Notes: a model not told the origin generated them from the letters alone. A DNA stretch of 64,000 bases from an uncultured Acidobacteriota bacterium (GCA_963713825.1 CAVQNG010000014.1:1-64000), one strand, 5' to 3'. Positions 1 through 64,000 are shown, counted from the stretch's first letter. A program made the numbers and translations.

Positions 1-249
1 CCGGGCAACGACTTCCTGGGCCATGCGCACACGCTGCGCCACTTCAGAGAGGTGTGGCAACCTCGGGTCCTCGACCGAAATACCTACCAGGGCTGGGTCG
101 CTGCCGACAAGCCGACAGCCTTCAGCAATGCTCGTGACATCGCCCAGCAGGCGATCGCCAACCACCGCTGTGAGCCGTTGGCCGACGCCACGCTGGAGAC
201 TCTGTGGGAGATCGTGGCGGAAGCCGATAAGCGAGCGGGCGTGGCCTAA
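1..249 (+). CDS. Trimethylamine/quaternary-amine:corrinoid methyltransferase (MttB family), C-terminal fragment (5'-truncated)
   Basis: Frame +1 from base 1 reads PGNDFLGHAHTLRHFREVWQPRVLDRNTYQGWVAADKPTAFSNARDIAQQAIANHRCEPL...EADKRAGVA*, matching the typical MttB C-terminus (GPGgxFLxxxHT...PxxxDRxxxxxW). Confidence 0.8.
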   Translation, partial: PGNDFLGHAHTLRHFREVWQPRVLDRNTYQGWVAADKPTAFSNARDIAQQAIANHRCEPLADATLETLWEIVAEADKRAGVA

Positions 250-280
250 TCCGACTTGGGCTCTCTGGAGGAACATCCTA

Positions 281-1417
281 GTGAAAAGGGATTACGAAGC
301 GATCGTCTTGGGCCTTGGCGGTATCGGTAGCGGCGCGTTGTATTGGCTCAGTCGCAGACTCGGTGGCGAGGTTTTGGGCCTTGAACAGTTCGAGCTCGGT
401 CACGACCGGGGCGGCTCGCAGGATCACTCGAGGATCATCCGCTACACCTACCATTTGCCGGAATACGTTCGTTTGGCAGCTGGTGCCTACGACGCCTGGG
501 AGGTAGTGGAGGAAGAGAGCGGCGAGCAACTCGTGGTGCGCTGCGGCGGGTTGGATCTCTTTCCCGAAGGCGGATCGGAGTCGATCATCGACTACAGCGG
601 CAGTCTTGAAGCCGTCGGCGTGCCGTTCGAGCTGCTGAGCGCTGGGCAGGTCCGTCGACGCTGGCCGCAGTTCCGCATCGAGGACAACACCGAGGGCCTC
701 TACCAAGCCGACGGTGGCTTCGTGAAGGCTGCCGAAGGTAATGCCGCTCACCAGCGATTAGCTCGCCAACGGGGTGCCACCCTGCTGCCGGGTGTCGCAG
801 TTTGGGACATCTCGGAGCGAGACGGCGAGTACGAGATCAGTACAAAGCAGGGGACCTTCACGACCGCCAGGTTGGTGATGGCTTCCGGTGCGTGGACCCG
901 TTCTCTTCTGAGCCATTTCGAAGTGCAGTTGCCACTGCGGGTGACCCAGGAGCAGGTGACCTACTTCCATCCGACCGACCCGCAAGCCTTCGAGCCGGAC
1001 CGATTCCCGATCTGGATCTGGAACGACGAGCCCACCTACTACGGTTTTCCACTGCATCCGAGCGACGGCGCGAAGGTCGCCCAGGACCTCGGTGGAGGAG
1101 AGGTCACCGTCGATAGCCGCACCTTCGAACCGAACGCCGAGAACCTCGCCGGCGTCCAACGCTTCTGCCGCAAGCACCTGTCCGCCCTCGAGCAGGTCAA
1201 CTACACCAAGACCTGCCTCTACACCCTCACCCCCGACCGCGACTTCCTGCTCGACGCCGTGCCCGGCCAGACCGGCGTCTGGTTCGCCATCGGCGCCGGC
1301 CACGCCTTCAAGTTCGCTTCCCATCTAGGCCGCATCCTGAGCGAGCTCGCCCTCGATGGCACGACACTGGCGGACATCGACCCCTTCAAGACCGATAGAG
1401 AGCGACTCCGAGTCTGA
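281..1417 (+). CDS. solA: N-methyl-L-tryptophan oxidase / monomeric sarcosine oxidase family flavoprotein
   Basis: GTG at 281 after a GGAGGA RBS; IVLGLGGIGSG FAD motif, GSxDHSRIIR, covalent-FAD Cys motif KTCLYT, GHAFKFA. Confidence 0.85.
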   Translation: MKRDYEAIVLGLGGIGSGALYWLSRRLGGEVLGLEQFELGHDRGGSQDHSRIIRYTYHLPEYVRLAAGAYDAWEVVEEESGEQLVVRCGGLDLFPEGGSESIIDYSGSLEAVGVPFELLSAGQVRRRWPQFRIEDNTEGLYQADGGFVKAAEGNAAHQRLARQRGATLLPGVAVWDISERDGEYEISTKQGTFTTARLVMASGAWTRSLLSHFEVQLPLRVTQEQVTYFHPTDPQAFEPDRFPIWIWNDEPTYYGFPLHPSDGAKVAQDLGGGEVTVDSRTFEPNAENLAGVQRFCRKHLSALEQVNYTKTCLYTLTPDRDFLLDAVPGQTGVWFAIGAGHAFKFASHLGRILSELALDGTTLADIDPFKTDRERLRV

Positions 1418-1620
1418 GCGGAGTCGATCTCCGCCTCCCGCTAGTCAGGCGAAGGGTTCGCTACCCTGCCCTGGCGAGGAATGTCTAGTCTCGTCAGGAC
1501 ATCCTCAAATGGATAGGCAACTTCCTGAATTCCTCACAGCCGAACCGCATCTATCAGGGAACTGGAAGTTTCTTGTCACGTTTGTGTCCGTGTAGCTACT
1601 CATATAGGGATGTAGAAGCG

Positions 1621-1732
1621 CCTCGACAAAGGCACACCTGGGAAAACCCAGGGCCGCAAAGCCACGGGTCCTCGTCTCTTTCGCGACGGAAACCCGCCAC
1701 GAAGGACCCAAGACCGCCGGGCTGCCGAAGGG
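1621..1732 (+). ncRNA. Cyclic di-GMP-I (GEMM-I) riboswitch with extended P3
   Basis: CGACAAAGGCACACC-P2-GGGCCGCAAAGCCACGGGTC...GACCGCCGGGCTGCCGAAGG matches the GEMM-I consensus; P1 CCTCG/CGAAGG; lies in the 5' UTR of 1778..3694. Confidence 0.85.
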
Positions 1733-1777
1733 TGAAAGGGAACTCTGTTTCTGAAACGGCATGGGGAGGACGGTGCG

Positions 1778-3694
1778 ATGAAGAAGCTGAAGAATGAGCT
1801 CGCGGTGATGACGGTGCTGATCCTGTTGAGTGCCTCGACCCTTCTTGGCGCCGAGGGTCCCTGGGAGCCGGCTGGACTCCAGGGCAACCACATTTGGGCA
1901 CTCGAGACCAGCCCCACAGGTGTGATGTTGGCGGGTACTGCCTTTGCGTCCGCCAACAAGATCTTTCGCAGTTCCGATTATGGTCTCACTTGGACCGAAG
2001 CCACTGGACTGCCCGGGTCTGAGATCTGGGGTATCGAGTTCGATCCGTCGAACGAGTCGATCGTCTATGCCGCGCTGAACGGCGCCGGTGTGTTCAAGAG
2101 CCTGGATGGCGGCGCGAGTTGGTCCTGGTCGAACCTCAACGGCCAGATCTGGCAGATTGCCGTTTCGCCGACTCATCCCGGCGTCGTGTACGTCGCGAGC
2201 CAGACGGGAGGCGTATTCAAGAGTGAAGATGCCGGCGACAATTGGCTGCTTCAGGATCTTGGCTCGGTGAACAACGCGACCGCGATTGCCGTGGACCCGA
2301 CAGATCCCGATATAGCCTGGGCCGGCACGCCGTTTTGGGGACTCTTCAAGACCACCAACGGGGGTTTGACCTGGTTCGAGGTCAACTCCGGGCTCGAGCT
2401 CGGCTCCGCCAGTTTTGCGGACATAAGGAGCTTCCTCATTGACCCGTTGTCCCCGATGACGGTCTACGCCGGGGAATTCTGGAATGGCGTTTTCAAGAGC
2501 CTGGATGGCGGCGTTACCTGGTTCAAGCCTGACCCGAGCCTCTTTGCGACGGTCCTTTCGATCGAGTTGTCAGGCTTCGATCTCTACATCATCAATACCT
2601 TCGACGATGACGGCAATCCCGCCTATCGCAGTAGCGATGCAGGATTGACATGGGAACCGCTACCCAGACAGGCAGGGCTTTCGGGGAGAATCTGGCCCCG
2701 ATCTCTGTCGGTGATTCCGGGCGCAGTGCTCATCGGCACCGATCCTTTTCCGAATGAAGGCGGCATCTACAGTTGGCAGCTCGCCGACGCCGATGCCGAC
2801 GGCGTAATGGACGATGTCGATAACTGTCCCTTCACACCCAACCCGGGCCAGGTCGACTCGGACGGTGACACCGAAGGCGACCTCTGCGATGCGTGTCCAG
2901 GGGATCCCGCACAGATGTGTAATCCGGGGGGATCCACAGCCGCCGAGATACCAGCGGATGAAGGTGGCTCGCTCCAGACACCGGATGGCGCCGTGACGCT
3001 CGACATCGCCCCCGGCGACCTCACCGAGGACAGCACCTTGTCGATCACGGAGGTGGCCCCGACCGATCCGATAGCGGATCTGGTCTTGGACGACGGCAAC
3101 GCCAGCGGCCTGCCACTGGCCACCTATGTCTTCGAACCGGATGGTCTTGAATTCAGCAGCCCAGTCTCTCTCGAAGTCATAGTCGACGTCTCGACTCTGA
3201 ACCGTGGGCAGAGAGCGAGAATCGATCTCTATCTGTATTCGGATACCGACGCGGACGGAGTCGAGGACAGCTACGTCAGTCTGGGCGCGACCTGCACGGT
3301 GGTAGAGGACCCGGCAGAGACATTCACGGCCACGTGCACCGCCGAGCTCGCCCACCTGTCGATCTATTCGCTGATCGCCCCACTCGATAGCGACGGTGAC
3401 GAGGTACCAGATCAGTTCGGTTCCGTGGCGGATGCCTGTCCAGCAACGATGATTCCCGAGAGCGTGCCGCTCGTGCTTCTGAGGGTCAATCGATTCGCCT
3501 TGGCGGATGCTGACGCGGTGTTCGATACGACCAACCCTCGGCAGGGTAGGCGCACGCTGACCTATTCGACGGACGACACGGCCGGCTGCTCGTGTGAGCA
3601 GATCATCGAGGCTCTCGAGTTGGGCCTCGGGCAATCGAGATTCGGATGTAGCAACAGCGTCATGAAGAACTGGGTGGCCAGAGTGAGCCAATAG
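1778..3694 (+). CDS. Secreted BNR/VPS10-like beta-propeller protein with thrombospondin type-3 repeats, a ZU5-like domain and a Cys-containing C-terminal domain
   Basis: Signal peptide; repeated FKSxDGGxTW BNR boxes; DADGVMDDVDNCPFTPNPGQVDSDGD (TSP3); FEPDGLEFSSPV...HLSIYSL (ZU5-like); GGAGGA RBS. Confidence 0.8.
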   Translation: MKKLKNELAVMTVLILLSASTLLGAEGPWEPAGLQGNHIWALETSPTGVMLAGTAFASANKIFRSSDYGLTWTEATGLPGSEIWGIEFDPSNESIVYAALNGAGVFKSLDGGASWSWSNLNGQIWQIAVSPTHPGVVYVASQTGGVFKSEDAGDNWLLQDLGSVNNATAIAVDPTDPDIAWAGTPFWGLFKTTNGGLTWFEVNSGLELGSASFADIRSFLIDPLSPMTVYAGEFWNGVFKSLDGGVTWFKPDPSLFATVLSIELSGFDLYIINTFDDDGNPAYRSSDAGLTWEPLPRQAGLSGRIWPRSLSVIPGAVLIGTDPFPNEGGIYSWQLADADADGVMDDVDNCPFTPNPGQVDSDGDTEGDLCDACPGDPAQMCNPGGSTAAEIPADEGGSLQTPDGAVTLDIAPGDLTEDSTLSITEVAPTDPIADLVLDDGNASGLPLATYVFEPDGLEFSSPVSLEVIVDVSTLNRGQRARIDLYLYSDTDADGVEDSYVSLGATCTVVEDPAETFTATCTAELAHLSIYSLIAPLDSDGDEVPDQFGSVADACPATMIPESVPLVLLRVNRFALADADAVFDTTNPRQGRRTLTYSTDDTAGCSCEQIIEALELGLGQSRFGCSNSVMKNWVARVSQ

Positions 3695-3724
3695 TAGATC
3701 TGACCGCCGTAACTTGACCTGAGT

Positions 3725-3753
3725 CCGGGCCGCGTGCCCGGCCTATTTTCTTT
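3725..3753 (+). terminator. Probable intrinsic terminator
   Basis: CCGGGC-cgcgt-GCCCGG hairpin followed by ctattttcttt, downstream of the 3694 stop. Confidence 0.45.
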
Positions 3754-3911
3754 GGAGTCGATCTACCGTCGGTGGCCAAAGGCCACGGACCGCGTCTCCG
3801 CCGAAGATCTTATCTATAGCGTTCCAGCTATATCTCCTACCCGCGAAGATGGGTTGACGACTACCTTGCGGGGTATGTCGCGCTTGTAAGGTTTCTGCTA
3901 GGAAGGTCATA

Positions 3912-3996
3912 CAGAGAAAAGGGCAAACCTGCCGTGAGGCAGGGGCGCAAAGCCACGGGTCCGGGCGAAGCTCGACCGAGACCGCCGGGCTGCCAC
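3912..3996 (+). ncRNA. Cyclic di-GMP-I (GEMM-I) riboswitch upstream of the ECF sigma gene
   Basis: AAAAGGGCAAACCTGCC-GTGA-GGCAGGGGCGCAAAGCCACGGGTC...GAGACCGCCGGGCTGCC: GNRA-capped P2, GCAAAGCC junction and GCCGGGCTGCC 3' strand; P1 is weak. Confidence 0.88.
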
Positions 3997-4053
3997 GAGC
4001 GTCGCTAGCCGATGGAGTCGAGTGACTCCACCGAAGCGGGGGAGTTTGCACGG

Positions 4054-4896
4054 ATGGGTGTGACCTCCAGGCTCATCGAGTGGGTTCCAGGCCTTCCGGC
4101 GAAGGAGATGGAGGAGGCGTGGGATCGGTTTCTCGGTGAGTACGCTGGCCTCATCCTCCAGGTCGTTCACCTCTTCGAGCGCGACCCGGACCGGGTCGAC
4201 GACTGCTTCCTCTTCGTCTGCGAGCAGCTGAAGAAGGATCGGCTCCGAAGGCTGCGCCGATTCGAAGCCAACGGCACAGCGACGTTCTCCACCTGGCTGC
4301 GGGCCGTGGTGCGCAATCTCTGTCTCGACTGGCGCCGCCAGCGATTCGGTCGCCCCCGGATCTTCCGCTCGATCGCCCGCCTCCCCGAAGTGGATCAGGA
4401 GGTCTTCCGCTGTATCTACTTTCGAAAGCTGAGCGAGAACGAGACCCTCCATACGGTCAGGGCGCTCCACCCGGCCCTGGATCGCGAAGCGCTCGCTGCG
4501 AGCCTTGTGCGCATTCGCGGCAGCCTCAGCCCGCACCAGTCGTGGCTGTTGGCCTCGCGCAATCCCTACATGGAATCGCTGTCTCGGAACGCGGATGTCT
4601 CCAAGGGAGACGCTCGGGAAACGGAGCTACCCGATCCCGATCCGGATCCCGAGACCGAGGCAGCCGGCCGCGAGTTTCTCCGTGCCCTTCGCCGGGCGAT
4701 GGAAGACCTGCCACCAGGGGACCGGCTGCTACTGCGGCTTCGCTTCGAGCAGGAGCTGACCCTGGAGGAGATCGCAGAGCTGATGCAGCTGGGCAGTGCG
4801 GTCAAGGCACAAAGATACCTACAACAGGTGCTTTCGAAGACTAGAGAGCAACTCCTGATGCAGGGAATCGAGTCCGTGTCCGTGAAAGACAAGTAG
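4054..4896 (+). CDS. ECF-type RNA polymerase sigma-70 factor (long form)
   Basis: Region 2 (AWDRFLGEY...FSTWLRAVVRNLCLDWRR) and region 4 (LPPGDRLLLRLRFEQELTLEEIA). ATG 4054 has a GGGGAG RBS; alternative start at 4012. Confidence 0.9.
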   Translation: MGVTSRLIEWVPGLPAKEMEEAWDRFLGEYAGLILQVVHLFERDPDRVDDCFLFVCEQLKKDRLRRLRRFEANGTATFSTWLRAVVRNLCLDWRRQRFGRPRIFRSIARLPEVDQEVFRCIYFRKLSENETLHTVRALHPALDREALAASLVRIRGSLSPHQSWLLASRNPYMESLSRNADVSKGDARETELPDPDPDPETEAAGREFLRALRRAMEDLPPGDRLLLRLRFEQELTLEEIAELMQLGSAVKAQRYLQQVLSKTREQLLMQGIESVSVKDK

Positions 4897-4922
4897 CCGG
4901 GAGCGAAGACTCCGGGCCGGGT

Positions 4923-5681
4923 ATGAGCGAAATGATCGACGAATCGGAAATCACCAGGCAGATTCCCCTCGTTGCGGGTTCGGGTAGTCGAAGAGGCGCA
5001 CACTGTCCGACGTCGGGGCAGCTGGCGACCTATGCCGACACACGACTGGATGCGACCGCGCGGGCAAGAGCGGAGGAGCACCTCGCCGATTGCACCTACT
5101 GCCTGGGGCAGGTCGGGTTTCTGATTCGCCAGTCGCGGGAGAGCCAAGCAGAGTCGGTACCTGCGCGTCTGATGGATGCGGTTCGGGAGAGGCCTGGCCG
5201 CCGGTTCGGGCTTGTCCCGGTGCCGGCGCTGGCGGCCATGGCGGCGACGGCCCTTCTGTTGGCTGTCGGGGTCGCCTGGCAGCCGGACCGTGGCCTGACA
5301 CCTTTTGGCCCGGCCCATCCGGGTTCCGACAGCACAGGCCAGACCTCCTCGGGAGCACCGATGGATCGCACGCTCCGCAATGGTGCCGTCACCACGGCCC
5401 CGCCTCGGATTTTGCAGCCGGGCGACGGAGAGATCGTTGGCCGGCTGCCTCTGGAGATCCGCTGGTCGACCTCACCTGGGGCCCTTCAGTACTCCGTCCA
5501 GGTGCTGAGCCTCGCCGGTGATCTGGTCTGGGAGGGCTCGAGCGCCGGGGAAGAGACCTTGGTTCCGTCGGAGGTGATACTCGAGCCAGGACAGAGGTAC
5601 TACGTCTGGGTGGAAGCGCGGCTTCCCTCTGGCGCTGCTTCGAAGTCCGATGCCGTGGCCTTTCGCGTAGCTCCCGATTGA
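4923..5681 (+). CDS. Zinc-finger (zf-HC2) membrane anti-sigma factor with extracytoplasmic Ig/Fn-like C-terminal domain
   Basis: HCP...HLADCTYC (HxxxCxxC) motif, one TM helix (ALAAMAATALLLAVGVAW), beta-rich C-terminus (LEPGQRYYVWVEA); directly after the sigma gene. Confidence 0.82.
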   Translation: MSEMIDESEITRQIPLVAGSGSRRGAHCPTSGQLATYADTRLDATARARAEEHLADCTYCLGQVGFLIRQSRESQAESVPARLMDAVRERPGRRFGLVPVPALAAMAATALLLAVGVAWQPDRGLTPFGPAHPGSDSTGQTSSGAPMDRTLRNGAVTTAPPRILQPGDGEIVGRLPLEIRWSTSPGALQYSVQVLSLAGDLVWEGSSAGEETLVPSEVILEPGQRYYVWVEARLPSGAASKSDAVAFRVAPD

Positions 5682-5708
5682 CGGGGGCCACGTTCGATCG
5701 GGGAAGAC

Positions 5709-8651
5709 ATGATTCCCCAGTACACTGTTTGGGTGCCCGTGATTTCGCTGGCGCTGATCTTGGCGCCGGGGATCCTCGCGGCCACGGAATCCGGCACAGC
5801 CGACGAGCTGCTGGCGCAAGCGCGAGAGCTCTATACGCAAGAAGGGCCAGCACCGGCCCTGCCGGTTTACGAGCGGGCCCTCTCCCAATACCGCGCAGAT
5901 GAGAACCGTTTGGGCGAAGCGATCACTCTCGGGTTGATTGGCAACTGTTACAAGCGCTTGGGGGACTACGACCGATCCGGTGAGCTATTGGAACAGGCGC
6001 TGGCCATGAAGCGGGAGCTTGGGGACCGTCTCGAGGAGGGCAAGACGCTCAGCCATCTTGGTCTTCTCTCATGGGAGAAGGCTGACTACCCAGAGGCGAT
6101 CCAGTATTTCGAAGATGCGATCGCCGTCGGAAAGGATCTCGGAGACGCAAGGCTCGAAGGATCGGCTCTCAACAATCTGAGCCTGGTCTATGACGAGCTG
6201 GGTGACTACGAGCGCAGCCTGCAGCAATACGACGAGGTACTGGAGCTCTATCGCCGCACGGACTTTCCGCGGGGAGAAAGCGACACCCTGGGCAACATCG
6301 GCGGGGTCTATCTCCTCCTGGGGCGCTACCGGGAGGCCATGGGCTTCTACGAGCAGGCCCTGGCGATCAGTGAGCGCCTCGAGTCCAAACCGTCCATGAG
6401 CCAGGATCTCGGCAATCTGGCTCTCTGCCATCTCGGCCTGGGTGAGATCTCAGAAGCCATCGAGAGGTTCGATCGCGCCCTGTCTCTGGCACGACAAACA
6501 GGGCTCGAGAAGGAAACAGCCGACTGGCTGAAGGGCAAGGGTGACGTCTATCACGACATCGGACGCCACAGCGAAGGTCTGGAGCTCTACCGCCAAGCGC
6601 TGGCATCCTACGAGTCCGCCGGGTTGAAGAGGGAGCTGGTCGAGGCTCTCAACGAGCTGGCCACCATTCACCTTCAGTTGGGAGACCTGGCCTCGGCAGA
6701 GGAGTACCAGCGCCGATCGCTCGAGCTGGCGCGCTCCATCGGCTTCACGCGAGGAGTCGTAGCGAGTCAGGTGGCCCTGGGAGAGCTGGAGTGGCGCCGC
6801 CGGCGGTACAGAGAGGCCGCGACCTTCCTCCGCGAGGCTCTCGAAGGTGCTCTCGCGATCGACGATCAGAACCTCGCTTACTCGTGCAGGACACAGCTCG
6901 TCCTCACCCTCAGAGACCAAGGAGAGCTCGAAGAGGCCCTGACACTAGCCAGCAGCGAAATCGAGACGGTGCGAGGGCTCGAATCGAAGCTGCATACGGC
7001 GGAGGCGCTTTACGCTTTGGGCAATATCGAGCTGTTGACCGGCAAGCCGGAGCAAGCGCTAGTGCACTTCCGAGAGGGTTCAGGTCTACTCGCTGGCCTG
7101 GGTGAGCCGGACATCGCATGGCGGCTGGCCCACGGCCAGGGAAAAGCCCTCGAGGAGCTCGGTCGAGACGAAGAAGCCGTCTCCGGTTACTCCGAGGCCG
7201 TCCGGCTTATCGAGACGGTTCGCGGGCGTCTGCGCGAAGAACGGTTTCGCTCGGGGTATATCGAGGACAAGTACGAAGCCTACGTCGACCTCTCCCGACT
7301 GCTGGTGCGACTGGATCGGCCGGAAGAGGCCTTCTCGTACGCCGAGAAGCTCAGGGCGCGCAGTTACCTCGATCTTCTGTCAGAAGCATCGATCCCCAGC
7401 CTCACTGAGCAGGAAAAGCGGCGAGAGATGGAGCTGCGCCAGCGCATCCGCGGGCTTCAGGAGAGCCTGGGAGAAGAAGCCAAATCCGAGTTCGAGCCAC
7501 GTCGGCGTGCGATGGCGCTTTTCGCAGCGGAGCTGGAACAGGCCGAGCGGGAATACGCAGCCTTTCTCTCCGATCTCAGGACTGTAGACCCGGATCTGGC
7601 TGCTACCTGGTCGTTGTCGGTACCCGAAGCCGTCACGATTCGTGAGGCGTTGCCAGCCGGTACGGCCCTGGTGGAATTCGTGGTGGGCAGGGACCAGGTG
7701 CTGGTCTTTCTGCTCAGCGCCGAGCGCTTGGAGACCCATGTCGCGCCACTGTCCCGGAGGGACCTGCAGACCAAGGTGGAGCTGACTCGACAGTTGATCC
7801 AGAAACGGGATAACGATGACTGGCGATTCCCAGCAGCGAGTCTCGCTGCGGCGCTGATCGAGCCCCTCGAAGCCGAAGGGTGGCTGGATGCGGTTCAGCA
7901 TCTCTATCTGGTGCCGCACGACACGCTGCACTATCTGCCATTTGCAGTGCTACCTCGAGGACCCGAAGGCCGAGTCCTGGTCCAGGACTACCAACTGACC
8001 TACCTGCCGTCGGCAGGGACACTCGTCTATCCACGAGCAGGGGGGGCAGCGGCCAAGGGCCTCCTCGTCCTGGCGCCGATGAGCAGTCGATTGAAGCACA
8101 CCGTGGCCGAAGCCCGCGCGGTGGCCGAAGCCTTTCCTGACAGTAACAAGGTCCTCATGGGAGACCAGGCCACGGAGAGCTCTTTCAAAGCCCTTTCCAA
8201 GGATTTCAAGGTTCTCCACCTAGCTACGCACAGCACCTGGAATCGACTGAATCCGCTGCTGTCCGCTCTGCAGCTGGAGGCGGGTGACGGCGAGGATGGT
8301 CGGCTCGAGGTGCACGAGGTTCTTGATCTCCGCCTGGGCGCCGATCTCGTGACCCTGAGTGCTTGTGAGACGGCGCTTGGCAGCGGGTATTTCGGCCAGA
8401 CCCCGGTCGGAGATGATTTCGTGGGGCTGACCAGAGCCTTCCTTCATTCCGGAAGTCGTGCTGTTCTGGCCAGCCTCTGGGAAGTCGACGATCGATCGAC
8501 GCTCGATCTCATGCGGAGCTTCTATCGACAGAGGGATGAGGAGGGTCCCGCTTTGGCACTGGCCGAGGCGCAACGCCTGATGCTCGCGGATTCAGGCAAG
8601 TCGGACCCATACAAATGGGCCGCTTTCGTCGTCGTGGGGCCCTCGCCATGA
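5709..8651 (+). CDS. TPR-repeat CHAT-domain (caspase-HetF family) cysteine protease with N-terminal signal peptide
   Basis: Multiple 40-aa TPRs, then a CHAT domain with His (VLHLATHS) and Cys (LVTLSACETA) dyad, ASLWEVDD and PYKWAAF motifs. Confidence 0.92.
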   Translation: MIPQYTVWVPVISLALILAPGILAATESGTADELLAQARELYTQEGPAPALPVYERALSQYRADENRLGEAITLGLIGNCYKRLGDYDRSGELLEQALAMKRELGDRLEEGKTLSHLGLLSWEKADYPEAIQYFEDAIAVGKDLGDARLEGSALNNLSLVYDELGDYERSLQQYDEVLELYRRTDFPRGESDTLGNIGGVYLLLGRYREAMGFYEQALAISERLESKPSMSQDLGNLALCHLGLGEISEAIERFDRALSLARQTGLEKETADWLKGKGDVYHDIGRHSEGLELYRQALASYESAGLKRELVEALNELATIHLQLGDLASAEEYQRRSLELARSIGFTRGVVASQVALGELEWRRRRYREAATFLREALEGALAIDDQNLAYSCRTQLVLTLRDQGELEEALTLASSEIETVRGLESKLHTAEALYALGNIELLTGKPEQALVHFREGSGLLAGLGEPDIAWRLAHGQGKALEELGRDEEAVSGYSEAVRLIETVRGRLREERFRSGYIEDKYEAYVDLSRLLVRLDRPEEAFSYAEKLRARSYLDLLSEASIPSLTEQEKRREMELRQRIRGLQESLGEEAKSEFEPRRRAMALFAAELEQAEREYAAFLSDLRTVDPDLAATWSLSVPEAVTIREALPAGTALVEFVVGRDQVLVFLLSAERLETHVAPLSRRDLQTKVELTRQLIQKRDNDDWRFPAASLAAALIEPLEAEGWLDAVQHLYLVPHDTLHYLPFAVLPRGPEGRVLVQDYQLTYLPSAGTLVYPRAGGAAAKGLLVLAPMSSRLKHTVAEARAVAEAFPDSNKVLMGDQATESSFKALSKDFKVLHLATHSTWNRLNPLLSALQLEAGDGEDGRLEVHEVLDLRLGADLVTLSACETALGSGYFGQTPVGDDFVGLTRAFLHSGSRAVLASLWEVDDRSTLDLMRSFYRQRDEEGPALALAEAQRLMLADSGKSDPYKWAAFVVVGPSP

Positions 8652-8749
8652 AATCCGAAGTGAATATGGGCTGGTGCGTGTCCGTGCAAGGTAATCAGGA
8701 ACGAGCGATTCCGTACCAAGAGGACATCTGATCTGAAGGAGGTCACGAC

Positions 8750-10927
8750 ATGACACGGAGAGACTCGACACTCTGCTTTTCTTCAATCGTCTTACTTCTT
8801 TTGGTCGGCGTCTTTGTGCTGAGCTCCCCGAGCCTTGCTCAGGACCCGATTCCCACCGCGGCCGATCCGTCGTCGGCCGAACAAGAGACCCTGGACCTCG
8901 AAGTCACCGTCACAGGTGACAACTTCGGCAAGGATTCAGTGGTCGAGTTTCTCATCTCCGGTACTGAAGACCCAGGTGGTATCAAGGTCAAGAAGGTCAA
9001 GTCTCTGGGCCCCCAGAAGCTCAAGGTTACGGTCGATGTCGAAGCGGACGCCGTGGTCGATGACTTCGACATCAGGGTCATGAGCCGCGGCCGCACCGGC
9101 AAAGGCACCGAGCTGTTCCGCGTCCTCGAGAAGGAGCATCCCACCCAGGACACGACCCCACCGGGAGCCGTGACCGTCGACTATCTCGGAACGGAATACA
9201 ACCAGGTTTTCCTGGAGTGGATCGCCCCGGCGGACGATGGCTACGATCCTGCGAGCGGCCCGGTGTCCGGTTACGTGGCAAGGTGCGTGCCCGGCGACGT
9301 GACCTTCGACCCCCAAGTCTGGGACGAGGCCGACCATCTCAGTGGTGTGGCTTTCTGGACCGAGCCAGGATCACCTGGCACACCCGAGCAAGGCTGGGCC
9401 TACAAATGGACAGACCCGGGTTTCAGGCCGGCCTCGACCTATTCTCTCGCAATCCGAGTCGGCGACGAGGTCCCCAACGAGTCCGATATCTCCAACACGG
9501 TCACGTTCACGACGCAGCCTTACGGACCGAATCCAGACTGGGTCGTCCAGAAAGTCCCGATTCCGATCAGCGGCCTCCTCGGAAATGCGTTCGACTCGGG
9601 TGGCAATCTGGTGATCGCGGCTCTCTATCAGGATCAGATCCGCATCCTCAGCGGATCTTGGAGCGACACTGAAGGGCAGTGGCAGTGGGACTTCGAAGAT
9701 GTTCCCGGATTTGCGGACAGTTTCGCGATCGACCCCTTCGGTGTCCCGGCCTTCGCTTGGACCCAAACGCTGACTTCGACCACAGCTGACGTGCTCTACA
9801 CCTATTTCGACGGCGGAGAGTGGGCGACGGAGCTTGTGGGGAGCGCAGACGGTGACGTCAGGGGACCCGCGAGGATCGCCTTCGACCTCCTCGGCAACCC
9901 GGCGATTGCCTACTACCAATGGGACAACGCCTCGGATGGAGGGGTCAAGCTGGCACGCCGGAGCATTTCTGGTCAGTGGAGCATCGAGGTCGCGGATCTT
10001 TTCGAGGCATCAAGAGAAGGGCTGGTCGATCTGGCTTTCGATCCCGCCGGGAATCCTGCCATGGCTTACGCCGTGTATCCACCAGACGTCTATTGGGACA
10101 CCTACGTATTGCGGTTCGCCAGCCTCTCGGGCGGAACCTGGCAGGTCGAAGAGGTCGATGCCTCGGGCAGCTCGTATCCGAGAGGCCAGGCTGTTCAGCT
10201 GAGTTACGACGCCAGCCGTGGCGAGTTTGCGGTTCTCCATTATTCCGACTATCAGGCGATCTACTGCGAGCGAGACAACGGCAGTTGGCAGTGTGAGGAG
10301 CCGTTCGGTGGAGAGCCGCCGGACTACTCTTTTGGGACAGCCTCCCCAGACTCGATTCCGTACACTGTTCCACTCTGGCTGACCATTGACGGAGCTGGAG
10401 AGGTTTTCATCCCCTTTAACCTGGGCCGAAGCATGCGGCTCGCTCGCCGCTCTGCTGCTGCGGCCTGGAACGAAGAGTTCATCGACTCTGCGTGGTTGTG
10501 GCCCGACTTCGAGCAGGCGCCATTTAACGTCAGTGGGTTTGGCCCGTTTGTGGCCCTCGACCCGTCGGGTTCACCGACGCTCTCCTGGACGTGGAATCGT
10601 GACGACTGGCAGCCCGGAGACCTGAGTCTCTACTTCGCTTGGATGGACCCGACGGCAAATTTCTGCGGGGACGGAGTCTGCACCAGAGCGGAAACCCAGT
10701 GTGCCTGTCCGGTCGACTGTGGAGTAGTAACCCTGAGCGAGCAGGGCCTATGCTCGGACTTCAGCGACAACGATTGCGATGGCGTCATGGACTGCTCCGA
10801 CTTCGACTGCGAAGGGGATGCAGCGTGCAGCGGTAGCAGCTGCTTGCCGAAGGGGTTTTATCCCTGTTACCGCAACGATGAGTGTTGCTCCGGGATCTGC
10901 CATCCGCAGAAGCACAGCTGTAAGTAG
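8750..10927 (+). CDS. Secreted multidomain protein: Ig-like, fibronectin-III, beta-propeller, Cys-rich and cystine-knot-like tail
   Basis: AAGGAGG RBS, signal peptide, DTTPPG...LEWIAPADDG...DEVPNESDISN Fn3 motif, repeated AFDxxGNPAIAY blades, C-terminal CGDGVC/DNDCDG/CCSGIC. Confidence 0.75.
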   Translation: MTRRDSTLCFSSIVLLLLVGVFVLSSPSLAQDPIPTAADPSSAEQETLDLEVTVTGDNFGKDSVVEFLISGTEDPGGIKVKKVKSLGPQKLKVTVDVEADAVVDDFDIRVMSRGRTGKGTELFRVLEKEHPTQDTTPPGAVTVDYLGTEYNQVFLEWIAPADDGYDPASGPVSGYVARCVPGDVTFDPQVWDEADHLSGVAFWTEPGSPGTPEQGWAYKWTDPGFRPASTYSLAIRVGDEVPNESDISNTVTFTTQPYGPNPDWVVQKVPIPISGLLGNAFDSGGNLVIAALYQDQIRILSGSWSDTEGQWQWDFEDVPGFADSFAIDPFGVPAFAWTQTLTSTTADVLYTYFDGGEWATELVGSADGDVRGPARIAFDLLGNPAIAYYQWDNASDGGVKLARRSISGQWSIEVADLFEASREGLVDLAFDPAGNPAMAYAVYPPDVYWDTYVLRFASLSGGTWQVEEVDASGSSYPRGQAVQLSYDASRGEFAVLHYSDYQAIYCERDNGSWQCEEPFGGEPPDYSFGTASPDSIPYTVPLWLTIDGAGEVFIPFNLGRSMRLARRSAAAAWNEEFIDSAWLWPDFEQAPFNVSGFGPFVALDPSGSPTLSWTWNRDDWQPGDLSLYFAWMDPTANFCGDGVCTRAETQCACPVDCGVVTLSEQGLCSDFSDNDCDGVMDCSDFDCEGDAACSGSSCLPKGFYPCYRNDECCSGICHPQKHSCK

Positions 10928-10948
10928 TCGATCCGAGTTTGAGTTGGC

Positions 10949-10979
10949 AAAGGGCCGGGCTCTGTGCTCGGCCCTTTTT
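10949..10979 (+). terminator. Intrinsic terminator closing the sigma-CHAT cassette
   Basis: AAAGGGCCGGGC-tctgt-GCTCGGCCCTTTTT hairpin with U-tract just after the 10927 stop; possibly bidirectional. Confidence 0.8.
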
Positions 10980-10980
10980 G

Positions 10981-11320
10981 TCAGTTGACAGGGTCAGTTG
11001 ACTGATGCGGCCGACTCCTCCCACCCGCAGAGTTGAGCCTGTCTAACGCAGCTTGGAAAGCGGTAGCGCAGGGTGCATCGATCCTCAGCTCGGGGTCGAG
11101 GATGGAAGAGGCCCGATGGGTGCCGAGCATGTGACTGTTGTCGGAATGGGGGTGGTCGGGTGCGATGGCGTGAACGAGCTCGTGGTCAATCAGGTCCACG
11201 CGATCGAAGACCGCTATCTCGATGGCTATCGGGTCGACTTCTGCCTGAATAGGGAACGAAGTCAATGCCAGGAAAGCAGGCAGGGCACCCAGTGCGATGA
11301 GCTTGAATCTATGTCTCCGA
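10981..11320 (-). CDS. Possible small secreted hypothetical protein (apparently frameshifted)
   Basis: ORF 10981..11265 is preceded in another frame by signal-peptide-like RHRFKLIALGALL; no recognisable family; start uncertain. Confidence 0.25.
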
Positions 11321-11459
11321 GTTGGAACAGCCGATCAAAGCCTCGGCGTCAAAGGGCGAGGGTCGATACGCAGCACCCTCACTCCCGTTGGTGAGAAGAG
11401 AGAAGAATGCCTTACAAGTTCTGTTCTGAATCGGCCGACGTTGGCTAGAATCCTGCAGC

Positions 11460-13146
11460 ATGCTCCGTCTTGCACGCTTGTTGGCAGTCGCAGGATCTGC
11501 CGGACTGATCGCGATGTCTGGCTGGTCGGCCGTCCAAGCCGAATCTCCGCTCTTCAACGATTTGAGTGCAGGATCGGGTCTGGAGATCGTCACATATTCG
11601 GGCAGCGTCGAGAAGCCGCACATCCTGGAGTCGGACGGGAACGGCGTCCTGGTGCTGGACTACGACGGTGATGGGTTCCAGGATCTCTACTTCGTCGCCG
11701 CATTCAGGATTCCTCGAGACGAGGAGGCGATGGAGGAGCGGAGTGCCCTCTACCGGAATCTCGGCAACGGCACCTTCGTTGAGGTGAGCCAGCAGGCAGG
11801 TGTTGCTGCCCGGGTGTACGGCCACGGTGGCTGTGTCGGGGACTACAACGCAGATGGACTGCCCGACATCTACCTGACCGCTTACGGGGACAATATTCTC
11901 TATCGCAACAACGGCGACGGCACCTTCGAGGATGTCACCGAGGAGGCTGGTGTGGCCGAGCCGGCCTGGAGCATCGGGGCCACATTCCTCGACGCCGATG
12001 GTGACGGCGACCAGGACCTCTATGTCGGCAACTACATCGTGGCTCCATGGGAGGAGATCCTGGCGGCTCGGCGAACGCGACGCTGGCGGGGCAAGGTCGA
12101 AGTGATGGATGGGCCGCGAGGACTTGTCGAGGCGCCGAACACCTTCTACCTCAATCGCGGGTGACGGCACATTCGAGGATGCCACCGAATCGTCAGGGCT
12201 GGCGGAAGGGCGACTCGGTTACACCATGGGGGTCGTCAGCTTCGACTACGACAACGATGGCGCTCCTGACATCTACGTGGCCAACGACAGCACGGCCAAT
12301 CGGCTCTACAAGAACCACGGGGACGGCACCTTCGAGGAAGTGGGCACCTGGACCGGAAGCTCCTACAACGCCGATGGCAGGGTGCAGGGCAGCATGGGCG
12401 TGCACTACGGCGACTACGACGGTGACGGCTGGTTCGACATCGGGGTCACCAATTTCGCTCTCGACTACTACGCCCTGTACCGCAACCTGGAAGGTGAGCT
12501 GTTCCAGGACGAGTCTTTCAACTCCCAGCTCGCAGTGACGAGCTTCGCGCCTCTGGGATGGGGTGTCCTGTTCTTCGACGCGGACAACGATCGGGATGTG
12601 GATCTCTACTTCTCGAACGGGCACATCTACCCGCAAGTGGATGAGGACGATTCCCTGGGCGAGACCTACCGCCAGCACAATCAGCTGCTGCTGAACGAGG
12701 CCGGCAAGTTTCACGATGTCAGTGGCGAGGCTGGCGGTGCGTTCGAGGTGAAGCTATCGAGCAGGGGAGCTGTCTTCTTCGATCTGGAGAACGACGGTGA
12801 TCTGGATCTCGCAGTGAGTAATCAGGACGAGAAGCCCAACCTCTTCGTGAACAGCTCACCGCCCAACTCTTGGCTCCGGGTCGACCTGCGTCAAACCTCG
12901 GGCAACCACCGTCCTCTGGGCTCGAGAGTCGAGGTGGAGATCGAGGGGTCGAAGCAGATCCGCGAAGCTACTTCCGGCGGTTCGTACGCTTCGGAGCTCG
13001 ACCCACGACTCCATTTCGGTTTGGGTTCAGCAACAAAGGTCGATCGGATGTCGATTCGATGGCCGGATGGACGGCAGTCTGCATTCGTGGATCTACCAGC
13101 AAATCGGCAGGTGGTGATCTGGCGGCCGGAGGGGCAGGTCGAGTGA
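11460..13146 (+). CDS. CRTAC1-family (FG-GAP/ASPIC-UnbV) secreted protein, split by a +1 indel near 12160
   Basis: Repeated DYDGDGxxDxY and LYRNxGDGTFxDVT motifs; C-terminal GGSYAS..RLHFGLG..IRWPDG (ASPIC/UnbV). ORFs 11460..12164 and 12109..13146 join at aatcgcGggtgac. Confidence 0.88.
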
Positions 13147-15201
13147 GCATCCTCCTCAGAAAGAAGCTGCTTACGCTTTGTTCGGCTGTCCTGGTTTGGG
13201 CGCTGTCATCTGGTACGGCGCTGGCCCAGCTGCCTCAGACGGAGGCCCGGCCGGAAACCTCCAGAGCCGAATGCAGAAAGCAGCGTCCCTGCTTCAATCG
13301 GGTGATGTCGAGGGCGCAGAGGCTGAGCTTCAGGCGATCCTCGACGTGGCTCCAAACCATGGTCCAGCCAACCTACTCGTGGGGCAGGCCAGGCTCGAGT
13401 CTGGAGATCTAGACGCCGCACAGAAGCACCTGCAGATTGCCACCCAGTCCAACGTGCGGCGGCCCTATCTGGCTTGGCACCTGCTTGGTCGCACTCAGCT
13501 CGCTCTCGGCGATCCTGAGGCGGCACGAGAGTCTTTCGGCAAGGCACTGGAGAGCGCTCCTCAGTTTGCACCAGCACTGTTGGGTCGTGCGAGGGTCGCG
13601 ATCCGGCTCGAGGATCTGGAGCAGGCCGCCCTGGATCTGGAGAGGGTTCGAAGCCTGCAGGGGGCGAGTCCAGAAGCCACTCTCCTGCTGGCAGAAGTCC
13701 TCGCAGCTCAGGAGCGGGGTGAGGAAGCAAGGGAGCTCCTCGGGCCACTGGCCAAGGCGCCTGAGGCCTCTGGCGAGAGTCTTGCAGCTCGTATGCTCCT
13801 CCTCAGTCTGGGTGGCGAAGAAGAATGGGAACAGCTGCGTCGCTTGGTGGGGGAGAACCTCCATCTCGCTCGGAGTTATCTGGCTCTCGGGATCTCCTAC
13901 CAACGCATCAGCGATCCTGAGACAGGAGCAATTCCTCTTCGAATCGCTCTGGAGATCGACGACCAGGACCCGGTTCCGTGGCTACTCCTGCAATCGATAT
14001 CTGACGATCCGAGCCTGACTTCATATCCCGACTTCTTCCCCGACCTCGAAGGCAAGCTCGAAAGGGCCCGCAACCCCCAGGTGACGGGAGCATCGGTGGA
14101 GGCCGAGGCCGAGTCCATCCTGGGAGAGAGGCCGTTCCATGTGCCAGCGCGCTTGACTCTCGTTCTGGATGCCGAGGCGCGTGAGGATTCGTGGACGGCT
14201 CTCACCGGCTACCGCCAGCTAGTGGAGTGGCTGCCGGGGATCCCTTCCCTCCAAGCCAGAGCTGCCAGGGTGGCGCACACCATGGAAGCCGAAGATCTGG
14301 CCACTTGCCTTGCCCAGCGTGCGATGAGGTCGATGCCGGAAGAGGCTTCGCTCTACTATCTGCTGGCGGCCATCGAGTCCGAGGCTGGAGAGTGGGAGGC
14401 TTCATCGCAGTCTTGCCGGAAGGCGATCGAGCTTGGATTGGAGGAGGCACCGCTCTATCTGACCCTGGGACGGGTCGAGTTCGAGCAGATGCACATCGGG
14501 GAGTCGATCGCCGCCTATGCCAAGGCCGTGGAGCTGGACCCCGATGCCGATCGAGCCGTTCCCCGGTTCGCGCTGGCGACGCTCTCCACCGAGGAGTTCG
14601 ATGCTCTTCGCAGCCTGATGGCGGCCGAACTGGAGCGCGATCCGAATGGCGAGAACACGCTGTACACCCTCGGCCTGATGAGCTTGCGGGAGAACGAGCT
14701 CGAAGCGGCTGTGGAGTACTTCGAGAGACTCTCCGTCCTCTTACCCGACGACACCCAGGTGCAGCACCACTTGGGAACCGCGTACATGCGGGCAGGAGAG
14801 AAGGAGAATGGCAAGGCTGCTCTGGAGCGGTTCCGAGAGTTGAAGGCGGCCGAAGAGGAGGCCTGGGTCGAACACAATCAGGCCTACCGCAAGAAGCTCG
14901 AGGCTCAGGACGCCACGGCGGCAGGCGATCCGGCAGAGGCACTCAGGATCTACAACGAGCTGGCGTCCGTTGGGTTGGCGGAGCCGGACGACTATCTCGC
15001 CGCCGGGTCGCTCTACCTGCGAGAGCAGGGGACTATGAACGAGCCTACGGTTGGTTCGAGCAGTTCCTCACTGCCAATCCCTACAAGCGAGAGGCCCTCG
15101 AAGGCCTGGCCGAGGCGGCCGAAGGGCTAGGCCGCACCGAGATTGCCAACCAGGCCCGCGCCCGCGCCGACCTCCTCGCCTGGCCCTGCTCAGTCGACTG
15201 A
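13143..15201 (+). CDS. Secreted tetratricopeptide-repeat protein (frameshifts near 13255 and 15025)
   Basis: GTG 13143 overlaps the CRTAC1 stop; signal peptide in one frame, TPRs in 13178..15130, last TPR and stop in the frame ending 15201. Confidence 0.75.
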
Positions 15202-15212
15202 CGCGGATGGGT

Positions 15213-15580
15213 TGGAGGCTCGTCCGGGTGGCCACGAAAGCGTCCTGGGGCTTGAGACCTGGGTCCTGGGCGACTCTCTGCTCATCGTTGGATGTACTGG
15301 GCCACGCACGAGGCTCTCCCCCGTCGTCCTGGGCCTCCGGCTGGAGACCTCGTACGCGGCCTTGCACCTTTGTACTCCTAAGCCCTTAAGCCACTATGCC
15401 CTCAATGGTGCCCGAGGTTCGTTCGGGTGGTTCGTCAGGGGGTGCCACGTCGAGCGCAGCGCTAGGACCATCGCAGAGCACACACGATCCGGCGCGATGA
15501 CGTGACAAGGTGGCGGCCCGTCCGTTGCAGTCTGAGTAGCCGACGCCGTCCCCTAGGCGAGCCACCTGGACGGACCTCCA
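15213..15580 (+). repeat. Composite structured intergenic repeat, copy 1 (outer arm 15213-15233, 8-mer tract ~15377-15401, core ~15402-15580)
   Basis: Core alignable with 20668-20850 and 27325-27510; terminal inverted arms GAGGTTCGTTCGGGTGG / CCACCTGGACGGACCTC. Confidence 0.85.
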
Positions 15581-15604
15581 GACGACTCACTTGCGGTAAT
15601 AGGT

Positions 15605-18370
15605 TCAAGGTCTGTCGTGTAAGACGAGTGCTTGCCAGTTCAGGATCGCGTTCCAGAGGAAGCGGTGGTCCGAATGGTTCAGGTAGCGGTGCATGGGGTT
15701 GAAGTTATAGGCCACGATCGTGCCCTTACCGGTCGGTACCGCCAGGATGGCCGGGCGGCCCTTTAGCGCCGCTTCTCCCTTCGCTCCGCCGCTCACGACC
15801 ATCGGCTGAGACTCCGCTCCCCATTGTAGGACCACATTGCTTTTGTCTACCTCTCCATCCAGACATGAGGTGCAGTAGGCCATCCTCAGCCAGTGCTTTG
15901 GGACATCGTAGACGGCGTAGTTGAATCGAAACACCGAAGGGGTCTCGCTGTAGCCATAGGCGATCGGGTGATCGGATTGCAGGAAGCTGGCACGGATCTC
16001 AGCGCCTGGAGTCGAGATGCCCGTGTCATGGGCTCGCCGGACATTGCGAATCATGCCGCCGTCCAGAGCCAGAGAAGAGCCATTGCCCAGTGTCAGGAGG
16101 AGCCCTCCCTGCTCGACGAATGCCTGCAGGCTTGCGAGCCCAGACCATCCGATACCACCAGTGATGTCCTCAGACTCCGCGGGCTCCCCATGGCTCGGAA
16201 ACTCCGCAGTCCTGGTGAAGGGCATGGGTCCGTCAACGGACTGAATACCGTGAATCTGGGAAGTTAGCTCCAAATCGACGTTGCCGTAGACGATGACATC
16301 GACCTTCTCTTCGAGGCCGCCGGCTCGAATGTCTTCATCCCTCAGGTAGGTATAGGGCACGCCGCGCTGGTCGAGTGTGTAGCGCAGCCACCCAATGGAA
16401 TCGGTGTCGGCCCAGGGGACCCAAACGCCCAGACGAGGGATCTCGGCTGCATGGCTCTCGACGCTTGGCATTGCGGTGCGAGCTATCGAAGTCGAGTGCC
16501 AGGTCCTGTCGCCACAGTCTCCAGGGCGTCGATCGAGGCCATCCTGTCCCGGCAGGATCCAGCTGCCGGCAGGGTAGTCCTTGCCGCCGGACGAAAAGTC
16601 CGTCTCGGCGATCTCCACAGAGAAGTCAGCCAGGCGGAAACGTGCTGCCAACAGGCCCTCCTGACCCTGGTCGCTGAGTAGAAAGACGGGGCCCGATCCC
16701 GAGATCCTGCCCTCGGCGCGAGCCTCACCCTCGATCGGCGAGAGCGAAACCTCGAGGATTCCACGGTCGTCGATGGGAATTGTCTCGACACCGTAGTGGG
16801 TGGGGAGGTTCCAGGTCACATCGTCGTAGGGCAAGTGCTCCGTGTCGAACGGGAATTCCTGCAGCTCCAGGAGGTCCACCGCATAGTTCCGGTAGGGCTG
16901 GTCCAGTCGAACAACATAGCTGCCGGTGGGAAAGGAACCTTCGTTTGTCGAGAAGGCCTCCGTCGACTGTGAGACCTCGATCCCCTGCCTCAGGAGCACG
17001 TTCACCATCTGAGAGGCGAGCCGCCGATCGCTCTGATCCGCAGGGATGACGAAAGCGTAGGGGCTTCCCGCAACGCCCTTCTGCCACGAGTTGTAGCCCT
17101 TGCGGTAGAAGTTGAGGAGCATGGCGTCGGCGTTTTTGGCCGTGTAGTCGAGGATCACCAACAGTGCAGTCTGCTGGTAATTGACGTTGTCGCGCATCGA
17201 CCATCGCAGGGTCCCTTCGACAGGCATGGGGCGAAACCACCTGCGGGTCATTTCGTCCCCCCAGACGGTTCTCATCATCGTTTCAGCGCCGGCGTTGCCC
17301 AACGTCTCGTAGCCGCGCCCAATGCTGTTGTGGTTCATGCCGACCGAATCCAGGTAGTGGTGGCCGTACCCTTCGCCGAAGTCCCACGTCCAAACTCCCG
17401 GCATGCCCATCGCTGTCATCGTTGTCACCTCGTGAAAGCTCATCTCGAGGAACTCACTCGTCACGATGGGATCGAGATTCGGGTTGTAGGGGCCGGTACC
17501 GTTCCAGGTTTGCAGCAGGAACATGGCCTCATGAAGGTCATGAACAACGGTCGGGTGGTAGTCGAAGAACATCTTGTAGACGGCTCGCACCAGACCCTGG
17601 GTCTGTTGGTGGGCATCCCGATTGGCATCGACGAAAAGGTAGCGCCCCCAATAGGGCGGTGACTGGCGCGGCAGCTCACCGTATTCGGTCTTGCCTTTGA
17701 GGTAGCGGTAGAACCAGTCCGCCACCTTGTCTCGGCCATCCGGGTTGGAGACTGGATTGATGAGTACGACGAGCTGTTCCCGGATCTGCTGGATCATTGG
17801 CTGGTCGGAGACCGCCAGTCGGTAGGCCAGTTCCATTGCCATCTCTGGACTGCCGGTCTCATCGCCATGAATTGCGGCGTTGATGTAGTAGATCGGTCGA
17901 GCGTGAGCGATGATCTCCTCGGCCCTGGTCAGATCCGTCTGCCTCGGATCCGCGAGGGCTGCAGTCGCGGCTTTCAGCGACTCGACGGACCCGATCCCGT
18001 CCTCGTCGGCAATCACAACCAGCAGGATCTCGCGGCCCTCCTCGGTCTCACCGATGATCTCGACCTCGACTCGGGGCGAGGTGCGGGCCAGCTCTCGCAT
18101 GTAGCCGTAGATTGTCTCCGAGTGGGTCAGCTCGCCAGGCGTGCCAGGGATGTAGCCCAGGAACTCGGCCGGCGAAGGGACGGTGTTGGAGTCGGGGGTA
18201 TAGGCGACCCAGGGGCTCAGGTAGGCCGGATCACTGGTGAATTCGGCGATGGCCTCAGCCGAACCGGGCTCCGCTGAGTCAGGGGCGAAGGGTCCATCCT
18301 GGGCTACCAGGGTGATGGGCAGGGCCAGTGCCAGAAGCAGTGCGAAGAGGCAGGCCGCGGATCGTTGCAT
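15605..18370 (-). CDS. M14 family zinc carboxypeptidase with C-terminal GATase-like domain, secreted
   Basis: Signal peptide, AAIHGDE (HxxE), NPDGRD, DANRD, DLHE; a short out-of-frame-looking patch near 16480-16530. Confidence 0.85.
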   Translation of the reverse strand: MQRSAACLFALLLALALPITLVAQDGPFAPDSAEPGSAEAIAEFTSDPAYLSPWVAYTPDSNTVPSPAEFLGYIPGTPGELTHSETIYGYMRELARTSPRVEVEIIGETEEGREILLVVIADEDGIGSVESLKAATAALADPRQTDLTRAEEIIAHARPIYYINAAIHGDETGSPEMAMELAYRLAVSDQPMIQQIREQLVVLINPVSNPDGRDKVADWFYRYLKGKTEYGELPRQSPPYWGRYLFVDANRDAHQQTQGLVRAVYKMFFDYHPTVVHDLHEAMFLLQTWNGTGPYNPNLDPIVTSEFLEMSFHEVTTMTAMGMPGVWTWDFGEGYGHHYLDSVGMNHNSIGRGYETLGNAGAETMMRTVWGDEMTRRWFRPMPVEGTLRWSMRDNVNYQQTALLVILDYTAKNADAMLLNFYRKGYNSWQKGVAGSPYAFVIPADQSDRRLASQMVNVLLRQGIEVSQSTEAFSTNEGSFPTGSYVVRLDQPYRNYAVDLLELQEFPFDTEHLPYDDVTWNLPTHYGVETIPIDDRGILEVSLSPIEGEARAEGRISGSGPVFLLSDQGQEGLLAARFRLADFSVEIAETDFSSGGKDYPAGSWILPGQDGLDRRPGDCGDRTWHSTSIARTAMPSVESHAAEIPRLGVWVPWADTDSIGWLRYTLDQRGVPYTYLRDEDIRAGGLEEKVDVIVYGNVDLELTSQIHGIQSVDGPMPFTRTAEFPSHGEPAESEDITGGIGWSGLASLQAFVEQGGLLLTLGNGSSLALDGGMIRNVRRAHDTGISTPGAEIRASFLQSDHPIAYGYSETPSVFRFNYAVYDVPKHWLRMAYCTSCLDGEVDKSNVVLQWGAESQPMVVSGGAKGEAALKGRPAILAVPTGKGTIVAYNFNPMHRYLNHSDHRFLWNAILNWQALVLHDRP

Positions 18371-18441
18371 GGTTCCCCCCTTGAAGATCGGCACAGTCGC
18401 AGAACCTATAATCTATCCGGTCGGGGTGGTGTGGCACAGCC

Positions 18442-20500
18442 ATGACATTGTCAGGACATCGAATGCGGTCGAGGACTCTCTGCTGGCTGGTCTTCATTCT
18501 TGGAATGACCGGCATCGCGAGAGCCGTGGCCGACTCCTCGCCCCCGAATCTTCTCCTGATCACCATCGACACCCTGCGCGCCGATCACCTGAGCTGCAAT
18601 GGGGCGCAGAACGTCGCTACTCCAAACCTGGACCGGCTTGCCGCTGATGGCGTCAATTTCACTCGCGCCCGATCCCCGGTCCCCCTTACCCTGCCGTCGC
18701 ATGCCTCGATCTTGACGGGCAACTATCCACCGACCCACGGCATTCGGGACAACGCGTCCTCTCGGTTGGCAGACAGCCAGCGCACCCTGAGTGAAGCCCT
18801 GCGAGCCTCTGGCTACGAGACAGCCGCTTTCCTGGGTAGCTTCGTCCTGGACCGTCGCTTTGGCCTGGCGCAGGGATTCGAGACCTACGACGATCAGGTT
18901 GCCAGGGCTCCAGAGATGCTGGAGAGCCTCGAGGCCGAGAGGAACGCGGGCGCTGTGTTCGACGCTTTCGAGTCCTGGTTCTCAGCCAGGTCGGGCGACG
19001 CGCCATTCTTCGCCTGGCTGCACTTCTACGATCCCCATGCGCCCTATTTGCCCCCTGAGCCTTTCGCCAGTCGCTTCCAGGGCGATCCCTATGCGGGAGA
19101 GGTCGCTTATGTGGATCAGATGGTAGGCAGAGTCCTTGCCACCCTCGAAGACCGGGACATGCTGCGGGAAATGGTCGTCGCGATCGTCGGCGACCACGGT
19201 GAGGGTCTGGGAGAGCACGGTGAGCGGACCCATTCGCTCCTCATCTACAACTCCACCCTTCACGTTCCGATGATCCTGTTCGCTCCGGGACGGATCGAAG
19301 CCGGGGCTCGTGTCGAATCTCTGGTCCGCACTATTGATCTGGCACCGACTCTGTTGGAGTTGGTGGGCCATCAACAGGAATTTGGGGAAGGACAGAGCCT
19401 GGTGCCCCTGATCGAGAGAGGTGAGGGGGACAGCGAAAGCAGGGAAGCCAACCTGATCCATGCCGCCTACAGCGAGTCGCTCTACGCTCAGAGAAACCTC
19501 GGCTGGAGCTCAGTGCGAGGATTGGAGACCGGGACCCACCGGTTGATCCTCGGGCCCGACCCGGAGCTCTACGACCTCTTGGTAGACCCGGAGGAGCAGC
19601 ACGACCTGGCGGAGGCTCGGCCCGAGCTCATCAGGGAGCTGAACCTTCTCTTCGACCAGATGGCCCTGGAGCCGGTAGGGGAGAGAGGCGAGTCGAAGAC
19701 CCCGGCCATGGACCCCGAGATTGTCGAGCAGCTCCGGAGTCTGGGCTACCTGTCGGGATCCTCGGCTTCGAGTGGAGTGATTGGGAAGGATGGTGAGGTC
19801 AATCCTCGGAAGTACATCGGCGACTGGGAGCGAATCGAGGAGGGTCTGCGGTACTACGCCCAGGACGACTTCGCGAACGCCGCCGTGCGATTCGCATCGG
19901 TCCTGAGGGTCCACCCTGAAACTCCGCTCCTGTACGAGTACCTCGGCAGCTGCTACGAGCGCTCGGGGAAAGCTGACGAAGCCGAGAAGGTCTATCGCAG
20001 CGGCCTCGACATGGGGTTGGATTCTTCGGAGTTTCATCTCGGATTGGCGCGGATCTCACATGGCAAGGGGCGAAGGCCGGGCGGCCGAGAAGGAGCTGTT
20101 GAACGCGATCGAGCTCGGACCCTTTCAGTGTCGTTGCTCATCACACCCTGGGTGATGTCTATCGGGGACGCAAGGACTTCAACAGGGCACAGGAACATTA
20201 CCGAGCCGCCCTCGGGATCAACCCCTCCTATATCTATTCGTGGAACGGACTCGGCATGAGCCTCGGCAGCCAGGGTGACGACGCCGGCGCGCTCGAAGCC
20301 TTCCAGAAGGCCGTGGATGTGTCGCCAGAGAGTCCTTTGCCCTACATGAACCTCGCCGTCCAGCTGGAACGCATGGAGCGAGTCGACGAAGCGCGAGTCT
20401 GACCTACCTGAGAGGTTCCTGGTCCTCGCCGAAGGCGAAGCAGAGCCTGGACCGCGAGCGCTCCCTTGGCCGAAGCGGCCCTCGACGCGCCTGGGTCCTG
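18442..20500 (+). CDS. Sulfatase-like (alkaline phosphatase superfamily) hydrolase with C-terminal TPRs; frameshifted after ~20065
   Basis: LITIDTLRADH, TLPSHASILTG, HFYDPHAPY, GDHGEGLGEH; TPR sequence continues in other frames to ~20500 (end approximate). Confidence 0.8.
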
Positions 20501-20537
20501 AATCGGCTAGGGCCTCGGCTCCGATCAACTGGCGTGC

Positions 20538-20890
20538 GGAGGCCCGTCCGGGTGGCCCGTGAAAGCGTCCTGGGGCTTGGGACCTGGGTCTGGGCTGTGG
20601 GACTGATCGTGCGGGGGACCGACGTGGGGCCCTCTACCTCACTGCTCATTGCCTACTGCTCACTGCCTCAACGGTGCCAGAGGTTCGTCCGGGTGGTTCG
20701 ACAGGGGGTGCCGAGTCGAGCGCAGCGCAAGGTCCATAGAAGAGCACAAGAGATGGGGCGCGACCACGAGACAAGGTGGCGGCCTGCCCGTTGCAGTCTG
20801 AGTAGCCGTCGCCGTCCGCCTGCGGACCACCCGGACGGACCTCTGGCACCAACAGGGGCATAAGGGCATTGGGGCAGTTGGGGCTAGGGG
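20538..20890 (+). repeat. Composite structured intergenic repeat, copy 2 (core 20668-20850, 28-bp inverted arms 20673-20700 / 20823-20850), flanked by 7/8-mer tracts
   Basis: GGTGCCAGAGGTTCGTCCGGGTGGTTCG pairs with CGGACCACCCGGACGGACCTCTGGCACC with only two G-T wobbles; left part 20538-20590 resembles 15214-15265. Confidence 0.88.
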
Positions 20891-21015
20891 GTGAGTCAGT
20901 AGTCGGAATCTCGAGGTGTCTCGAGGGTGGCAGATCGGGCCATGGGTCTCCCTCGTCGGAGGGGCATGGTCGGGTGAGGCCGCAGACGGGGGAGATCCCT
21001 GGTCCGATCGGCCGT

Positions 21016-21122
21016 CTCAACCCTCAAGCCCTCAGAGAACGGCCGGAGGTACGACGGACGGCTCAACCCCAAGCCCTCAGAGATCAGGCGGCGCAACGCG
21101 CCGGATGCCTCAACCCCCAAGG
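21016..21122. repeat. Short spaced direct repeat CTCAACCC(T)CAAGCCCTCAGAGA, two full copies plus one partial
   Basis: Copies at 21016-21038, 21062-21083 and partial from 21109 (overlapping the metF stop), separated by 23- and 25-nt unique spacers. Confidence 0.6.
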
Positions 21123-22071
21123 CTGGGCCGAGGATAGAGCCCCAGCCGCTTGACGATCTCGGGCACGGCGGCGGGCCAGCCGATGGCCATGATGTGGAGG
21201 CCCCGGACGCCTTCGATCTCACGGACCTGCTCGCCGATCTCGCAGCACAGATCCAGGCCAGCCTTCTCGGCATCTTCGTCCGAGAGTCCCTCCATGCGCC
21301 CGATCACGCTGTCGGGCACCTCCATGCCGGGCACCTTCGTCGCCATGAACTGGGCAGCCTTCAGCGAGCGGACGGGGCCGATGCCCGCCATGATTGCGGT
21401 CCTTTCGTGCAGCCCCATATCCACGGCGCGTTTCATGTACTCCCGGAAGCGATCGACGTTGAAGACCAATTGCGTCTGGATGAATTGGGCGCCTGCTTCG
21501 ATCTTCTTGGCCAGTCGGTGAGGTCGAAAGTCGTAGGGTGGCGAAAAGGGGTTGGCGACGGCTCCGACGAAAAAATCGGGCTTGATCTTGGGGATCTTCT
21601 TGCCATTCTCGAAGACCTGGTCGTCGGTCATCCTGCGAATCATCCGCACCAGATTGACCGAGTCGATGTCGGCAACGTTCTTGACGTGGGGATGATCGCC
21701 ACACGACGGATGATCCCCGCTGAGGGCCAGGACCGTGGTGATGCCGAAGGCCGACGCACCCAGCAGGTCGGACTGGATACCGAGCCGATTGCGGTCCCGA
21801 CAAGTGAATTGCACGACGGGCTCGAGCCCGGCCTGCTTCAAGGCGATGCCGGAGGCGAGACTGGATGTGTGAACTCGCGCCGACTGGTTGTCGGTGACGT
21901 TGTAGACATCGCCATAGCCCCGCAGCAGCTCGATCTGGCGTTGGAGAGCGGGCATGTTCGGGCCGATGGGAGGAGAGACCTCGACGGCCAGAGGAAAATG
22001 CCCGGCCTCGAGTAGTCGGGCCAGATTGCTGGCTGATCCGGGCTCCAGAGATCTGTGGCTGATTCGACCAT
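21110..22071 (-). CDS. metF: Methylenetetrahydrofolate reductase (MetF, MetVF type)
   Basis: VEVSPP, NVTDNQSA, QFTCRDRNRLGIQSDLLGA, LSGDHP, KKIEAGAQFIQTQ. The likely ATG at 22071 is out of frame with the body by an indel near 22050. Confidence 0.88.
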
Positions 22072-22073
22072 TG

Positions 22074-22562
22074 TCAGTTGCTCTTGCTCGGTTTGGCCGC
22101 GGGTGGTTCCTGACTGGCCCATTGGTCCCGTCCCGTGGCGAATGTGACCCAGGAGGCTTCACCTTCGAGGCGCCAGTCCAGCGCCGGGTTCAGACGGTGG
22201 ATTTCATCCTCCCAGGGCGTCAGCGCGCTGCGCTCGATCGCTTTGACCCAGACGCAGTCTTTGTCGGGATACACCTCGCAATGCCCGTCAGCCCGCACGC
22301 CGCCGCAGGGGCCGTTACGAATCTGCTTGGGGCAGGTCATGGGGCAGGTCATGCCGGTGTAGTGGAGGACACATTGTCCACACATCTGGCAATCGAACAG
22401 CGACCGCTTGACGGGTTCCTCGAACCAGCCCACAGCCTTCGTGGATCGTTCGAGCCCCATCTTCTCGAACCGTCCTCGCAGCATTCCGAGTACACGTTCG
22501 GTCGCCTGCCAGGCCCAGACCAGTGGCCGAGGATGATCTTGGAGGTAGTTACGGAAGGACAC
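22074..22562 (-). CDS. metV: MetV-like Cys-rich subunit (methylenetetrahydrofolate reductase C-terminal-domain family)
   Basis: CQMCGQCVLHYTGMTCPMTCPKQIRNGPCGG...CEV...CVW; directly upstream of metF; GTG start inferred. Confidence 0.82.
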   Translation of the reverse strand: MSFRNYLQDHPRPLVWAWQATERVLGMLRGRFEKMGLERSTKAVGWFEEPVKRSLFDCQMCGQCVLHYTGMTCPMTCPKQIRNGPCGGVRADGHCEVYPDKDCVWVKAIERSALTPWEDEIHRLNPALDWRLEGEASWVTFATGRDQWASQEPPAAKPSKSN

Positions 22563-22581
22563 GGGTTGCCGCCTCAGTGGA

Positions 22582-24126
22582 CTAGTCGGCTTGCATGGCT
22601 CGCGCAGCCAGAGCGCCGGGAGCGCAGGTGATCCCGCCGCCTGGATGGCTGCCGCTGCCACACAGATACAGTCCTTCGAAAGGAGTGCGGTATCGAGGAC
22701 ACTCTGGCACCGGTCTCACTACCAACTGATCGATTGCGTGCTCGCCATGGTAGAGGTGCCCACCCGTGACGCCGTAGCCCGCCTCGAGATCCGCTGGGCT
22801 CGCAATCTGCGCCGCAACGATGTACTGCTCCATGCCCGGGGCGTAGCGATCCAGGGCCATCATGGCCGCATCGAAGAACTCTTCCTTCCGAGCGTCGCTC
22901 CATCCCCCCTCCAACTCGTACGGTGCGAAATGAGCCTGGATCGAGAAGACGTGGTGACCTGCGGGTGCAAGGGCGGGGTTCTCGACCGTGGGTGCCCAGA
23001 TATCGAGAAAAGGCTCCACCGAGAACAGGCGGTACTTGGCCGGATCGAAGGCTTTCTCCAGGTCGTCGATGTGCTCCCCGGTGCGGACGATCTCTGGCTG
23101 GAAATCAGGCCGACAACGGAATTGCGGATAGCCGTTGAGTGCCAGGTTGATCTTGGCGACGACCCCCCGAGAGCGATACCCCAGCAGGTTCTGCTCGAAC
23201 TGGATGGGCAGGGCGCGGGCGGGTAGGAGGTCCAGGAACAGGTGCTTCGGATGGCAGGAAGCGGCCACGCGGTCGGCTTCCAGCACTTCGCCATTGGCGA
23301 GGCTGACACCCTCGATCTTGCCCTCGCCGATCTTGAGATGGCTGACTGCCGAGCCGGTGCGGAATTCGACGCCCTGCGCCCGGGCGGCTTTCTCGAGCGC
23401 ATCGGTCAGGGCCGCCGGTCCTCCGGCGACGGCACTATCGAACAGGATCTCCGCCATCAGCAGGTTCAAGTTGCTGCCCGGTGACCAGGGGCCGGTCATG
23501 GTATTCAAGATGGCCGGTCCCGCCACGGCGACACGCAGGATCTCGGACTCGAACCACTCGTTCACCCAGTCGGCGACGCACATCGGGACGATCCGGAAGA
23601 TCTCCATCATGTCGGTCTTGCCGAGCATGCGCAGGCTGAGAGCCTTCTTGCCAAGTCCCCAGAGATCTGCGATCCCGAGGTTGTCGGTGTCGGCCGGCGC
23701 TTCGTCGAAGAGGCTCCGGAAGACGGGCGCGATCTTGCGGATGAAGGCGCGATACTGCCGATAGCTGTCGGCGTCCTGTCTCGAGTGAGCGCCGATTTCT
23801 TTCTGGGCTGCACGGGGATCGTGGAAGTGAAGATAACCCGGACCGTCGATCTGTGGCACGAACACTGGTGGAGCCGACTTGCGCGTCTCGAGACCGTGCT
23901 TGCGAAGCTCGAGATCGTCAATCACCCATTTGCGTACGGTGGTGGTGTCGTGCAGAACTCCACCGGTTCGGTAGCCCGGATGGAACTCCTCGCTCGCGGC
24001 CAGCCCTCCGATGGTCTCCCGGCTCTCGACGACCACGACCTTCCTACCGGCTTTCGCCAGATAGGTTGCTGTGGTCAGGCCGTTATGGCCCGCACCGATG
24101 ACGACGACGTCGTAGCGACTACTCAT
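22582..24126 (-). CDS. Phytoene-dehydrogenase-like FAD oxidoreductase (COG1233 / PYROXD2-like)
   Basis: YDVVVIGAGHNGL, GGLAASEE, YRTPFEGLYLCGSGSHPGGGITCAPG. Confidence 0.88.
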   Translation of the reverse strand: MSSRYDVVVIGAGHNGLTTATYLAKAGRKVVVVESRETIGGLAASEEFHPGYRTGGVLHDTTTVRKWVIDDLELRKHGLETRKSAPPVFVPQIDGPGYLHFHDPRAAQKEIGAHSRQDADSYRQYRAFIRKIAPVFRSLFDEAPADTDNLGIADLWGLGKKALSLRMLGKTDMMEIFRIVPMCVADWVNEWFESEILRVAVAGPAILNTMTGPWSPGSNLNLLMAEILFDSAVAGGPAALTDALEKAARAQGVEFRTGSAVSHLKIGEGKIEGVSLANGEVLEADRVAASCHPKHLFLDLLPARALPIQFEQNLLGYRSRGVVAKINLALNGYPQFRCRPDFQPEIVRTGEHIDDLEKAFDPAKYRLFSVEPFLDIWAPTVENPALAPAGHHVFSIQAHFAPYELEGGWSDARKEEFFDAAMMALDRYAPGMEQYIVAAQIASPADLEAGYGVTGGHLYHGEHAIDQLVVRPVPECPRYRTPFEGLYLCGSGSHPGGGITCAPGALAARAMQAD

Positions 24127-25706
24127 AGCTCACCCGATTTCAGGATGGTTCTGGCGGCGAGTTGACCCGGTGCACCCATGATGCCGCCGCCCGGGTGGGT
24201 ACCCGAGCCGCTCATCCAGAGGTTCTTGATGGGTGTCTTGTACCGGGAGTAGCCGGCTGCCGGTCGCTGGAAGAGAAGCTGTTCCAGGCTCAGCTCGCCC
24301 TGGAAGATGTTGCCCTCGCTCAGCCCGTACTCTTGCTCCATGTCCCAGGGAGTGACGACCTGTCGGTGCAGGATGCTCTTCCTGAATCCTGGGGCGAACT
24401 CCTCGATGGTGTCGGTCACCGTGTCGCCAAAAGCCTCCGCCTTCTCGGGCCACATTTCCGGTCCCTCCTTCAACTTGTAGGGAGCGTACTGAACGAAACA
24501 GGAGATGACGTGCTTGCCAGGCGGGGCGACGCTGGGATCCAGTAGGGATGGCACAACCAGGTTGATGTACGGGCGACTCGAGTAATTGCCGTACTTGGCC
24601 TCGTCGTAGGCTCGCTCCAGGTAGTCGATGCTGGGTGCGATGGCGACATCGCCGCGCAGGTGCGCCGTGCCTTCGCGACCTTCGAACTGAGGGACACGAT
24701 CCACCGCGTAATTGACCTTGCCGGAGCTGCCACGAAATTTGTAGCGCTGGATGCGTTGCGCAAAATCGTCATCGAGGTGCTCTTCCCCGACGAGACCGAA
24801 GTAGGTGAGTCTCGGGTCGCAGTTGGAGACCACGAGTTTGGCGTCCAGCTCGTCGCCGTTTTTCAGCACGACTCCCGTGGCGCGTCCATTCTTGATGCGC
24901 ACCTTTTCGACGGGAGCTTCGGTACGAATCTCGACGCCGAAGCTCTCGGCGGCGCGCGCGCAGGCCATGCTCACACCCCCCGTGCCGCCTTTCGAGAAGC
25001 CCCACGATCGAAAGGCACCGTCGATCTCTCCCATGTAGTGGTGCAGAAGGACGTAGGCCGTTCCCGGTGAATGAGCTCCAAGGTAGGTTCCGATGATGCC
25101 ACTGCAGGCCATGGGTGCCTTCAGGGCGTCGGACTCGAACCATCGATCCAGAAAGTCGACGCCGCTCATTGTGAGCAGCTTGGCCTGAAGGTCGAGAAAA
25201 CTGGTGCCGCCGCTGAAGGACTGGCCCATCCGCAGCATCGCCAGCAGCTCTTTCGGCATGAGTGAGGTCGGGTCGGGGGCGGGCGAGTCGATGATATTGC
25301 GGGCGAAGCGCGCCATCTTCGTCATCGTGAGACTGAACTCGGGATAAATCTCGGCGTCTTTGGCGCTGAATCGTGAGATCTCATGGCGGGTGCGCCCCGC
25401 CTCGGGCCAGCGACAGAGACCTGGTCCGCCGACATGGGGCGTGAAGGATGTCTCCAGCGGAATGAGCTCCATCCCGTGGCGGGCCAGCTCCAGCTCGCGA
25501 ATGATCGAGGGTCGAAAGAGGCTGACCACGTAGGAGAGCACCGAGAAGGTGAAGCCAGGAAAGACCTCTTCACTCACGGCGGCTCCGCCCACCAAGTGCC
25601 GGCGCTCCAGGACCAGGACCTCGTGCCCGGCCTTGGCCAGGTAGGCGGCAGCGATCAGGCCGTTGTGGCCGGCGCCGATGACGATGGCATCGTAGCTCTT
25701 GCTCAT
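24123..25706 (-). CDS. Phytoene-dehydrogenase-like FAD oxidoreductase (COG1233 / PYROXD2-like)
   Basis: MSKSYDAIVIGAGHNGL, GGAAVSEE, GNIFQGEL, GSGTHPGGGIMGAPG; start overlaps the upstream stop (ATGA). Confidence 0.9.
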   Translation of the reverse strand: MSKSYDAIVIGAGHNGLIAAAYLAKAGHEVLVLERRHLVGGAAVSEEVFPGFTFSVLSYVVSLFRPSIIRELELARHGMELIPLETSFTPHVGGPGLCRWPEAGRTRHEISRFSAKDAEIYPEFSLTMTKMARFARNIIDSPAPDPTSLMPKELLAMLRMGQSFSGGTSFLDLQAKLLTMSGVDFLDRWFESDALKAPMACSGIIGTYLGAHSPGTAYVLLHHYMGEIDGAFRSWGFSKGGTGGVSMACARAAESFGVEIRTEAPVEKVRIKNGRATGVVLKNGDELDAKLVVSNCDPRLTYFGLVGEEHLDDDFAQRIQRYKFRGSSGKVNYAVDRVPQFEGREGTAHLRGDVAIAPSIDYLERAYDEAKYGNYSSRPYINLVVPSLLDPSVAPPGKHVISCFVQYAPYKLKEGPEMWPEKAEAFGDTVTDTIEEFAPGFRKSILHRQVVTPWDMEQEYGLSEGNIFQGELSLEQLLFQRPAAGYSRYKTPIKNLWMSGSGTHPGGGIMGAPGQLAARTILKSGEL

Positions 25707-26896
25707 CACGACCTCTTTCTGGGTGGGTTGAAGAACGGGGTCGTCACTACGGTGGCGCCGACGACCTGGCGCCGGTACTCGACCGTGATTTCGAACTGCA
25801 CCCGGGTGCCGACCTTGGCAAACGGCGCCGCGACCTGGGCCAACGCCAGGTTCTTCTTGAGCGTCGGCGACCAGACTCCGCTGGTTGCCTGACCGATCCA
25901 GTTCTGATTCTCGTCGTACACCGGCCTGCCATCTCGCCAAACGTGAGCCGGCAGCTCCGGTGGCAGATCGAACTTGTCGAATGCCGCCTCCACCTCCTCC
26001 CAGTCCACGTCCAGCCCCACGAAGAGTCGCTTCGATCCCTCGGCCTTCTCTTTTCGAAGGGCGGCCTGGCCGGTGAAGGGCTCGCGATCGAGCTGGACCG
26101 CCCAGCCGAGGCCGAGCTCGTACGGCGAGTTCTTCTGATCCTCGATCAGGCAGTGGTTGGCGCTGTAGTAATCCACGCCGTTCATGATGAACCCGGCTTC
26201 GATGCGTGTCACATCCATGGCGTCGATGCCGCAGGGCAGCAGGTCGAACGGTTGCCCAGCCGCCATGACCGAGTCGTAGAGGCGCTCGGCGTGCCGGCTT
26301 TCGACCCAGATCTCGTACCCGAGGTCGCCGGTATAGCCGGTCCTGGAGATCCAGATCTGGGTTCCATCCAGGCGACAACGAACTGTGCCGAAGAAGCGCA
26401 GTGCATCCATGTCTGTGTTCACCACACTCGCGAGGATGTCTCTGGAAGTCGGTCCCTGCAGGGAGAGCGCTGCGAAGCGGGCCGTGCTGTCCTCGATGGT
26501 GACGTTGTAACCGCGGCTTTGACGGTCGAACCAGGAGAGAGAAGGTTCCGCTGAAGTGACTCTGTAGTAGTTCTCATCCAGACAGGAGACGGTTCCGTCA
26601 TCGATGACCTTGCCTTCGTCGTCGCACCAGCACAGGTACGTCACTCTTCCGACTTTCAGCTTGTGCAGGTCTTTGACGGTCAGCCGTGACAGAAACGCCG
26701 CTGCATCCGGACCGTGGACCTCGTACTTGAACAGAGGCGAGATGTCGATCAGGCCGGCGGAGTGGCGCAATGCGTAGTACTCGGAATCGTGTGTGGTGTC
26801 GTAGGTGGAGACTGTGTAGTACCCGGCCCAGTCCTTCCAGTTCATGCTGTAGCACAGCTCTGACGTACGCGAGTGAAAGGGCGTCGGTATAGGCAT
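25706..26896 (-). CDS. GcvT-family aminomethyltransferase-like (folate-binding) protein
   Basis: PTPFH, EYYALRHSAGLIDISPLFK, GKVIDDGTV, LQGPTSR, ISRTGYTGDLGYEIW, RIEAGF; AGGAGG RBS; no gcvH/gcvP nearby. Confidence 0.88.
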   Translation of the reverse strand: MPIPTPFHSRTSELCYSMNWKDWAGYYTVSTYDTTHDSEYYALRHSAGLIDISPLFKYEVHGPDAAAFLSRLTVKDLHKLKVGRVTYLCWCDDEGKVIDDGTVSCLDENYYRVTSAEPSLSWFDRQSRGYNVTIEDSTARFAALSLQGPTSRDILASVVNTDMDALRFFGTVRCRLDGTQIWISRTGYTGDLGYEIWVESRHAERLYDSVMAAGQPFDLLPCGIDAMDVTRIEAGFIMNGVDYYSANHCLIEDQKNSPYELGLGWAVQLDREPFTGQAALRKEKAEGSKRLFVGLDVDWEEVEAAFDKFDLPPELPAHVWRDGRPVYDENQNWIGQATSGVWSPTLKKNLALAQVAAPFAKVGTRVQFEITVEYRRQVVGATVVTTPFFNPPRKRS

Positions 26897-27085
26897 CCGC
26901 AACTCCTCCTACGAAACCAGCAGCTGGACCGTCGAGCAAGGATCTTCGATTCCGCCGGTGCGCTGCCACACCTGACGGGGTACGCCGAGAATACCCCTAA
27001 GCGTAGGTCGAGGGGAACACCCGAAACCCACCGTCTGAAGCGGCCGGCGTCTCTGCCGGCCGTTGGTGCCGTTGCATGCGGCGAA

Positions 27086-27510
27086 TGTCGCGTAGAGGTC
27101 CGTCCGGGTGGTCCGTAGGCGCTGGCCGAAGGGAACTGGATCATTGTCAATGGGGGTTCGCCGTGCGGCCCCCAGGGGGCTATCCTCCCTTCCGCTGCAA
27201 GAACCCCCATGGAGGTCCCCACGGCGAACCCTTGGCGTCGCTGTAGTTCCCCCGCTCATTTGTTACCCCTAAGCCCTTACGCCCCTAGGCCCTCAGTGCC
27301 CATTGCCTCGAGGCCTAACTGCCTTCAACGGTGCCCGAGCTCCGTTCGGGTGGTTCGTCAGGGGGTGCCACGTCGAGCGCAGCGCAATGGCCATCGCAGA
27401 GCACAACAGATGAGGCGCGATGACGTGACAAGGTGGCGGCCTGCCCGTTGCAGTCTGAGTAGCCGACGTCGTCCCCCAGGCGGGCCACCCGGACGGGCCT
27501 CTACGCGACA
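27086..27510 (+). repeat. Composite structured intergenic repeat, copy 3 (outer arm 27086-27115, internal hairpin 27131-27251, 8-mer tract, core 27325-27510)
   Basis: TGTCGCGTAGAGGTCCGTCCGGGTGGTCCG pairs with CGGGCCACCCGGACGGGCCTCTACGCGACA (30 bp, two G-T); core alignable with copies 1 and 2. Confidence 0.88.
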
Positions 27511-27561
27511 ACGGTCTCAAATGAATGGGCCAAATGGCCGGCAAGGGCTGCGACGGATGGT

Positions 27562-29961
27562 TCAACCGTCGGACTGGATCTGTTGTGCTTCCGCTAGCGC
27601 TTGGTTGGCTTCGCGGGGGCGGCCGGTGCGATTTAGGATGTCGGCGAGAAGGAAGTAGCCGAGGGGCCCGGAGCGATGCTTTGGGTCGGCCGCCAGGCCC
27701 TGCCGAGTCAGGTCTTCGGCTCGGGCGAGATCGTCGCCCTGGTCCATGAGCAGCTTCGCCAGGTAGAAGTAGCCTCGAGCGAATTCGGGATTCGAAGCGA
27801 TCGCCGCTTCCCACATCTCCACCTGGCGGCCTCCATCACCCATTCCGCCATAGAGACGCCCGAGATTGAACTGTGCCTGGAAGTGGTCCGGTGCCTGCTC
27901 GATGACTTCCTCGTAAAGGGTCACGGCACGGCGCAGGTCGCCTCCCTCTTCGAGGAGCACCGCGAGATTGAACTTGGCTGGCGCCATGTCGGGTTTTGCG
28001 GCGATAGCTTTCTCGAAGGCCGCAAGAGCCTCGCTCGTTCTGTCCTCGAGAGTCAGGAGCTCTCCGAGCTGATTGAGAAGAACCGGCGCTGGTTCGTCTG
28101 TTTCGGTGGTCGCTTGAAGGAGCTCGATCGCCTCTGGACGTCTCTCGAGCTCGATCAGAATCTCGACAGTGCCGAGAGTCGCCATGGTGTCCCCGGGCTC
28201 CAAAGCGAGGACCTGCTGGAAGCCGAGAAGAGCCTCTTCGGCCATATCCAACTGACGATAGGCGTGAGCGAGACCCCGGATCGAGGTGATGTGGTCGTCT
28301 CGAACTTCAAGAGCTCCCCTGAAATGTTCGACAGCCTCCTCGTAGCTCTCTTCCTGTACTGCGATGGAGCCGAGCATTTGATGGGCATCGACGACTGAGG
28401 GGTCGGTGGAGAGAACTTCCTCCAATTTCTGCTTCGCCTCTTGCGTCTTCTCCTTGCCCAGGTCGCTCTGGGCCGACATGACGAGTTGGTGCAAGCCGAT
28501 GCGCTCCTTGGGATCGGTTCTGTCCCAGGCGTTCTCTTCGTCGACGTCGATCCCTCCACTTCCCGCCATGTAGCCGAGGGCTCGTAGCTGGAGCAGGGTC
28601 TCCTCATCGAGCTCGGCGGGCTCTACGGCAGCCGGTTCGTCACTCTTCAACTGCTCGACCATCAAATCGAGCTGGTCTTTGAGCTCCCGAGACATGCGTC
28701 GTTCCTCGAGCAGGATGTTGCTCTGCTCCAGAGGGTCGGCTGCCAGATCGTAGAGCTCGGGCTGTGGGGAGTCGATGAACTTGTACTGCCCTTTCCTGAG
28801 ACTCCGCAGCGGTGCCCAGCCGTAGTGGAGAAGGGGATACATCGATTCGGTGTAGATGGCTGACTCGAACTCGTCTACCGTCGTACCCTGGAGCAGAGGC
28901 ACTAGCGATTGGCCCTGCGCCTCTTCAGGGATCGGTTGGCCCACGATCTCGAGGATCGTCGGCATCAGATCGACATGACTCACGGCCTCATCCACGACCC
29001 GACCGGCGCCTTCCTGGCCGGGCAGTCGGATCATCAGCGGCACATGGACAGTGCTGTCATAGATGAAGAAGCCGTGGAATCCCTCGCGATGCTGACCGAG
29101 TCCCTCCCCATGGTCGGCAGTGAGGATCAGCAAGGAGCTGTCGAGAAGGCCGCGCTCTTCGAGAGCAGAGCGAAACTCGCCGATCAGGAAATCGGTGTAG
29201 GCGACCTCACCTTCGTAGGGGCGGTTCGGATACTGCGAACGATAGGGCTCGATCGGCTCATAGGGGTCGTGGGCGTCGTACAAGTGCAGCCAGAGGAATA
29301 GGGGCTGCTCGGGGCTAGAGTCCAACCAGCGAACGGCCTCCGCGATGGTGTCGGCGCCGTCCCTTTGAACGGACCCCAGGTTGGCGGACTCGTTCTCCTT
29401 CAGGTCGAACTCGTCGAAGTAGGTGCCGAAGCCGCGGCCGATGCCCCAACGGGCGTCGAGAACGAATGCGCTGACGAAACCCGCGGTGGATCGACCACCC
29501 GCGGACATCTCCTCCGCAAGAGTCGGCAACGAGCTCCCCAGCACGTACCCGACGTTCTCCCGAACTCCATGCTGAGGCGGATAGCTGCCCGTCATGATGG
29601 AGCTGTGCGCCGGCAGGGTAAACGGCACAGTACTCGCCGCGTTGGTGAAGAGGATGCCCTCGGACGCCAATCGATCCATGTTGGGTGTTGCGACCCTGTC
29701 GGAACCGTAGGCACCGATCCGATCGGCTCGCAGGGTATCCACGGTGATGAGAATGACGTTCAGCTCGGTCGTCGCGACGGCGGAAAGAAGGCTGGCGTCC
29801 TGGTGAGGTGCCTCCTGTCGCCTGCGCTCGCCCCGCATCGACAGAAAGATGGCGACAACAGCTGCGACGACCGCGAGTGCGATGATGGCTGTAACCGCCT
29901 TGGAGCGGATCTGCGCACTGCCGTTCCTGCTCTTCGAGCGCCTCTGGGCTTGGTTGGTCAT
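27562..29961 (-). CDS. Membrane-anchored sulfatase-like hydrolase with C-terminal TPRs
   Basis: N-terminal TM, LITVDTLRADR, TLPAHSSIMTG, HLYDAHDPY, ADHGEGLGQH, then multiple TPRs. Confidence 0.88.
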   Translation of the reverse strand: MTNQAQRRSKSRNGSAQIRSKAVTAIIALAVVAAVVAIFLSMRGERRRQEAPHQDASLLSAVATTELNVILITVDTLRADRIGAYGSDRVATPNMDRLASEGILFTNAASTVPFTLPAHSSIMTGSYPPQHGVRENVGYVLGSSLPTLAEEMSAGGRSTAGFVSAFVLDARWGIGRGFGTYFDEFDLKENESANLGSVQRDGADTIAEAVRWLDSSPEQPLFLWLHLYDAHDPYEPIEPYRSQYPNRPYEGEVAYTDFLIGEFRSALEERGLLDSSLLILTADHGEGLGQHREGFHGFFIYDSTVHVPLMIRLPGQEGAGRVVDEAVSHVDLMPTILEIVGQPIPEEAQGQSLVPLLQGTTVDEFESAIYTESMYPLLHYGWAPLRSLRKGQYKFIDSPQPELYDLAADPLEQSNILLEERRMSRELKDQLDLMVEQLKSDEPAAVEPAELDEETLLQLRALGYMAGSGGIDVDEENAWDRTDPKERIGLHQLVMSAQSDLGKEKTQEAKQKLEEVLSTDPSVVDAHQMLGSIAVQEESYEEAVEHFRGALEVRDDHITSIRGLAHAYRQLDMAEEALLGFQQVLALEPGDTMATLGTVEILIELERRPEAIELLQATTETDEPAPVLLNQLGELLTLEDRTSEALAAFEKAIAAKPDMAPAKFNLAVLLEEGGDLRRAVTLYEEVIEQAPDHFQAQFNLGRLYGGMGDGGRQVEMWEAAIASNPEFARGYFYLAKLLMDQGDDLARAEDLTRQGLAADPKHRSGPLGYFLLADILNRTGRPREANQALAEAQQIQSDG

Positions 29962-30066
29962 AGTCTTACGGGTCGAGTTGCAAGCAGGTATCCTACTGCA
30001 GCGATCGTCTGTGCAAGGCAAGGTATTCGTTCTGGCTAGAAGCACCAACAGCGAAGGGGTCGCTCA

Positions 30067-32556
30067 GTGACAGAAGCGCCGCTAACCTTGAATGTGTGGT
30101 TCAGCTCACGATGGAGGATTCGAACGAATCTTCGTTACTTGGTCATCTTCGCTGCGTGCTTGATACCTGCCATGCCCGTGGTGGTCGAGTCCGCAGTCAC
30201 CGTTCTGGATGACGGTGACGTCCTGATCGATGGTGCCTATTCTCTGATTCTCGGCCGAACCTCCCGTCCTTTCTGCGACCTCTACGACTATCCGACGGCC
30301 AACGCTCTGGGCAGCATCGTCGCCTTCTGGCCCAGCGAGGGTGCCGAGCAGAACTCCATCATGGCCGGCTCACCGGTCATCAGGTTCGATGGGCGGCTGC
30401 ACTACCTTGTCTACTCGTCGGTGGAAGTGGAGGAACCCAGCAGAGGCGATGAACGCCTGCTAGTCCATGCTGAAGCGAGCTTCGACGGCAAGGGCCCGGC
30501 ATTGTTGTTGAAGATCGACACCACCTATACCCTGCCCGCGGCAAGCGGCGTAGTCGAAATCACCTCTACTCTGACCAACACCGGAGAAGAAGATCTGCAG
30601 GGACTGGTCTTCGCGCTCTTCTTCGACGGCGATCAGGTCTATCCCTACGAGGACCTTCACGCCAATCTCCAGTTCCACCTGGCTCCGAAGTCGGACCATT
30701 ACGTGGCTTGGGTGGATCGCAACCGGCTGGAGGAGGGTGAGCCAGTGGCTGTCGATCTCGCGCCAGGGGAGTCGCACGAGATTCGGTACGCGCTCGTGAC
30801 GGATCGCGATAGCGAGAATCTAATGCGCCAGGTCTTCGCCGCTCTGGAGACGGAAGCAGAGTCGGTCGCTTTCAGGTTTGAGAATCTCGGACCGGGGCCA
30901 TTCGAAGTCATCGTCAGGGACCTGGTGGGCGACTTTGTGATCTTTCGCAACTTTCTCGCGGACTCTTCGCCGCTCCACCTGATGCTGCCGCCCGGGCAGT
31001 ACTCGGTCACCGGTAACTTCTTTCCTGCCGTCGTCCGGAATGAGGTGTCGGTAGTCGCCGGCAGGGCTGCGGAATACACCCTCGTCAATCCATCCCGTGG
31101 CCGGGTACGTGTCGCAGTGAGAGACCAGACAGGCGCACCTCTTCCCGGCAAGGTGACCTTCATCGGTCTGGGAGAAACGCCCTCCCCGTACTTCCAGCCC
31201 CACGATCCGGTGCGTAGCGGCCGCTCCTGGGAGGAGGTCAAGAACTCGGTCCATCCCGCCTTGTCCCAGCTCGATGTGGAGCTGCCGGTGGGCGACTATC
31301 TCGTCTCCGCCTCTCGCGGTCCCGAGTACTCGGCCCAGCAGGTCGAGGTTGAAGTCGCGAAGGGCAGGCTGCAGGAGCTCGACTTCGAGCTCGAGAGGGT
31401 GGTGGAAACTGAAGGGCTAGTCGCTGTCGATCCTCACATGCACACGCTGCGCTCGGACGGTACCGTAAACGAACGAGAGCGGGTCCTGTCGCTCGTCGGT
31501 GAGGGGGTCGAGGTGGCTGTTGCTTCGGACCACTTCTACCGCAACGACTACACCCCGGAGATCGAGGCCCTCGAGCTCGAGAACTACCTGAAAGTGATTC
31601 CGGGCTCGGAAATCAGCATCCGTGATTCCCGCGACCACGAGTACATTCTGGACTTCAACCTCTACCCGCTGGGACCCGATGAAGGTGGGTGGGAGGCGGC
31701 GGCGACTCTGTCGGAAGAGGTGGCTCCGGTCTTCGAAGCGACCCGCCGGCGTTACCCAGACGCCCTGATCCAGCTCAACCACCCCCGGAACTCCTCCTGG
31801 GACTACTTCGTCTCCTATCAGCTCGACCCCGAGAGCGCGGCCACGGCTCGCGCTGGCTTCTGGACCGGCTTCGACGTTCTGGAAGTCTTGAACGGTCCTT
31901 CCCCTCTGTTCAACAACAACGTGGCCACAATCAGGGATTGGCTGAATCTCCTTTCACGAGGCTTCCTCATTCCGGCGGTGGCTTCGTCGGACTCCCACCA
32001 GATCGATAGCGAAGAGCCTGGATACTCGCGAACCTACGTCTATGTTGCCGACCAGGAGATCGGGAAACTGGAGATCGTGACGGTGATCGAGGCATTGAAG
32101 GAGGGACGCTCCTTCGTGACCAACGGGCCGATCGTCGAATTGATGGTGGACGATCGGTATCGTCCAGGTGACTTGCTTTCCTCCCAGAGCGGCGAGGTGG
32201 AGCTGGCGATCGAAGTGCGGACTGCTCCGTGGGTCACAGTCGATGAGGCCAGGGTCCTCGTCAACGGCTCGGTGGAGCGAGTCCTCGAGATTGAAGGCGA
32301 CGCCGGATCGAACCAAGCGCTTCAGGAGAGGGTGAAACTGAAACTGGAACGGGATGCGTTCGTCCTTGTCGAAGTGGTTGGGAACAAGAGTCTATATCCA
32401 GTAGTGCAGGCGAGATCCCTCGCCCCTGATGGCTCCTCGAGAGAGGTGACACCGTACGCTCTGACCAATCCGGTTTTTGTCGATGTCGACGGCAACAGTC
32501 GATTCGACGCCCCGCTCCCCAGGCAGATTCGATCGCTCCTGGACGCAGCCGAGTAG
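30067..32556 (+). CDS. CehA/McbA-family PHP-domain metallohydrolase, likely secreted
   Basis: DPHMHTLRSDG, ASDH, GSEIS, QLNHPR, ASSDSH, GRSFVTNGP, ALTNPVFVD; start uncertain. Confidence 0.8.
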   Translation: MTEAPLTLNVWFSSRWRIRTNLRYLVIFAACLIPAMPVVVESAVTVLDDGDVLIDGAYSLILGRTSRPFCDLYDYPTANALGSIVAFWPSEGAEQNSIMAGSPVIRFDGRLHYLVYSSVEVEEPSRGDERLLVHAEASFDGKGPALLLKIDTTYTLPAASGVVEITSTLTNTGEEDLQGLVFALFFDGDQVYPYEDLHANLQFHLAPKSDHYVAWVDRNRLEEGEPVAVDLAPGESHEIRYALVTDRDSENLMRQVFAALETEAESVAFRFENLGPGPFEVIVRDLVGDFVIFRNFLADSSPLHLMLPPGQYSVTGNFFPAVVRNEVSVVAGRAAEYTLVNPSRGRVRVAVRDQTGAPLPGKVTFIGLGETPSPYFQPHDPVRSGRSWEEVKNSVHPALSQLDVELPVGDYLVSASRGPEYSAQQVEVEVAKGRLQELDFELERVVETEGLVAVDPHMHTLRSDGTVNERERVLSLVGEGVEVAVASDHFYRNDYTPEIEALELENYLKVIPGSEISIRDSRDHEYILDFNLYPLGPDEGGWEAAATLSEEVAPVFEATRRRYPDALIQLNHPRNSSWDYFVSYQLDPESAATARAGFWTGFDVLEVLNGPSPLFNNNVATIRDWLNLLSRGFLIPAVASSDSHQIDSEEPGYSRTYVYVADQEIGKLEIVTVIEALKEGRSFVTNGPIVELMVDDRYRPGDLLSSQSGEVELAIEVRTAPWVTVDEARVLVNGSVERVLEIEGDAGSNQALQERVKLKLERDAFVLVEVVGNKSLYPVVQARSLAPDGSSREVTPYALTNPVFVDVDGNSRFDAPLPRQIRSLLDAAE

Positions 32557-32782
32557 AGCCGATCCGTTTCGTGGGGCAGGTGTTCGAACCCACCCTTTTG
32601 GGTAGGGACTTCTCCTACTTTCCTATATGAGCGGGTAGCTACCTACTGAGGTATTGCAGTCACTGTGCCTTTCGAATCAACCTAAACCGCAGTTGGCTCG
32701 ACAGGAGGAAGCGGTTGTCCATGAGGCAGCTCGACAGGTTCCGTAGCTTCGCGGAGCTCATCCGAACGGGGGAGGTGTAGCC

Positions 32783-35584
32783 ATGTGTAGACGTACAGTC
32801 CATGTCCTGGCGGTTTTTGGCGTGATCTTCGCACTGAGCCTGATGGCTGCAGCGCAGACAACCTCGGGCCGTCTCCGAGGAACGGTTCAAGATCCAGATG
32901 GCGTGCCCATGCCGGGAGTCACCGTCACCCTGTCGGGCGAGTCTCTGGGCGGTGCACCGCAGCTCGCCGTAACCGGTGAGTCAGGTGCGTTTCGCTACCC
33001 AGCTCTACCCCCCGGCACTTACAACATCATAGCGGAGATGGATGGGTTTCAAACCCAGAGCCTGGAGAATGTCCAGGTATCGTTAGGCGCAACGGCATCG
33101 GCGAACTTCGTACTCTATGCGGAGTTCGCGGAGGCTGTCACGGTCTCCAGTGAGGCGCCTTTGGTGGATGTCACCAGTTCCAGTGTAGGTACAAATTTCT
33201 CGCTCGAGACTCTGGAGCAGACCCCAACGACCCGCAATTTCTACGATCTCATGCAGGTCTCCCCAGGGTTGTCAAAGTCTACGGAAGAGTCGGATCGTAC
33301 GATCTCGTTCGGCTCGGATTCACAGTCGAACGCCTGGTACAACGACGGCGTCGAGACCACGGCTCCGGAGACCGGCAGCGGCTGGGTCGGCGCCAACCCC
33401 GACATGATCCAGGAGATCCAGATCATGGGCATCGGAGCGCCGGCCGAGTACGGCAATATGCTCGGAGCGGCTCTCAACGTGGTGACGAAGTCGGGCACCA
33501 ATCAATTCAAGGGTGGGGCCAACGCCTTCTGGTATAGCGATTCCCTCGTCGATTCGGATATCAACTTCACCGAGGCGGAGAACCCCGAATACGTCCAGTC
33601 GCAGGATTTCATCGATTTCACGGCAACGCTCGGTGGACCGATCAAGAAGGACCGCGCCTGGTTCTTCCTTGGCTATGAGTATTGGCGCGACGGCTATGCC
33701 ATGCCCGGTGAAGACCCGGACATGATTCCCGAGTGGTACACCGATCGCTACGACCTCAAGCTGAGTCTTCGGATCAACGACAAGAATCTCTTGGACTTCA
33801 AGGGTGCCTTGACCGATTGGGGTTATCCGGCGTCTCCGAACCAGTTCATATCGCCTTCGGCGTCTGCTGGCGAAGTTGGCGACGACACGATCTGGGGTCT
33901 GAGCTGGCAGTCGATCTTCAGCGACCGAACTTTCATGGAGGTGCGTTACTCGGGTTGGAAGAGCAACGATGACTTCCTCTCGAACACGGGGAGCACCGAG
34001 GCGGCGTTCATCGATTACAGCCCACCGGGGGGAGGACCTGCGACCTACAGCGGTGGAGTCTGGTGGCCCTGGACCTACGACACCTCGACCGATCAGGCCA
34101 GCATTGTGGTTTCTCACTTCGCCGACGACTTTCTGAAGGGGGACCACGATTTCAAGTTCGGTATCCAGGCGAACTCGGGTGAAGCCAAGACCCTGACGAC
34201 TCCTTCGTCGACTGGCTCCTATTACTACCGCTATACCTACAACTACGATTACTACGGCACGATCTATCCCTACGACTACTACTACAAGGTGGATGGCTTA
34301 CCCTACTACTATGGCAACGAGCAGGACGCCTGGGCGCTATTTGTCGATGATTCCTGGGCTGTTTCAGATCGGTTGACTCTCAACCTGGGCCTGCGTTATG
34401 ACAATCTCCAGGGAAAGGTTCCGAGCTTTCCTAGCTTGAATCCGGATGGCAGCCCAAGTGGACAGACTATTCCGGGCGTCGACACCGTCGATTGGAGCAA
34501 CTGGTCACCCCGCCTCGGTTTCGCCTACAACGCGGGCGAGCAGCGCAAGATGGTGATCCGGGGTTCCGCTGGTGTCTACTACAACGGCAATGTGGGAGGG
34601 AACTGGAACAGTCCGCCACCCTTTGCTCCTGAATTGACCGCATACTGGGCATACTCGCCTGACGGTCCCTGGGATGAAGTTGCCTGGACCTGGGATTCGG
34701 GGCCCACGAGTGTCGATCCGAATCTGAAGGCACCAAAGACCTTGCAGTACTCGCTTGGCTTCGAGCAGGAATTCGGGAAGGCCTATTCTTGGGGTGCCAT
34801 GCTGGTCTACAAGGACACGACCAACAATATCGGATGGCGGATCCTAGACGATGGGGTCTATGACGAGATTCCGTTCACCGATCCCTACAATGGACGGGAG
34901 TACATCTTGTGGGACGTTGTGGATGATCAGTTTCCGACTGCAATCAAGGGCAATGGACCGGGAGTCACCTCGGCTGGAGTCAAGGACGACTACTGGGCGA
35001 AGTACTCGGGTATCGTGCTGACTTTCAATCGCCGGTTCACCGACTGGTGGGGTGTGACCGCTTCCTACACGTACTCGGAGTCGACCGGTTTGAATGCGAG
35101 ACCCTGGTCGCAGACCCAGAACAACCCCATGTACGGTAGCAAGATCGGATCCAACCCGAATCAGTACTTCAACTTGGACGGTGCAAACCTAACCGGAGAC
35201 CGTCCCAACATGTTGCGCGTTCTGGCGAATTTCACGCTACCGTGGGAGATGCGTGCAAGTACTGTGATCAATTTCCAGGACGGACGACCGTACTACCGGC
35301 AGATCTCGGGCAACTACTCAACGAACCGGACGGGCCAGGGGCGGTTCGTAGCAGATAGCTCGTTTCGACACGATTTCCAGTATCTGGTGGACTTCTCGAT
35401 CGGGAAGGACTTCAGGATTCCTGGCAATGGAAGATTGAAGCTCGATCTGCAATTCTTCAACCTCTTGAACAGCGCGGAGGTCGACTACTTCGAGACCACT
35501 CTGCTGGAGTATCCAGACGATTTTCGGCCGAACTGGTGGGTCAAGCCGCGGCGCTTGCAGCTGCACCTAGGTGTCGAGTGGTAG
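32783..35584 (+). CDS. TonB-dependent outer-membrane receptor with carboxypeptidase-regulatory-like N-domain (Oar-like)
   Basis: GGAGG RBS, signal peptide, GTVQDPDG..PGVTV, plug APAEYG..VVTKSGTNQF, LNLGLRYD, SPRLGFAY, C-terminal PRRLQLHLGVEW. Confidence 0.92.
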   Translation: MCRRTVHVLAVFGVIFALSLMAAAQTTSGRLRGTVQDPDGVPMPGVTVTLSGESLGGAPQLAVTGESGAFRYPALPPGTYNIIAEMDGFQTQSLENVQVSLGATASANFVLYAEFAEAVTVSSEAPLVDVTSSSVGTNFSLETLEQTPTTRNFYDLMQVSPGLSKSTEESDRTISFGSDSQSNAWYNDGVETTAPETGSGWVGANPDMIQEIQIMGIGAPAEYGNMLGAALNVVTKSGTNQFKGGANAFWYSDSLVDSDINFTEAENPEYVQSQDFIDFTATLGGPIKKDRAWFFLGYEYWRDGYAMPGEDPDMIPEWYTDRYDLKLSLRINDKNLLDFKGALTDWGYPASPNQFISPSASAGEVGDDTIWGLSWQSIFSDRTFMEVRYSGWKSNDDFLSNTGSTEAAFIDYSPPGGGPATYSGGVWWPWTYDTSTDQASIVVSHFADDFLKGDHDFKFGIQANSGEAKTLTTPSSTGSYYYRYTYNYDYYGTIYPYDYYYKVDGLPYYYGNEQDAWALFVDDSWAVSDRLTLNLGLRYDNLQGKVPSFPSLNPDGSPSGQTIPGVDTVDWSNWSPRLGFAYNAGEQRKMVIRGSAGVYYNGNVGGNWNSPPPFAPELTAYWAYSPDGPWDEVAWTWDSGPTSVDPNLKAPKTLQYSLGFEQEFGKAYSWGAMLVYKDTTNNIGWRILDDGVYDEIPFTDPYNGREYILWDVVDDQFPTAIKGNGPGVTSAGVKDDYWAKYSGIVLTFNRRFTDWWGVTASYTYSESTGLNARPWSQTQNNPMYGSKIGSNPNQYFNLDGANLTGDRPNMLRVLANFTLPWEMRASTVINFQDGRPYYRQISGNYSTNRTGQGRFVADSSFRHDFQYLVDFSIGKDFRIPGNGRLKLDLQFFNLLNSAEVDYFETTLLEYPDDFRPNWWVKPRRLQLHLGVEW

Positions 35585-35617
35585 CTCTGTAGACCTCGCA
35601 GTCTTTTCCGTATGATT

Positions 35618-35652
35618 CGGGCGGCGGGTTCTCTCGCCGCCCGTTCTTTTCT
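35618..35652 (+). terminator. Intrinsic terminator/attenuator after the TonB receptor
   Basis: CGGGCGGCG(G)...CGCCGCCCG hairpin followed by TTCTTTTCTT. Confidence 0.7.
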
Positions 35653-35687
35653 TGCAGTGACGACCGGCAAGTGGGGGAGGTAGATCC

Positions 35688-37259
35688 ATGACGGACACCG
35701 GAGGATTCAAGATCACCTACGCGACCTTGGCAGCGCCAGCCGAAGAGGTACATGAGGCCTTCGAGGCCGCCGCTCGCAACCTCGAGGGTGAGCTGGGCAA
35801 GACGCACCCGATCTGGTACGGCGGTGAGCCCTACTTGAGCGGCGAGGTCTTCGAGGATCGGTCACCGACCGATGGTCGAGTCGTGGTCGGCAGGTTCCAG
35901 AAATCGACGCCGAACCAGGTGGGTGACGCCATCGCGACCGCCTATCAGGCCTTCGGCGAGTGGAGCCGGATGCCCTGGCGTCGGCGCCTCGGGGTGCTGC
36001 GAGTGGCCGCCGAGAACATCAGCACCCACCGTTTCGAGCTGGCTGCCCTGATGAGTCTGGAAGTGGGAAAGAACCGCTTCGAGGCCCTGGCGGACGCCGA
36101 GGAGGCGGCGGATCTGCTGCGCTACTACTGCCAGCAGATGGAGGATGCGGAAGGGTTCGATCGACCCATGGGACAGTTGGCTCCGAACGAGAGTACGCGT
36201 GATGTTCTGCGACCCTACGGAGTCTGGGTTGTGGTTTCGCCCTTCAACTTTCCCGTTGCCCTGGCCGCCGGAATGGCTGCTGGGGCGCTGGTCGCTGGCA
36301 ACACCGTAGTTCTGAAGCCAGCTAGCGAAGCGCCTGCCAGTGCTCTCAAGCTCTACGAGATCATGGCCGAGGCGGGGCTGCCTGCAGGGGTGTTGAACTA
36401 CATCACCGGGAACGGCGCCGAGGTGGGTACTGCCTTGGTTGACGACCCCCGTGTTGCGGGTCTCGTATTCACGGGCTCGAAAGAAGTCGGCATGCAGATT
36501 TTCAAGCGGTTCAACGAAGATCGCGTGCGACCGTGCTTTCTCGAGATGGGAGGCAAGAATCCGACCATCGTGACGGCCAAGGCAGATCTGGAGAAGGCGG
36601 CTGAAGGGGTGGCTCGGTCCGCCTTCGGCTTCGGGGGGCAGAAGTGCAGCGCCTGCAGCCGCGTCTATGTCGTTCGGAGAGTGGCGGAGGATTTCAAGGA
36701 GCAGTTGCGAGAAAGAACGGCGGGGCTGGGGATCGGGGATCCCCTACGTCGTGAGAGTTTCCTGGGGCCAGTGATCAACCAAGCTGCGGTGCGCAAATTC
36801 GAGCAGGCCGTGGCCGAAGCCAGGCGCGATGGCGAGGTCTTGCTCGGTGGTGATGTCCTCGATGGGGAGGACTATAAGCACGGTTTCTTTGTCACCCCCA
36901 CCGTCGTGACCGGTCTACCGGAAGATCATCGGCTGGTTCGCGATGAGCTCTTCCTGCCGCTTCTTTACCTCGGCGAGGTCGACTCGCTCGAGCAAGGGAT
37001 CGAGTATTCGAACCGCAGCGAGTACGGCCTCACGGCCGGCATTTTCAGTGAAGATCTGCAGGAGGTCGAGACCTTCTTCGATTCGATCGAGTCCGGTGTG
37101 ACCTATGCGAATCGACGCAGCGGTGCGACGACGGGGGCCTGGCCTGGCGTCAACCCCTTTTGCGGCTGGAAATCCAGCGGCTCCACCGGCAAGGGAGTTT
37201 GCGGCCCCTACTATGTGTCACAGTTCCTGCGCGAGCAGAGTCGGACCCTCATGGAGTAG
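35688..37259 (+). CDS. NAD-dependent aldehyde dehydrogenase (P5C/P6C-dehydrogenase-like)
   Basis: SPFNFP, FTGSKEVG, LEMGGKNP, FGFGGQKCSACSR, ELFLP, PFCGWKSSG. Confidence 0.9.
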   Translation: MTDTGGFKITYATLAAPAEEVHEAFEAAARNLEGELGKTHPIWYGGEPYLSGEVFEDRSPTDGRVVVGRFQKSTPNQVGDAIATAYQAFGEWSRMPWRRRLGVLRVAAENISTHRFELAALMSLEVGKNRFEALADAEEAADLLRYYCQQMEDAEGFDRPMGQLAPNESTRDVLRPYGVWVVVSPFNFPVALAAGMAAGALVAGNTVVLKPASEAPASALKLYEIMAEAGLPAGVLNYITGNGAEVGTALVDDPRVAGLVFTGSKEVGMQIFKRFNEDRVRPCFLEMGGKNPTIVTAKADLEKAAEGVARSAFGFGGQKCSACSRVYVVRRVAEDFKEQLRERTAGLGIGDPLRRESFLGPVINQAAVRKFEQAVAEARRDGEVLLGGDVLDGEDYKHGFFVTPTVVTGLPEDHRLVRDELFLPLLYLGEVDSLEQGIEYSNRSEYGLTAGIFSEDLQEVETFFDSIESGVTYANRRSGATTGAWPGVNPFCGWKSSGSTGKGVCGPYYVSQFLREQSRTLME

Positions 37260-37302
37260 GGAATCGGTTCCTCTCCCTCTTCTCTGATTTGGAGACTGAA
37301 TC

Positions 37303-38625
37303 ATGAACGCTTCTCAGGTCCCCTTCATCGGCACCTCCCTGCCTGGACCCAAGGCTCAGGCGATGCTGGATCGGGAGAAGGTCTGGGTCTCCCAGAACTA
37401 CGTCAAGGACTACCCGCTTGTGGTCGACAGGGCCGAGGGCATGGTCCTGACCGACATGGACGGCAATCGATTCCTCGATTTCGCGGCCGGCATTGCAGTC
37501 TGTGCGACGGGCCATTGTCACCCGCGGGTCGTCGCAGCCATCCAGAGGCAGGCCGAACGGTTGCTCCACCTTTGCGCCATCGACTTCTACTATCCGCAAG
37601 TCGTGGAGCTTGCCGAGCGGCTTGCCGCCCTGGCTCCGGGTGATTCCAAGAAGCGCGTCTACTTCGCCAATTCGGGTGCTGAAGGAGTCGAGACCGCTCT
37701 CAAGCTGGCGCGTCTGCGCACTGGGCGGCAGAAGATCGTCGCCTGCTTCGGCGCCTTTCATGGCCGGACCATGGGAGCGCTTTCGCTCACCGCGAGCAAG
37801 GCTACGCACCGCAGGGGCTACGCTCCATTTCTACCCGAAGTGCACCACACCCACTACGCCTCGTGCTATCGCTGCCCGGTGGGTGGCGAGCCGGGGACCT
37901 GCAAAGTCGAGTGCCTGGATCTCTTGGAAAAGACACTCTTCAACACCGTGGCACCGCCGGAGGAGATTGCGGCCATCGTCGTCGAGCCTGTGCAGGGCGA
38001 GGGTGGCTACTTCGTGCCGAAGCCTGAGTTCCTGGAGCGGATTGCCAGGCTAGCGAAGGAGCACGGCATCCTCGTTATCGCCGACGAGGTGCAGAGTGGT
38101 TTCGGCCGGACCGGCAAGATGTTCGCCTGCGAGCATTTCGAGCTCGAGCCGGACATCCTGGTACTGGGCAAGGGTATCGCTTCCGGCATGCCGCTCTCCG
38201 CGGTCGTGGCCAGCGACGAGCTCATGCAGTGGCGCTCAGGTGGGCATGGCAGCACGTTTGGGGGCAATCCCGTCTCCTGCGAGGCGGCCCTGGCGACGAT
38301 CGAGCTCCTGGAAGAGGGTTTGATCGACAACGTCACCAAGATGGGTGACTACTTGAAGGGCCGGCTGCAGGGGCTCATGGAGAAGCACGCCTGCATCGGA
38401 GACGTCCGAGGTTTGGGTCTGATGCTCGCCGTGGACCTGGTGAAGGATCGGGAGTCGAGAGAACCGGATGGGGAGCTGCTCGAAAAGGTTCTGTATTCGG
38501 CCTTCGAGAAGGGCGTGGCATTTCTCGGCTGTGGCGCGAGCAGTGTGCGCATCGCACCGCCGCTGATCATCACCGAAAGCGAAGCCGACATCGCGGTCGA
38601 CATCCTGGATCAGGTGCTGGCCTAA
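37303..38625 (+). CDS. Class-III PLP aminotransferase (4-aminobutyrate/acetylornithine family)
   Basis: NSGAEGVE, FHGRT, EPVQGEGG, DEVQSGFGRTG, LGKGIASG, HGSTFGGN. Confidence 0.9.
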   Translation: MNASQVPFIGTSLPGPKAQAMLDREKVWVSQNYVKDYPLVVDRAEGMVLTDMDGNRFLDFAAGIAVCATGHCHPRVVAAIQRQAERLLHLCAIDFYYPQVVELAERLAALAPGDSKKRVYFANSGAEGVETALKLARLRTGRQKIVACFGAFHGRTMGALSLTASKATHRRGYAPFLPEVHHTHYASCYRCPVGGEPGTCKVECLDLLEKTLFNTVAPPEEIAAIVVEPVQGEGGYFVPKPEFLERIARLAKEHGILVIADEVQSGFGRTGKMFACEHFELEPDILVLGKGIASGMPLSAVVASDELMQWRSGGHGSTFGGNPVSCEAALATIELLEEGLIDNVTKMGDYLKGRLQGLMEKHACIGDVRGLGLMLAVDLVKDRESREPDGELLEKVLYSAFEKGVAFLGCGASSVRIAPPLIITESEADIAVDILDQVLA

Positions 38626-38628
38626 GCT

Positions 38629-39837
38629 ATGACGCGATCACGACAAGAGCTCTTCGAGGCGATCGACCGGGCCGAGCCGATCGACCTGCTGAGCGAGTTG
38701 ATTCGCATTCCCAGTCACCGTGGGCTCGAACGACAGGAAGAAGGAGTGGCTCTCGCTCTCGGCGCGTATCTGGAGTCGCATGGTCTCGAGGTGAGTCTCG
38801 AGGAGGTGGTAAAGGGACGACCGAATCTGATCTGCACTCTCGAGGGCGAGGGACGGGGTCGACACCTTCTTCTTTGTGGGCACACCGACACGGTTCCTCT
38901 GAATGAAGGTGACGAAGGTGTCGGGTTTTCGGGTCTTGTTCGCGATGGATGGGTCGAGGGACGTGGAAGTGTCGACATGAAGGGCGCCCTGGCTTCGATG
39001 GCCGCCACGATGGTGGCACTCCATCGAACCGGCCAATTGCAGAAAGGCCGGGTGACCTTGGCGGCGATCATCGACGAGGAGATGGAGAGCCTTGGCGCCG
39101 AGCATCTGGTGGCGAGCGGCTTCCAGGCAGACGGGGCCATCGTTGGAGAGCCGACCGAGAATCGTCTGAGCCTGGGTCACAAGGGGCTCGAGTGGCTCGA
39201 GTTTCGATTCCAGGGCAAAGCGGCCCATGGTGGCACACCGCAGGCGGGAATCAACGCGATCGACGCCGCTGCTCGCTTCATCGAGCTGGCGCGAACCGAG
39301 TTGGTGTGTCGATTTGGTGACCGTGCTGATCCTCTGCTGGGGCCACCGACCCTGAACTTCGGAACGATCCGGGGTGGGGACCAACCCTCGACCGTGGCGG
39401 CCTACTGCGCACTGACCGCCGATCGCCGTTCAGTACCTGGCGAGAACTTCGAGTCGATGACGAAAGAGCTTCGGGCTCTGCTCGATCGGGTCGAATCGGA
39501 AATGCCAGGACTGAGAACTGAGCTGGTCAGGGTCGCTGGGGGGATGGCGACTCTCGAGCATGTGGCCCTGAAAACGCAGGCCGACGATCCAGTAGCGCTA
39601 TCGGTCGACCGGGCCGCTCGCGAGGTTCTCGAGTCGGAGTGCGCCCCTGGCGACTTTCCCGCCTGGACCGATGGAGCGCTGCTGGCCGGTTTTGGAGGGA
39701 TTCCCACCGTCATCCTGGGACCCGGCGACTTGCAGCTTGCTCACTCGCCGCGGGAAGCCATCGAAGTCGAAGAGGTCTTGGAGGCGGCTCGGGTCTACGC
39801 AGTGGCAACACTCGACTTCTGCCACAAAAGCACATGA
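38629..39837 (+). CDS. M20 family metallopeptidase / ArgE-DapE-type deacylase
   Basis: GHTDTVP, GRGSVDMKG, DEE, GEPT, GKAAHGG, AHSPREAI. Confidence 0.9.
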   Translation: MTRSRQELFEAIDRAEPIDLLSELIRIPSHRGLERQEEGVALALGAYLESHGLEVSLEEVVKGRPNLICTLEGEGRGRHLLLCGHTDTVPLNEGDEGVGFSGLVRDGWVEGRGSVDMKGALASMAATMVALHRTGQLQKGRVTLAAIIDEEMESLGAEHLVASGFQADGAIVGEPTENRLSLGHKGLEWLEFRFQGKAAHGGTPQAGINAIDAAARFIELARTELVCRFGDRADPLLGPPTLNFGTIRGGDQPSTVAAYCALTADRRSVPGENFESMTKELRALLDRVESEMPGLRTELVRVAGGMATLEHVALKTQADDPVALSVDRAAREVLESECAPGDFPAWTDGALLAGFGGIPTVILGPGDLQLAHSPREAIEVEEVLEAARVYAVATLDFCHKST

Positions 39838-41181
39838 AGCTTCGCGTCCCCCATACGTTCGCCCTGCTCTTCGGCCTCGTAGTCGTAGCCGCAATCGCGA
39901 CCCACTGGATTCCGGCTGGACAATTCGATCGGCAGGAGGTGGACGGCAGAGAGCTGGTGCTACCCGACTCGTATCACCGTGTCGAGGGCGCGCCCGCTGG
40001 CATTGCCGAGATCTTCTTGGCCTACCCGAGAGGGCTCGTCGAGACGGCATACATTGTTTTCTACATCTTCATCATCGGAGGGGCCTTTGGCGTCATCAAC
40101 GCAACTGGTGCGGTAGAGGCATCGATCAACGGCATCGTCAGAGCTTGCAGGGGGAGCGGGGAGCTGATCGTTGCGGTTCTGGTAGTGCTGTTCTCGATCG
40201 CCGGGGCCACGATCGGGATGGCGGAGGAGACCCTTGTCTTCCTCCCGGGTCTATTGATCCTGACGAGACGCCTCGGCTACAACGACATCACTGCTGGTGC
40301 TATCGGGCTGGTGGGGGCCGGCGCCGGGTTCTCGGGTGCCTTCCTCAATCCGTTCACGGTTGGCGTCGCGCAGGGCATCGCTGGACTGCCCCTGTTCTCG
40401 GGGTCGGCTACCGGTTGCTCGTCTGGACTGTAATCACCGCCATAACCGTCGTCTTCGTCGTGCTGTACGCGAGACGAACCCGAACGCAGGGTCAGATCGA
40501 GCGAACCGGCGAGCGAGACCAGTTCGGATGTGGGCGCTCGTCAGAAAGCTCGTGCTGGGACTGCTGGTGGCAGCACTCCTGTCTGTCGTGGTCGGTGCCC
40601 TGCGGTGGCAGTGGGGAATCATGGAGCTTTCAGGCCTCTTCATCGCGGTAGCGGTGCTGGCGGGCCTCGTCGGGGGCCTCGGCGCGAGCGGCACGGGCGA
40701 GCGATTTCTGGAGGGTGCCGCGGCGATCACGGGAGGCGCGCTGGTCGTGGGTCTGGCGCGCGGCATCCTGGTCATCTTCGATGGTGCGAGCGTCACCGAC
40801 ACCATCCTGTATGGCATGGCCTCCTCGGTGAGCGGGCTGCCCGCATCCATCAGCGTGGCCGGGATCTACGGAGTCCAGGTGCTGCTGAACTTCCTGGTTC
40901 CCTCGGGTAGTGGCCAGGCGGCCCTGTCGATCCCCATTCTGGCGCCTCTTGGCGACCTGGTCGGTGTAACCCGACAGACAACGGTGCTGGCGTACCAGTT
41001 TGGCGATGGGTTCTCGAACGTGCTGACTCCCACCCAGGGCTACTTCATGGCTGGGCTGGCGCTCATCGGCGTTCGTTGGGAACGCTGGGTGCGTTTCATC
41101 TGGCCCCTGCAGCTGATCTGGATCGCCACCGGGTTGGTGTTCTTGCTCATCGCCCACTGGATCCAGTGGGGCCCCTTCTGA
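39834..41181 (+). CDS. YfcC/DcuC-family amino-acid or dicarboxylate transporter (frameshifts near 40405 and 40530)
   Basis: VPHTFALLF, IPAGQFDR, GMAEET, NPFTVGVAQGIAGLPLFSG, PSGSGQA, LAYQFGDGFSN, spread across frames. Confidence 0.82.
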
Positions 41182-41229
41182 GCTCACATTGAAGTCTGGC
41201 TCGACCTCGCCACCACGCCGGGGGTCCGA

Positions 41230-42426
41230 CTAGTCGGACTGGGCCTGGTCGGTGAAGCGGAGGTCCTCGTCGATCGAGAAACCCCTGGTGCGAAGCTCTT
41301 CGACATAGTGCTTCGGATTCACCGACAGCTCGCGCGGGACGGCCCCCCGAGTCGTATCGCCCCGCGCCATCATCTCGGCGACGATGGCTCCATCCCAACC
41401 GGTGGTGCGCTGCATGGATGTAAAGCCGGTGTCGGGATCGTAGAAATCGACGAGATCGAGCTGCGCCTCCGCAGCCCTTCCTTGATGGTGTCCTCTGGCG
41501 ACGACACGGATGACGACAGCGTCCTCGAACTTCCCGCGGACTTCGAGGCGAGGACCCAGGACGGCATGGAGGACATCCCTTGGCCTGACTGTTGCCCCTT
41601 GAATCTCCATCGGGTTTTGTTCGAATAGCCCGGCGTCGCGAAAGGCCTGCCACTGAGCCGCATGGCCCGGGTATCGAACCGTGCGGTTTTCCAGGGTCTG
41701 GAGCTTGCCGGCGAAGGTCCAGGGCATGGTGGAGGTGCCACCGGCCGTGACGAAAGCCTCGAGCTCGCCGAACGGCTCCGGGAAATCGAGTAGCTCGTAT
41801 CCTTCCGGGTCGAAGCAGGGGACTTCCGTGATCTCCCCGCCCCGCAGAAAGATCCCGTTGCCGTCGTACTCGTTCGTGAGGCCGGCGATGTTGAAGGTCA
41901 GAGCGTAGTTCCATGGCGGTTGGGGCCGAGCCGGAATGCCGCCGTCCCACATGATCACCTCTCGTGGATCGTCCAGGAGATTCATGGTGTAGGTCATCAA
42001 ACTGGTTCCCATTCCCGGTACCTGGCCGCAATCGGGGATGATGCTGATGCCGGCTTCGCGGGCCCGGCTGTCGAGCTCGAGCTGCTGCCGCACGATGGCG
42101 GTGTTGCCGCCGAGATCGCACATATTGGCGCGGGCTTCGATGGCGGCTTCGGTCAACGGCAGATTGAGGTAGTACGGCACGGCGCTCAAGAAGCTGTCGA
42201 TGTTCTGAAGGAAAGCCACCACCGCCTCGTGGTCAGTGACATCGAGGCCGGCGCCACTGGCGATAGTGCTTCCAACCAACTCGTTGACCCGAAGTGCGGC
42301 TCGGCCGGCGGCCTCGGAATCGAGGTCGGCGATGACGACACTGGTCGCGTCGCCGTTGGAGGCCATGTCGAACGCAGCCGCTGTTCCCTGACGTCCGCCA
42401 CCCAGAACCCCATACTTGAAGCTCAT
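41230..42426 (-). CDS. Saccharopine dehydrogenase family oxidoreductase (lysine 6-dehydrogenase-like)
   Basis: VLGGGRQG, SAVPYYLN, DLGGN, PDCGQVPG, GLTNEY, TAGGTSTMP, RYPGH, SMQRTTG; GGAGGGAG RBS. Confidence 0.85.
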   Translation of the reverse strand: MSFKYGVLGGGRQGTAAAFDMASNGDATSVVIADLDSEAAGRAALRVNELVGSTIASGAGLDVTDHEAVVAFLQNIDSFLSAVPYYLNLPLTEAAIEARANMCDLGGNTAIVRQQLELDSRAREAGISIIPDCGQVPGMGTSLMTYTMNLLDDPREVIMWDGGIPARPQPPWNYALTFNIAGLTNEYDGNGIFLRGGEITEVPCFDPEGYELLDFPEPFGELEAFVTAGGTSTMPWTFAGKLQTLENRTVRYPGHAAQWQAFRDAGLFEQNPMEIQGATVRPRDVLHAVLGPRLEVRGKFEDAVVIRVVARGHHQGRAAEAQLDLVDFYDPDTGFTSMQRTTGWDGAIVAEMMARGDTTRGAVPRELSVNPKHYVEELRTRGFSIDEDLRFTDQAQSD

Positions 42427-42464
42427 TCGTCTCCCTCCAGAAAATGCGGTTCGATCAGGGTCTA

Positions 42465-43874
42465 CTATCGAGTCGGCCCCGTCGGATCTTGATCCACCGG
42501 ATGACGGCGCCACCAGTAGTAAGCGGGTAGCCCCAGAGCGACTAGACCTAGACCGAGGAATGACTCGATCGGTTTCTCCATGAGTGTGTTGGCGATCAGA
42601 AGTACCGACGCCAGGATGAACAGTGCTGGAACCGCGGGGTAGCCCCAGACGCGGTAGGGCCTGGGAGCCTCTGGGAGCTTGCGTCGCAGGATGAACACAG
42701 CCCCAGTGGTTGCCGCGTGAAACAGGACCGCTGCGAAGACGACGTAGGTATAGAGCTGTTCGTAGGTACCCGACAGGGTGAGCACGATCGCCCACAGGCT
42801 CTGAGCCCACAGGCTCCGCCCTGGAGTGCGGAATTTGGGATGCACCTTGGCCAGGGACCGAAAGAAGACGCCGTCTCGAGCCATGGGCAGATAGATGCGC
42901 GGGCTGTACAAAATGGTGGCCGACAGACAGCCGAAGGTGGAGATCAAGACCCCGAGAGAGACCAGCTTGGCGGCGCCCGGCCCGAACAATACAGCTGCGG
43001 CGGTCTCGGCGATGCGGGGGGTTGCTGCCATGGCTTCCATCGACAGGGCCCGGAAGTAGACCAGATTGACCAGGCCATAGAGAGTCATGATGGCCACCGT
43101 GCCCCAGATGAGGCCGATGGGTAGGCTGCGCTCAGGGGTCTTCATCTCACCGGCCGAGAACGTCGGACCGTACCACCCGTCGTAGGTCCACAGGGCGGCG
43201 ATCATGCCGATGCCGAGAGCCGTGAGGAGACCGGTGGAGGCCACCGGTTGCACGAGGTGGTAGGAGGTCGTCGGTTCGACGGTCAAACCGAACGCTACCA
43301 GGAGCCCGATGGACCCGATGCGAATCACCGTCAGCAGATTCTGGACGACGGCACCCTCGCGAAGACCGATGTAGTTGACGGTGGTCAGGACCAGGATCGC
43401 CAGAGCGGCTGCGAGCTGACCGCCGGAGACCGACCAGGTCCAGCCAAGCAAAGGCAGCGACCAGAGCTTGTTGCCCATCGAGAAGAAAGGTACGAAGCTC
43501 CCGAGGTACTCGCCGAAGGCCACTGCGAGGGCGGCGATTCCTCCCGACAGAATAATGAGAAAGCAGGCCCATCCGAACAGGAAGCCCCAGAGCGGGCCGT
43601 AGGCTTCCTTGAGGAAGTGATACATCCCGCCAGCCCTGGGAAACATAGTGCCCAGCTCGGCGTAAGTCAGAGCTCCGGCGAGGGTCAGTAGCCCGCCCAG
43701 GATCCAGACCAGCAGAATGGTTCCCTGGCTCGGTAGGACTCGCGCCATGTCGGCGGTGGTAATGAAGATGCCGGTGCCGATCACCGAGCCGATGGTCAGC
43801 AGGGTCGTGTCCCAGGTTCCGAGACCGCGAACGAGCTCAGCCTGGGATCCGGATGACTTGTCTGGATTCGCCAC
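42465..43874 (-). CDS. APC-family amino acid permease
   Basis: GSVIGTGIF, YAELGTMFPRAGGMY, LWTYDGW, GEMKTPER; about 12 TM segments; start approximate. Confidence 0.9.
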   Translation of the reverse strand: MANPDKSSGSQAELVRGLGTWDTTLLTIGSVIGTGIFITTADMARVLPSQGTILLVWILGGLLTLAGALTYAELGTMFPRAGGMYHFLKEAYGPLWGFLFGWACFLIILSGGIAALAVAFGEYLGSFVPFFSMGNKLWSLPLLGWTWSVSGGQLAAALAILVLTTVNYIGLREGAVVQNLLTVIRIGSIGLLVAFGLTVEPTTSYHLVQPVASTGLLTALGIGMIAALWTYDGWYGPTFSAGEMKTPERSLPIGLIWGTVAIMTLYGLVNLVYFRALSMEAMAATPRIAETAAAVLFGPGAAKLVSLGVLISTFGCLSATILYSPRIYLPMARDGVFFRSLAKVHPKFRTPGRSLWAQSLWAIVLTLSGTYEQLYTYVVFAAVLFHAATTGAVFILRRKLPEAPRPYRVWGYPAVPALFILASVLLIANTLMEKPIESFLGLGLVALGLPAYYWWRRHPVDQDPTGPTR

Positions 43875-43986
43875 GGCAGGAGCAAGCCTACGCAAGACCG
43901 GGAGGCGAAGTAAACAAAGATCTTGAAAGGGATCCGAGCTATGATGCTGGAGGTTTCGGCGACAGAAAGGGGGGACACGAAACCTA

Positions 43987-45189
43987 ATGTCTCTCGACAG
44001 GCGACAAGTCCTTCAGCTGGGCCCTCTGGCGCTGGCTGGCCTGGCCGCGAAGGCGAGCGAAGGACCTCTCGCCGGTCGTGCACGGGCCCGAGATCTCGGC
44101 GTTCGAATCGGCCACCTCCAGCCCGGCCGATGGAATGCCATCACCGATGTTCCGGGTGTGCAGGTTGGGCACTCCACCATCATCGAGGGAAGCGGGCCGC
44201 TGATGGTGGGCGAGGGACCTGTGCGGACCGGAGTTACAGCCATCTGGCCGAACCGCAAGATTCTCGAGGAGTATCTGCCCTGCGGCTTCGATGTGCCCAA
44301 CGGGAACGGTGAGGTAACGGGCCTGATTCAGCTCGAATCACTCGGAATTATCGGTTCTCCGATCTGTCTCACCAATACCTCCAGCGTCGGCATGGTCTAC
44401 GACGCCCTACTGGAGAAGCTGCCCAGCGACGATTTGCCGCCGGTCGAGCCGGTCGTGGGGGAGACGTGGGACGCTGTCCTCAACGATATCGAAGGTAGGC
44501 ACGTTCACAAGGAGCACGTGTTGCAGGCCCTTGAAGATGCTGGTTCCGGCCCCGTGACGGAGGGCTGCGTCGGGGGCGGCACAGGGATGATCTGCTACCA
44601 GTTCAAAGGGGGGATGGGGACTGCTTCACGGAGGCTCCCACCACCCTTGGAATCGTTCACCGTTGGCGTCCTGGTGCAAGCGAATCACGGAGCCCGAGAG
44701 CTGCTGCGGATCGATGGCGTGCCTGTTGGGGAGGCGATCGACGATCTGCTGCCCGAGTCGGGGGCGGATTCCGAGTTGAATTCGATCCTGATGGTCGTCG
44801 CGACCGACGCTCCTCTGCTGGACTACCAGCTGAATAGACTCGCCCGACGTGCTGTGCACGGTCTGGCCAAGACTGGAAGCATCTCAGGCAACTCCAGCGG
44901 CGACTTCACCCTGGCCTTCAGCACCGCGAATCCGATTCCGCGTCGAGATTTCTGGAGGGGCGACCCCTACCCTCAGCAGAGCATCGATCAGGCAGACATC
45001 TATCCGCTGCTGGAGGCTGCGAGTGAAGCCACGGAGGAGGCGATCATCAATGCCCTCTTCATGGCGACGGATATGGTGGGTCGGGACGGAAACAGAGTCT
45101 ACGCCTTGCCCTTGGATCGAACCCTCGAGGTCATGAAGCGGCACCATCGCTTGTACTCTGCGAACGAGATGGGCGGTAGTGATGATTAA
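43987..45189 (+). CDS. P1/S58 (DmpA/BapA) family Ntn aminopeptidase with Tat signal
   Basis: SLDRRQVL Tat motif, RARDLG, NAITDVPGVQVGH, VRTGVTAI, GGGTGMIC, LN|SILMVVATDAPL, NSSGDF. Confidence 0.9.
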   Translation: MSLDRRQVLQLGPLALAGLAAKASEGPLAGRARARDLGVRIGHLQPGRWNAITDVPGVQVGHSTIIEGSGPLMVGEGPVRTGVTAIWPNRKILEEYLPCGFDVPNGNGEVTGLIQLESLGIIGSPICLTNTSSVGMVYDALLEKLPSDDLPPVEPVVGETWDAVLNDIEGRHVHKEHVLQALEDAGSGPVTEGCVGGGTGMICYQFKGGMGTASRRLPPPLESFTVGVLVQANHGARELLRIDGVPVGEAIDDLLPESGADSELNSILMVVATDAPLLDYQLNRLARRAVHGLAKTGSISGNSSGDFTLAFSTANPIPRRDFWRGDPYPQQSIDQADIYPLLEAASEATEEAIINALFMATDMVGRDGNRVYALPLDRTLEVMKRHHRLYSANEMGGSDD

Positions 45190-45778
45190 GCTCGTGGAGC
45201 TACCGTTCTGCTCCGTAGTCATGCTCGATGAGTGGAATGCGTCGCCCAGCCGGTACTTCGCGGCCTACCGCTGCCGCGGAGCCTATCGGTCCATGCTCGG
45301 GCATCCGGTGGTCGATGAGTTCGCGACGATCTCGGCTCCGATCTTCCTCGCACCCCGGTCTCTTCTCGGGAAGATCTACAACGCAGGAATCAGCCTGGGC
45401 CACAAACGAGATCCTGAAATGGGGATCGATCTGGGCTGGCCCCCACTTTGTCTCGGCCTGGACGAGCCAGCACCCGAGTTGCCATCGGATTGGGAAGCGC
45501 GGCTTCTAGAAGCCGTCCAGACGAATGGAGATGCGGTGCCAAGGCTTCGCCGCAAGGACCGTGACGGCCATGAGGTAGAGACTCTCCAGATTGGCGGCGC
45601 CACTATTGTTGCCACCTCGGCTCCGCTGCTACCGAAGCAGCTGAGCCATCTGTGTGAAGCGGCATCCAACTCCGTGGTTGTGACGGTCTCCCTGGGCAAC
45701 AGGCTCGAGCGGGTTCGCGGCGGCACGCTGCGGACGGTCGACGCTTTGTCGCAAGACAGGCTGGAGCTCCTTGTATAG
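45179..45778 (+). CDS. Degenerate, shortened DmpA-like protein
   Basis: DEFATISAPIFL and TIVATSAPLLPKQLSHL echo the ESLGIIGSPICL and VVATDAPLLDYQLNRL motifs of the upstream gene. Confidence 0.55.
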   Translation: MMIKLVELPFCSVVMLDEWNASPSRYFAAYRCRGAYRSMLGHPVVDEFATISAPIFLAPRSLLGKIYNAGISLGHKRDPEMGIDLGWPPLCLGLDEPAPELPSDWEARLLEAVQTNGDAVPRLRRKDRDGHEVETLQIGGATIVATSAPLLPKQLSHLCEAASNSVVVTVSLGNRLERVRGGTLRTVDALSQDRLELLV

Positions 45779-45799
45779 CGTAGTCGAGGAGCTACTCCG

Positions 45800-47113
45800 T
45801 TGACCCCTCGCTACCCTGAAAGCAAGGTCTTTTATCGGCGCCTCGATCGCGAGTTCCGCCGCGTCGTGTCAGCCGAGGGCGCCACGCTCGTCGACGAGTC
45901 GGGCCGCCGCTACCTCGATGCATCCGGCGGTGCGATGGTGGCTAATGTGGGGCACGGAGTCGAGGAGCTCGCCGGCGCACTCGCGGAGGCAGCCCGGCTC
46001 GGTTTCGTGAGCGGTGCGCAGTTCACCCACCGGTACGTCGAAGATCTGGCTCAGGAACTGGCAGAGGTTCTGCCCGAGAACCTGCAGCACAGCTACTTCC
46101 TGGCCAGCGGATCCGAAGCAGTCGAGGCTGCTGTGAAGCTGGCGCGGCAGTATTGGGTGGAGAAGGGGAGAGAGCAGAAATGGAAGGTCATCAGCCGAGT
46201 CCCCTCCTACCACGGCAACACGCTGACGGCGCTGTCTCTCTCCGGCCGGGAACACTATCGAAAAATCTACGGCCCGCTGTTAACCGAGTTCCCGCGGATT
46301 CCCGCCCCCGATACCTACCGCCACCCGGAATCTGCCGCCTCGAGCGGTGAGATCTTGGAGGCTGCGATTCAGGAGAATGATCCAGAGACGATCGCTGCCT
46401 TCATCGCCGAGCCGATCATCGGGTCCTCGGCCGGGGCCATGGTGCCGCGCGAGGACTACTACGAGCGGACACAGGAGATCTGCCGCCGTCACGACGTGCT
46501 GTACATCGCCGACGAAGTGCTCTGTGGCATGGGGCGAACCGGACGATGGTTCGCTTTCGAGCATTTCGGAGTGGTTCCCGACATCCTGGTCCTGGGCAAG
46601 GGCCTCAATGGGGGGCTAGCGCCGCTGAGCGCCGTAGTGGCGAAGCAGGAAATCGTAGAGACGCTCGCCAAGACCAGCGGCTACTTCAATCATGCACAGA
46701 CCTATTCCCATACCCCGGTGATCTGCGCTGCGGGCCTGGCAACGATGCGCTTCTTGAAGCGGGAAAAGCTGGTGGAACGGTGCGCCGCCATGGAGAAGCC
46801 CTTCTTCGAACAACTTCAAGAGCTGCGGAGCTTCGAAGTCGTTGGCGACATCCGGGGCAAGGGCCTGCTGGCCGGAGTCGAGTTCGTGGCAGACCGGACG
46901 ACCAAGGAGCCAATGCCGCGGGCGCATCGATTTGCGGAGCGCTTCACTTCCCAGGCTTTCGACAACGGTCTCATCGTCTGGCCGAATGTCGGACACGTCG
47001 ACGGCACCCGTGGCGACCTGGTGATGCTGGCGCCACCCTTTACGGTGAGCGAACCGGAGCTGACTCGAATTGTGGAGCTCTTCAAGAAGACATTGATGGA
47101 GTTGAGCCAGTGA
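45800..47113 (+). CDS. Class-III PLP aminotransferase (omega-amino acid transaminase-like)
   Basis: YLDASGGA, SGSEAVE, SYHGNT, EPIIG, DEVLCGMGRTG, LGKGLNGG; TTG start after GAGGAG. Confidence 0.9.
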   Translation: MTPRYPESKVFYRRLDREFRRVVSAEGATLVDESGRRYLDASGGAMVANVGHGVEELAGALAEAARLGFVSGAQFTHRYVEDLAQELAEVLPENLQHSYFLASGSEAVEAAVKLARQYWVEKGREQKWKVISRVPSYHGNTLTALSLSGREHYRKIYGPLLTEFPRIPAPDTYRHPESAASSGEILEAAIQENDPETIAAFIAEPIIGSSAGAMVPREDYYERTQEICRRHDVLYIADEVLCGMGRTGRWFAFEHFGVVPDILVLGKGLNGGLAPLSAVVAKQEIVETLAKTSGYFNHAQTYSHTPVICAAGLATMRFLKREKLVERCAAMEKPFFEQLQELRSFEVVGDIRGKGLLAGVEFVADRTTKEPMPRAHRFAERFTSQAFDNGLIVWPNVGHVDGTRGDLVMLAPPFTVSEPELTRIVELFKKTLMELSQ

Positions 47114-47173
47114 GAAGCGCGTTGACTCCATGCAGGAGGCTGTCAGCTGTCGCATCTCCAGAGAGGGTTCCCG

Positions 47174-49612
47174 ATGACTGACAGGCGAGCCTGCTTCAGG
47201 GCGAGTCTTCTGGCCCTCCTCTTTGCCGCACCGCTGGTGGGGCTCGACTTGTCTCGGGCCGAAGTCGCCAGGCTCGACAATGGGCTGACTCTCATCGTTC
47301 TCGAGGACCGGACCTTCCCTGTGGTGAGCGTTCAGGTGCTCTATCGGGTCGGGGCTCGGCACGAAGAAGTGGGAAAGACCGGAATGGCCCACTTCGTGGA
47401 GCACATGGCCTTTCGTGACACCAAGAACTTTCCGGATACGGAGGTGGTCAGTCGGATCTACGCGGTCGGAGGCGAGTGGCACGCCTACACCTGGTTGGAC
47501 CAGACAACCTACTTCGAGACGCTTCCTTCGCAGTATCTCGATCTAGCGTTGAGGATCGAGGCCGATCGTATGGCACGCCTCCTGATTCCTGCCGATCAAG
47601 TCGAAGCAGAACGAGGTGCGGTCCTGTCGGAGTTGCACGGTTACGAGAACGATCCGGCTTCGTTGCTTCACGATGCGGTGCTGATGGTCTCCTTCCTACA
47701 GCACCCGTATCGCAACAACACGATCGGTTGGGAGAGCGATGTCGAGAGTATCCAACACGCCGATATCTTGAGCTTCTATGAGCGCTTCTACCAGCCGGCC
47801 AACGCGATCCTGGTCGTGGTAGGTGATGTTTCGAGAACTGAGGTGGAGGCAAAGGTCGAAGAGCTCTTCGGTGGCCTGCCCGGTGGTCTGCGCGCGGAGC
47901 CGCCACCGACTGTCGAGCCTCGGCAAGCCGGAGTGCGGCGCCTCGTTCTCCAGGGGCCGGGCTCGAGTAATGAATTCAAGATTGCTTATCGAGCACCGTC
48001 GGCGACGAATCCAGACTACGTTCCCTTTCTTGTTTTGCAGGAGGTCTTGGCTGGCGGCTCTGGGGTCAACTTTTCGCAAAACGAGTGGGGCGATCCGGTC
48101 AGAGAAGAGAGTCGGATGGCAGGAGTCCACGATGGTCTCGTCAGTTGGTTCATCCCGACCGCGGCGCCCTATGTGTTCACTCTCGGCGGAACGGCCGACC
48201 CGTCGGCCTCCAGGGAGGAGATCGAGGCCCGTATCGAGGAAGCGGTGCAGGGTTTGCGAGAGCGACCCCCCAGCGAAGAGGAGCTGAAGAGGGCAAAGCG
48301 GTATTTGATTCGGGAGCTGATCTTCGATGTCGAGACGACGGAGGACGCAGCCCATCAGCTCGCTTTCTTCGAGGGCCTCGACTCGCTGGAAGTGCTCACG
48401 AGCCTGCCACCCAGAATTGAAGCGGTGACGGTGGAGGACATCCAGCGTGTGGCCCGAACCTGGCTGAGACCCGAGCAACGAACGATTGGCTGGTACATGG
48501 CGGGTACGCCACCGGAGATGCCCGATGAGCCCGATCGCGGACCGACGTTGGTGGCCCAGGAGGAGTCGCGCAGGGTTGTTCGCGAGGCGGGACCACTTTC
48601 CGATCCGAAGCTCGCGAAACTCTCGAACGGATTACCGGTACTGTTTCGACGCGTTCCGTTCTCGGCATCAGCTTTCCTGAGGGTACTTGTACCCACAACG
48701 GCCATCGACTTCACGGAGAACGCGAGCCGGGACTATCCATTCTGGCGTCAGACCTCGATTGATTTTAGATTCCAACCTGGCGAGCTGAACGAGGCTTTGC
48801 AACGGGCAGGCTCGATTCTGATGGCAGGACGGTCGAGCGAGAAGGCGAATCCAGCAGACACAAGTCGGGATCCTGGGACCCGCTTGAGGATTGCTCTGGA
48901 CGAGGCTCTAGGAGTCCAACCTTTGGCGTCGATGTTGGGAGCCACGGCGATCGTATTGGTAGGCGATCTCGACGAAGAAACGGCTTTGTCTCACCTCGAG
49001 ACGGTCTTTGGTGATGTTCCGGTTGCCGATCTTCCGGTTGCTCCGGTCCTCGAGTTGAAGGAGCGCGACAGTGTCGTGGAGCTGGATTTCGAAATCGCCC
49101 AAGCACAACTGGGATATGTGGTACCGGCGCCGCCACCCTCCGACCCGGAGTCGTGGGCATGGCGCGTCCTCCTGTATGTGCTCAGCCATGGCTACGAGGG
49201 GCGGTTGGGAAAGGAGGCGATTTCTCGGCAGGGGCTGGTCTACTACATCGATTCGAGCTACGACTCGGATGGGACCGGAGCTCGAGTCGCGATCCGGATC
49301 GGAGTCGATCCCGACAAGTTCGCGTCGATGCGAAGCCTGATGGTGGGCATGCTGCAAGGGCTGCGCTCGAATCCGCCGACGGAAGCCGAGGTCACCGAAG
49401 CGAAGCGATACCTGCTCGGTCGTCGACAAAGTGCGGCGCAAAGCAACGAAGAGATCTCGGCAGCCCTGCTGGGTGAGTGGATTGGGGAGGGCAGACTGCT
49501 GTCGACCGACGAGTTCGCCGCCGCCATCGGTGATGTGACGCGAGACTCGGTGCTGGAGATCATCCCGGAGTTCATCGCTGGCGGCGTTGTCGAAGTGCAC
49601 GGTCGGCCATAG
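47174..49612 (+). CDS. M16 (pitrilysin/insulinase) family zinc peptidase, secreted
   Basis: LDNGLTL, GMAHFVEHMAF (HxxEH), A.TWLDQTTYFE, FYxPANA; degenerate second half. Confidence 0.88.
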   Translation: MTDRRACFRASLLALLFAAPLVGLDLSRAEVARLDNGLTLIVLEDRTFPVVSVQVLYRVGARHEEVGKTGMAHFVEHMAFRDTKNFPDTEVVSRIYAVGGEWHAYTWLDQTTYFETLPSQYLDLALRIEADRMARLLIPADQVEAERGAVLSELHGYENDPASLLHDAVLMVSFLQHPYRNNTIGWESDVESIQHADILSFYERFYQPANAILVVVGDVSRTEVEAKVEELFGGLPGGLRAEPPPTVEPRQAGVRRLVLQGPGSSNEFKIAYRAPSATNPDYVPFLVLQEVLAGGSGVNFSQNEWGDPVREESRMAGVHDGLVSWFIPTAAPYVFTLGGTADPSASREEIEARIEEAVQGLRERPPSEEELKRAKRYLIRELIFDVETTEDAAHQLAFFEGLDSLEVLTSLPPRIEAVTVEDIQRVARTWLRPEQRTIGWYMAGTPPEMPDEPDRGPTLVAQEESRRVVREAGPLSDPKLAKLSNGLPVLFRRVPFSASAFLRVLVPTTAIDFTENASRDYPFWRQTSIDFRFQPGELNEALQRAGSILMAGRSSEKANPADTSRDPGTRLRIALDEALGVQPLASMLGATAIVLVGDLDEETALSHLETVFGDVPVADLPVAPVLELKERDSVVELDFEIAQAQLGYVVPAPPPSDPESWAWRVLLYVLSHGYEGRLGKEAISRQGLVYYIDSSYDSDGTGARVAIRIGVDPDKFASMRSLMVGMLQGLRSNPPTEAEVTEAKRYLLGRRQSAAQSNEEISAALLGEWIGEGRLLSTDEFAAAIGDVTRDSVLEIIPEFIAGGVVEVHGRP

Positions 49613-49660
49613 CGGTAGGTCCACCCGAGTGCCGCGCAGAACGTTTAGGAGGTCGTCGCG

Positions 49661-51457
49661 ATGACATTTGTTTGGAGACCGAATTGGGTCATCTCACTGC
49701 GGCAGGCCGCGGGTTGCCTCCTGCTGGCGGCCTTGTCGTTGACGTGTGGAGCCAATCCGGATCCACCGGCCGCAGCTCCGGCTTCGCAGGCCAGCCAGAT
49801 CTTCACTGGAGGCAAGATCCTGTCGTTGGGTGGAGACGAGCCGGGTGCGACTGCCCTAGCAGTCGCAGGAGGACGGATCGTGGCCCTCGGAAGCGATCAG
49901 GAGATGGAGAGCTGGCGGGGGTCAGATACGGAAGTTATCGACCTGGAGGGCAAGGTTCTGGCTCCCTCCTTTGTCGACCATCATGTCCATCTCTTGAATA
50001 TCGGCATATCCCTGTTGTACGCGCAAGAGCCGCCCGCCAACTTCGTCGACGTCACTGCCTTTCCGACCCGCGAGGCCCTGGGTGAGGAGATCGGGAAGCG
50101 AGCCGCGGGTCTGGAGCCTGGAACCTGGATTGTCGGGAAGGGGTGGAGCCAGGGGGCCTGGGGGTCGCAGGAGTTGCCGAACCATGAGCTCTTGACCCGA
50201 TACGCCCCTGCTCACCCCGTCTATCTCACGCGGGTCGATGCCCATGCGGGTTGGCTGAACGCGTTGGGCCTGGAAATGGCGGAGATTGGGCCTTCCACAG
50301 CGGATCCCGTAGGTGGCGCACTGCGTCGTGAGGCGGACGGCACGCCGACGGGAGTGCTCTTGGAGCGTGCCAACGAGCTGGCGCTGCCTTTGATCCCAGA
50401 GCCTTCTGATCAGCAGATTCGCGCGGCCTTCCGGCTCGCAACTGAGGCCCTGGCCGCACAGGGTGTCACCGAGGTTTTCGATGCCGGATTTCTAGCGGTG
50501 CCGGGAATCGTGGATCTGCGACTCGACTTCGAGCGCTATCTCGACCTCTTGCTGGCGGAGGATCGAGAGTCACCGCTACCCCTGCGGATTCACCTCATGA
50601 TTCCAGCCCCGAGCCCCTTCTTCGAAGAGCTGGTGGGGGAGTCGTCGGCTTCTCGGCGGCTGTCGCCGCGCTTGGAGATCAGTCATGTGAAGCTGTGGGC
50701 CGACGGAGCGATGGGCAGCCGTGGTGCCCACCTGACACATCCTTTTCACGACGATCCGGACACCCGGGGCATCGAAAGAATGTCCGCCGATGAGCTTCGC
50801 AGCGAGGCGGTGCGGGCCCTGGATGCCGGTCTCGACGTGGCCAGTCATGCGATCGGCGATCAGGCCGTCGCCACGGTGCTGGAGGTCTACGAATCGATCC
50901 TGCAGGAAAGGCCGGAGCTCGAGCCCACCCGACTGCGCGTCGAGCACTTCTCCTATGCCAGAGAGGAGGATTTTCCGAAAGCTGCGGATCTGGGAGCTCT
51001 CCTTTCGATCCAGCCCAATTTCGTGGCACCGGGAGATGAGGGCGAGGCGATGGAAGACTCTAGGGTTGGAACCGAGAACAGCGCGCGAGTCTACGCCTGG
51101 GGGCGACTTTCGGAGCTGGGAGCTCGTCTGGCTTTCGGCTCAGACTACTTCACGACGCCGCTGCCACCGCTCGCCACGTTCTATTGTGCCGTGACCCGGC
51201 GAAATCTGAACGGACTGCCGGAGGAGGGCTGGCATCCCGCCGAGCGGCTCGATCGAAGGAAGGCACTGGAGACCATGACTCGCGTGTGGCCTGGCGGAGG
51301 ACAGGTGGCCAGCAGGGCAGGTCTGACGGTCGGAGCCCGAGCGGACTTCGTCGTGCTCGAGGCGGATCCTCTGCAGGTCGAGCTGTCCGCGTTGCTGGAG
51401 ATCGCGGTCTCGGGAACCTATCTGGAGGGTGACTCGACCTATTCGGGTGCTGACTGA
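49661..51457 (+). CDS. Amidohydrolase 3 (YtcJ-like), probably exported
   Basis: DLEGKVLAPSFVDHHVH, RVDAHAGWLN, KLWADGAMGSRGA, HAIGDQA, RVEH, GSD. Confidence 0.88.
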   Translation: MTFVWRPNWVISLRQAAGCLLLAALSLTCGANPDPPAAAPASQASQIFTGGKILSLGGDEPGATALAVAGGRIVALGSDQEMESWRGSDTEVIDLEGKVLAPSFVDHHVHLLNIGISLLYAQEPPANFVDVTAFPTREALGEEIGKRAAGLEPGTWIVGKGWSQGAWGSQELPNHELLTRYAPAHPVYLTRVDAHAGWLNALGLEMAEIGPSTADPVGGALRREADGTPTGVLLERANELALPLIPEPSDQQIRAAFRLATEALAAQGVTEVFDAGFLAVPGIVDLRLDFERYLDLLLAEDRESPLPLRIHLMIPAPSPFFEELVGESSASRRLSPRLEISHVKLWADGAMGSRGAHLTHPFHDDPDTRGIERMSADELRSEAVRALDAGLDVASHAIGDQAVATVLEVYESILQERPELEPTRLRVEHFSYAREEDFPKAADLGALLSIQPNFVAPGDEGEAMEDSRVGTENSARVYAWGRLSELGARLAFGSDYFTTPLPPLATFYCAVTRRNLNGLPEEGWHPAERLDRRKALETMTRVWPGGGQVASRAGLTVGARADFVVLEADPLQVELSALLEIAVSGTYLEGDSTYSGAD

Positions 51458-53265
51458 CGATTGACCACTGGCAGGGTGATTCGCGAAGGGTATCGCGCGT
51501 CGTGATGGATACTGACCACGGCCGATCGCAGGTCCTTCGAGTTGGTCTCCAGCTCTCCACTGTGCAGATTGCGGGAGAAGTGAGGCGCAAAAGCCGTGGA
51601 GATCTGCACCCGGATCCGATGGCCCTCGCGAAACAGGTTGCTGGTCATGAGATTGGGCAGCTCGAGTCGATACACGGTGTCGGACTCCAGGAGTTGACGC
51701 CCTCTGTCGAGATCTCGATAGCTGGCCCTCAGGACATCCAGGCCCGGACTCATGAGGTTGAAGGCGCTGCCGTCGGGAGCGACGTCGAGCAGGCGAACCC
51801 AGAGATCCGTGTCGGGGCAATCGCACGACAGATAGATCTCCGCCGTGATCGGGCCGCTGACCTCCAGGTCCTGCTCCAGGGGTTCTGAGTCGAAAACCGC
51901 GACGCCCTCGGTCCCGGCGAGCTCGCGATAGTCGTGTGGTCCGAAGACCACATAGGGATCGGTAACGGGTTTTGCGGGGTCGGAGTCCAAACGGCTTGCT
52001 GCCGACTCGGAAAGTGGGGGACTCGAGGATAGAGATCCGCCGGTAAGCGCCGAGCCGCTGGCTGACAGGTAGAGTGTCATGGATTCGGAGCCCGATGGTG
52101 GCCAGTGATCCTCGGTGCGCCACCGATTCTCAGCCATCACGAATATGCGAACTGGTGGCTCGGAGTCGACGCCGTTGTCGAGGCCTTTCAGGTAGTGGTC
52201 CATCCAGCCCAGGACCAATTCGTCGTAATCGATGGCAGCGGTAGGGCCGAAGTCGAGGTCTCCTGTCGTGCGCTGCTCTGTCGAGTTCACCCCATGGATC
52301 CACGGCCCCAGAACCAGGGCTGTGCGGGTGTCGGACTCGTTCTTCCTGGAGTCGATCAAGCCGTTGAAGTTGGTCGCTGCTCCCTCGGGTCCGTAGGCTT
52401 CGTCGTACCAGCCGGAGAGATTGAGCACTGCGGCCGAAACCTGGTCGTAGTGGCCTCGGATCTCTGTCCAGTCCCACCAGGGATCGTCGGGAGGGTGTTC
52501 CAGCCACTCGAAGTAGAAGGGGGCCGCCTCCCGAAGCTCGTCGAGACTGTCGAGAGGGAGGCGGGTGCGCATCTCACTGCCGTTCGCTTCCCAATCGGCA
52601 TTGGCCTCCTCTGCAGTCTTGGCTCCGCGCAGCTTCTTCTTCCGTCGAGTATCCGGCGCAATGCTGTTGTGGACCCAGGGAATCCATGAAGCGTCGAAGA
52701 CACCCCCGGAATAGAAAAAATTGCGCGGCGTCGAGAAGGTCATCGCTGGCACCATGGCCTTCAGGTGGGGTGGGTCTTCGAGAGCGGCAAGCCACTGAAC
52801 CGCGCCAGGATAGGAAAGACCGAAGGTGCCGACGGAGCCGTTGGACCAGGGCTGTGCAGCCGCCCACTCGATGGTGTCGTAGCCATCACGCCCTTCATTT
52901 CTGTAGGGATCGAACTCCCCGTCCGATTCGTATCGTCCTCGGACATCCTGGAGCACCACGGCATAACCGCGCTCGACGGCGCGGATATGGGTGTCGTACC
53001 ACTCCTCGGTTGCGTCCTTTCCATACGGAGTGCGATACACGAGGACAGGGAACGGACCACCGCCGGGGGGCTTCCAGACATTGGCCCGTAGGATCACACC
53101 ATCCCGCATGGGAATGGCGACATTCCGCTCGACGTCCACCGATGTGGTGTCGTTGGAGGCAGACTCGTTTACCCCACATCCGAGCACGAGAACAGGGATG
53201 ATGAAGGCCAGCAGCCAAATCAGCCTGCCGAGGCGACGATTCGGGCCTTGGATTCTCAGACTCAT
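51439..53265 (-). CDS. CocE/NonD family (S15) serine hydrolase, lipoprotein-like
   Basis: LVLGC lipobox, IPMRDGV, RTPYGK, QDVRGRYESDG, GLSYPG, GWYD, GPWIH. Confidence 0.9.
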   Translation of the reverse strand: MSLRIQGPNRRLGRLIWLLAFIIPVLVLGCGVNESASNDTTSVDVERNVAIPMRDGVILRANVWKPPGGGPFPVLVYRTPYGKDATEEWYDTHIRAVERGYAVVLQDVRGRYESDGEFDPYRNEGRDGYDTIEWAAAQPWSNGSVGTFGLSYPGAVQWLAALEDPPHLKAMVPAMTFSTPRNFFYSGGVFDASWIPWVHNSIAPDTRRKKKLRGAKTAEEANADWEANGSEMRTRLPLDSLDELREAAPFYFEWLEHPPDDPWWDWTEIRGHYDQVSAAVLNLSGWYDEAYGPEGAATNFNGLIDSRKNESDTRTALVLGPWIHGVNSTEQRTTGDLDFGPTAAIDYDELVLGWMDHYLKGLDNGVDSEPPVRIFVMAENRWRTEDHWPPSGSESMTLYLSASGSALTGGSLSSSPPLSESAASRLDSDPAKPVTDPYVVFGPHDYRELAGTEGVAVFDSEPLEQDLEVSGPITAEIYLSCDCPDTDLWVRLLDVAPDGSAFNLMSPGLDVLRASYRDLDRGRQLLESDTVYRLELPNLMTSNLFREGHRIRVQISTAFAPHFSRNLHSGELETNSKDLRSAVVSIHHDARYPSRITLPVVNRQSAPE

Positions 53266-53312
53266 AGACGAGCCGGCGAGCAAAGCAGCGTCGCTCTCCG
53301 GCAGAACTTCCT

Positions 53313-54770
53313 CTATTCCGCTTCCGCCTCCAAGATATCGGCGGGCACCGGAGGTGGTGCGTCTGGGATGTAGGCCTTGTAGACGGTCCCCTCGGTTCTC
53401 TCGTCGAACTCCTTCTTGATCTCGGCCCGCGCTTCCGGGTTCTCGTAGAGATCGACCATGGTGGCAGCCAGTGTCTTGGCGGCGTAGTTCATCCCCTTGT
53501 GTCCGATGGACGTACGCCCGGCCGCAACGACCGGCCATGCGTGCCAGGGCGCTTCGAAGGCCGCGGTGGTCACCGAGAAGTGCAGGGTGGGCACTCTCCA
53601 GCTCACGTCGGCTACGTCGGTGGAGCCTCCCTCCGGCAGTCCGGGTTCCAGGTCGAGGGGCTTGATCTCTCCCTTGAGACCGACGGGCTCCTTGCCGGTC
53701 TCGCGCTGGATCGTCTTGGCGAATTCCTGCTCCTCGGCGGTGAACTCCAAGGGGCCCAGCCAGGTGAAGTTATCCTGAACGATCTTGGAGCCCGCGAAGC
53801 TGGGCACCATCTCCCAGTCGCCGGCCTGTAGAGTGAATGTACTTTGAGTGCCGCTAGCCAGCGCGGCACCTTCGGCTATGGCCTGCGCGCGTTCCAGGAG
53901 ATCGTTGACGCCGGTGTGATCGGTGTCGCGCACCCAGCACCAGATCTTGGCGTAGTCGGGTACGACGTTGGGAACGTTGCCACCATCCGTGATCACGTAG
54001 TGAATCCGAGCCGTCGGCTTGATGTGCTCACGCATGAGATTGATGCCATGCGTGAAGAGCTCGATCGCGTCCAGGGAGCTGCGGCCGTTCCAGGGGTCGG
54101 CCGAGGCATGAGCAGTCTTACCCTTGAACTCGACGATGAAGTCGGCCAGAGCCTTGCTGCTGTCGGTGTCAGCAGAGATCTCGTCTGATGGATGCCAGGC
54201 CAGGGCTACGTCCACATCGTCGAACAAACCGGCTCGAACCATGTAGACCTTGCCGCCGACGGACTCTTCGGCCGGCGTGCCGTAGAACCGGACAGTCCCT
54301 TCCAGCTCACCCGCGGCGATGAGGTCCTTGATAGCGACGGCTGCGGCGAGGCTGGCCGTGCCGAAGAGATTGTGCCCACAGCCATGCCCCGCGGCTCCCT
54401 CCTCAAAGGGCTCCTGCGTCGGCTGGGCCTTTTGTGAGATGCCTGGTAGTGCGTCGTACTCACCCATGACGCCGATCACCGGCTTCCCCTTGCCGTAGGT
54501 CGCAACGAAAGCGGTCGGCATTTCCGCCACACCACGCTCGACCTCGAATCCCTGGGCTTCGGCATAGTCGGCCAACACGGCGGCCGACTGGACTTCGCGA
54601 AGCGCGGTTTCGGCGTAGGCCCAGATCTGGTCCGCCATCTCGATCATCTCGGGTTGCTGATTGTCGATCGACGCCACGGCGGCCTGCTTGGCCTCGCTGG
54701 CGGCCTCTGTCGGCGCTGATACGGCCATCAGAAGGAGGGGCAGGATCAGGATGGTGAGGATTTTCTTCAT
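53313..54770 (-). CDS. M20D amidohydrolase (AbgB-like), secreted
   Basis: EYDALPG, GHGCGHNLFG, GTPAEE, WHP, GGSTDVADVSW. Confidence 0.9.
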   Translation of the reverse strand: MKKILTILILPLLLMAVSAPTEAASEAKQAAVASIDNQQPEMIEMADQIWAYAETALREVQSAAVLADYAEAQGFEVERGVAEMPTAFVATYGKGKPVIGVMGEYDALPGISQKAQPTQEPFEEGAAGHGCGHNLFGTASLAAAVAIKDLIAAGELEGTVRFYGTPAEESVGGKVYMVRAGLFDDVDVALAWHPSDEISADTDSSKALADFIVEFKGKTAHASADPWNGRSSLDAIELFTHGINLMREHIKPTARIHYVITDGGNVPNVVPDYAKIWCWVRDTDHTGVNDLLERAQAIAEGAALASGTQSTFTLQAGDWEMVPSFAGSKIVQDNFTWLGPLEFTAEEQEFAKTIQRETGKEPVGLKGEIKPLDLEPGLPEGGSTDVADVSWRVPTLHFSVTTAAFEAPWHAWPVVAAGRTSIGHKGMNYAAKTLAATMVDLYENPEARAEIKKEFDERTEGTVYKAYIPDAPPPVPADILEAEAE

Positions 54771-56827
54771 GAGTCGTCTCCATTCAGGTACTTGTCGAAC
54801 CATGCCAGATAGCGCTCGTAGAGATCCTTGTTGTACGAAGGTGTACCGATGCCGTGATACTCACCGGGATAGACAACCAGCTCGGTGGGGACTCCCAGTC
54901 TCTTGAGCGCCAGGTAGAGCTGCTCCGAGTTGATGATCGGCACGTTCCAGTCCTTTTCGCCACCGAGAATCAGGGTCGGGGTCACGACGTTCTCTACCTC
55001 GTTGAAGGGCGACATCCTCTCGTAGAGCTCGCGGGCCTCGGGCTCCCAGGGAAAACCGAGCTCGTACTCCCACCATCGCTGGTAGTGATCGTGGCCGTAG
55101 TTGACCACATAGAGAGTGGCGCTCGCGCCCGTAGCGGCGGCCTTGAAGCGATCGGTCTTGGTGATGATGTGGTTGGTTAGCATTCCGCCGTAGGACCATC
55201 CGCCCACCGCGAGGCGTTCGGGATCGGCCCAGCCCCGTTCGATGACCGTGTCGACCGCCGCCATCACGTCCTCGTAGTCTGGGCCACCCCAGTCCCGCCA
55301 GATCGCGAGACAGAACTCCTGTCCGTAGCCTGTCGAGCCCCTCGGATTGGGCATCACCACAACGTAGCCGTTGGCAGCGAAGAGCTGCTGCTCGAAGCTG
55401 AAGCTGAAGTCGTACTGGGCTTGTGGGCCGCCGTGAATCCTCAGAACCGCGGGGTAGCGTTGGCCCTCCTCGAAGCCCGGTGGTCTGACGACGAAGCTCT
55501 CGATCTCGGTGCCGTCTTTGCTCTGAAAGCGGATCTTCTCTACCTCACCCAGCTCAATGCCGGCCAGCAGCTCGGCATTGGTCTTGGACAGTTGCTCGAG
55601 CACTCCATCTTCGAAGAGGAAGATCTCGTCCGGCAGGTGCGGATTGCTGATTCGAGCAGCAATCACGCCGTCGGATCCAAAGTCGAAGGCGCCGACGATA
55701 TGGCGGCTCTGGATCAGCCGCTCCACCGGTCCACCCTCGGCCGAGATCCGCGCCAGGTTCTGCTCTCCACTGTCCTCGAGTAGGAAGTAGACCGCGTTCT
55801 CGTGGGGAGAGAATCGGGGGCTGTAGACCATCCGGTCCAGCTCTCGGGTCAGTACCTTGCTGTTATCTCCACTCGAGGAGGAAACGGCCAGATGGTTCGT
55901 GCCATAGAGAGTGCGCGCCTTGGTTTCGATGTTCGAGGTGTGGGCGATCAGCTTGCCGTCGGGACTCCAGCTGGGCGATGCATCCGGACCAGGGTTCTCG
56001 GTAATCTGCAGCAGCTCGGCACCTTTGTCGGTGTTGCTCGCGGAGACCACCCAGATATCGGTGTTGTAGTTGGAGTCCGGAGCCTCGGTTCGGTTGCTGG
56101 TGAAGGCGATCCGGCTGCCGTCGGGTGACCAGGCGGGCTGCGAGTCGTCGAAGTCTCCCGAGGTGATCTGGGTCGTCTCCTTCTTCTCCAGATCGAAGAC
56201 ATAGAGATGATCGCGGCGACTGTCCAGGTAGCCGACATAGTCCTGCTTGAACTGCTGGCGCGTCACGACCCAGGGCGGTGGAGTCTTCTTTTCGTAGTCG
56301 TCACCTTTCTCGTGAGCTTCCAGCTCCTCGGGCTTGGGATCCTTCAGCACGAGGACAAGCCTCTTGCTGTCGGGGGCCCACTCGAAGGAGCCAACGTCCT
56401 GTGCGGTATCCGTGACCTGCACACCCTCGCCTCCCTCGCGGAACAGGGTCCAGACCTGGGTCTTGCCTTCATCGCGGGCAGAAAGAAAGGCGAGGTACGT
56501 GCCGTCCGGGCTCCATCTGGGGCGCGAGGACGAGACGCTCTCACTCGTCAGAGGCTTGGCGTTGCCGCCGGTGCTCGGCACCATCCAGATCCGGGTGTTG
56601 GACTTGTCTTCCTCGAGATCCTGGGTCGTCACCGTGTAGGCGATCCATGTGCCATCCGGTGACATCTGGGGATCGCCGACGTCGCCGATCCGAAAGTAGT
56701 CGTCGACCTCGAGAGGCCGAGGCTCAGTGGTTTTGCCAGCAGCTGTCTCTGCGGCCAGAGCAACCGCTCCGCTACCGGCCAGCAGAAGCAGAACGAGCGA
56801 CAGAACGACCTTGGTTGTGGTCTTCAT
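54767..56827 (-). CDS. S9 family peptidase (acylaminoacyl-peptidase-like) with PD40 propeller
   Basis: Signal peptide, WSPDG repeats, IHGGP, GWSYGG, D (EKDWNVP) and H (GEYHG). Confidence 0.92.
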   Translation of the reverse strand: MKTTTKVVLSLVLLLLAGSGAVALAAETAAGKTTEPRPLEVDDYFRIGDVGDPQMSPDGTWIAYTVTTQDLEEDKSNTRIWMVPSTGGNAKPLTSESVSSSRPRWSPDGTYLAFLSARDEGKTQVWTLFREGGEGVQVTDTAQDVGSFEWAPDSKRLVLVLKDPKPEELEAHEKGDDYEKKTPPPWVVTRQQFKQDYVGYLDSRRDHLYVFDLEKKETTQITSGDFDDSQPAWSPDGSRIAFTSNRTEAPDSNYNTDIWVVSASNTDKGAELLQITENPGPDASPSWSPDGKLIAHTSNIETKARTLYGTNHLAVSSSSGDNSKVLTRELDRMVYSPRFSPHENAVYFLLEDSGEQNLARISAEGGPVERLIQSRHIVGAFDFGSDGVIAARISNPHLPDEIFLFEDGVLEQLSKTNAELLAGIELGEVEKIRFQSKDGTEIESFVVRPPGFEEGQRYPAVLRIHGGPQAQYDFSFSFEQQLFAANGYVVVMPNPRGSTGYGQEFCLAIWRDWGGPDYEDVMAAVDTVIERGWADPERLAVGGWSYGGMLTNHIITKTDRFKAAATGASATLYVVNYGHDHYQRWWEYELGFPWEPEARELYERMSPFNEVENVVTPTLILGGEKDWNVPIINSEQLYLALKRLGVPTELVVYPGEYHGIGTPSYNKDLYERYLAWFDKYLNGDDS

Positions 56828-56892
56828 CAGAATTCCCCCCTGTGTAGCGCCCAACCTCGAAGAACCGCAGGGTGGGCGAGAGCTCCAGACCT

Positions 56893-57924
56893 TCAAACCT
56901 CCAGAACGATCTTGCCGAACTGCTCGCCACTCTCGAGACGGTCGAGCGCCGCTTCGGCCTCGCTCAGCGGCCACGTCGAGTCGATCACCGGTTCCAGAGA
57001 ATGGCCCTCGACTGCTGAGAGCATGTCGCGGAAGTCCTTGTCCGAGCCCATCGTGGAGCCGAGAATCGAGATCTGCCGCCAGAAGACCTCGCGAATGTTC
57101 ACGACCCCGTCGGCTCCGGTTGTTGCACCACACGCCACCACGCGGCCGCCATTGCGTGCCGCCGCGACGCTGGAAGGCCAGGTGGCCGCGCCGACAGTGT
57201 CGATCACGAGGTCAACCCCCCGGCCGTCGGTGAACTTGCGGACTATCCCAGCCACCTCGTCCTGATCACGGTAGTTGATCCCAAGAAGGGCTCCCAACTC
57301 ATCGGCGCGCTGAAGCTTCTCGTCCGAGCTGGAGGTCACAATGACTTTGGCATCCAGCAGCCGTGCCAGTTGGAGCGATGCGAGGGCCGCGCCGCCGCCT
57401 ATGCCGTGAATCAGAACCGAGTCACCCATCCGCAGATCGCCGCGCGTCATGAGCATCCGCCACGCGGTCACATGATCCAGGCAGAGTGCAGCCGCCTGCA
57501 CGAAGGAGAGGTGAGTCGGCTTCGGGTGGAGATTTGCAGCGGGCACGACGATCTTCTCGGCGTAGGTCCCAGGGATTCCTCGGCCCACCAGGTCGAAGCG
57601 AGGGCACTCGCTCTGCTGTCCACGCATGCAGAATTCACACTCGCCGCAGCCCAGTCCGGGGTTCAGAACCACCTCGGCGCCGACCTCGAGAGTGTCCACC
57701 TCCGGACCTAGAGCCGAAACGACGCCGGCCGCGTCGGAGCCGATGATCTGAGGCTCGGCCTCCGGGTTCGCTGCGTGGTGGGCTCGGGCGTAGAGATCCA
57801 GGTGATTCAGCGCCGCGGCGCGTATCTCGAGAAGAGCTTCGCCGGGGCCTGGAACGGGGTCAGGAATCGATTCGACCGACATTACGGTCTGCGAGTCCTG
57901 TTTGACGAGCGTCGAGGCCAACAT
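56893..57924 (-). CDS. Zinc-binding alcohol dehydrogenase / quinone oxidoreductase (MDR family)
   Basis: ALNHLD, GSDAAG, CGECEFC...C, GIGGGAA, GSTMGS, FGKIVL. Confidence 0.88.
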   Translation of the reverse strand: MLASTLVKQDSQTVMSVESIPDPVPGPGEALLEIRAAALNHLDLYARAHHAANPEAEPQIIGSDAAGVVSALGPEVDTLEVGAEVVLNPGLGCGECEFCMRGQQSECPRFDLVGRGIPGTYAEKIVVPAANLHPKPTHLSFVQAAALCLDHVTAWRMLMTRGDLRMGDSVLIHGIGGGAALASLQLARLLDAKVIVTSSSDEKLQRADELGALLGINYRDQDEVAGIVRKFTDGRGVDLVIDTVGAATWPSSVAAARNGGRVVACGATTGADGVVNIREVFWRQISILGSTMGSDKDFRDMLSAVEGHSLEPVIDSTWPLSEAEAALDRLESGEQFGKIVLEV

Positions 57925-58136
57925 GTGCGAAGCAGAATACCGCATATTCACTGGAAAAGAACTGGTTTCGCTCGACGCAGAAGGAATCCTGTATGCTCGC
58001 CCTACTGATCGCCGCCAGGAGCGCAACATCGGGCCCGGAGACACGTAGTAACAAGTCAACAGGGGTAGACTTGCGGGCTGGCAGGCGCCAGGAGGGGCGA
58101 GCCTGCGCCCTGATCGACGAAAAAGAGAGGAAATTC

Positions 58137-59330
58137 ATGAGGTTTCTTGCATCCGGAATGCGACTCCTGCTCGTGCTTTGCCTATTGCTGTCGCTAGGAC
58201 TCACGACTGCCTGCAACCGGTCGGACGATGCTGGCGGCGGCGACGAAACCGAGGCGGTGGACGGCGACTCGGACTCGAACGAGGACCGGGACTCCAAGAA
58301 GAGCAAGAAGAAGGACAAGAACGGCGAAGAAGAGGAGGGTGACGAGGAAGAGGCCGTACCGATCGAGGTGGTCGCCCTGGAGCGCGGCAAGATCGAGTCG
58401 CTGCTGCGTTTCTCGACGAATCTAGAGGCCGAGAACGAGGTCCAGGTCTTCTCCGAAGCCGAGCGCAAGGTCACTCGACTGCTGGTAGAGGAGGGTGACG
58501 ATGTCAAGAAGGGCCAACTGCTCGTCAGCCTTCAGGATGAAGCTCAGCGCACCGAGGTGGCGCGGGTAGAAAGTCAGCTTGCCAAGGCCAAACGGGAATA
58601 CGAGCGGCAGACCAACCTGTGGGAGCAGAAGCTGATCAGCGAAGAGACCTATACCGAAGCGACCCATACTCTGGAGCAGCTGGAACTGGCTCTGCGGGAC
58701 GCCAAGCGAGAACTCGCCTATACAGAAGTGAGAGCCCCGATCAAGGGAACGATTACCGAGCGGTTCGTAAACGTCGGCGACCAGGTGACGGTCAATCAGC
58801 ATCTGTTCGATATCGTCGATTTCGATTCCATCGTCGCCCGGGTGTACGTACCCGAGAAGGAGCTGCATCGACTGAAGCCGGGCCAGGTGGCACGTCTTTT
58901 TGCCGAGGCTGCGGGGGCCGAAGCGCGAGCCGGGGCGGTCGACCGCCTGGCTCCTCGAGTCGATCCCAAGAGTGGCACGGTCAAGGTAACCGTGGCGATC
59001 CCACGCGGTGAGAATCTTCTTCCTGGCATGTACGTCACTGTCGAGCTCATCACCGAGGTTCATGAGGACGCCGTGTTGGTGCCCAAGAAAGCCTTGGTCT
59101 ACGACGCCGACCAGATCTTCGTGTTTCGCATGAAAGACGACGAGACCGTAGAGAGACTGCTGATCCAGGCTGCCCTTCAGGACAGGGACAACATCGAGCC
59201 GGCCGGCATCCTCGAAGCCGGCGACCGAGTGGTCGTCGGCGGCCAGTCGAGCCTCAAGGATGGCTCGATGGTGAGGCTGGTCGGAGCCGACCGACCGGAA
59301 GAAGAAGGTGCGGAAGAGGAGGCTAGCTAG
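58137..59330 (+). CDS. RND efflux periplasmic adaptor (membrane fusion protein), lipoprotein-like
   Basis: LTTAC lipobox, VEEGDDVKKGQLL, VRAPIKGTI, LLPGM, VPKKAL. Confidence 0.92.
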   Translation: MRFLASGMRLLLVLCLLLSLGLTTACNRSDDAGGGDETEAVDGDSDSNEDRDSKKSKKKDKNGEEEEGDEEEAVPIEVVALERGKIESLLRFSTNLEAENEVQVFSEAERKVTRLLVEEGDDVKKGQLLVSLQDEAQRTEVARVESQLAKAKREYERQTNLWEQKLISEETYTEATHTLEQLELALRDAKRELAYTEVRAPIKGTITERFVNVGDQVTVNQHLFDIVDFDSIVARVYVPEKELHRLKPGQVARLFAEAAGAEARAGAVDRLAPRVDPKSGTVKVTVAIPRGENLLPGMYVTVELITEVHEDAVLVPKKALVYDADQIFVFRMKDDETVERLLIQAALQDRDNIEPAGILEAGDRVVVGGQSSLKDGSMVRLVGADRPEEEGAEEEAS

Positions 59331-59340
59331 AAAGAATGCA

Positions 59341-59468
59341 ATGAGGCATTGAGGCAGTGGGGCAGTGAGGCCACGCAAGCTTGAAGCGGCCGGCGCCCCT
59401 GCCGGCCAGACCCCGCAATCTCCATGCCCCTACACCCCCTAAGCCCTTAAGCCCCTAGGCCCCTACGC
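59341..59468. repeat. Opposed 8-mer microsatellite tracts
   Basis: ATGAGGCA TTGAGGCA GTGGGGCA GTGAGGCC (59341-59372) and CCCTAAGC CCTTAAGC CCCTAGGC CCCTACGC (59437-59468), with a small GGCCGGC hairpin between. Confidence 0.7.
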
Positions 59469-59470
59469 CC

Positions 59471-62400
59471 ATGACCACCACCGACACCACCAGAACCACC
59501 AACTCCAGCGGCCTTTCCACCTTCACCACGCGACGGCCGGTGGCCATCACCATGGTCTTCGTGGCGGCGGTCGTTTTCGGCTACTTTTCCTACGGTCGGC
59601 TGCCGGTCAACCTCATGCCGGAGCTGTCCTATCCCACGATCACGGTGCGCACGGAGTACCCGGGCACAGCGCCGGAGGAGGTGGAGAATGACATCAGTCG
59701 CCCGGTGGAAGAAGCCCTGGGTGTGGTCGGCGGGCTGCGGCGCATCAGCTCGATTAGCCGCGCCGGAGTGAGTGACGTCGTCCTGGAGTTCACCTGGAAT
59801 ACCTCCATGTCCGAGGCGATCCAGGACTCCCTGGAAAAACTGGACCTGATTCTCTTGCCGCAAGAGACCGAGAGGCCCCTGATCCTGCGGTTCGATCCCT
59901 CGCTGGATCCGGTCATGGAGCTCAGTCTCTCGGGCAGCGGCAATCGCTTCGAAGGTGAGGAGGGCCTGCGGCGCCTACGGCGCATCGCGGATCTGCAGAT
60001 CAAGCGATCCCTGGAACCGATCAAGGGCGTGGCGGCAGTCCGAGTCCGCGGTGGCCTGGAAGAGGAGATCCACGTCCTACTGGACGAGGTGGAGCTGCGT
60101 CGGACGGGCCTGTCGATCCAAACGGTCATCGACCGCCTGGCACAGGAGAACATCAACCTTGCCGGTGGAACCTTGACCGAGGGGCGCACCGAATACATGG
60201 TTCGTACCCTGAACGAGTACGAGAACCTGGGGCAGATCTCCGACACGGTGGTGGCCCGCTACGAGGGCCGGGAAGTCCGCGTGCGAGACATCGGTACCGT
60301 CGTCAGGGCGCACAAGGAGCGTGAGATCCTGACGCGCACCAACGGGATGGAGAGTGTCCAGCTCGACATCTTCAAGGAAGCCGATGCCAATATCGTGGCG
60401 CTGGCGAAGCGGGTGACGGAGGCGCTCGGCGAGTTCGATCTCGAGAAGGCGAAGCTGGAAGCCGAGCAAAAGGCGCAAGGCCAAGAGCAGGAAGACGAGA
60501 AAGAGACCGATAAAGAGGCCGGCTGGTGGCAAAAGAAGGGCAAGAAGAAACCGCCACCGCCGCCGGGGCTGATCGAGCAGGCCTGGCTCAACGAGGGGGC
60601 CGAGCTGACGCTGGTGGCTGACCGCTCGCTGTTCATCGAAAGCAGCATCAAGGAGGTCCGTAATACTGCGATCATCGGTGGGATGCTGGCCGTGTTGGTG
60701 CTCTTTCTTTTCCTCAAGGACCTGCGGACGACCGCCATCATCGCCATCAGCATCCCCATTTCCCTGTTGGTGACCTTCGCCCCGCTCAACATGCTCGGCG
60801 TGAGCCTCAACATCATGTCGCTGGGTGGCCTTGCGCTGGGCATCGGCATGTTGGTCGACTCCTCGATCGTGGTACTGGAGTCCATCTTCCGGTGCCGCGA
60901 GGAAGGCGACGATCTAGAGACAGCTGCCAACAGGGGAACCTCCGAGGTACGAGGCGCGGTCGTCGCCTCGACGCTCACGACCATTGCAGTCTTCTTCCCG
61001 ATGGTCTTCGTGGAGGGTGTTGCTGGGCAGGCTTTCGGCGATCTCGGCTTGGCGGTGGTGATCTCGTTGCTGGCTTCACTGGTTGTCGCTCTTTTCCTGA
61101 TTCCGATGCTGGCCAGCCGCGAAGGCCTGCAATGGACCGAGACCAAGCCTCTCGAGACCCACTGGAGAGAATTTGGGGCCTGGCTCTCCCTGAAGAACGA
61201 TTGGCAACGATTCCGCGCTGCAGGTGCCAAGCCGCGAGGCGCGGTGCGCAAAGTGCTTCGCTGGCTTGCTTATCCCCTGGCGGTTCTTTATCTGCTCTTG
61301 CGCTTTGTGATCGGAGCGGTTCTGGAGGTCATCGGAAAGACGAGTCTGGCCTTCTTTTTCGGCTTGATCTGGCTGGTTCGCAAAGTGATCGCTGCCGCCC
61401 TGGGAGCCGTCTTCGGTGGTCTGGTCTATCTGCCGGTCAAGCTGATGGATACTGCGCTGGAGGGCCTGCGCAGATGGTACCCAGGGGCTCTGAAATGGGC
61501 TCTGCACAACCCCATAACCATGTTCATCCTGGTGTTGGCCTCGCTGGCTGCGACGGTCTGGTTCGCTACCTCGCTTGGTACCGAGCTCCTACCGGAGGTT
61601 CGTCAGGGTGAGTTCACGGTCGAGGTCCAACTCCCTGTCGGGACTCCCATCGAAGCCACAGAAGAGATCGTCACGCCGATCGAAAAGGCGATTCTCGAGG
61701 AGAAGAAGTACATCGAGTCGCTGATGCTCACCGTGGGCTACGATGCGGCCTACTCGAATCGCTCTGACGAAGGGGAGCACACCGCGCGCTTCAAGATCCT
61801 GCTGGAACGGGCTGATCTGCGTCTCGAAGACGAGGTGATCCGTCGATTGCGAGCTCGGTTCGCGGAGATTCCGGACCTCGATGCCCGGGTGACGCGACCG
61901 GTGCTGTTCAGCTTCAAGTCACCCATCGAAGTCGAAGTTCACAGCGACGATCTGGTGCTGCTGCGACAGCAGGCCGGCAGGGCCAAGGAGACCATGGCGG
62001 CGATGCCGCAGCTGGCGGATGTCGAGACGACCCAACGGCGTGGTGCGCCAGAGGTCCAGGTTGTCTACAACCGGGACCTACTCTCCCGCTACGACCTGAA
62101 TCTCTCGCAGGTCGCTCGCTTGGTGAGAGACAAGGTGCAAGGGTTCGAGGCCACCCGCTTCAATCTCAAGGATCGCCGCATCCCCATCGTGGTGCGACTG
62201 AAGATGGAAGACAGGGAGACAGTCGAGGAGGTGGAGGGCATGATCGTCAATCCGGGAGGGGATCGGCCGATTCCCCTTTCGGCGGTGGCGACAGTAGAGC
62301 TCGCCGAAGGCCCGAGTGAAGTGCGCCGCATCGACGGACGTCGCGTCGCTCTGGTGACCGCGAATATTGCTCAGGGTTCGTTGGGTGGGGCCGTCGGGGC

Positions 62401-63073
62401 GATCAATGACGAGCTGAGCAGCATCAGTTGGCCCACCGGTACGACTTTCTTCATCTCCGGGCAGAACGAGGAATGGGAGCGTAGCCGGGGGAGCCTGGTG
62501 CTGGCTCTCGCGCTGTCGGTCTTTCTCGTTTACGTGATCATGGCGGCACAGTTCGAGTCCCTGTGGCAGCCCTTGGTGATTTTGTTCACGATTCCACTGG
62601 CCTTCTTTGGCACCATGATGACTCTCTATCTTCTGGGGATCAGCCTGTCGATCGTAGTCTTTCTCGGCATGATCATGCTGGCGGGGATCGTGGTCAACAA
62701 CGCCATCGTGTTGGTGGACTACATCAACGTCCTCCGAGGTCGTGGCATGGAGCTCATCGAGGCGGTCGTTACTGCCGGCTCCGTGCGGCTGCGTCCGATT
62801 CTCATGACGACTGCGACGACGACTCTCGGACTATTGCCGATGGCGTTGGGTCTTGGCGATGGTGCAGAGTTGCGGACTCCGATGGCGGTCACTGTGATCA
62901 GCGGACTGTTGATTTCGACCCTCTTGACTTTGTTCATCATCCCGTCGATCTACGCTCAGGTGAGTCGATTGCGGGGTCGCTTGATGGGCGAGGAAGTGTT
63001 TGAGAGCCAACCTGGGCGGTCGGTTGTGGGTGATGTGGCAGCGGCGGACGCTGCTTCCTTCGAGAGCGGCTAA
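59471..63073 (+). CDS. RND efflux permease (AcrB/MdtB-like)
   Basis: RPVAITM, YPGTAPEEVE, GMLVDSSIVVLESI, GIVVNNAIVLVD, RLRPILMTTATT. Confidence 0.95.
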   Translation: MTTTDTTRTTNSSGLSTFTTRRPVAITMVFVAAVVFGYFSYGRLPVNLMPELSYPTITVRTEYPGTAPEEVENDISRPVEEALGVVGGLRRISSISRAGVSDVVLEFTWNTSMSEAIQDSLEKLDLILLPQETERPLILRFDPSLDPVMELSLSGSGNRFEGEEGLRRLRRIADLQIKRSLEPIKGVAAVRVRGGLEEEIHVLLDEVELRRTGLSIQTVIDRLAQENINLAGGTLTEGRTEYMVRTLNEYENLGQISDTVVARYEGREVRVRDIGTVVRAHKEREILTRTNGMESVQLDIFKEADANIVALAKRVTEALGEFDLEKAKLEAEQKAQGQEQEDEKETDKEAGWWQKKGKKKPPPPPGLIEQAWLNEGAELTLVADRSLFIESSIKEVRNTAIIGGMLAVLVLFLFLKDLRTTAIIAISIPISLLVTFAPLNMLGVSLNIMSLGGLALGIGMLVDSSIVVLESIFRCREEGDDLETAANRGTSEVRGAVVASTLTTIAVFFPMVFVEGVAGQAFGDLGLAVVISLLASLVVALFLIPMLASREGLQWTETKPLETHWREFGAWLSLKNDWQRFRAAGAKPRGAVRKVLRWLAYPLAVLYLLLRFVIGAVLEVIGKTSLAFFFGLIWLVRKVIAAALGAVFGGLVYLPVKLMDTALEGLRRWYPGALKWALHNPITMFILVLASLAATVWFATSLGTELLPEVRQGEFTVEVQLPVGTPIEATEEIVTPIEKAILEEKKYIESLMLTVGYDAAYSNRSDEGEHTARFKILLERADLRLEDEVIRRLRARFAEIPDLDARVTRPVLFSFKSPIEVEVHSDDLVLLRQQAGRAKETMAAMPQLADVETTQRRGAPEVQVVYNRDLLSRYDLNLSQVARLVRDKVQGFEATRFNLKDRRIPIVVRLKMEDRETVEEVEGMIVNPGGDRPIPLSAVATVELAEGPSEVRRIDGRRVALVTANIAQGSLGGAVGAINDELSSISWPTGTTFFISGQNEEWERSRGSLVLALALSVFLVYVIMAAQFESLWQPLVILFTIPLAFFGTMMTLYLLGISLSIVVFLGMIMLAGIVVNNAIVLVDYINVLRGRGMELIEAVVTAGSVRLRPILMTTATTTLGLLPMALGLGDGAELRTPMAVTVISGLLISTLLTLFIIPSIYAQVSRLRGRLMGEEVFESQPGRSVVGDVAAADAASFESG

Positions 63074-63097
63074 AACCAGGACAGCGAGGAGTCAGGC

Positions 63098-64000
63098 ATG
63101 GACAGCAAGGATCCCACCGAGACCGTCGCCACCGAGACGACTGCTCAGGAATCACGCCTGCCCCAATTCTCCCTGGACCGTCGCATCACGGTCCTCATGA
63201 TCCTGCTGACCATGATCGTTCTGGGGACGGTGGCTACGATCAGCATTCCTATCGAGCTCCTCCCATCGGGCTTCGCCGGCCCTCACTTGAGCGTGCGGGT
63301 GCCATGGCGTGAAGCCCCATCGCAAGAAGTTCTCGACAAGATCGTTCTCCCGCTCGAGGAAGAGCTCTCCACAGTCGCCGGTATCGATCAGTTGAACTCC
63401 TATGCGCGAACGGGCTTCGCCATGTGCAACCTGATGTTCAAGCAGGGCACGGACATGGACGTGGCCTACCGGGAGGTGCGGGACCGAGTCGAGCGCGCCA
63501 GGATCCAGATGCCCGACGATGTGGAGCAGGTCTTTGTCTACAAAGACGACGCTTCAGGCATCCCCATCTTCTTCCTGGGCCTGGCCATCGATCCGGCAGT
63601 CGTGGACGTTTACAACCTGGTTCAGGACGAGATCGTTCTTCGCCTGCAGCGCGTCGAGGGCGTGGCCTCTGTCGATGCCCACGGCCTGGAAGAGAAGGAG
63701 ATCCTGATCGAGCTCGACCGGGAGCGGACCTCGGCCGCGGGACTGAACATCTACGAGCTCGCACAGCAGCTATCCGGCGATAACTTCACACTCTCCAGCG
63801 GCACGGTGTACCAAGGATCCAAGAAGCTACTTTTGCGATCGGTGGCTCGCTACCACAACCTCGAAGAACTGGAGAATCGCCTCGTAGCAGACAACGTGCG
63901 GCTGCGAGACATCGCCACGGTCACCTACGATCTGCCCGAGAAGACCTATCGGGTAAGAGCGATGAGCCGGCCCGCAGTGGCGCTGGGCATCAACAAGGAG
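63098..64000 (+). CDS. Second RND efflux permease (3'-truncated by window end)
   Basis: ATG 63098 after GAGGAG; reads MDSKDP...FSLDRRITVLMILL...IPIELLPSGF...PLEEELSTVAGI..., open to the end of the window. Confidence 0.88.
   Translation, partial: MDSKDPTETVATETTAQESRLPQFSLDRRITVLMILLTMIVLGTVATISIPIELLPSGFAGPHLSVRVPWREAPSQEVLDKIVLPLEEELSTVAGIDQLNSYARTGFAMCNLMFKQGTDMDVAYREVRDRVERARIQMPDDVEQVFVYKDDASGIPIFFLGLAIDPAVVDVYNLVQDEIVLRLQRVEGVASVDAHGLEEKEILIELDRERTSAAGLNIYELAQQLSGDNFTLSSGTVYQGSKKLLLRSVARYHNLEELENRLVADNVRLRDIATVTYDLPEKTYRVRAMSRPAVALGINKE

Follow-up and report, generated by a model that had tools for sequence, protein, structure and literature searches.

The window, i.e. the whole 64,000-nucleotide stretch of DNA analysed here, comes from an uncultured sediment acidobacterium. 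It carried two c-di-GMP-I (GEMM-I) aptamers, both in 5′ leaders and on the same strand as the following gene (Table 1). Downstream of aptamer 2 the order was sigma factor, zinc-finger anti-sigma factor with one membrane pass, TPR-CHAT protein with a signal peptide, secreted Ig/Fn3/propeller/Cys-rich protein and terminator. All elements listed in the original prediction were found, at or close to where it had placed them.

Table 1 Features of the locus, in window coordinates.
Feature	Position	Strand	Basis
Class A leader block TGTCACGTTTGTGTCCGTG, upstream of aptamer 1; holds -10-like box GTGTCCGTG at 1584-1592	1574-1592	+	Recurrence in the genome
Aptamer 1, GEMM-I (c-di-GMP-I), long P1b insertion; before the propeller gene	1622-1730	+	RF03167 68.2 bits, E 5.4e-14 (cmscan)
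Secreted BNR/Sortilin-type propeller protein with TSP3 repeat	1778-3694	+	PF15902 3.9e-12, PF02412 9.6e-07; signal-peptide-like N-terminus
Terminator-like hairpin with T-run, 3′ of the propeller gene (hairpin 3725-3741)	3725-3751	+	6 G-C pairs, then CCTATTTTCT
Upstream element of the sigma operon: palindrome TATAGC-N6-GCTATA (3815-3832); extended hairpin CCTACCC...GGGGTA, then TGTCG (3836-3880)	3815-3880	+	Alignment
Aptamer 2, GEMM-I (c-di-GMP-I), sigma operon leader	3913-3998	+	RF03167 67.0 bits, E 1.2e-13 (cmscan)
Expression-platform region: hairpin GGAGTC-GAGT-GACTCC (4014-4029); Shine-Dalgarno-like GGGGGAG (4038-4044)	4014-4044	+	Leader alignment
Sigma factor, ECF superfamily, 280 aa (likely ATG 4054, ORF open from 4012)	4054-4896	+	TIGR02937 77.4 bits
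Anti-sigma factor, CHCC zinc-binding N-domain, single span; 26 nt downstream of sigma	4923-5681	+	Motif and alignment
TPR-CHAT protease, very probably exported	5709-8651	+	PF12770 213.5 bits vs cut-off 24, E 5.7e-63
Putative sigma-dependent promoter of the fourth gene, lineage variant TGAAT-N16-CCGTGCAAGG	8661-8690	+	Same place in C13, C16, C15 and L063
Secreted output protein (fourth gene), no Pfam family	8750-10927	+	AlphaFold2 model, pLDDT 75.4
Terminator-like hairpin and T-run ending the operon (hairpin 10957-10974)	10957-10984	+	Hairpin with T-run

TIGR02937 placed the sigma factor in the ECF superfamily, covering residues 21-266 (cut-off 42.9 bits). From the Pfam models, r4_2 matched (30.3 bits vs cut-off 25.7), r2 stayed below its cut-off (20.2 vs 24), and r3 gave no match at E<=0.01. 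The best PDB sequence matches were to FliA, a group 3 sigma factor, across the whole length (E 6.5e-5). Typical ECF factors have no sigma-3, a short linker and a length under about 220 aa. The predicted ECF identity stands at the superfamily level, but the protein is atypical for an ECF factor, being 280 aa long and having a stretch of about 90 residues that separates sigma-2 from sigma-4. Relatives numbered 756 at E<=1e-5, typically of about 280 aa. Cys51, Cys56 and Cys90 were invariant, and the N-terminus MGVTSRLIEW was common to the sigma paralogues.

The anti-sigma factor had a transmembrane segment at about 95-119, joined through a variable, Arg152-containing linker to an Fn3-like ectodomain at about 165-252. 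It had been described as a zf-HC2 protein with a single span: the zinc-binding anti-sigma motif H-x3-C-x2-C with its upstream Cys (C28, H53, C57, C60) and one hydrophobic span were indeed present, but Pfam zf-HC2 scored only 17.8 bits, below the cut-off of 22.2. Besides the four zinc-motif residues, R152, W181, Y190 and G199 were invariant among 26 sequences. In a profile comparison, the ectodomain weakly matched the Fn3-like domain found in the fourth protein (probability 19%).

In the TPR-CHAT protein, the signal peptide was followed by an array of about 13 TPR pairs (31-550); a helical linker (567-634) led on to the CHAT domain (650-980). The His/Cys dyad, already noted as intact, corresponds to His841 and Cys886, both kept without exception in the 30 full-length relatives. 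For the AlphaFold2 model (pLDDT 84.6, pTM 0.80), the top Foldseek matches of CHAT were separase (E 1.1e-17), DdvA (8rot_A, E 8.5e-15) and Csx29 (about 1e-13). By sequence, the best PDB matches of CHAT were weak ones to Csx29 chains (E 7.6e-4), and DdvA was absent at E<=1. Topology was judged from hydrophobicity and from the N-termini of orthologues, rather than by a dedicated predictor. In the orthologous N-termini, a basic n-region preceded a hydrophobic core and an A-x-A↓Q-type end. Nearly all of the 36 listed were signal-peptide-like, the exceptions being over-extended or truncated ORF calls (L066, L093 and C15). Judged from these N-termini, export of the CHAT protein is very probable, in agreement with the extracytoplasmic location originally proposed.

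The fourth protein was modelled with a signal helix, then Ig-like (34-126) and Fn3-like (143-254) domains, a beta-propeller (264-632) and a Cys-rich tail of low confidence. The propeller was similar to PLL/PHL lectins of Photorhabdus (TM about 0.65, referred to the target). The Ig-like N-domain, which has a GR.GKGT loop, was the best conserved part of the protein.

The cassette order recurred in other genomes, as a synteny check suggested with the original prediction had asked. Among 46 related loci, collected with a sigma profile, an anti-sigma match lay directly 3′ of the sigma gene in 39. TPR-CHAT came next in 32 of 37 loci (only those with at least 1.5 kb downstream were counted), and a gene with the Ig-like N-domain was present in 23 of the 25 loci having a complete CHAT gene and sequence beyond it. 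The four-gene order was found in several Acidobacteriota classes without any riboswitch. Because it recurs so widely, gene order supports the cassette as a real functional unit. Locus L069 had sigma and anti-sigma genes without CHAT, L103 and L106 had CHAT on the 5′ side of sigma, and L097, L100 and L104 gave only partial sigma matches, without partners.

Four paralogous copies of the cassette were found in this genome (the window, C13, C16 and C15). Identity to the window copy was 75-92% for sigma, 62-77% for anti-sigma and 75-82% for CHAT. For the fourth protein it was 39-56% over most of the length in C13 and C16, while in C15 this protein was reduced to its N-terminal 153 residues (82% identity). 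The cassette is thus amplified to four diverged copies here, one of them decayed.

An ECF-type motif, GGAAA-N14-CCGTGTAA, with the GGAA-type -35 and CGT-type -10 expected of ECF promoters, lay 5′ of the fourth gene in 17 of the 25 loci. The pattern GGAA[AT]-N13-15-CCGTGTA[AG] had 29 sites in 590,100 bp, counting both strands, vs 0.16 on average and never more than 1 in 50 shuffles. Their spacing was fixed, and 17 lay in the spacer between CHAT and the fourth gene and 9 at the 3′ end of the sigma gene, i.e. the sigma/anti-sigma junction. The exact pattern was missing in eight of the 25 loci, the closest relatives among them, and the window has a variant with a different -35. No sigma gene had the motif upstream, so classic autoregulation was not seen. 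Since the motif precedes the fourth gene in orthologous loci, this gene is likely a sigma target. Of the two flanking surface genes that the sigma factor had been predicted to drive, the downstream one is thereby backed; the leader of the upstream propeller gene had only a -10-like box in common with the putative sigma promoter, and no well-spaced -35.

The propeller gene formed a separate transcription unit. By tblastn, its protein had no match in any of the 46 related loci; paralogues of the gene were seen at C15:12643 and C16:258. As far as the compared loci tell, it is outside the conserved module. GEMM-I aptamers lie in front of 31 genes of this genome, and about 20 of those genes begin with a signal-peptide-like sequence, so two nearby riboswitches amount to no special wiring. 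The idea that the propeller gene belongs to a two-riboswitch circuit was therefore not borne out.

Membership of both aptamers in the c-di-GMP-I family was confirmed with RF01051, which gave 59.5 bits (1621-1729) and 63.9 bits (3912-3997). RF03167 (c-di-GMP-I-GGC) scored higher for both, and both families were above their Rfam gathering cut-offs (35 bits for RF01051, 59 bits for RF03167). At the variant position the two aptamers read GCAAAG vs the RF03167 consensus GCGAAg, that is A and not G, as did all 30 aligned aptamers of this genome. The c-di-GMP-I-GGC class is presumably named after that G-for-A change. At this position, both aptamers look like ordinary c-di-GMP-I. The P1 of aptamer 2 had non-standard pairs. 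Three features varied little or not at all among the 30 aptamers and were shared by the two window copies: the G-G before CAAACC, the A right after the GCGC/ACAC strand and the C in GCUGCC. We tentatively assign these positions to G20, A47 and C92. In Vc2 numbering, these are ligand-contacting nucleotides of c-di-GMP-I (PMC4744006).

The class A block (up to 3 mismatches) had 11 sites in the genome, 10 of them just 5′ of GEMM-I aptamers; the 9-mer GTGTCCGTG alone occurred 49 times, about chance level. An alignment of the four paralogous cassettes with L061-L063 showed the palindrome and hairpin upstream of the sigma operon to be conserved, and they may be an operator or promoter region; both were also seen 5′ of the aptamers at C12:671 and C30:5969. 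All five aligned leaders kept the expression-platform hairpin, two of them with both partners of one pair replaced. There was no T-run terminator between aptamer 2 and the sigma start codon.

With our own model, the riboswitch was found in 3 of the 46 related loci, and an Rfam scan of seven distant 20-kb loci found it in none. GEMM-I preceded sigma in the same-genus genome G119 and in L061-L063. To judge from these loci, the riboswitch is a local addition in this lineage, outside the conserved module.

The CHAT protein (residues 127-980) and the anti-sigma ectodomain (120-252) were modelled as a complex, a check named with the original prediction, with our own alignments as input. The ectodomain was placed on CHAT with ipSAE values of 0.75, 0.74 and 0.75, vs 0.00 for the best control. 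When the tool was calibrated, 58 out of 80 solved complexes scored at that level, as did 2 out of 110 mismatched pairs; these counts hold only roughly here because our own alignments were used. Partner pLDDT was at least 69, and at least 33% of contacts agreed between runs. The modelled contacts were at 188-201 and 227-246 on the anti-sigma side, including the invariant G199, and at 325-331, 363-366, 684-711 and 846-847 on the CHAT side, the last just past the catalytic His841. Docking of the ectodomain on the CHAT protein is thus supported by control-tested modelling. The anti-sigma linker with Arg152 was not among the confident contacts, and conservation of the interface was not higher than in the rest of the protein (permutation p 0.17 for CHAT, 0.73 for the ectodomain).

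We lean slightly towards reading the four genes as an envelope-to-transcription module found across Acidobacteriota, a split form of Myxococcus DdvS/DdvA, with the following mechanism. The periplasmic TPR-CHAT protein would dock on the anti-sigma ectodomain, as modelled. On a cue, CHAT would cut the periplasmic linker of the anti-sigma factor, perhaps at the invariant Arg152, and the stump would pass to an RseP-type site-2 protease, a role that could be filled by the product of a Peptidase_M50 gene on contig 3 (225.8 bits). The freed sigma factor would then transcribe the fourth gene from the GGAAA-N14-CCGTGTAA promoter and, in many relatives, probably also the anti-sigma and protease genes from the same motif. 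In this genus, a canonical-looking c-di-GMP-I riboswitch would have been added 5′ of the sigma operon, so that the amount of the whole module would depend on c-di-GMP. A broader joint reading is possible, but we hold it as tentative and somewhat doubtful. The exported caspase-fold protease would be the signal-activated site-1 protease of an ECF anti-sigma factor, acting in trans. As a free-standing form it would be either ancestral to DdvA or derived from it, and would serve widely as an envelope readout in Acidobacteriota. In this genus, c-di-GMP would enter at two levels. The riboswitch would set the amount of sigma, anti-sigma and protease, and the riboswitch-led genes for secreted proteins with class A leaders and the GTGTCCGTG box, including the propeller gene at 1778, would need both freed sigma and c-di-GMP. 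This would make a feed-forward AND gate, with four parallel paralogous channels and different lectin-like outputs. Ligand sensing by the TPRs, also part of the original prediction, is likewise an inference.

CHAT might also bind the anti-sigma ectodomain without cutting it, as a co-sensor or guard like RseB for RseA. Its substrate would then be another exported protein, e.g. the fourth-gene product, and the sigma factor would be freed by a different site-1 protease or by CHAT titration. We consider this rather unlikely, though not far-fetched. The complex model supports binding only, and through the folded Fn3-like domain, not the linker. The N-domain of the fourth protein, which 23 of the 25 loci retain beside a variable remainder, behaves as expected of a docking or recognition module. 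For DdvA, proteolysis by CHAT is not demonstrated and dyad mutants reportedly behaved as the wild type (PMC11506125). Cleavage is favoured by the dyad, whose invariance in all 30 full-length relatives argues that protease activity matters to the module, and by the one invariant Arg kept in an otherwise variable anti-sigma linker.

The split DdvS/DdvA reading with c-di-GMP as signal was weighed against three further explanations. If the riboswitches belonged to the c-di-GMP-I-GGC variant class, the module would be gated by another nucleotide signal; we know of no established ligand for this class. The higher RF03167 scores (68.2 and 67.0, vs 59.5 and 63.9 with RF01051) would fit, but the A at the distinguishing position in both window aptamers and all 30 aligned, and the canonical bases at the positions presumed to be G20, A47 and C92, make such a ligand improbable. 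We find it very improbable that the module is a phage-sensing switch for an antiviral defence island, although DdvS/DdvA, the nearest relative that has been characterised, regulates a CBASS/CRISPR island (PMC11506125) and the four-fold paralogue expansion with fast-diverging outputs would fit an arms race. Generic TPR models aside, the five proteins contained no CRISPR or defence family, the promoter motif precedes secreted Ig-like/propeller genes and not defence genes, and the Rfam scan of seven 20-kb loci found nothing else. Finally, the locus could be a chance neighbourhood of c-di-GMP-controlled secreted genes and an ordinary sigma/anti-sigma pair, given that riboswitch-led secreted genes are common in this genome. 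With the order sigma, anti-sigma, CHAT and Ig-domain gene recurring in several riboswitch-free classes of the phylum, and a complex model that passes its controls, this is already disfavoured and hardly credible.

What is new is a conserved four-gene core in Acidobacteriota that looks like an apparently undescribed split form of the sole known protease-bearing anti-sigma system. For the DdvA-type system the trigger is unknown, proteolysis unproven and the reported distribution narrow (PMC11506125). In the split form, protease and substrate would be separate soluble pieces with a modelled docking surface and one invariant linker Arg, making an in vitro test of a periplasmic caspase-like site-1 cut feasible. 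The promoter motif offers a ready reporter and a route to the regulon in a poorly studied phylum, and it points to secreted Ig/propeller proteins as output. The riboswitch link, if true, would tie an ECF pathway to c-di-GMP, which signals a surface lifestyle, by way of RNA; our literature search found no report of such a riboswitch before an ECF sigma operon, nor of GEMM in Acidobacteria.

Compared with known c-di-GMP-I riboswitches, aptamer 2 differs in leading a sigma/anti-sigma/protease operon and in the lack of a terminator after the aptamer. In the RseA/DegS/RseP pathway, a single-pass anti-sigma factor is cut outside the membrane (site 1) and then by an M50 site-2 protease. The single-pass anti-sigma factor and an M50 gene are shared with this type of regulated intramembrane proteolysis, but the candidate site-1 protease here would be a caspase-fold protein with a TPR array, encoded inside the operon. 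In the type III-E craspase, the TPR-CHAT protein Csx29 reportedly cleaves the sigma-binding protein Csx30, freeing the ECF-type CASP-sigma. The TPR-CHAT fold is shared, and Csx29 gave the closest PDB matches by sequence, but the craspase is cytoplasmic and RNA-guided, and has neither a membrane anti-sigma factor nor a signal peptide. Identification of our CHAT protein as Csx29 itself was rejected (NCBIfam NF041237, 56.3 bits vs cut-off 300). ECF54 sigma factors are likewise genetically linked to a CHAT-domain protein. Their context includes CHAT, subtilase and carboxypeptidase genes, proteolytic control was proposed, and the group is described as lacking an anti-sigma factor (PMC8999054). In contrast, a ZAS anti-sigma factor is always present in the Acidobacteriota module.

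The original prediction knew of no characterised system with this wiring, but one exists. In DdvS/DdvA of Myxococcus xanthus, an ECF sigma factor is paired with a zinc anti-sigma factor carrying a periplasmic TPR-CHAT region, its proposed own site-1 protease, to be followed by RseP (PMC11506125; PDB 8rot, 8rw5). Common to both systems are an ECF-type sigma factor, a CHCC zinc anti-sigma factor, one transmembrane helix and a TPR-CHAT region with a His-Cys dyad, periplasmic here if the N-termini are read correctly. The fold match between DdvA and the window CHAT model (TM 0.47/0.51) comes without a detectable sequence match. Fused DdvA-like forms are reported only from Myxococcota and one Comamonas (PMC11506125), whereas the host phylum here is Acidobacteriota. 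Anti-sigma factor and protease are separate genes in the window (4923-5681 and 5709-8651), with their own starts and a signal peptide for CHAT, and the anti-sigma factor carries only an Fn3-like ectodomain of roughly 90 residues. The cassette shows no nearby defence genes. Instead, a fourth conserved gene belongs to the Acidobacteriota unit, and in this genus a riboswitch heads the operon.

The window covers the first 64 kb of contig 14, from a genome of 5.4 Mb (38 contigs, 96% complete) whose proteins have their named relatives in Thermoanaerobaculia, Acidobacteriota. All genes listed in the original prediction were found in the window sequence and by profile searches, in the order described: a secreted propeller protein, followed by a module of sigma factor, anti-sigma factor, TPR-CHAT protease and a fourth protein. 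We have little doubt about this module and its parts. The cmscan of the window gave exactly two Rfam matches, both GEMM-I-type riboswitch aptamers on the + strand, one before the propeller gene and one before the sigma operon. Downstream of the module, FG-GAP repeats and an ASPIC/UnbV domain (CRTAC1-like) were spread over the overlapping ORFs 11460-12164 and 12109-13146 (window 11460-13146), which may reflect a frameshift.

Coordinates of the features of the module, its leaders and its protein model
Feature	Position	Strand	Basis
GEMM-I aptamer 1	1622-1730	+	68.2 bits, E 5.4e-14
BNR/Sortilin propeller with TSP3 repeat and signal peptide	1778-3694	+	Pfam, N-terminus
Terminator-like hairpin after propeller gene	3725-3741	+	
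Palindrome and hairpin element	window 3815-3880; genome contigs C12:599-636, C30:6112-6149, C11:4801-4838; related locus L061 about 3650-3700		
GEMM-I aptamer 2	3913-3998	+	67.0 bits, E 1.2e-13
Sigma factor	4054-4896	+	ECF superfamily model
Overlap of VSVK tail and -10 box	window 4870-4890; sigma 3' ends of related loci L076, L078, L079, L081, L086-L088, L094, L102		
Anti-sigma factor, H-x3-C-x2-C, one hydrophobic span	4923-5681	+	
TPR-CHAT protein	5709-8651	+	Pfam
TPR superhelix of TPR-CHAT	residues 31-550		protein model
Long helices of TPR-CHAT	residues 567-634		protein model
CHAT domain of TPR-CHAT	residues 650-980		protein model
Fourth protein, 725 residues, without Pfam family	8750-10927	+	
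Terminator-like hairpin after fourth gene	10957-10974	+	

Two metatranscriptome libraries from one study had exact-match pieces at 1999-2235 (propeller gene), 5313-5561 (anti-sigma gene), 5361-5733 (anti-sigma/CHAT junction) and 9035-9286 (fourth gene). These are a weak hint of expression, coming from assembled contigs with possible DNA carry-over, which reveal no transcript starts and whose uncovered parts carry no meaning.

At E ≤ 1e-5, the protein collection searched contained 756 members of the sigma family. A profile from 27 of them led to 46 loci in species genomes (handles starting with L), nearly all from several classes of Acidobacteriota, Terriglobia and Blastocatellia among them, with one labelled Xanthomonadales and one Gemmatimonadales. 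By tblastn of the five window proteins against these loci, 39 of the 46 had an anti-sigma match directly 3' of the sigma gene, three others ending too early to judge. TPR-CHAT came next in 32 of the 37 loci having at least 1.5 kb downstream. Where the CHAT gene was complete and the sequence extended past it (25 loci), the following gene encoded the N-terminal ~95 residues of the fourth protein in 23. The sigma/anti-sigma/CHAT order, for which the original prediction had proposed a synteny search, thus recurs across Acidobacteriota. Loci L097, L100 and L104 had only partial sigma matches, without partners, and L069 had other ORFs in place of TPR-CHAT. A variant order, with the TPR-CHAT gene directly 5' of the sigma gene, was seen at L103:3127-7661 and L106:6993-10216; in L103 the sigma gene was followed by a 228-aa ORF with no detectable similarity to the anti-sigma factor.

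At E ≤ 1e-30, the sigma profile matched 24 of the 401 phylum genomes sampled (20 of 227 genera). Each of the other matching genomes had one copy, and the genome of the window four, in complete paralogous cassettes on contigs 14, 13, 16 and 15. The contig 15 cassette is fragmented, with several frames and a TAG in the sigma gene (G000:C15:14774-20115), and represents a paralogue in decay or else a fault of the assembly. Among the paralogues, divergence is fastest in the output protein, encoded by the fourth gene, which is 39-56% identical across most of the sequence, versus 75-92% for sigma.

The sigma factor matched the ECF superfamily model with 77.4 bits. It is 280 residues long, with ~90 residues separating sigma-2 from sigma-4, and its best PDB sequence match was FliA. 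The start at 4054 is likely, because the paralogues share the N-terminus MGVTSRLIEW. All 27 family members share three invariant cysteines, 51, 56 and 90, within sigma-2 (DCFLFVCE, NLCLDW). Such conservation is unusual among sigma factors, and the residues could form a redox or metal site.

At the N-terminus, the CHAT orthologues begin with basic residues, continue into a hydrophobic core and finish with an A-x-A|Q-type motif. The N-terminus of the window protein is hydrophobic but has no basic residue and is less typical; on this heuristic reading of N-termini, CHAT appears to be exported. The His/Cys dyad, described as intact in the original prediction, is invariant (His841 and Cys886) in 30 of 30 full-length proteins. 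The structure model (pLDDT 84.6, pTM 0.80) gave human separases as top Foldseek matches (E 1e-17 to 1e-16), then DdvA, the Myxococcus xanthus anti-sigma factor with a fused TPR-CHAT (8rw5, E 3e-15; 8rot_A, E 8.5e-15 with TM 0.47/0.51), and then Csx29 (about 1e-13). By sequence, Csx29 was the only detectable match of CHAT (E 7.6e-4), with no match to DdvA at E ≤ 1, and the full-length protein matched generic TPR proteins among PDB sequences. For the anti-sigma factor, no relative was found in the PDB. It has a CHCC motif (C28, H53, C57, C60) and, after the membrane span, a Pro/Ser/Thr-rich linker of highly variable length. The sole invariant linker residue is Arg152, and some dozen residues after it an Fn3-like ectodomain follows.

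We modelled CHAT 127-980 together with anti-sigma 120-252 in one job, using 26-row custom alignments for both. The pairing of CHAT with the anti-sigma ectodomain, as suggested in the original prediction, passed the controls: the complex scored 0.75, 0.74 and 0.75, and the best of three controls 0.00. In the calibration of the tool, this mark was reached by 58 of the solved complexes (80 in all) but by only 2 of the mismatched pairs (110 in all); given the custom alignments, these counts apply roughly here. Partner pLDDT was at least 69 and the runs shared at least 33% of contacts. On the anti-sigma side the modelled interface comprises the Fn3-like domain (188-201 and 227-246, including the invariant G199), and on the CHAT side the TPR loops 325-331 and 363-366, the first CHAT-domain helices 684-711, and residues 846-847, directly following the catalytic His841. 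The linker was absent from the confident contacts, and interface residues were not enriched in conservation over the rest (p 0.17 for CHAT, 0.73 for the ectodomain). A pass through memorised structures seems unlikely, because we know of no comparable complex that has been solved, DdvA being without such an ectodomain. From the model, binding of the anti-sigma factor by CHAT seems fairly likely. For CHAT as the site-1 protease of the anti-sigma factor we consider the chances to be even. A candidate site-2 protease, a Peptidase_M50 gene (225.8 bits), is present in the genome.

The AlphaFold2 model of the fourth protein (pLDDT 75.4) consists of a signal helix, an Ig-like domain, an Fn3-like domain, a beta-propeller nearest to Photorhabdus fucose-binding lectins, and a low-confidence Cys-rich tail. 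In other lineages (proteins P0152-P0157) the Ig-like N-domain is joined to FG-GAP/VCBS propellers, not to Fn3 and a lectin-like propeller. We discarded the idea that the anti-sigma ectodomain is homologous to the fourth protein's N-domain, the hhalign match being weak and to the Fn3-like second domain instead (probability 19%).

The spacer between CHAT and the fourth gene carries a bipartite motif with fixed spacing, GGAAA-N14-CCGTGTAA (GGAAA at +0, CCGTG at +19; consensus CGGAAAA-N12-13-GTCCGTGTAA). With both strands counted, the pattern GGAA[AT]-N13-15-CCGTGTA[AG] was found at 29 sites in the 46 loci, which total 590,100 bp; fifty shuffles gave 0.16 on average and 1 at most. Seventeen sites were in the CHAT/fourth-gene spacer (17 of 25 evaluable loci) and nine, from nine loci, at the sigma 3' end or in the sigma/anti-sigma spacer; the remainder were two sites before additional downstream genes (L086, L089) and one on the opposite strand. 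None of the 29 sites in the 46 loci was upstream of the sigma gene. The lineage of the window has the variant TGAA[TG]-N16-CCGTG[CA][AG]AGG (8661-8690, its CCGTG box at 8682), which occupies the corresponding position in the other cassettes and in L063. ECF promoters are characterised by a -35 of GGAA type and a -10 of CGT type so spaced, and for this reason the motif is quite probably the cognate sigma promoter. The sigma ORF reading through the -10 box encodes the C-terminal VSVK of the family (window 4876), and this overlap explains the conserved tail. In some genomes the -10 box is translated, in others it lies directly past the stop codon.

At some Terriglobia loci several Ig-like N-domain genes stand in a row (L086:14599-20752, L077:16869, L089:15577). 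Extra motif copies precede downstream genes at L086:17906 and L089:15582 (strict) and at L077:16869 (GAAAA for GGAAA). The pattern points to a small regulon of variable secreted proteins at these loci. For 48 regions 5' of sigma genes, counts of exact bipartite k-mers gave nothing consistent, and a sigma-70 consensus scan of 1300-11400 gave no site. CAAAGCC matches outside known aptamers were judged to be due to chance.

Using a covariance model built from the aptamers of the genome, GEMM-I was found before the sigma gene in only three loci, L061-L063, which are the closest relatives. Of the full set of 46, by coordinates, 44 have at least 200 nt of upstream sequence. An aptamer also adjoins the single sigma gene of a same-genus genome (G119), and an Rfam search of seven distant 20-kb loci gave no match. 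By this distribution, the riboswitch is not part of the conserved module. The genome has 31 GEMM-I matches above the RF01051 cut-off in 5.4 Mb, five same-genus genomes have 3-12 each, and 17 of 24 other genomes of the family have at least one (counting one genome flagged unpublished). Two riboswitches 2 kb apart, read as a feed-forward/AND gate in the original prediction, are therefore the local norm and no special wiring. Many aptamers of the genome are in arrays, one per secreted-protein gene, on contigs C13 (221-17816) and C15 (7534-14859). About 20 of 32 ORFs downstream of its aptamers had a signal-peptide-like start, and four are the sigma paralogues.

No T-run terminator was found between either window aptamer and its start codon. 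In the sigma leader a hairpin at 4014-4029 is conserved, with one pair altered on both sides in two of five sequences, and a Shine-Dalgarno-like GGGGGAG sits nine bases before the ATG at 4054. Folding of both leaders, as single sequence and alignment, gave no clear alternative structure (z-scores -1.6 and -0.5). The riboswitches probably act on translation or via Rho. In the literature searched we found neither a link between a c-di-GMP riboswitch and an ECF sigma factor, nor GEMM in Acidobacteria, nor a statement on the ligand of the c-di-GMP-I-GGC variant (RF03167).

Both aptamers were, as the original prediction had expected, above the RF01051 cut-off (59.5 and 63.9 bits versus 35). The top family for both was the variant model RF03167, which outscored RF01051 and could point toward a ligand other than c-di-GMP. 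We consider such a ligand improbable and treat the aptamers as ordinary c-di-GMP-I, because both have, in the printed alignment, an A (GCAAAG) in place of the variant-consensus G (GCGAAg in RF03167), and because the nucleotides that we take to be G20, A47 and C92 are kept in 30 aligned aptamers of the genome. These three residues are named as c-di-GMP contacts in the available part of PMC4744006.

The feed-forward/AND gate of the original prediction would place the propeller gene under sigma control as well. The leaders upstream of the aptamers of the genome fall into three sequence classes. That of the propeller gene, class A (TTGTCACGTTTGTGTCCGTGTAGCTACT), forms a block present at 11 genome sites, 10 of them before aptamers, and shares a -10-like box, GTGTCCGTG(T/C)A, starting at 1584 in the window, with the promoter before the fourth gene. 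This box fits sigma promoters, but the spacing of the GGAA-like -35 is inconsistent (17 to 19 or more nt to CCGTG) and the 9-mer box is at chance frequency (49 in the genome versus ~41 expected), making the class A leaders a mere hint of sigma promoters. Since the -35 spacing varies and TTGTCA-N17-TACTnn in class A is also compatible with a housekeeping-type promoter, sigma control of the propeller gene is possible at most. The propeller protein had no tblastn match in any of the 46 loci. We keep the feed-forward/AND gate as a possible alternative, below the explanation in which TPR-CHAT docks on the anti-sigma factor and cuts its linker, an RseP-type protease follows, sigma drives the fourth gene, and the riboswitch sets the amount of the module. 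Taken as a whole, this latter explanation is slightly favoured.

The leaders of the sigma operons, class C, carry a palindrome (window 3815-3832) and a hairpin (3836-3880), also found before two other riboswitch genes and conserved in L061-L063. The palindrome, ATAGCC-N4-GGCTAT, is followed by the hairpin CCTACCCGTTnGGGTG, ~70 nt 5' of some aptamers, including those of all sigma operons, in which the hairpin loop is ~24 nt larger than in the other copies. A role as operator, or as part of the leader, is possible.

The observation behind the original prediction is confirmed and its interpretation holds in part: the module and the dyad stand, CHAT/anti-sigma binding is supported by the model, and the two neighbouring riboswitches are no special wiring. 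A defence role was dismissed, as a PADLOC search of the cassette proteins gave no family beyond TPR. We found no published description of this arrangement of CHAT, ECF sigma and anti-sigma factor, in Acidobacteria or elsewhere, in a search of texts outside supplementary tables, which are possibly relevant. In the accessible part of a review, CHAT genes are described near ECF54 sigma factors, which lack anti-sigma factors (PMC8999054). The type III-E craspase shares with the window module the protease type and the idea of sigma release, but is cytoplasmic and RNA-guided, and the Csx29 model score for the window CHAT was far under the cut-off.

The original prediction knew of no characterised system with such wiring, yet a close relative, and the closest system to the module, is DdvS/DdvA. 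According to the available part of PMC11506125, this is an ECF sigma factor with a CHCC zinc anti-sigma factor of one membrane helix. For the periplasmic TPR-CHAT of the latter, the proposal is that it cuts its own linker in trans, ahead of RseP; mutating the dyad gave no phenotype, and what triggers the system is described there as unknown. The CHCC motif of the window anti-sigma factor resembles that described for DdvA. Unlike in DdvA, the TPR-CHAT is not fused to the anti-sigma factor, which has an Fn3-like ectodomain; the module has a conserved fourth gene and no defence genes in the cassette, and, in the genus of the window, is preceded by a riboswitch. Because the defining fusion is absent, the module lies outside the DdvA family, yet most likely works like DdvA. 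It is a split, exported-protease version of a DdvA-type ECF switch, with a candidate promoter and output, for which one genus has acquired a c-di-GMP riboswitch and amplified the cassette four-fold.

Follow-up and report, generated by a model that had tools for sequence, protein, structure and literature searches.

The window analysed here is a 64,000-nt stretch of DNA from an uncultured Acidobacteriota bacterium (GCA_963713825.1, CAVQNG010000014.1:1-64000). It contains a single family of direct repeats, which the repeat finder delimits as three 190-nt copies, all on the + strand, at 15397-15586, 20663-20852 (76% to copy 1) and 27320-27509 (88%). Covariance models place the same copies at 15404-15584, 20670-20849 and 27327-27507, and their scan of the 64-kb window gives these three matches and no fourth. 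Copy 1 scores 190.9 bits with model R1 and 128.2 bits with model R2; with its pairing 3' letters, copy 2 extends over 20670-20850. A previous sequence-only reading of this DNA had reported three similar + strand stretches in the same orientation, each beside a gene 3' end. Both methods bear this out, and the ORF list and context table show that all three copies adjoin at least one gene 3' end. The count of three holds for the window, and the host genome as a whole contains 78 near-full copies.

Each copy is a non-coding element of about 180 bases in which a long stem stands under a Y-shaped core. The sequence shared among copies starts with a 5' GGTGCC tag and ends with ..CCTC. In copy 1, the tag lies at 15407-15413, the arms of the closing stem (P1) at 15414-15434 and 15558-15578, and the Y core at 15426-15566, all on the + strand. 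The corresponding + strand parts are 20673-20679 (GGTGCCA), 20680-20700 with 20823-20843, and 20692-20831 in copy 2, and 27330-27336, 27337-27357 with 27481-27501, and 27349-27489 in copy 3. DNA contigs from four sediment or salt-marsh runs confirm the borders of the repeat: metagenome contigs of other copies part from copy 2 exactly at 20672/20673 and 20843/20844, and the depth of the repeat is about 40-60 times that of unique sequence.

The closing stem is 21 bp long in all three window copies. It consists of 17 Watson-Crick and four G-T pairs in copy 1 (G-T at positions 6, 10, 12 and 18), 19 Watson-Crick and two G-T pairs in copy 2 (positions 6 and 19), and 16 Watson-Crick pairs, four G-T pairs (positions 5, 10, 18 and 19) and one C-C in copy 3; none of the three stems contains an A-C pair. 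The inverted repeat of copy 2 is seven pairs longer, GGTGCCA pairing with TGGCACC at 20844-20850, and reaches 28 bp. Of the closing repeat of 25-30 bp with G-T mismatches at varying positions that had been proposed, the mismatches are as described; the length found is 21 bp, or 28 bp in copy 2.

The fold is strand specific. For copy 1, the folding energy is -92.8 kcal/mol on the + strand (z = -3.17), a value that none of 200 shuffles reaches, and -77.1 kcal/mol on the - strand (z = +0.80), which 162 of 200 shuffles reach. A census of 43 pairs in 61 distinct copies gives 2,623 stem cells, made up of 2132 Watson-Crick, 433 G-U, 15 A-C, 41 other and 2 gapped cells. By parsimony on the tree of these 61 copies, Watson-Crick pairs changed to G-U 72 times (64 on terminal branches) and stem pairs changed to A-C 14 times (11 terminal), whereas changes in unpaired columns on the same tree are symmetrical (55 G>A, 53 C>U, 48 A>G and 37 U>C). 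Because of the 72 to 14 imbalance in the stems and the symmetry outside them, it follows that one strand is under selection to fold, as the sequence-only reading had proposed in preference to a double-stranded inverted repeat. The constraint lies on one strand only.

P1 closes the fold, P2 is a short stem, and the arms P3 and P4 belong to a three-way junction. In P3, either a tandem G-A or two Watson-Crick pairs are followed by a GCGC/GCGC helix and a hypervariable loop. The P4 loop contains a conserved AGUC and is the only place in which GTAG is present. P4 is also the conserved interior stem that had been noticed earlier (GGTGGCGGC with GCCG.CG.C), which is therefore real. The GCGCAGC described as invariant is so in the three window copies; in other genera its position is occupied by GCGCATGGC or GCGCCTGGC. 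The partner of the first GCGC is a GCGC that lies distally (positions 31-34 with 70-73, 98.8% paired, n = 42 sequences). The suggestion that this motif forms a d(GCGNAGC) mini-hairpin fails, since the motif differs in other genera and its GCGC pairs distally.

Covariation supports the fold on two alignments alike. In a model-fitted alignment of eight copies from the host genus and 28 from four other genera, both sides change in 46 of 53 pairs, with a covariation score of 0.567 compared with 0.175 for shuffled and 0.06-0.10 for slid controls. An alignment made by MAFFT only, with 42 trimmed copies, shows changes on both sides in 19 of 22 pairs and a score of 0.414, compared with 0.131 and 0.045-0.128 for the respective controls. 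The shuffle controls overstate significance because copies in one genome are related. As an RNA-like detail, pair 44-100 is G-A in 22 copies, A-U in nine and U-A in five, and pair 40-104 is U-A in 30 copies and C-G in six. A conserved secondary structure backed by compensatory changes, a generic mark of a structured RNA, is thus present, in copies that are related within each genome. Some known motifs were considered and set aside: a C/D box or k-turn (sR22 match, E = 0.27) and a hammerhead-like core, the motifs of which are not kept in other genera, and attC-like sites and single-strand origin signals, for which the defining boxes or the orientation bias are lacking.

The family is conserved across the host order, a group of uncultured sediment bacteria within Thermoanaerobaculia. 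Of 151 genomes sampled from the order, the covariance model finds it in 42, which belong to seven of the 12 families of the order; it finds none in 147 sampled Acidobacteriota outside the order. In G023 and G146, two genomes from outside the host genus, copies share 71-74% identity in the core and 31-34% in the outer 22 nt on each side, which comprise stem ends and flank. The arms of one and the same copy pair at 23.3 of 34 positions, compared with 18.6 (sd 2.2-2.4) for arms taken from different copies. The Y core is thus the conserved part, and the closing stem need only pair; outside the host genus, the closing stem is individual to each copy and surrounds a conserved core.

Inside the host genus, the element forms one of the modules in mosaic repeats, and it is turned over between species. 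Each window copy has an additional arm copy 150-250 nt upstream on the + strand. The first, at 15215-15240, corresponds to the right arm in reverse complement and forms a 364-nt composite with copy 1; it is this arm at 15215 that accounts for the start coordinate given in the sequence-only reading. The others lie at 20539-20564 (305-nt composite with copy 2) and 27095-27120 (407-nt composite with copy 3). Inside the copy 3 composite there is a separate hairpin repeat, 'module C' (27152-27232, + strand), whose sequence is also the interior of a shorter 'R90' family and whose core motif (27175-27193) occurs 29 times in the genome. A degenerate tandem array of 8-nt units (27266-27320, + strand) is found directly 5' of copy 3, and weaker, similar arrays lie 5' of copies 1 and 2; in 50 of 70 anchored genome copies, at least two such units are present within 80 nt upstream. 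On the 3' side of copy 2, an inverted 8-nt array and an inverted 'module A' repeat occupy 20851-20960 on the - strand, with the module A core at 20929-20950 on that strand.

Parts of this mosaic have multiplied in other combinations. A sub-family in which a small hairpin insert replaces the P4 tip has itself multiplied (nine arm pairs 186-213 nt apart, and many copies in genome G005), and a second family combines the same arms and flanks with a different interior of about 50 nt. For these two reasons, copying does not need the core. At the three intergenic sites of the window, the repeat content differs among five congeners. When these sites and two others (C3:998k and C3:1691k) were searched for empty sites and target duplications, no empty site was found; all five are filled in relatives or have other repeats in place. 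No repeated flank letters are evident beside the copies, no clean pair of filled and empty alleles was found at the five sites, and the DNA contigs of the four sediment or salt-marsh runs showed no empty allele.

Inverted terminal arms, many copies and intergenic sites are also what an ordinary double-stranded MITE would present, its terminal inverted repeats being bound by a DDE transposase and its fold being incidental, and the sharing of the same ends by a second family fits such a view. This explanation is nonetheless highly improbable. The excess of G-U over A-C cannot arise on duplex DNA, and in other genera the arms vary from copy to copy while the core stays the same. Moreover, no target duplication is seen, and the genome holds no longer element with these ends: arm pairs are 111-448 nt apart except for one at 972 nt and one at 1491 nt, of which the latter is a single copy split by an unrelated IS481-like element and the former a chance pairing.

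No match to the element was found in databases, in keeping with its earlier description as an unrecognised structured repeat family. A scan of the window with 4227 Rfam 15 models at gathering scores gave nothing on the copies. Permissive scans gave only chance-level matches around copy 1 (E<=10) and no credible match on four distant copies (E<=1). Distant blastn searches of plasmid and phage collections gave no match either, and literature searches on Thermoanaerobaculia repeats and on Acidobacteria RNA motifs brought up no description of the element.

No transposase is present in the window, as had been noted. The host genome contains four RAYT-like Y1 genes, which score 51-57 bits on NF047646 (cut-off 80) and 17-21 bits on IS200, as well as three IS110 genes; TnpB (PF07282) has no match. 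RVT_1 was not found in the high-copy genomes G000 (96% complete), G004 (100% complete) and G020, so that co-occurrence does not support a reverse transcriptase as mobiliser.

The RAYT-like genes bear on the possibility that the element is mobile DNA handled as a single strand, as REPINs or PATEs are. A host enzyme specific for single-stranded DNA, such as an HUH/Y1 transposase, would then act on the + strand hairpin with its Y core, cut beside the GGTGCC tag on the 5' side and place further copies at other intergenic sites. The strand-specific, G-T-tolerant fold of a multicopy element that is turned over between species suits this possibility, and the mosaic arrangement resembles BIMEs. The tag is present in 62 of 70 anchored copies and recurs in a distant family (G146). 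The four RAYT-like genes are flanked by inverted motifs beginning with AGGTGCC, and among the loci of relatives, GGTGCCA lies within 55 nt upstream of the RAYT-like start in four of 10 and within 215 nt in seven of 10.

However, the distribution of candidate enzymes does not follow that of the element, and the REP/REPIN-HUH route put forward earlier is not supported by co-occurrence. G146, a 95% complete genome in one contig with at least 21 copies, has no Y1_Tnp match, whereas G143 has 28 Y1 matches and 11 copies. The 311-aa RAYT-like family, searched at E<=1e-5, was not found in three of the five multicopy genomes tested (G146, G023 and G107). In REP-RAYT systems, REPs of one family lie on either side of their RAYT gene, but here the element arms do not flank the four RAYT-like genes: within 1.5 kb of them the arm motif has no match at up to three mismatches and only chance-like matches at four, and the sequences beside these genes are not repetitive in this genome. 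Genome-wide, GGTGCCA occurs 1418 times and its permutations a median of 1108 times, which is no enrichment. The absence of TnpB, the equal use of replication strands (37 and 37) and a 120-nt core conserved across families, which goes beyond REP hairpins, are further points against the single-stranded DNA reading, which is possible but doubtful.

The gene context of the copies is relevant to a role in transcripts. At least one gene 3' end adjoins 65 of 76 evaluated copies, and 39 of the 76 are flanked by convergent genes. In tandem contexts, the ratio of sense to antisense copies is 13:13 in the host genome, 5:5 in G023, 3:2 in G146 and 5:1 in four other genera, as counted from crude gene calls made in this analysis. 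Orientation with respect to GC skew is 37:37, without replication-strand bias. The copies are oriented without regard to neighbouring genes or replication strand, which fits a self-contained unit. A consensus scan detected no sigma-70-like promoter or intrinsic terminator at the three window copies, a search of RNA runs with window positions 18500-28400 listed none that contains the region, and the family has no consistent gene neighbour. In other genera, several copies, as read from the flanks, are located shortly upstream of a TAnAAT-like box that is followed by a start codon.

REP and ERIC elements have been described as protecting a transcript end or blocking read-through, and the present element could likewise act in cis within neighbouring mRNAs, at their 3' ends or between cistrons. 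The frequency of adjoining gene 3' ends and of convergent genes would agree with such a role, as would the long, GC-rich closing stem, and the downstream boxes would place copies between a gene end and the next promoter. Yet the two orientations are equally frequent among tandem copies, the stem is not followed by a U-tract, and a plain hairpin would be enough, without need of a conserved Y core and loops. A cis role in mRNA is quite unlikely. Because sense and antisense copies are equal in number, a role inside neighbouring mRNAs is unsupported.

Taken together, the element shows the behaviour of mobile DNA as well as that of a conserved structured RNA. We tentatively favour, at somewhat less than even confidence, an order-wide structured non-coding family whose folded + strand acts as RNA and which underwent DNA-level amplification in the host genus. 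The RNA, produced from its own start or by read-through, would be a compact protein- or ligand-binding module. In the host genus, the module would have been amplified to about 80 copies by DNA-level copying that relies on hairpin arms and flank tags in the mosaic repeats around it, and not on the core. The analysis shows the copies, their fold, the constraint on one strand, the conservation across the order and the turnover between species; we infer that RNA is the active molecule and that arms and flanks drive the copying. Several considerations weigh against this interpretation. The three window copies have no recognisable promoter or terminator, and since tandem copies lie in both orientations alike, an own promoter must be assumed. 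An RNA gene family would not usually number dozens of members in one genome, and G-T tolerance with a conserved fold is equally expected of a folded single-stranded DNA substrate. The searches found no mobilising enzyme, empty site or target duplication. The sequence-only reading had offered 'a new non-autonomous element or structured ncRNA'; the family is indeed uncatalogued and structured, and this remains the right pair of alternatives, between which the data do not separate. A bolder proposal, which we consider unlikely, is that the Y core, conserved across the order, represents a new class of functional single-stranded RNA or DNA module with a biochemical activity or a dedicated protein partner. 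It would multiply by an undescribed route that involves no RAYT, no reverse transcriptase and no ends of DDE type, and would reach dozens of copies with closing stems that differ from copy to copy.

Several known systems resemble the element in part. REPs and their RAYT (TnpA-REP) transposases form mosaic BIME arrays. Like REPs and REPINs, the element is multicopy, intergenic, hairpin-forming and non-coding, has persisted long in its lineage, and is mosaic with short motifs; as in REP-RAYT systems, RAYT-like genes are present in the host genome. REPs are 20-40 bp hairpins with a GTAG or CGTC tag at one end (PMC3733652; on REPs and REPINs see also PMC3116915, PMC5581495 and PMC8266576). In contrast, the element is built round a three-way-junction core of 120 nt with conserved sequence, bears a GGTGCC tag and has stems that vary from copy to copy. 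In a REPIN, two inverted halves make one long hairpin; here the arms are inverted and pair, but what they enclose is the conserved 120-nt branched core and not a short loop. The distribution of the element does not follow RAYT genes.

The element is structured, occurs across genera and varies in copy number between species, in which it is like the ERIC-type repeats (on such repeats, see PMC2759123 and PMC3184786). It differs from ERIC in having no sequence relation to it, another host phylum, a branched core that covaries across families, and, outside one genus, a closing stem individual to each copy. ERIC/IRU (about 127 bp, in enterobacteria), Correia/NEMIS, BOX and RUP are imperfectly palindromic, measure 100-200 nt and are conserved between genera. 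ERIC-type repeats vary widely in copy number between species and probably fold in transcripts, and ERIC is not known to have a dedicated transposase. PATEs are gene-less derivatives of IS200/IS605 with strand-specific folded ends and no target duplication. The element has a strand-specific fold and no visible target duplication like the PATEs (on which see PMC6006769), but it has neither TnpB, a Y1 gene beside its copies, nor a lagging-strand orientation bias. Finally, it resembles structured RNAs in Rfam, such as riboswitch aptamers, in its covarying multi-stem fold and conserved junction and loop nucleotides, and is unlike Rfam families in that it matches no model, has no consistent gene neighbour and reaches dozens of copies per genome.

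For the most part, the interspersed repeats of bacteria, REP, ERIC and Correia among them, are plain hairpins whose conservation is either credited to a transposase or left unexplained. The present case differs from the usual repeats in that a branched, covarying core is kept across several families under selection on one strand, and the usual mobilisers do not track it. It is therefore a tractable case for asking how gene-less structured repeats spread and whether such repeats carry a function of their own. The covariance model can be used to annotate about 1-2% of the intergenic DNA in these sediment bacteria.

Three direct copies of a 190-nt repeat, 76–88% identical and all on the + strand, lie at 15397–15586, 20663–20852 and 27320–27509 of the window, as a sequence-only reading had indicated. 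A profile built from these copies gives 96 matches in the 5.42-Mb assembly (51 on the + strand, 45 on the − strand), of which 78 are near full length. Mean identity among 61 distinct standard-length copies is 80%. Element orientation has no replication-strand bias (37 versus 37). Copy 1 has two exact duplicates at the ends of contigs C13 and C16, identical over window 15215–15620, and these reflect assembly redundancy at the repeat. Contigs C1 (414 kb) and C34 (156 kb) of this genome hold no copies and may be another replicon or mis-binned; the remaining assembly has ~14 copies per Mb. A lone arm-like motif with two mismatches, lacking partner and core, occurs at 61595–61611 (+).

The closing inverted repeat of the window copies is 21 bp long. 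Its proposed tolerance of G-T pairs at varying positions is borne out, with 4, 2 and 4 such pairs in copies 1, 2 and 3, one C-C and no A-C. Shuffled sequences fold far worse than the + strand of copy 1 (z = −3.17); the − strand folds no better than its shuffles (z = +0.80). In alignment A2, the structure consists of the closing stem P1 (columns 11–31 with 155–175), a short stem P2 (columns 36–39 with 147–151), and the arms of a three-way junction, P3 (columns 40–49 with 95–104) and P4 (columns 106–114 with 136–144), together with an inner GCGC/GCGC helix. The pair with the highest mutual information (C-G 35, U-A 21, G-C 4) sets the register of P3. P4 is the interior stem already recognised from the sequence. 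The GCGNAGC mini-hairpin suggested along with it has to be given up: the motif is not conserved, and the first GCGC is part of the inner helix. The proposed structure is 94.7% paired in 36 copies, compared with 34–50% when partners are slid, and at pair 44–100 G-A, A-U and U-A alternate.

Over 43 pairs in 61 copies, stem cells hold 433 G-U against 15 A-C. Substitution events were counted for 46 pairs by Fitch parsimony on a FastTree phylogeny. Watson-Crick pairs changed to G-U 72 times (64 on terminal branches) and to A-C 14 times (11 on terminal branches); there were 52 reversions from G-U to Watson-Crick and 15 switches of Watson-Crick type, some one-sided. Transitions are symmetric in unpaired columns, and thus mutational strand bias does not explain the G-U/A-C asymmetry. 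Selection for folding acts on one strand. Inverted ends could also belong to a plain duplex MITE; beside this one-strand selection such an account is very improbable, far behind RNA or single-stranded DNA.

In other genera, the arm sequences are wholly different with pairing kept, and junction and loops retain their motifs. A model-fitted alignment has changes on both sides in 46 of 53 pairs and a covariation score of 0.567, versus 0.175 when shuffled and at most 0.10 when slid. From a MAFFT-only alignment, RNAalifold recovers P3, the inner GCGC helix and P4 unaided; here pairing across the 22 proposed pairs is 92.1%, with two-sided changes at 19. Within two relatives, G023 and G146, core identity between copies is 71–74%. 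The outer 22 nt per side (stem ends plus flank) are 31–34% identical, near random, yet complementary to each other within a copy. The core is therefore the constant part, and the closing stem need only pair.

By BLAST, the element is matched in all five congeners and in none of 35 further genomes from the family and order. When the genomes of 185,579 species were scanned for an exact pattern, 29 loci came up, spread over five MAGs whose titles all read Thermoanaerobaculia or Acidobacteriota. R1, a covariance model from copies of the window's genus, has full-length matches with weaker scores in other genera. A second model, R2, rests on a MAFFT alignment in which 42 trimmed copies represent several genera. 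Of 151 genomes sampled from the order it matches 42, many of them with at least 21 copies each; one unpublished genome, G006, is among those tallied. Within the window's own family 19 of 22 genomes have matches, and six further families have them too. R2 finds none in 147 genomes outside the order in a phylum-wide sample, and plasmid and phage records have no match to the element.

Copies are homologous from a 5' GGTGCC tag to a closing ..CCTC. At exactly these points, contigs of four metagenome runs diverge from copy 2, and repeat depth in metagenome contigs is ~40–60 times the depth of unique sequence. Flanking sequence is mosaic. Of 70 anchored copies in the window's genome, 62 have the 5' tag, 50 have two or more upstream units of a degenerate 8-nt tandem array, 40 share a 3' tail, four have a stem lengthened by terminal TGGCACC, and 16, including all three window copies, have an extra arm copy 150–420 nt upstream. 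One array (unit near CCCCTAAG) lies at window 27266–27320; of 102 in the genome, 44 share the element's orientation and sit immediately 5' of it, and 49 are far from any copy. A shorter hairpin family has the element's arms, 5' tag and 3' tail with a different ~50-nt interior, whose sequence is also present at window 27152–27232. The family occurs in congeners G003 (contig C16) and G004 (contig C28), orthologous to window 27031–27562, and this entire intergenic mosaic is inverted between the two. An IS481-like element with a 343-aa rve-type ORF splits one copy (C3:766486–767976). In a sub-family of nine copies (183–213 nt, for example C25:37660–37872), a 44–55-nt hairpin with the same inverted ends, at the same position, replaces the P4 tip; this hairpin resembles an IS481-like element shortened by deletion and later carried along. 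In G023 and another relative, G058, a second sub-type (core start GGAACGCTG) faces a type-1 copy head-to-head at a distance of 30–260 nt (L119:1294–1469, L138:1063–1239, L206:1789–1927, L220:1801–1941). G146 copies often adjoin another interspersed repeat ending ..CTCAGGATGAC.. (L180, L182, L185, L190, L193); a second flank type there has G-rich tracts on both sides.

Content differs among five congeners at three orthologous window intergenic sites. Site 1 has no element in any, site 2 has it in one species, and site 3 carries the element in inverted orientation, variant copies in tandem, or the shorter family facing either way. One additional site has the element in three species. No clean empty site was found at the orthologous sites compared.

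Folded single-stranded DNA is a strong rival for the active form, ranked a little below RNA, and candidate mobilisers bear on it. Four RAYT-like Y1 genes (311–364 aa) lie at C3:1031156–1032097, C3:1152154–1153095, C3:1296426–1297358 and C5:482997–483905. Their family is widespread in the order, with members in 35 of 41 relatives, G006 counted. These genes and relatives in several genera are flanked by an inverted ~11-nt motif starting AGGTGCC, and ~15 more copies of a similar 18-nt motif occur elsewhere in the genome. None of the four genes adjoins the element. G146 has at least 21 element copies and no Y1_Tnp match, another relative (G143) has 28 Y1 matches and 11 element copies, and the RAYT-like family is absent from the search results in three of five multicopy genomes tested. 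Such patterns of co-occurrence weaken a link to REPIN/RAYT systems. Searches found no TnpB in the window's genome and no reverse transcriptase there or in G004 and G020.

By our own crude gene caller, 76 copies lie between convergent genes (39), in tandem pairs as sense (13) or antisense (13), or between divergent genes (11); tandem sense:antisense counts in other genera are 5:1, 5:5 and 3:2. A consensus scan for promoters and terminators at the window copies found none. A cis role within neighbouring mRNAs, to which these contexts speak, is unlikely, less so than a duplex MITE and more so than RNA or single-stranded DNA. Elsewhere in the window, two c-di-GMP-I-GGC riboswitch aptamers (1622–1730 and 3913–3998, +; 68.2 and 67.0 bits) exceed Rfam gathering and were also picked up as repeat family D3. 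Three 59-nt direct repeats within a coding region (11748–12362, +) suggest, by eye, a protein motif of the FG-GAP/VCBS kind in repeated copies.

RNA is tentatively favoured as the active form, since the core is branched and conserved, G-A alternates with Watson-Crick pairs, the stems covary and are specific to each copy, and copying proceeds without need of the core. The element is a real, uncatalogued, structured, multicopy module under strand-specific constraint; its conservation spans an order, and in the window's genus it is amplified and mosaic.
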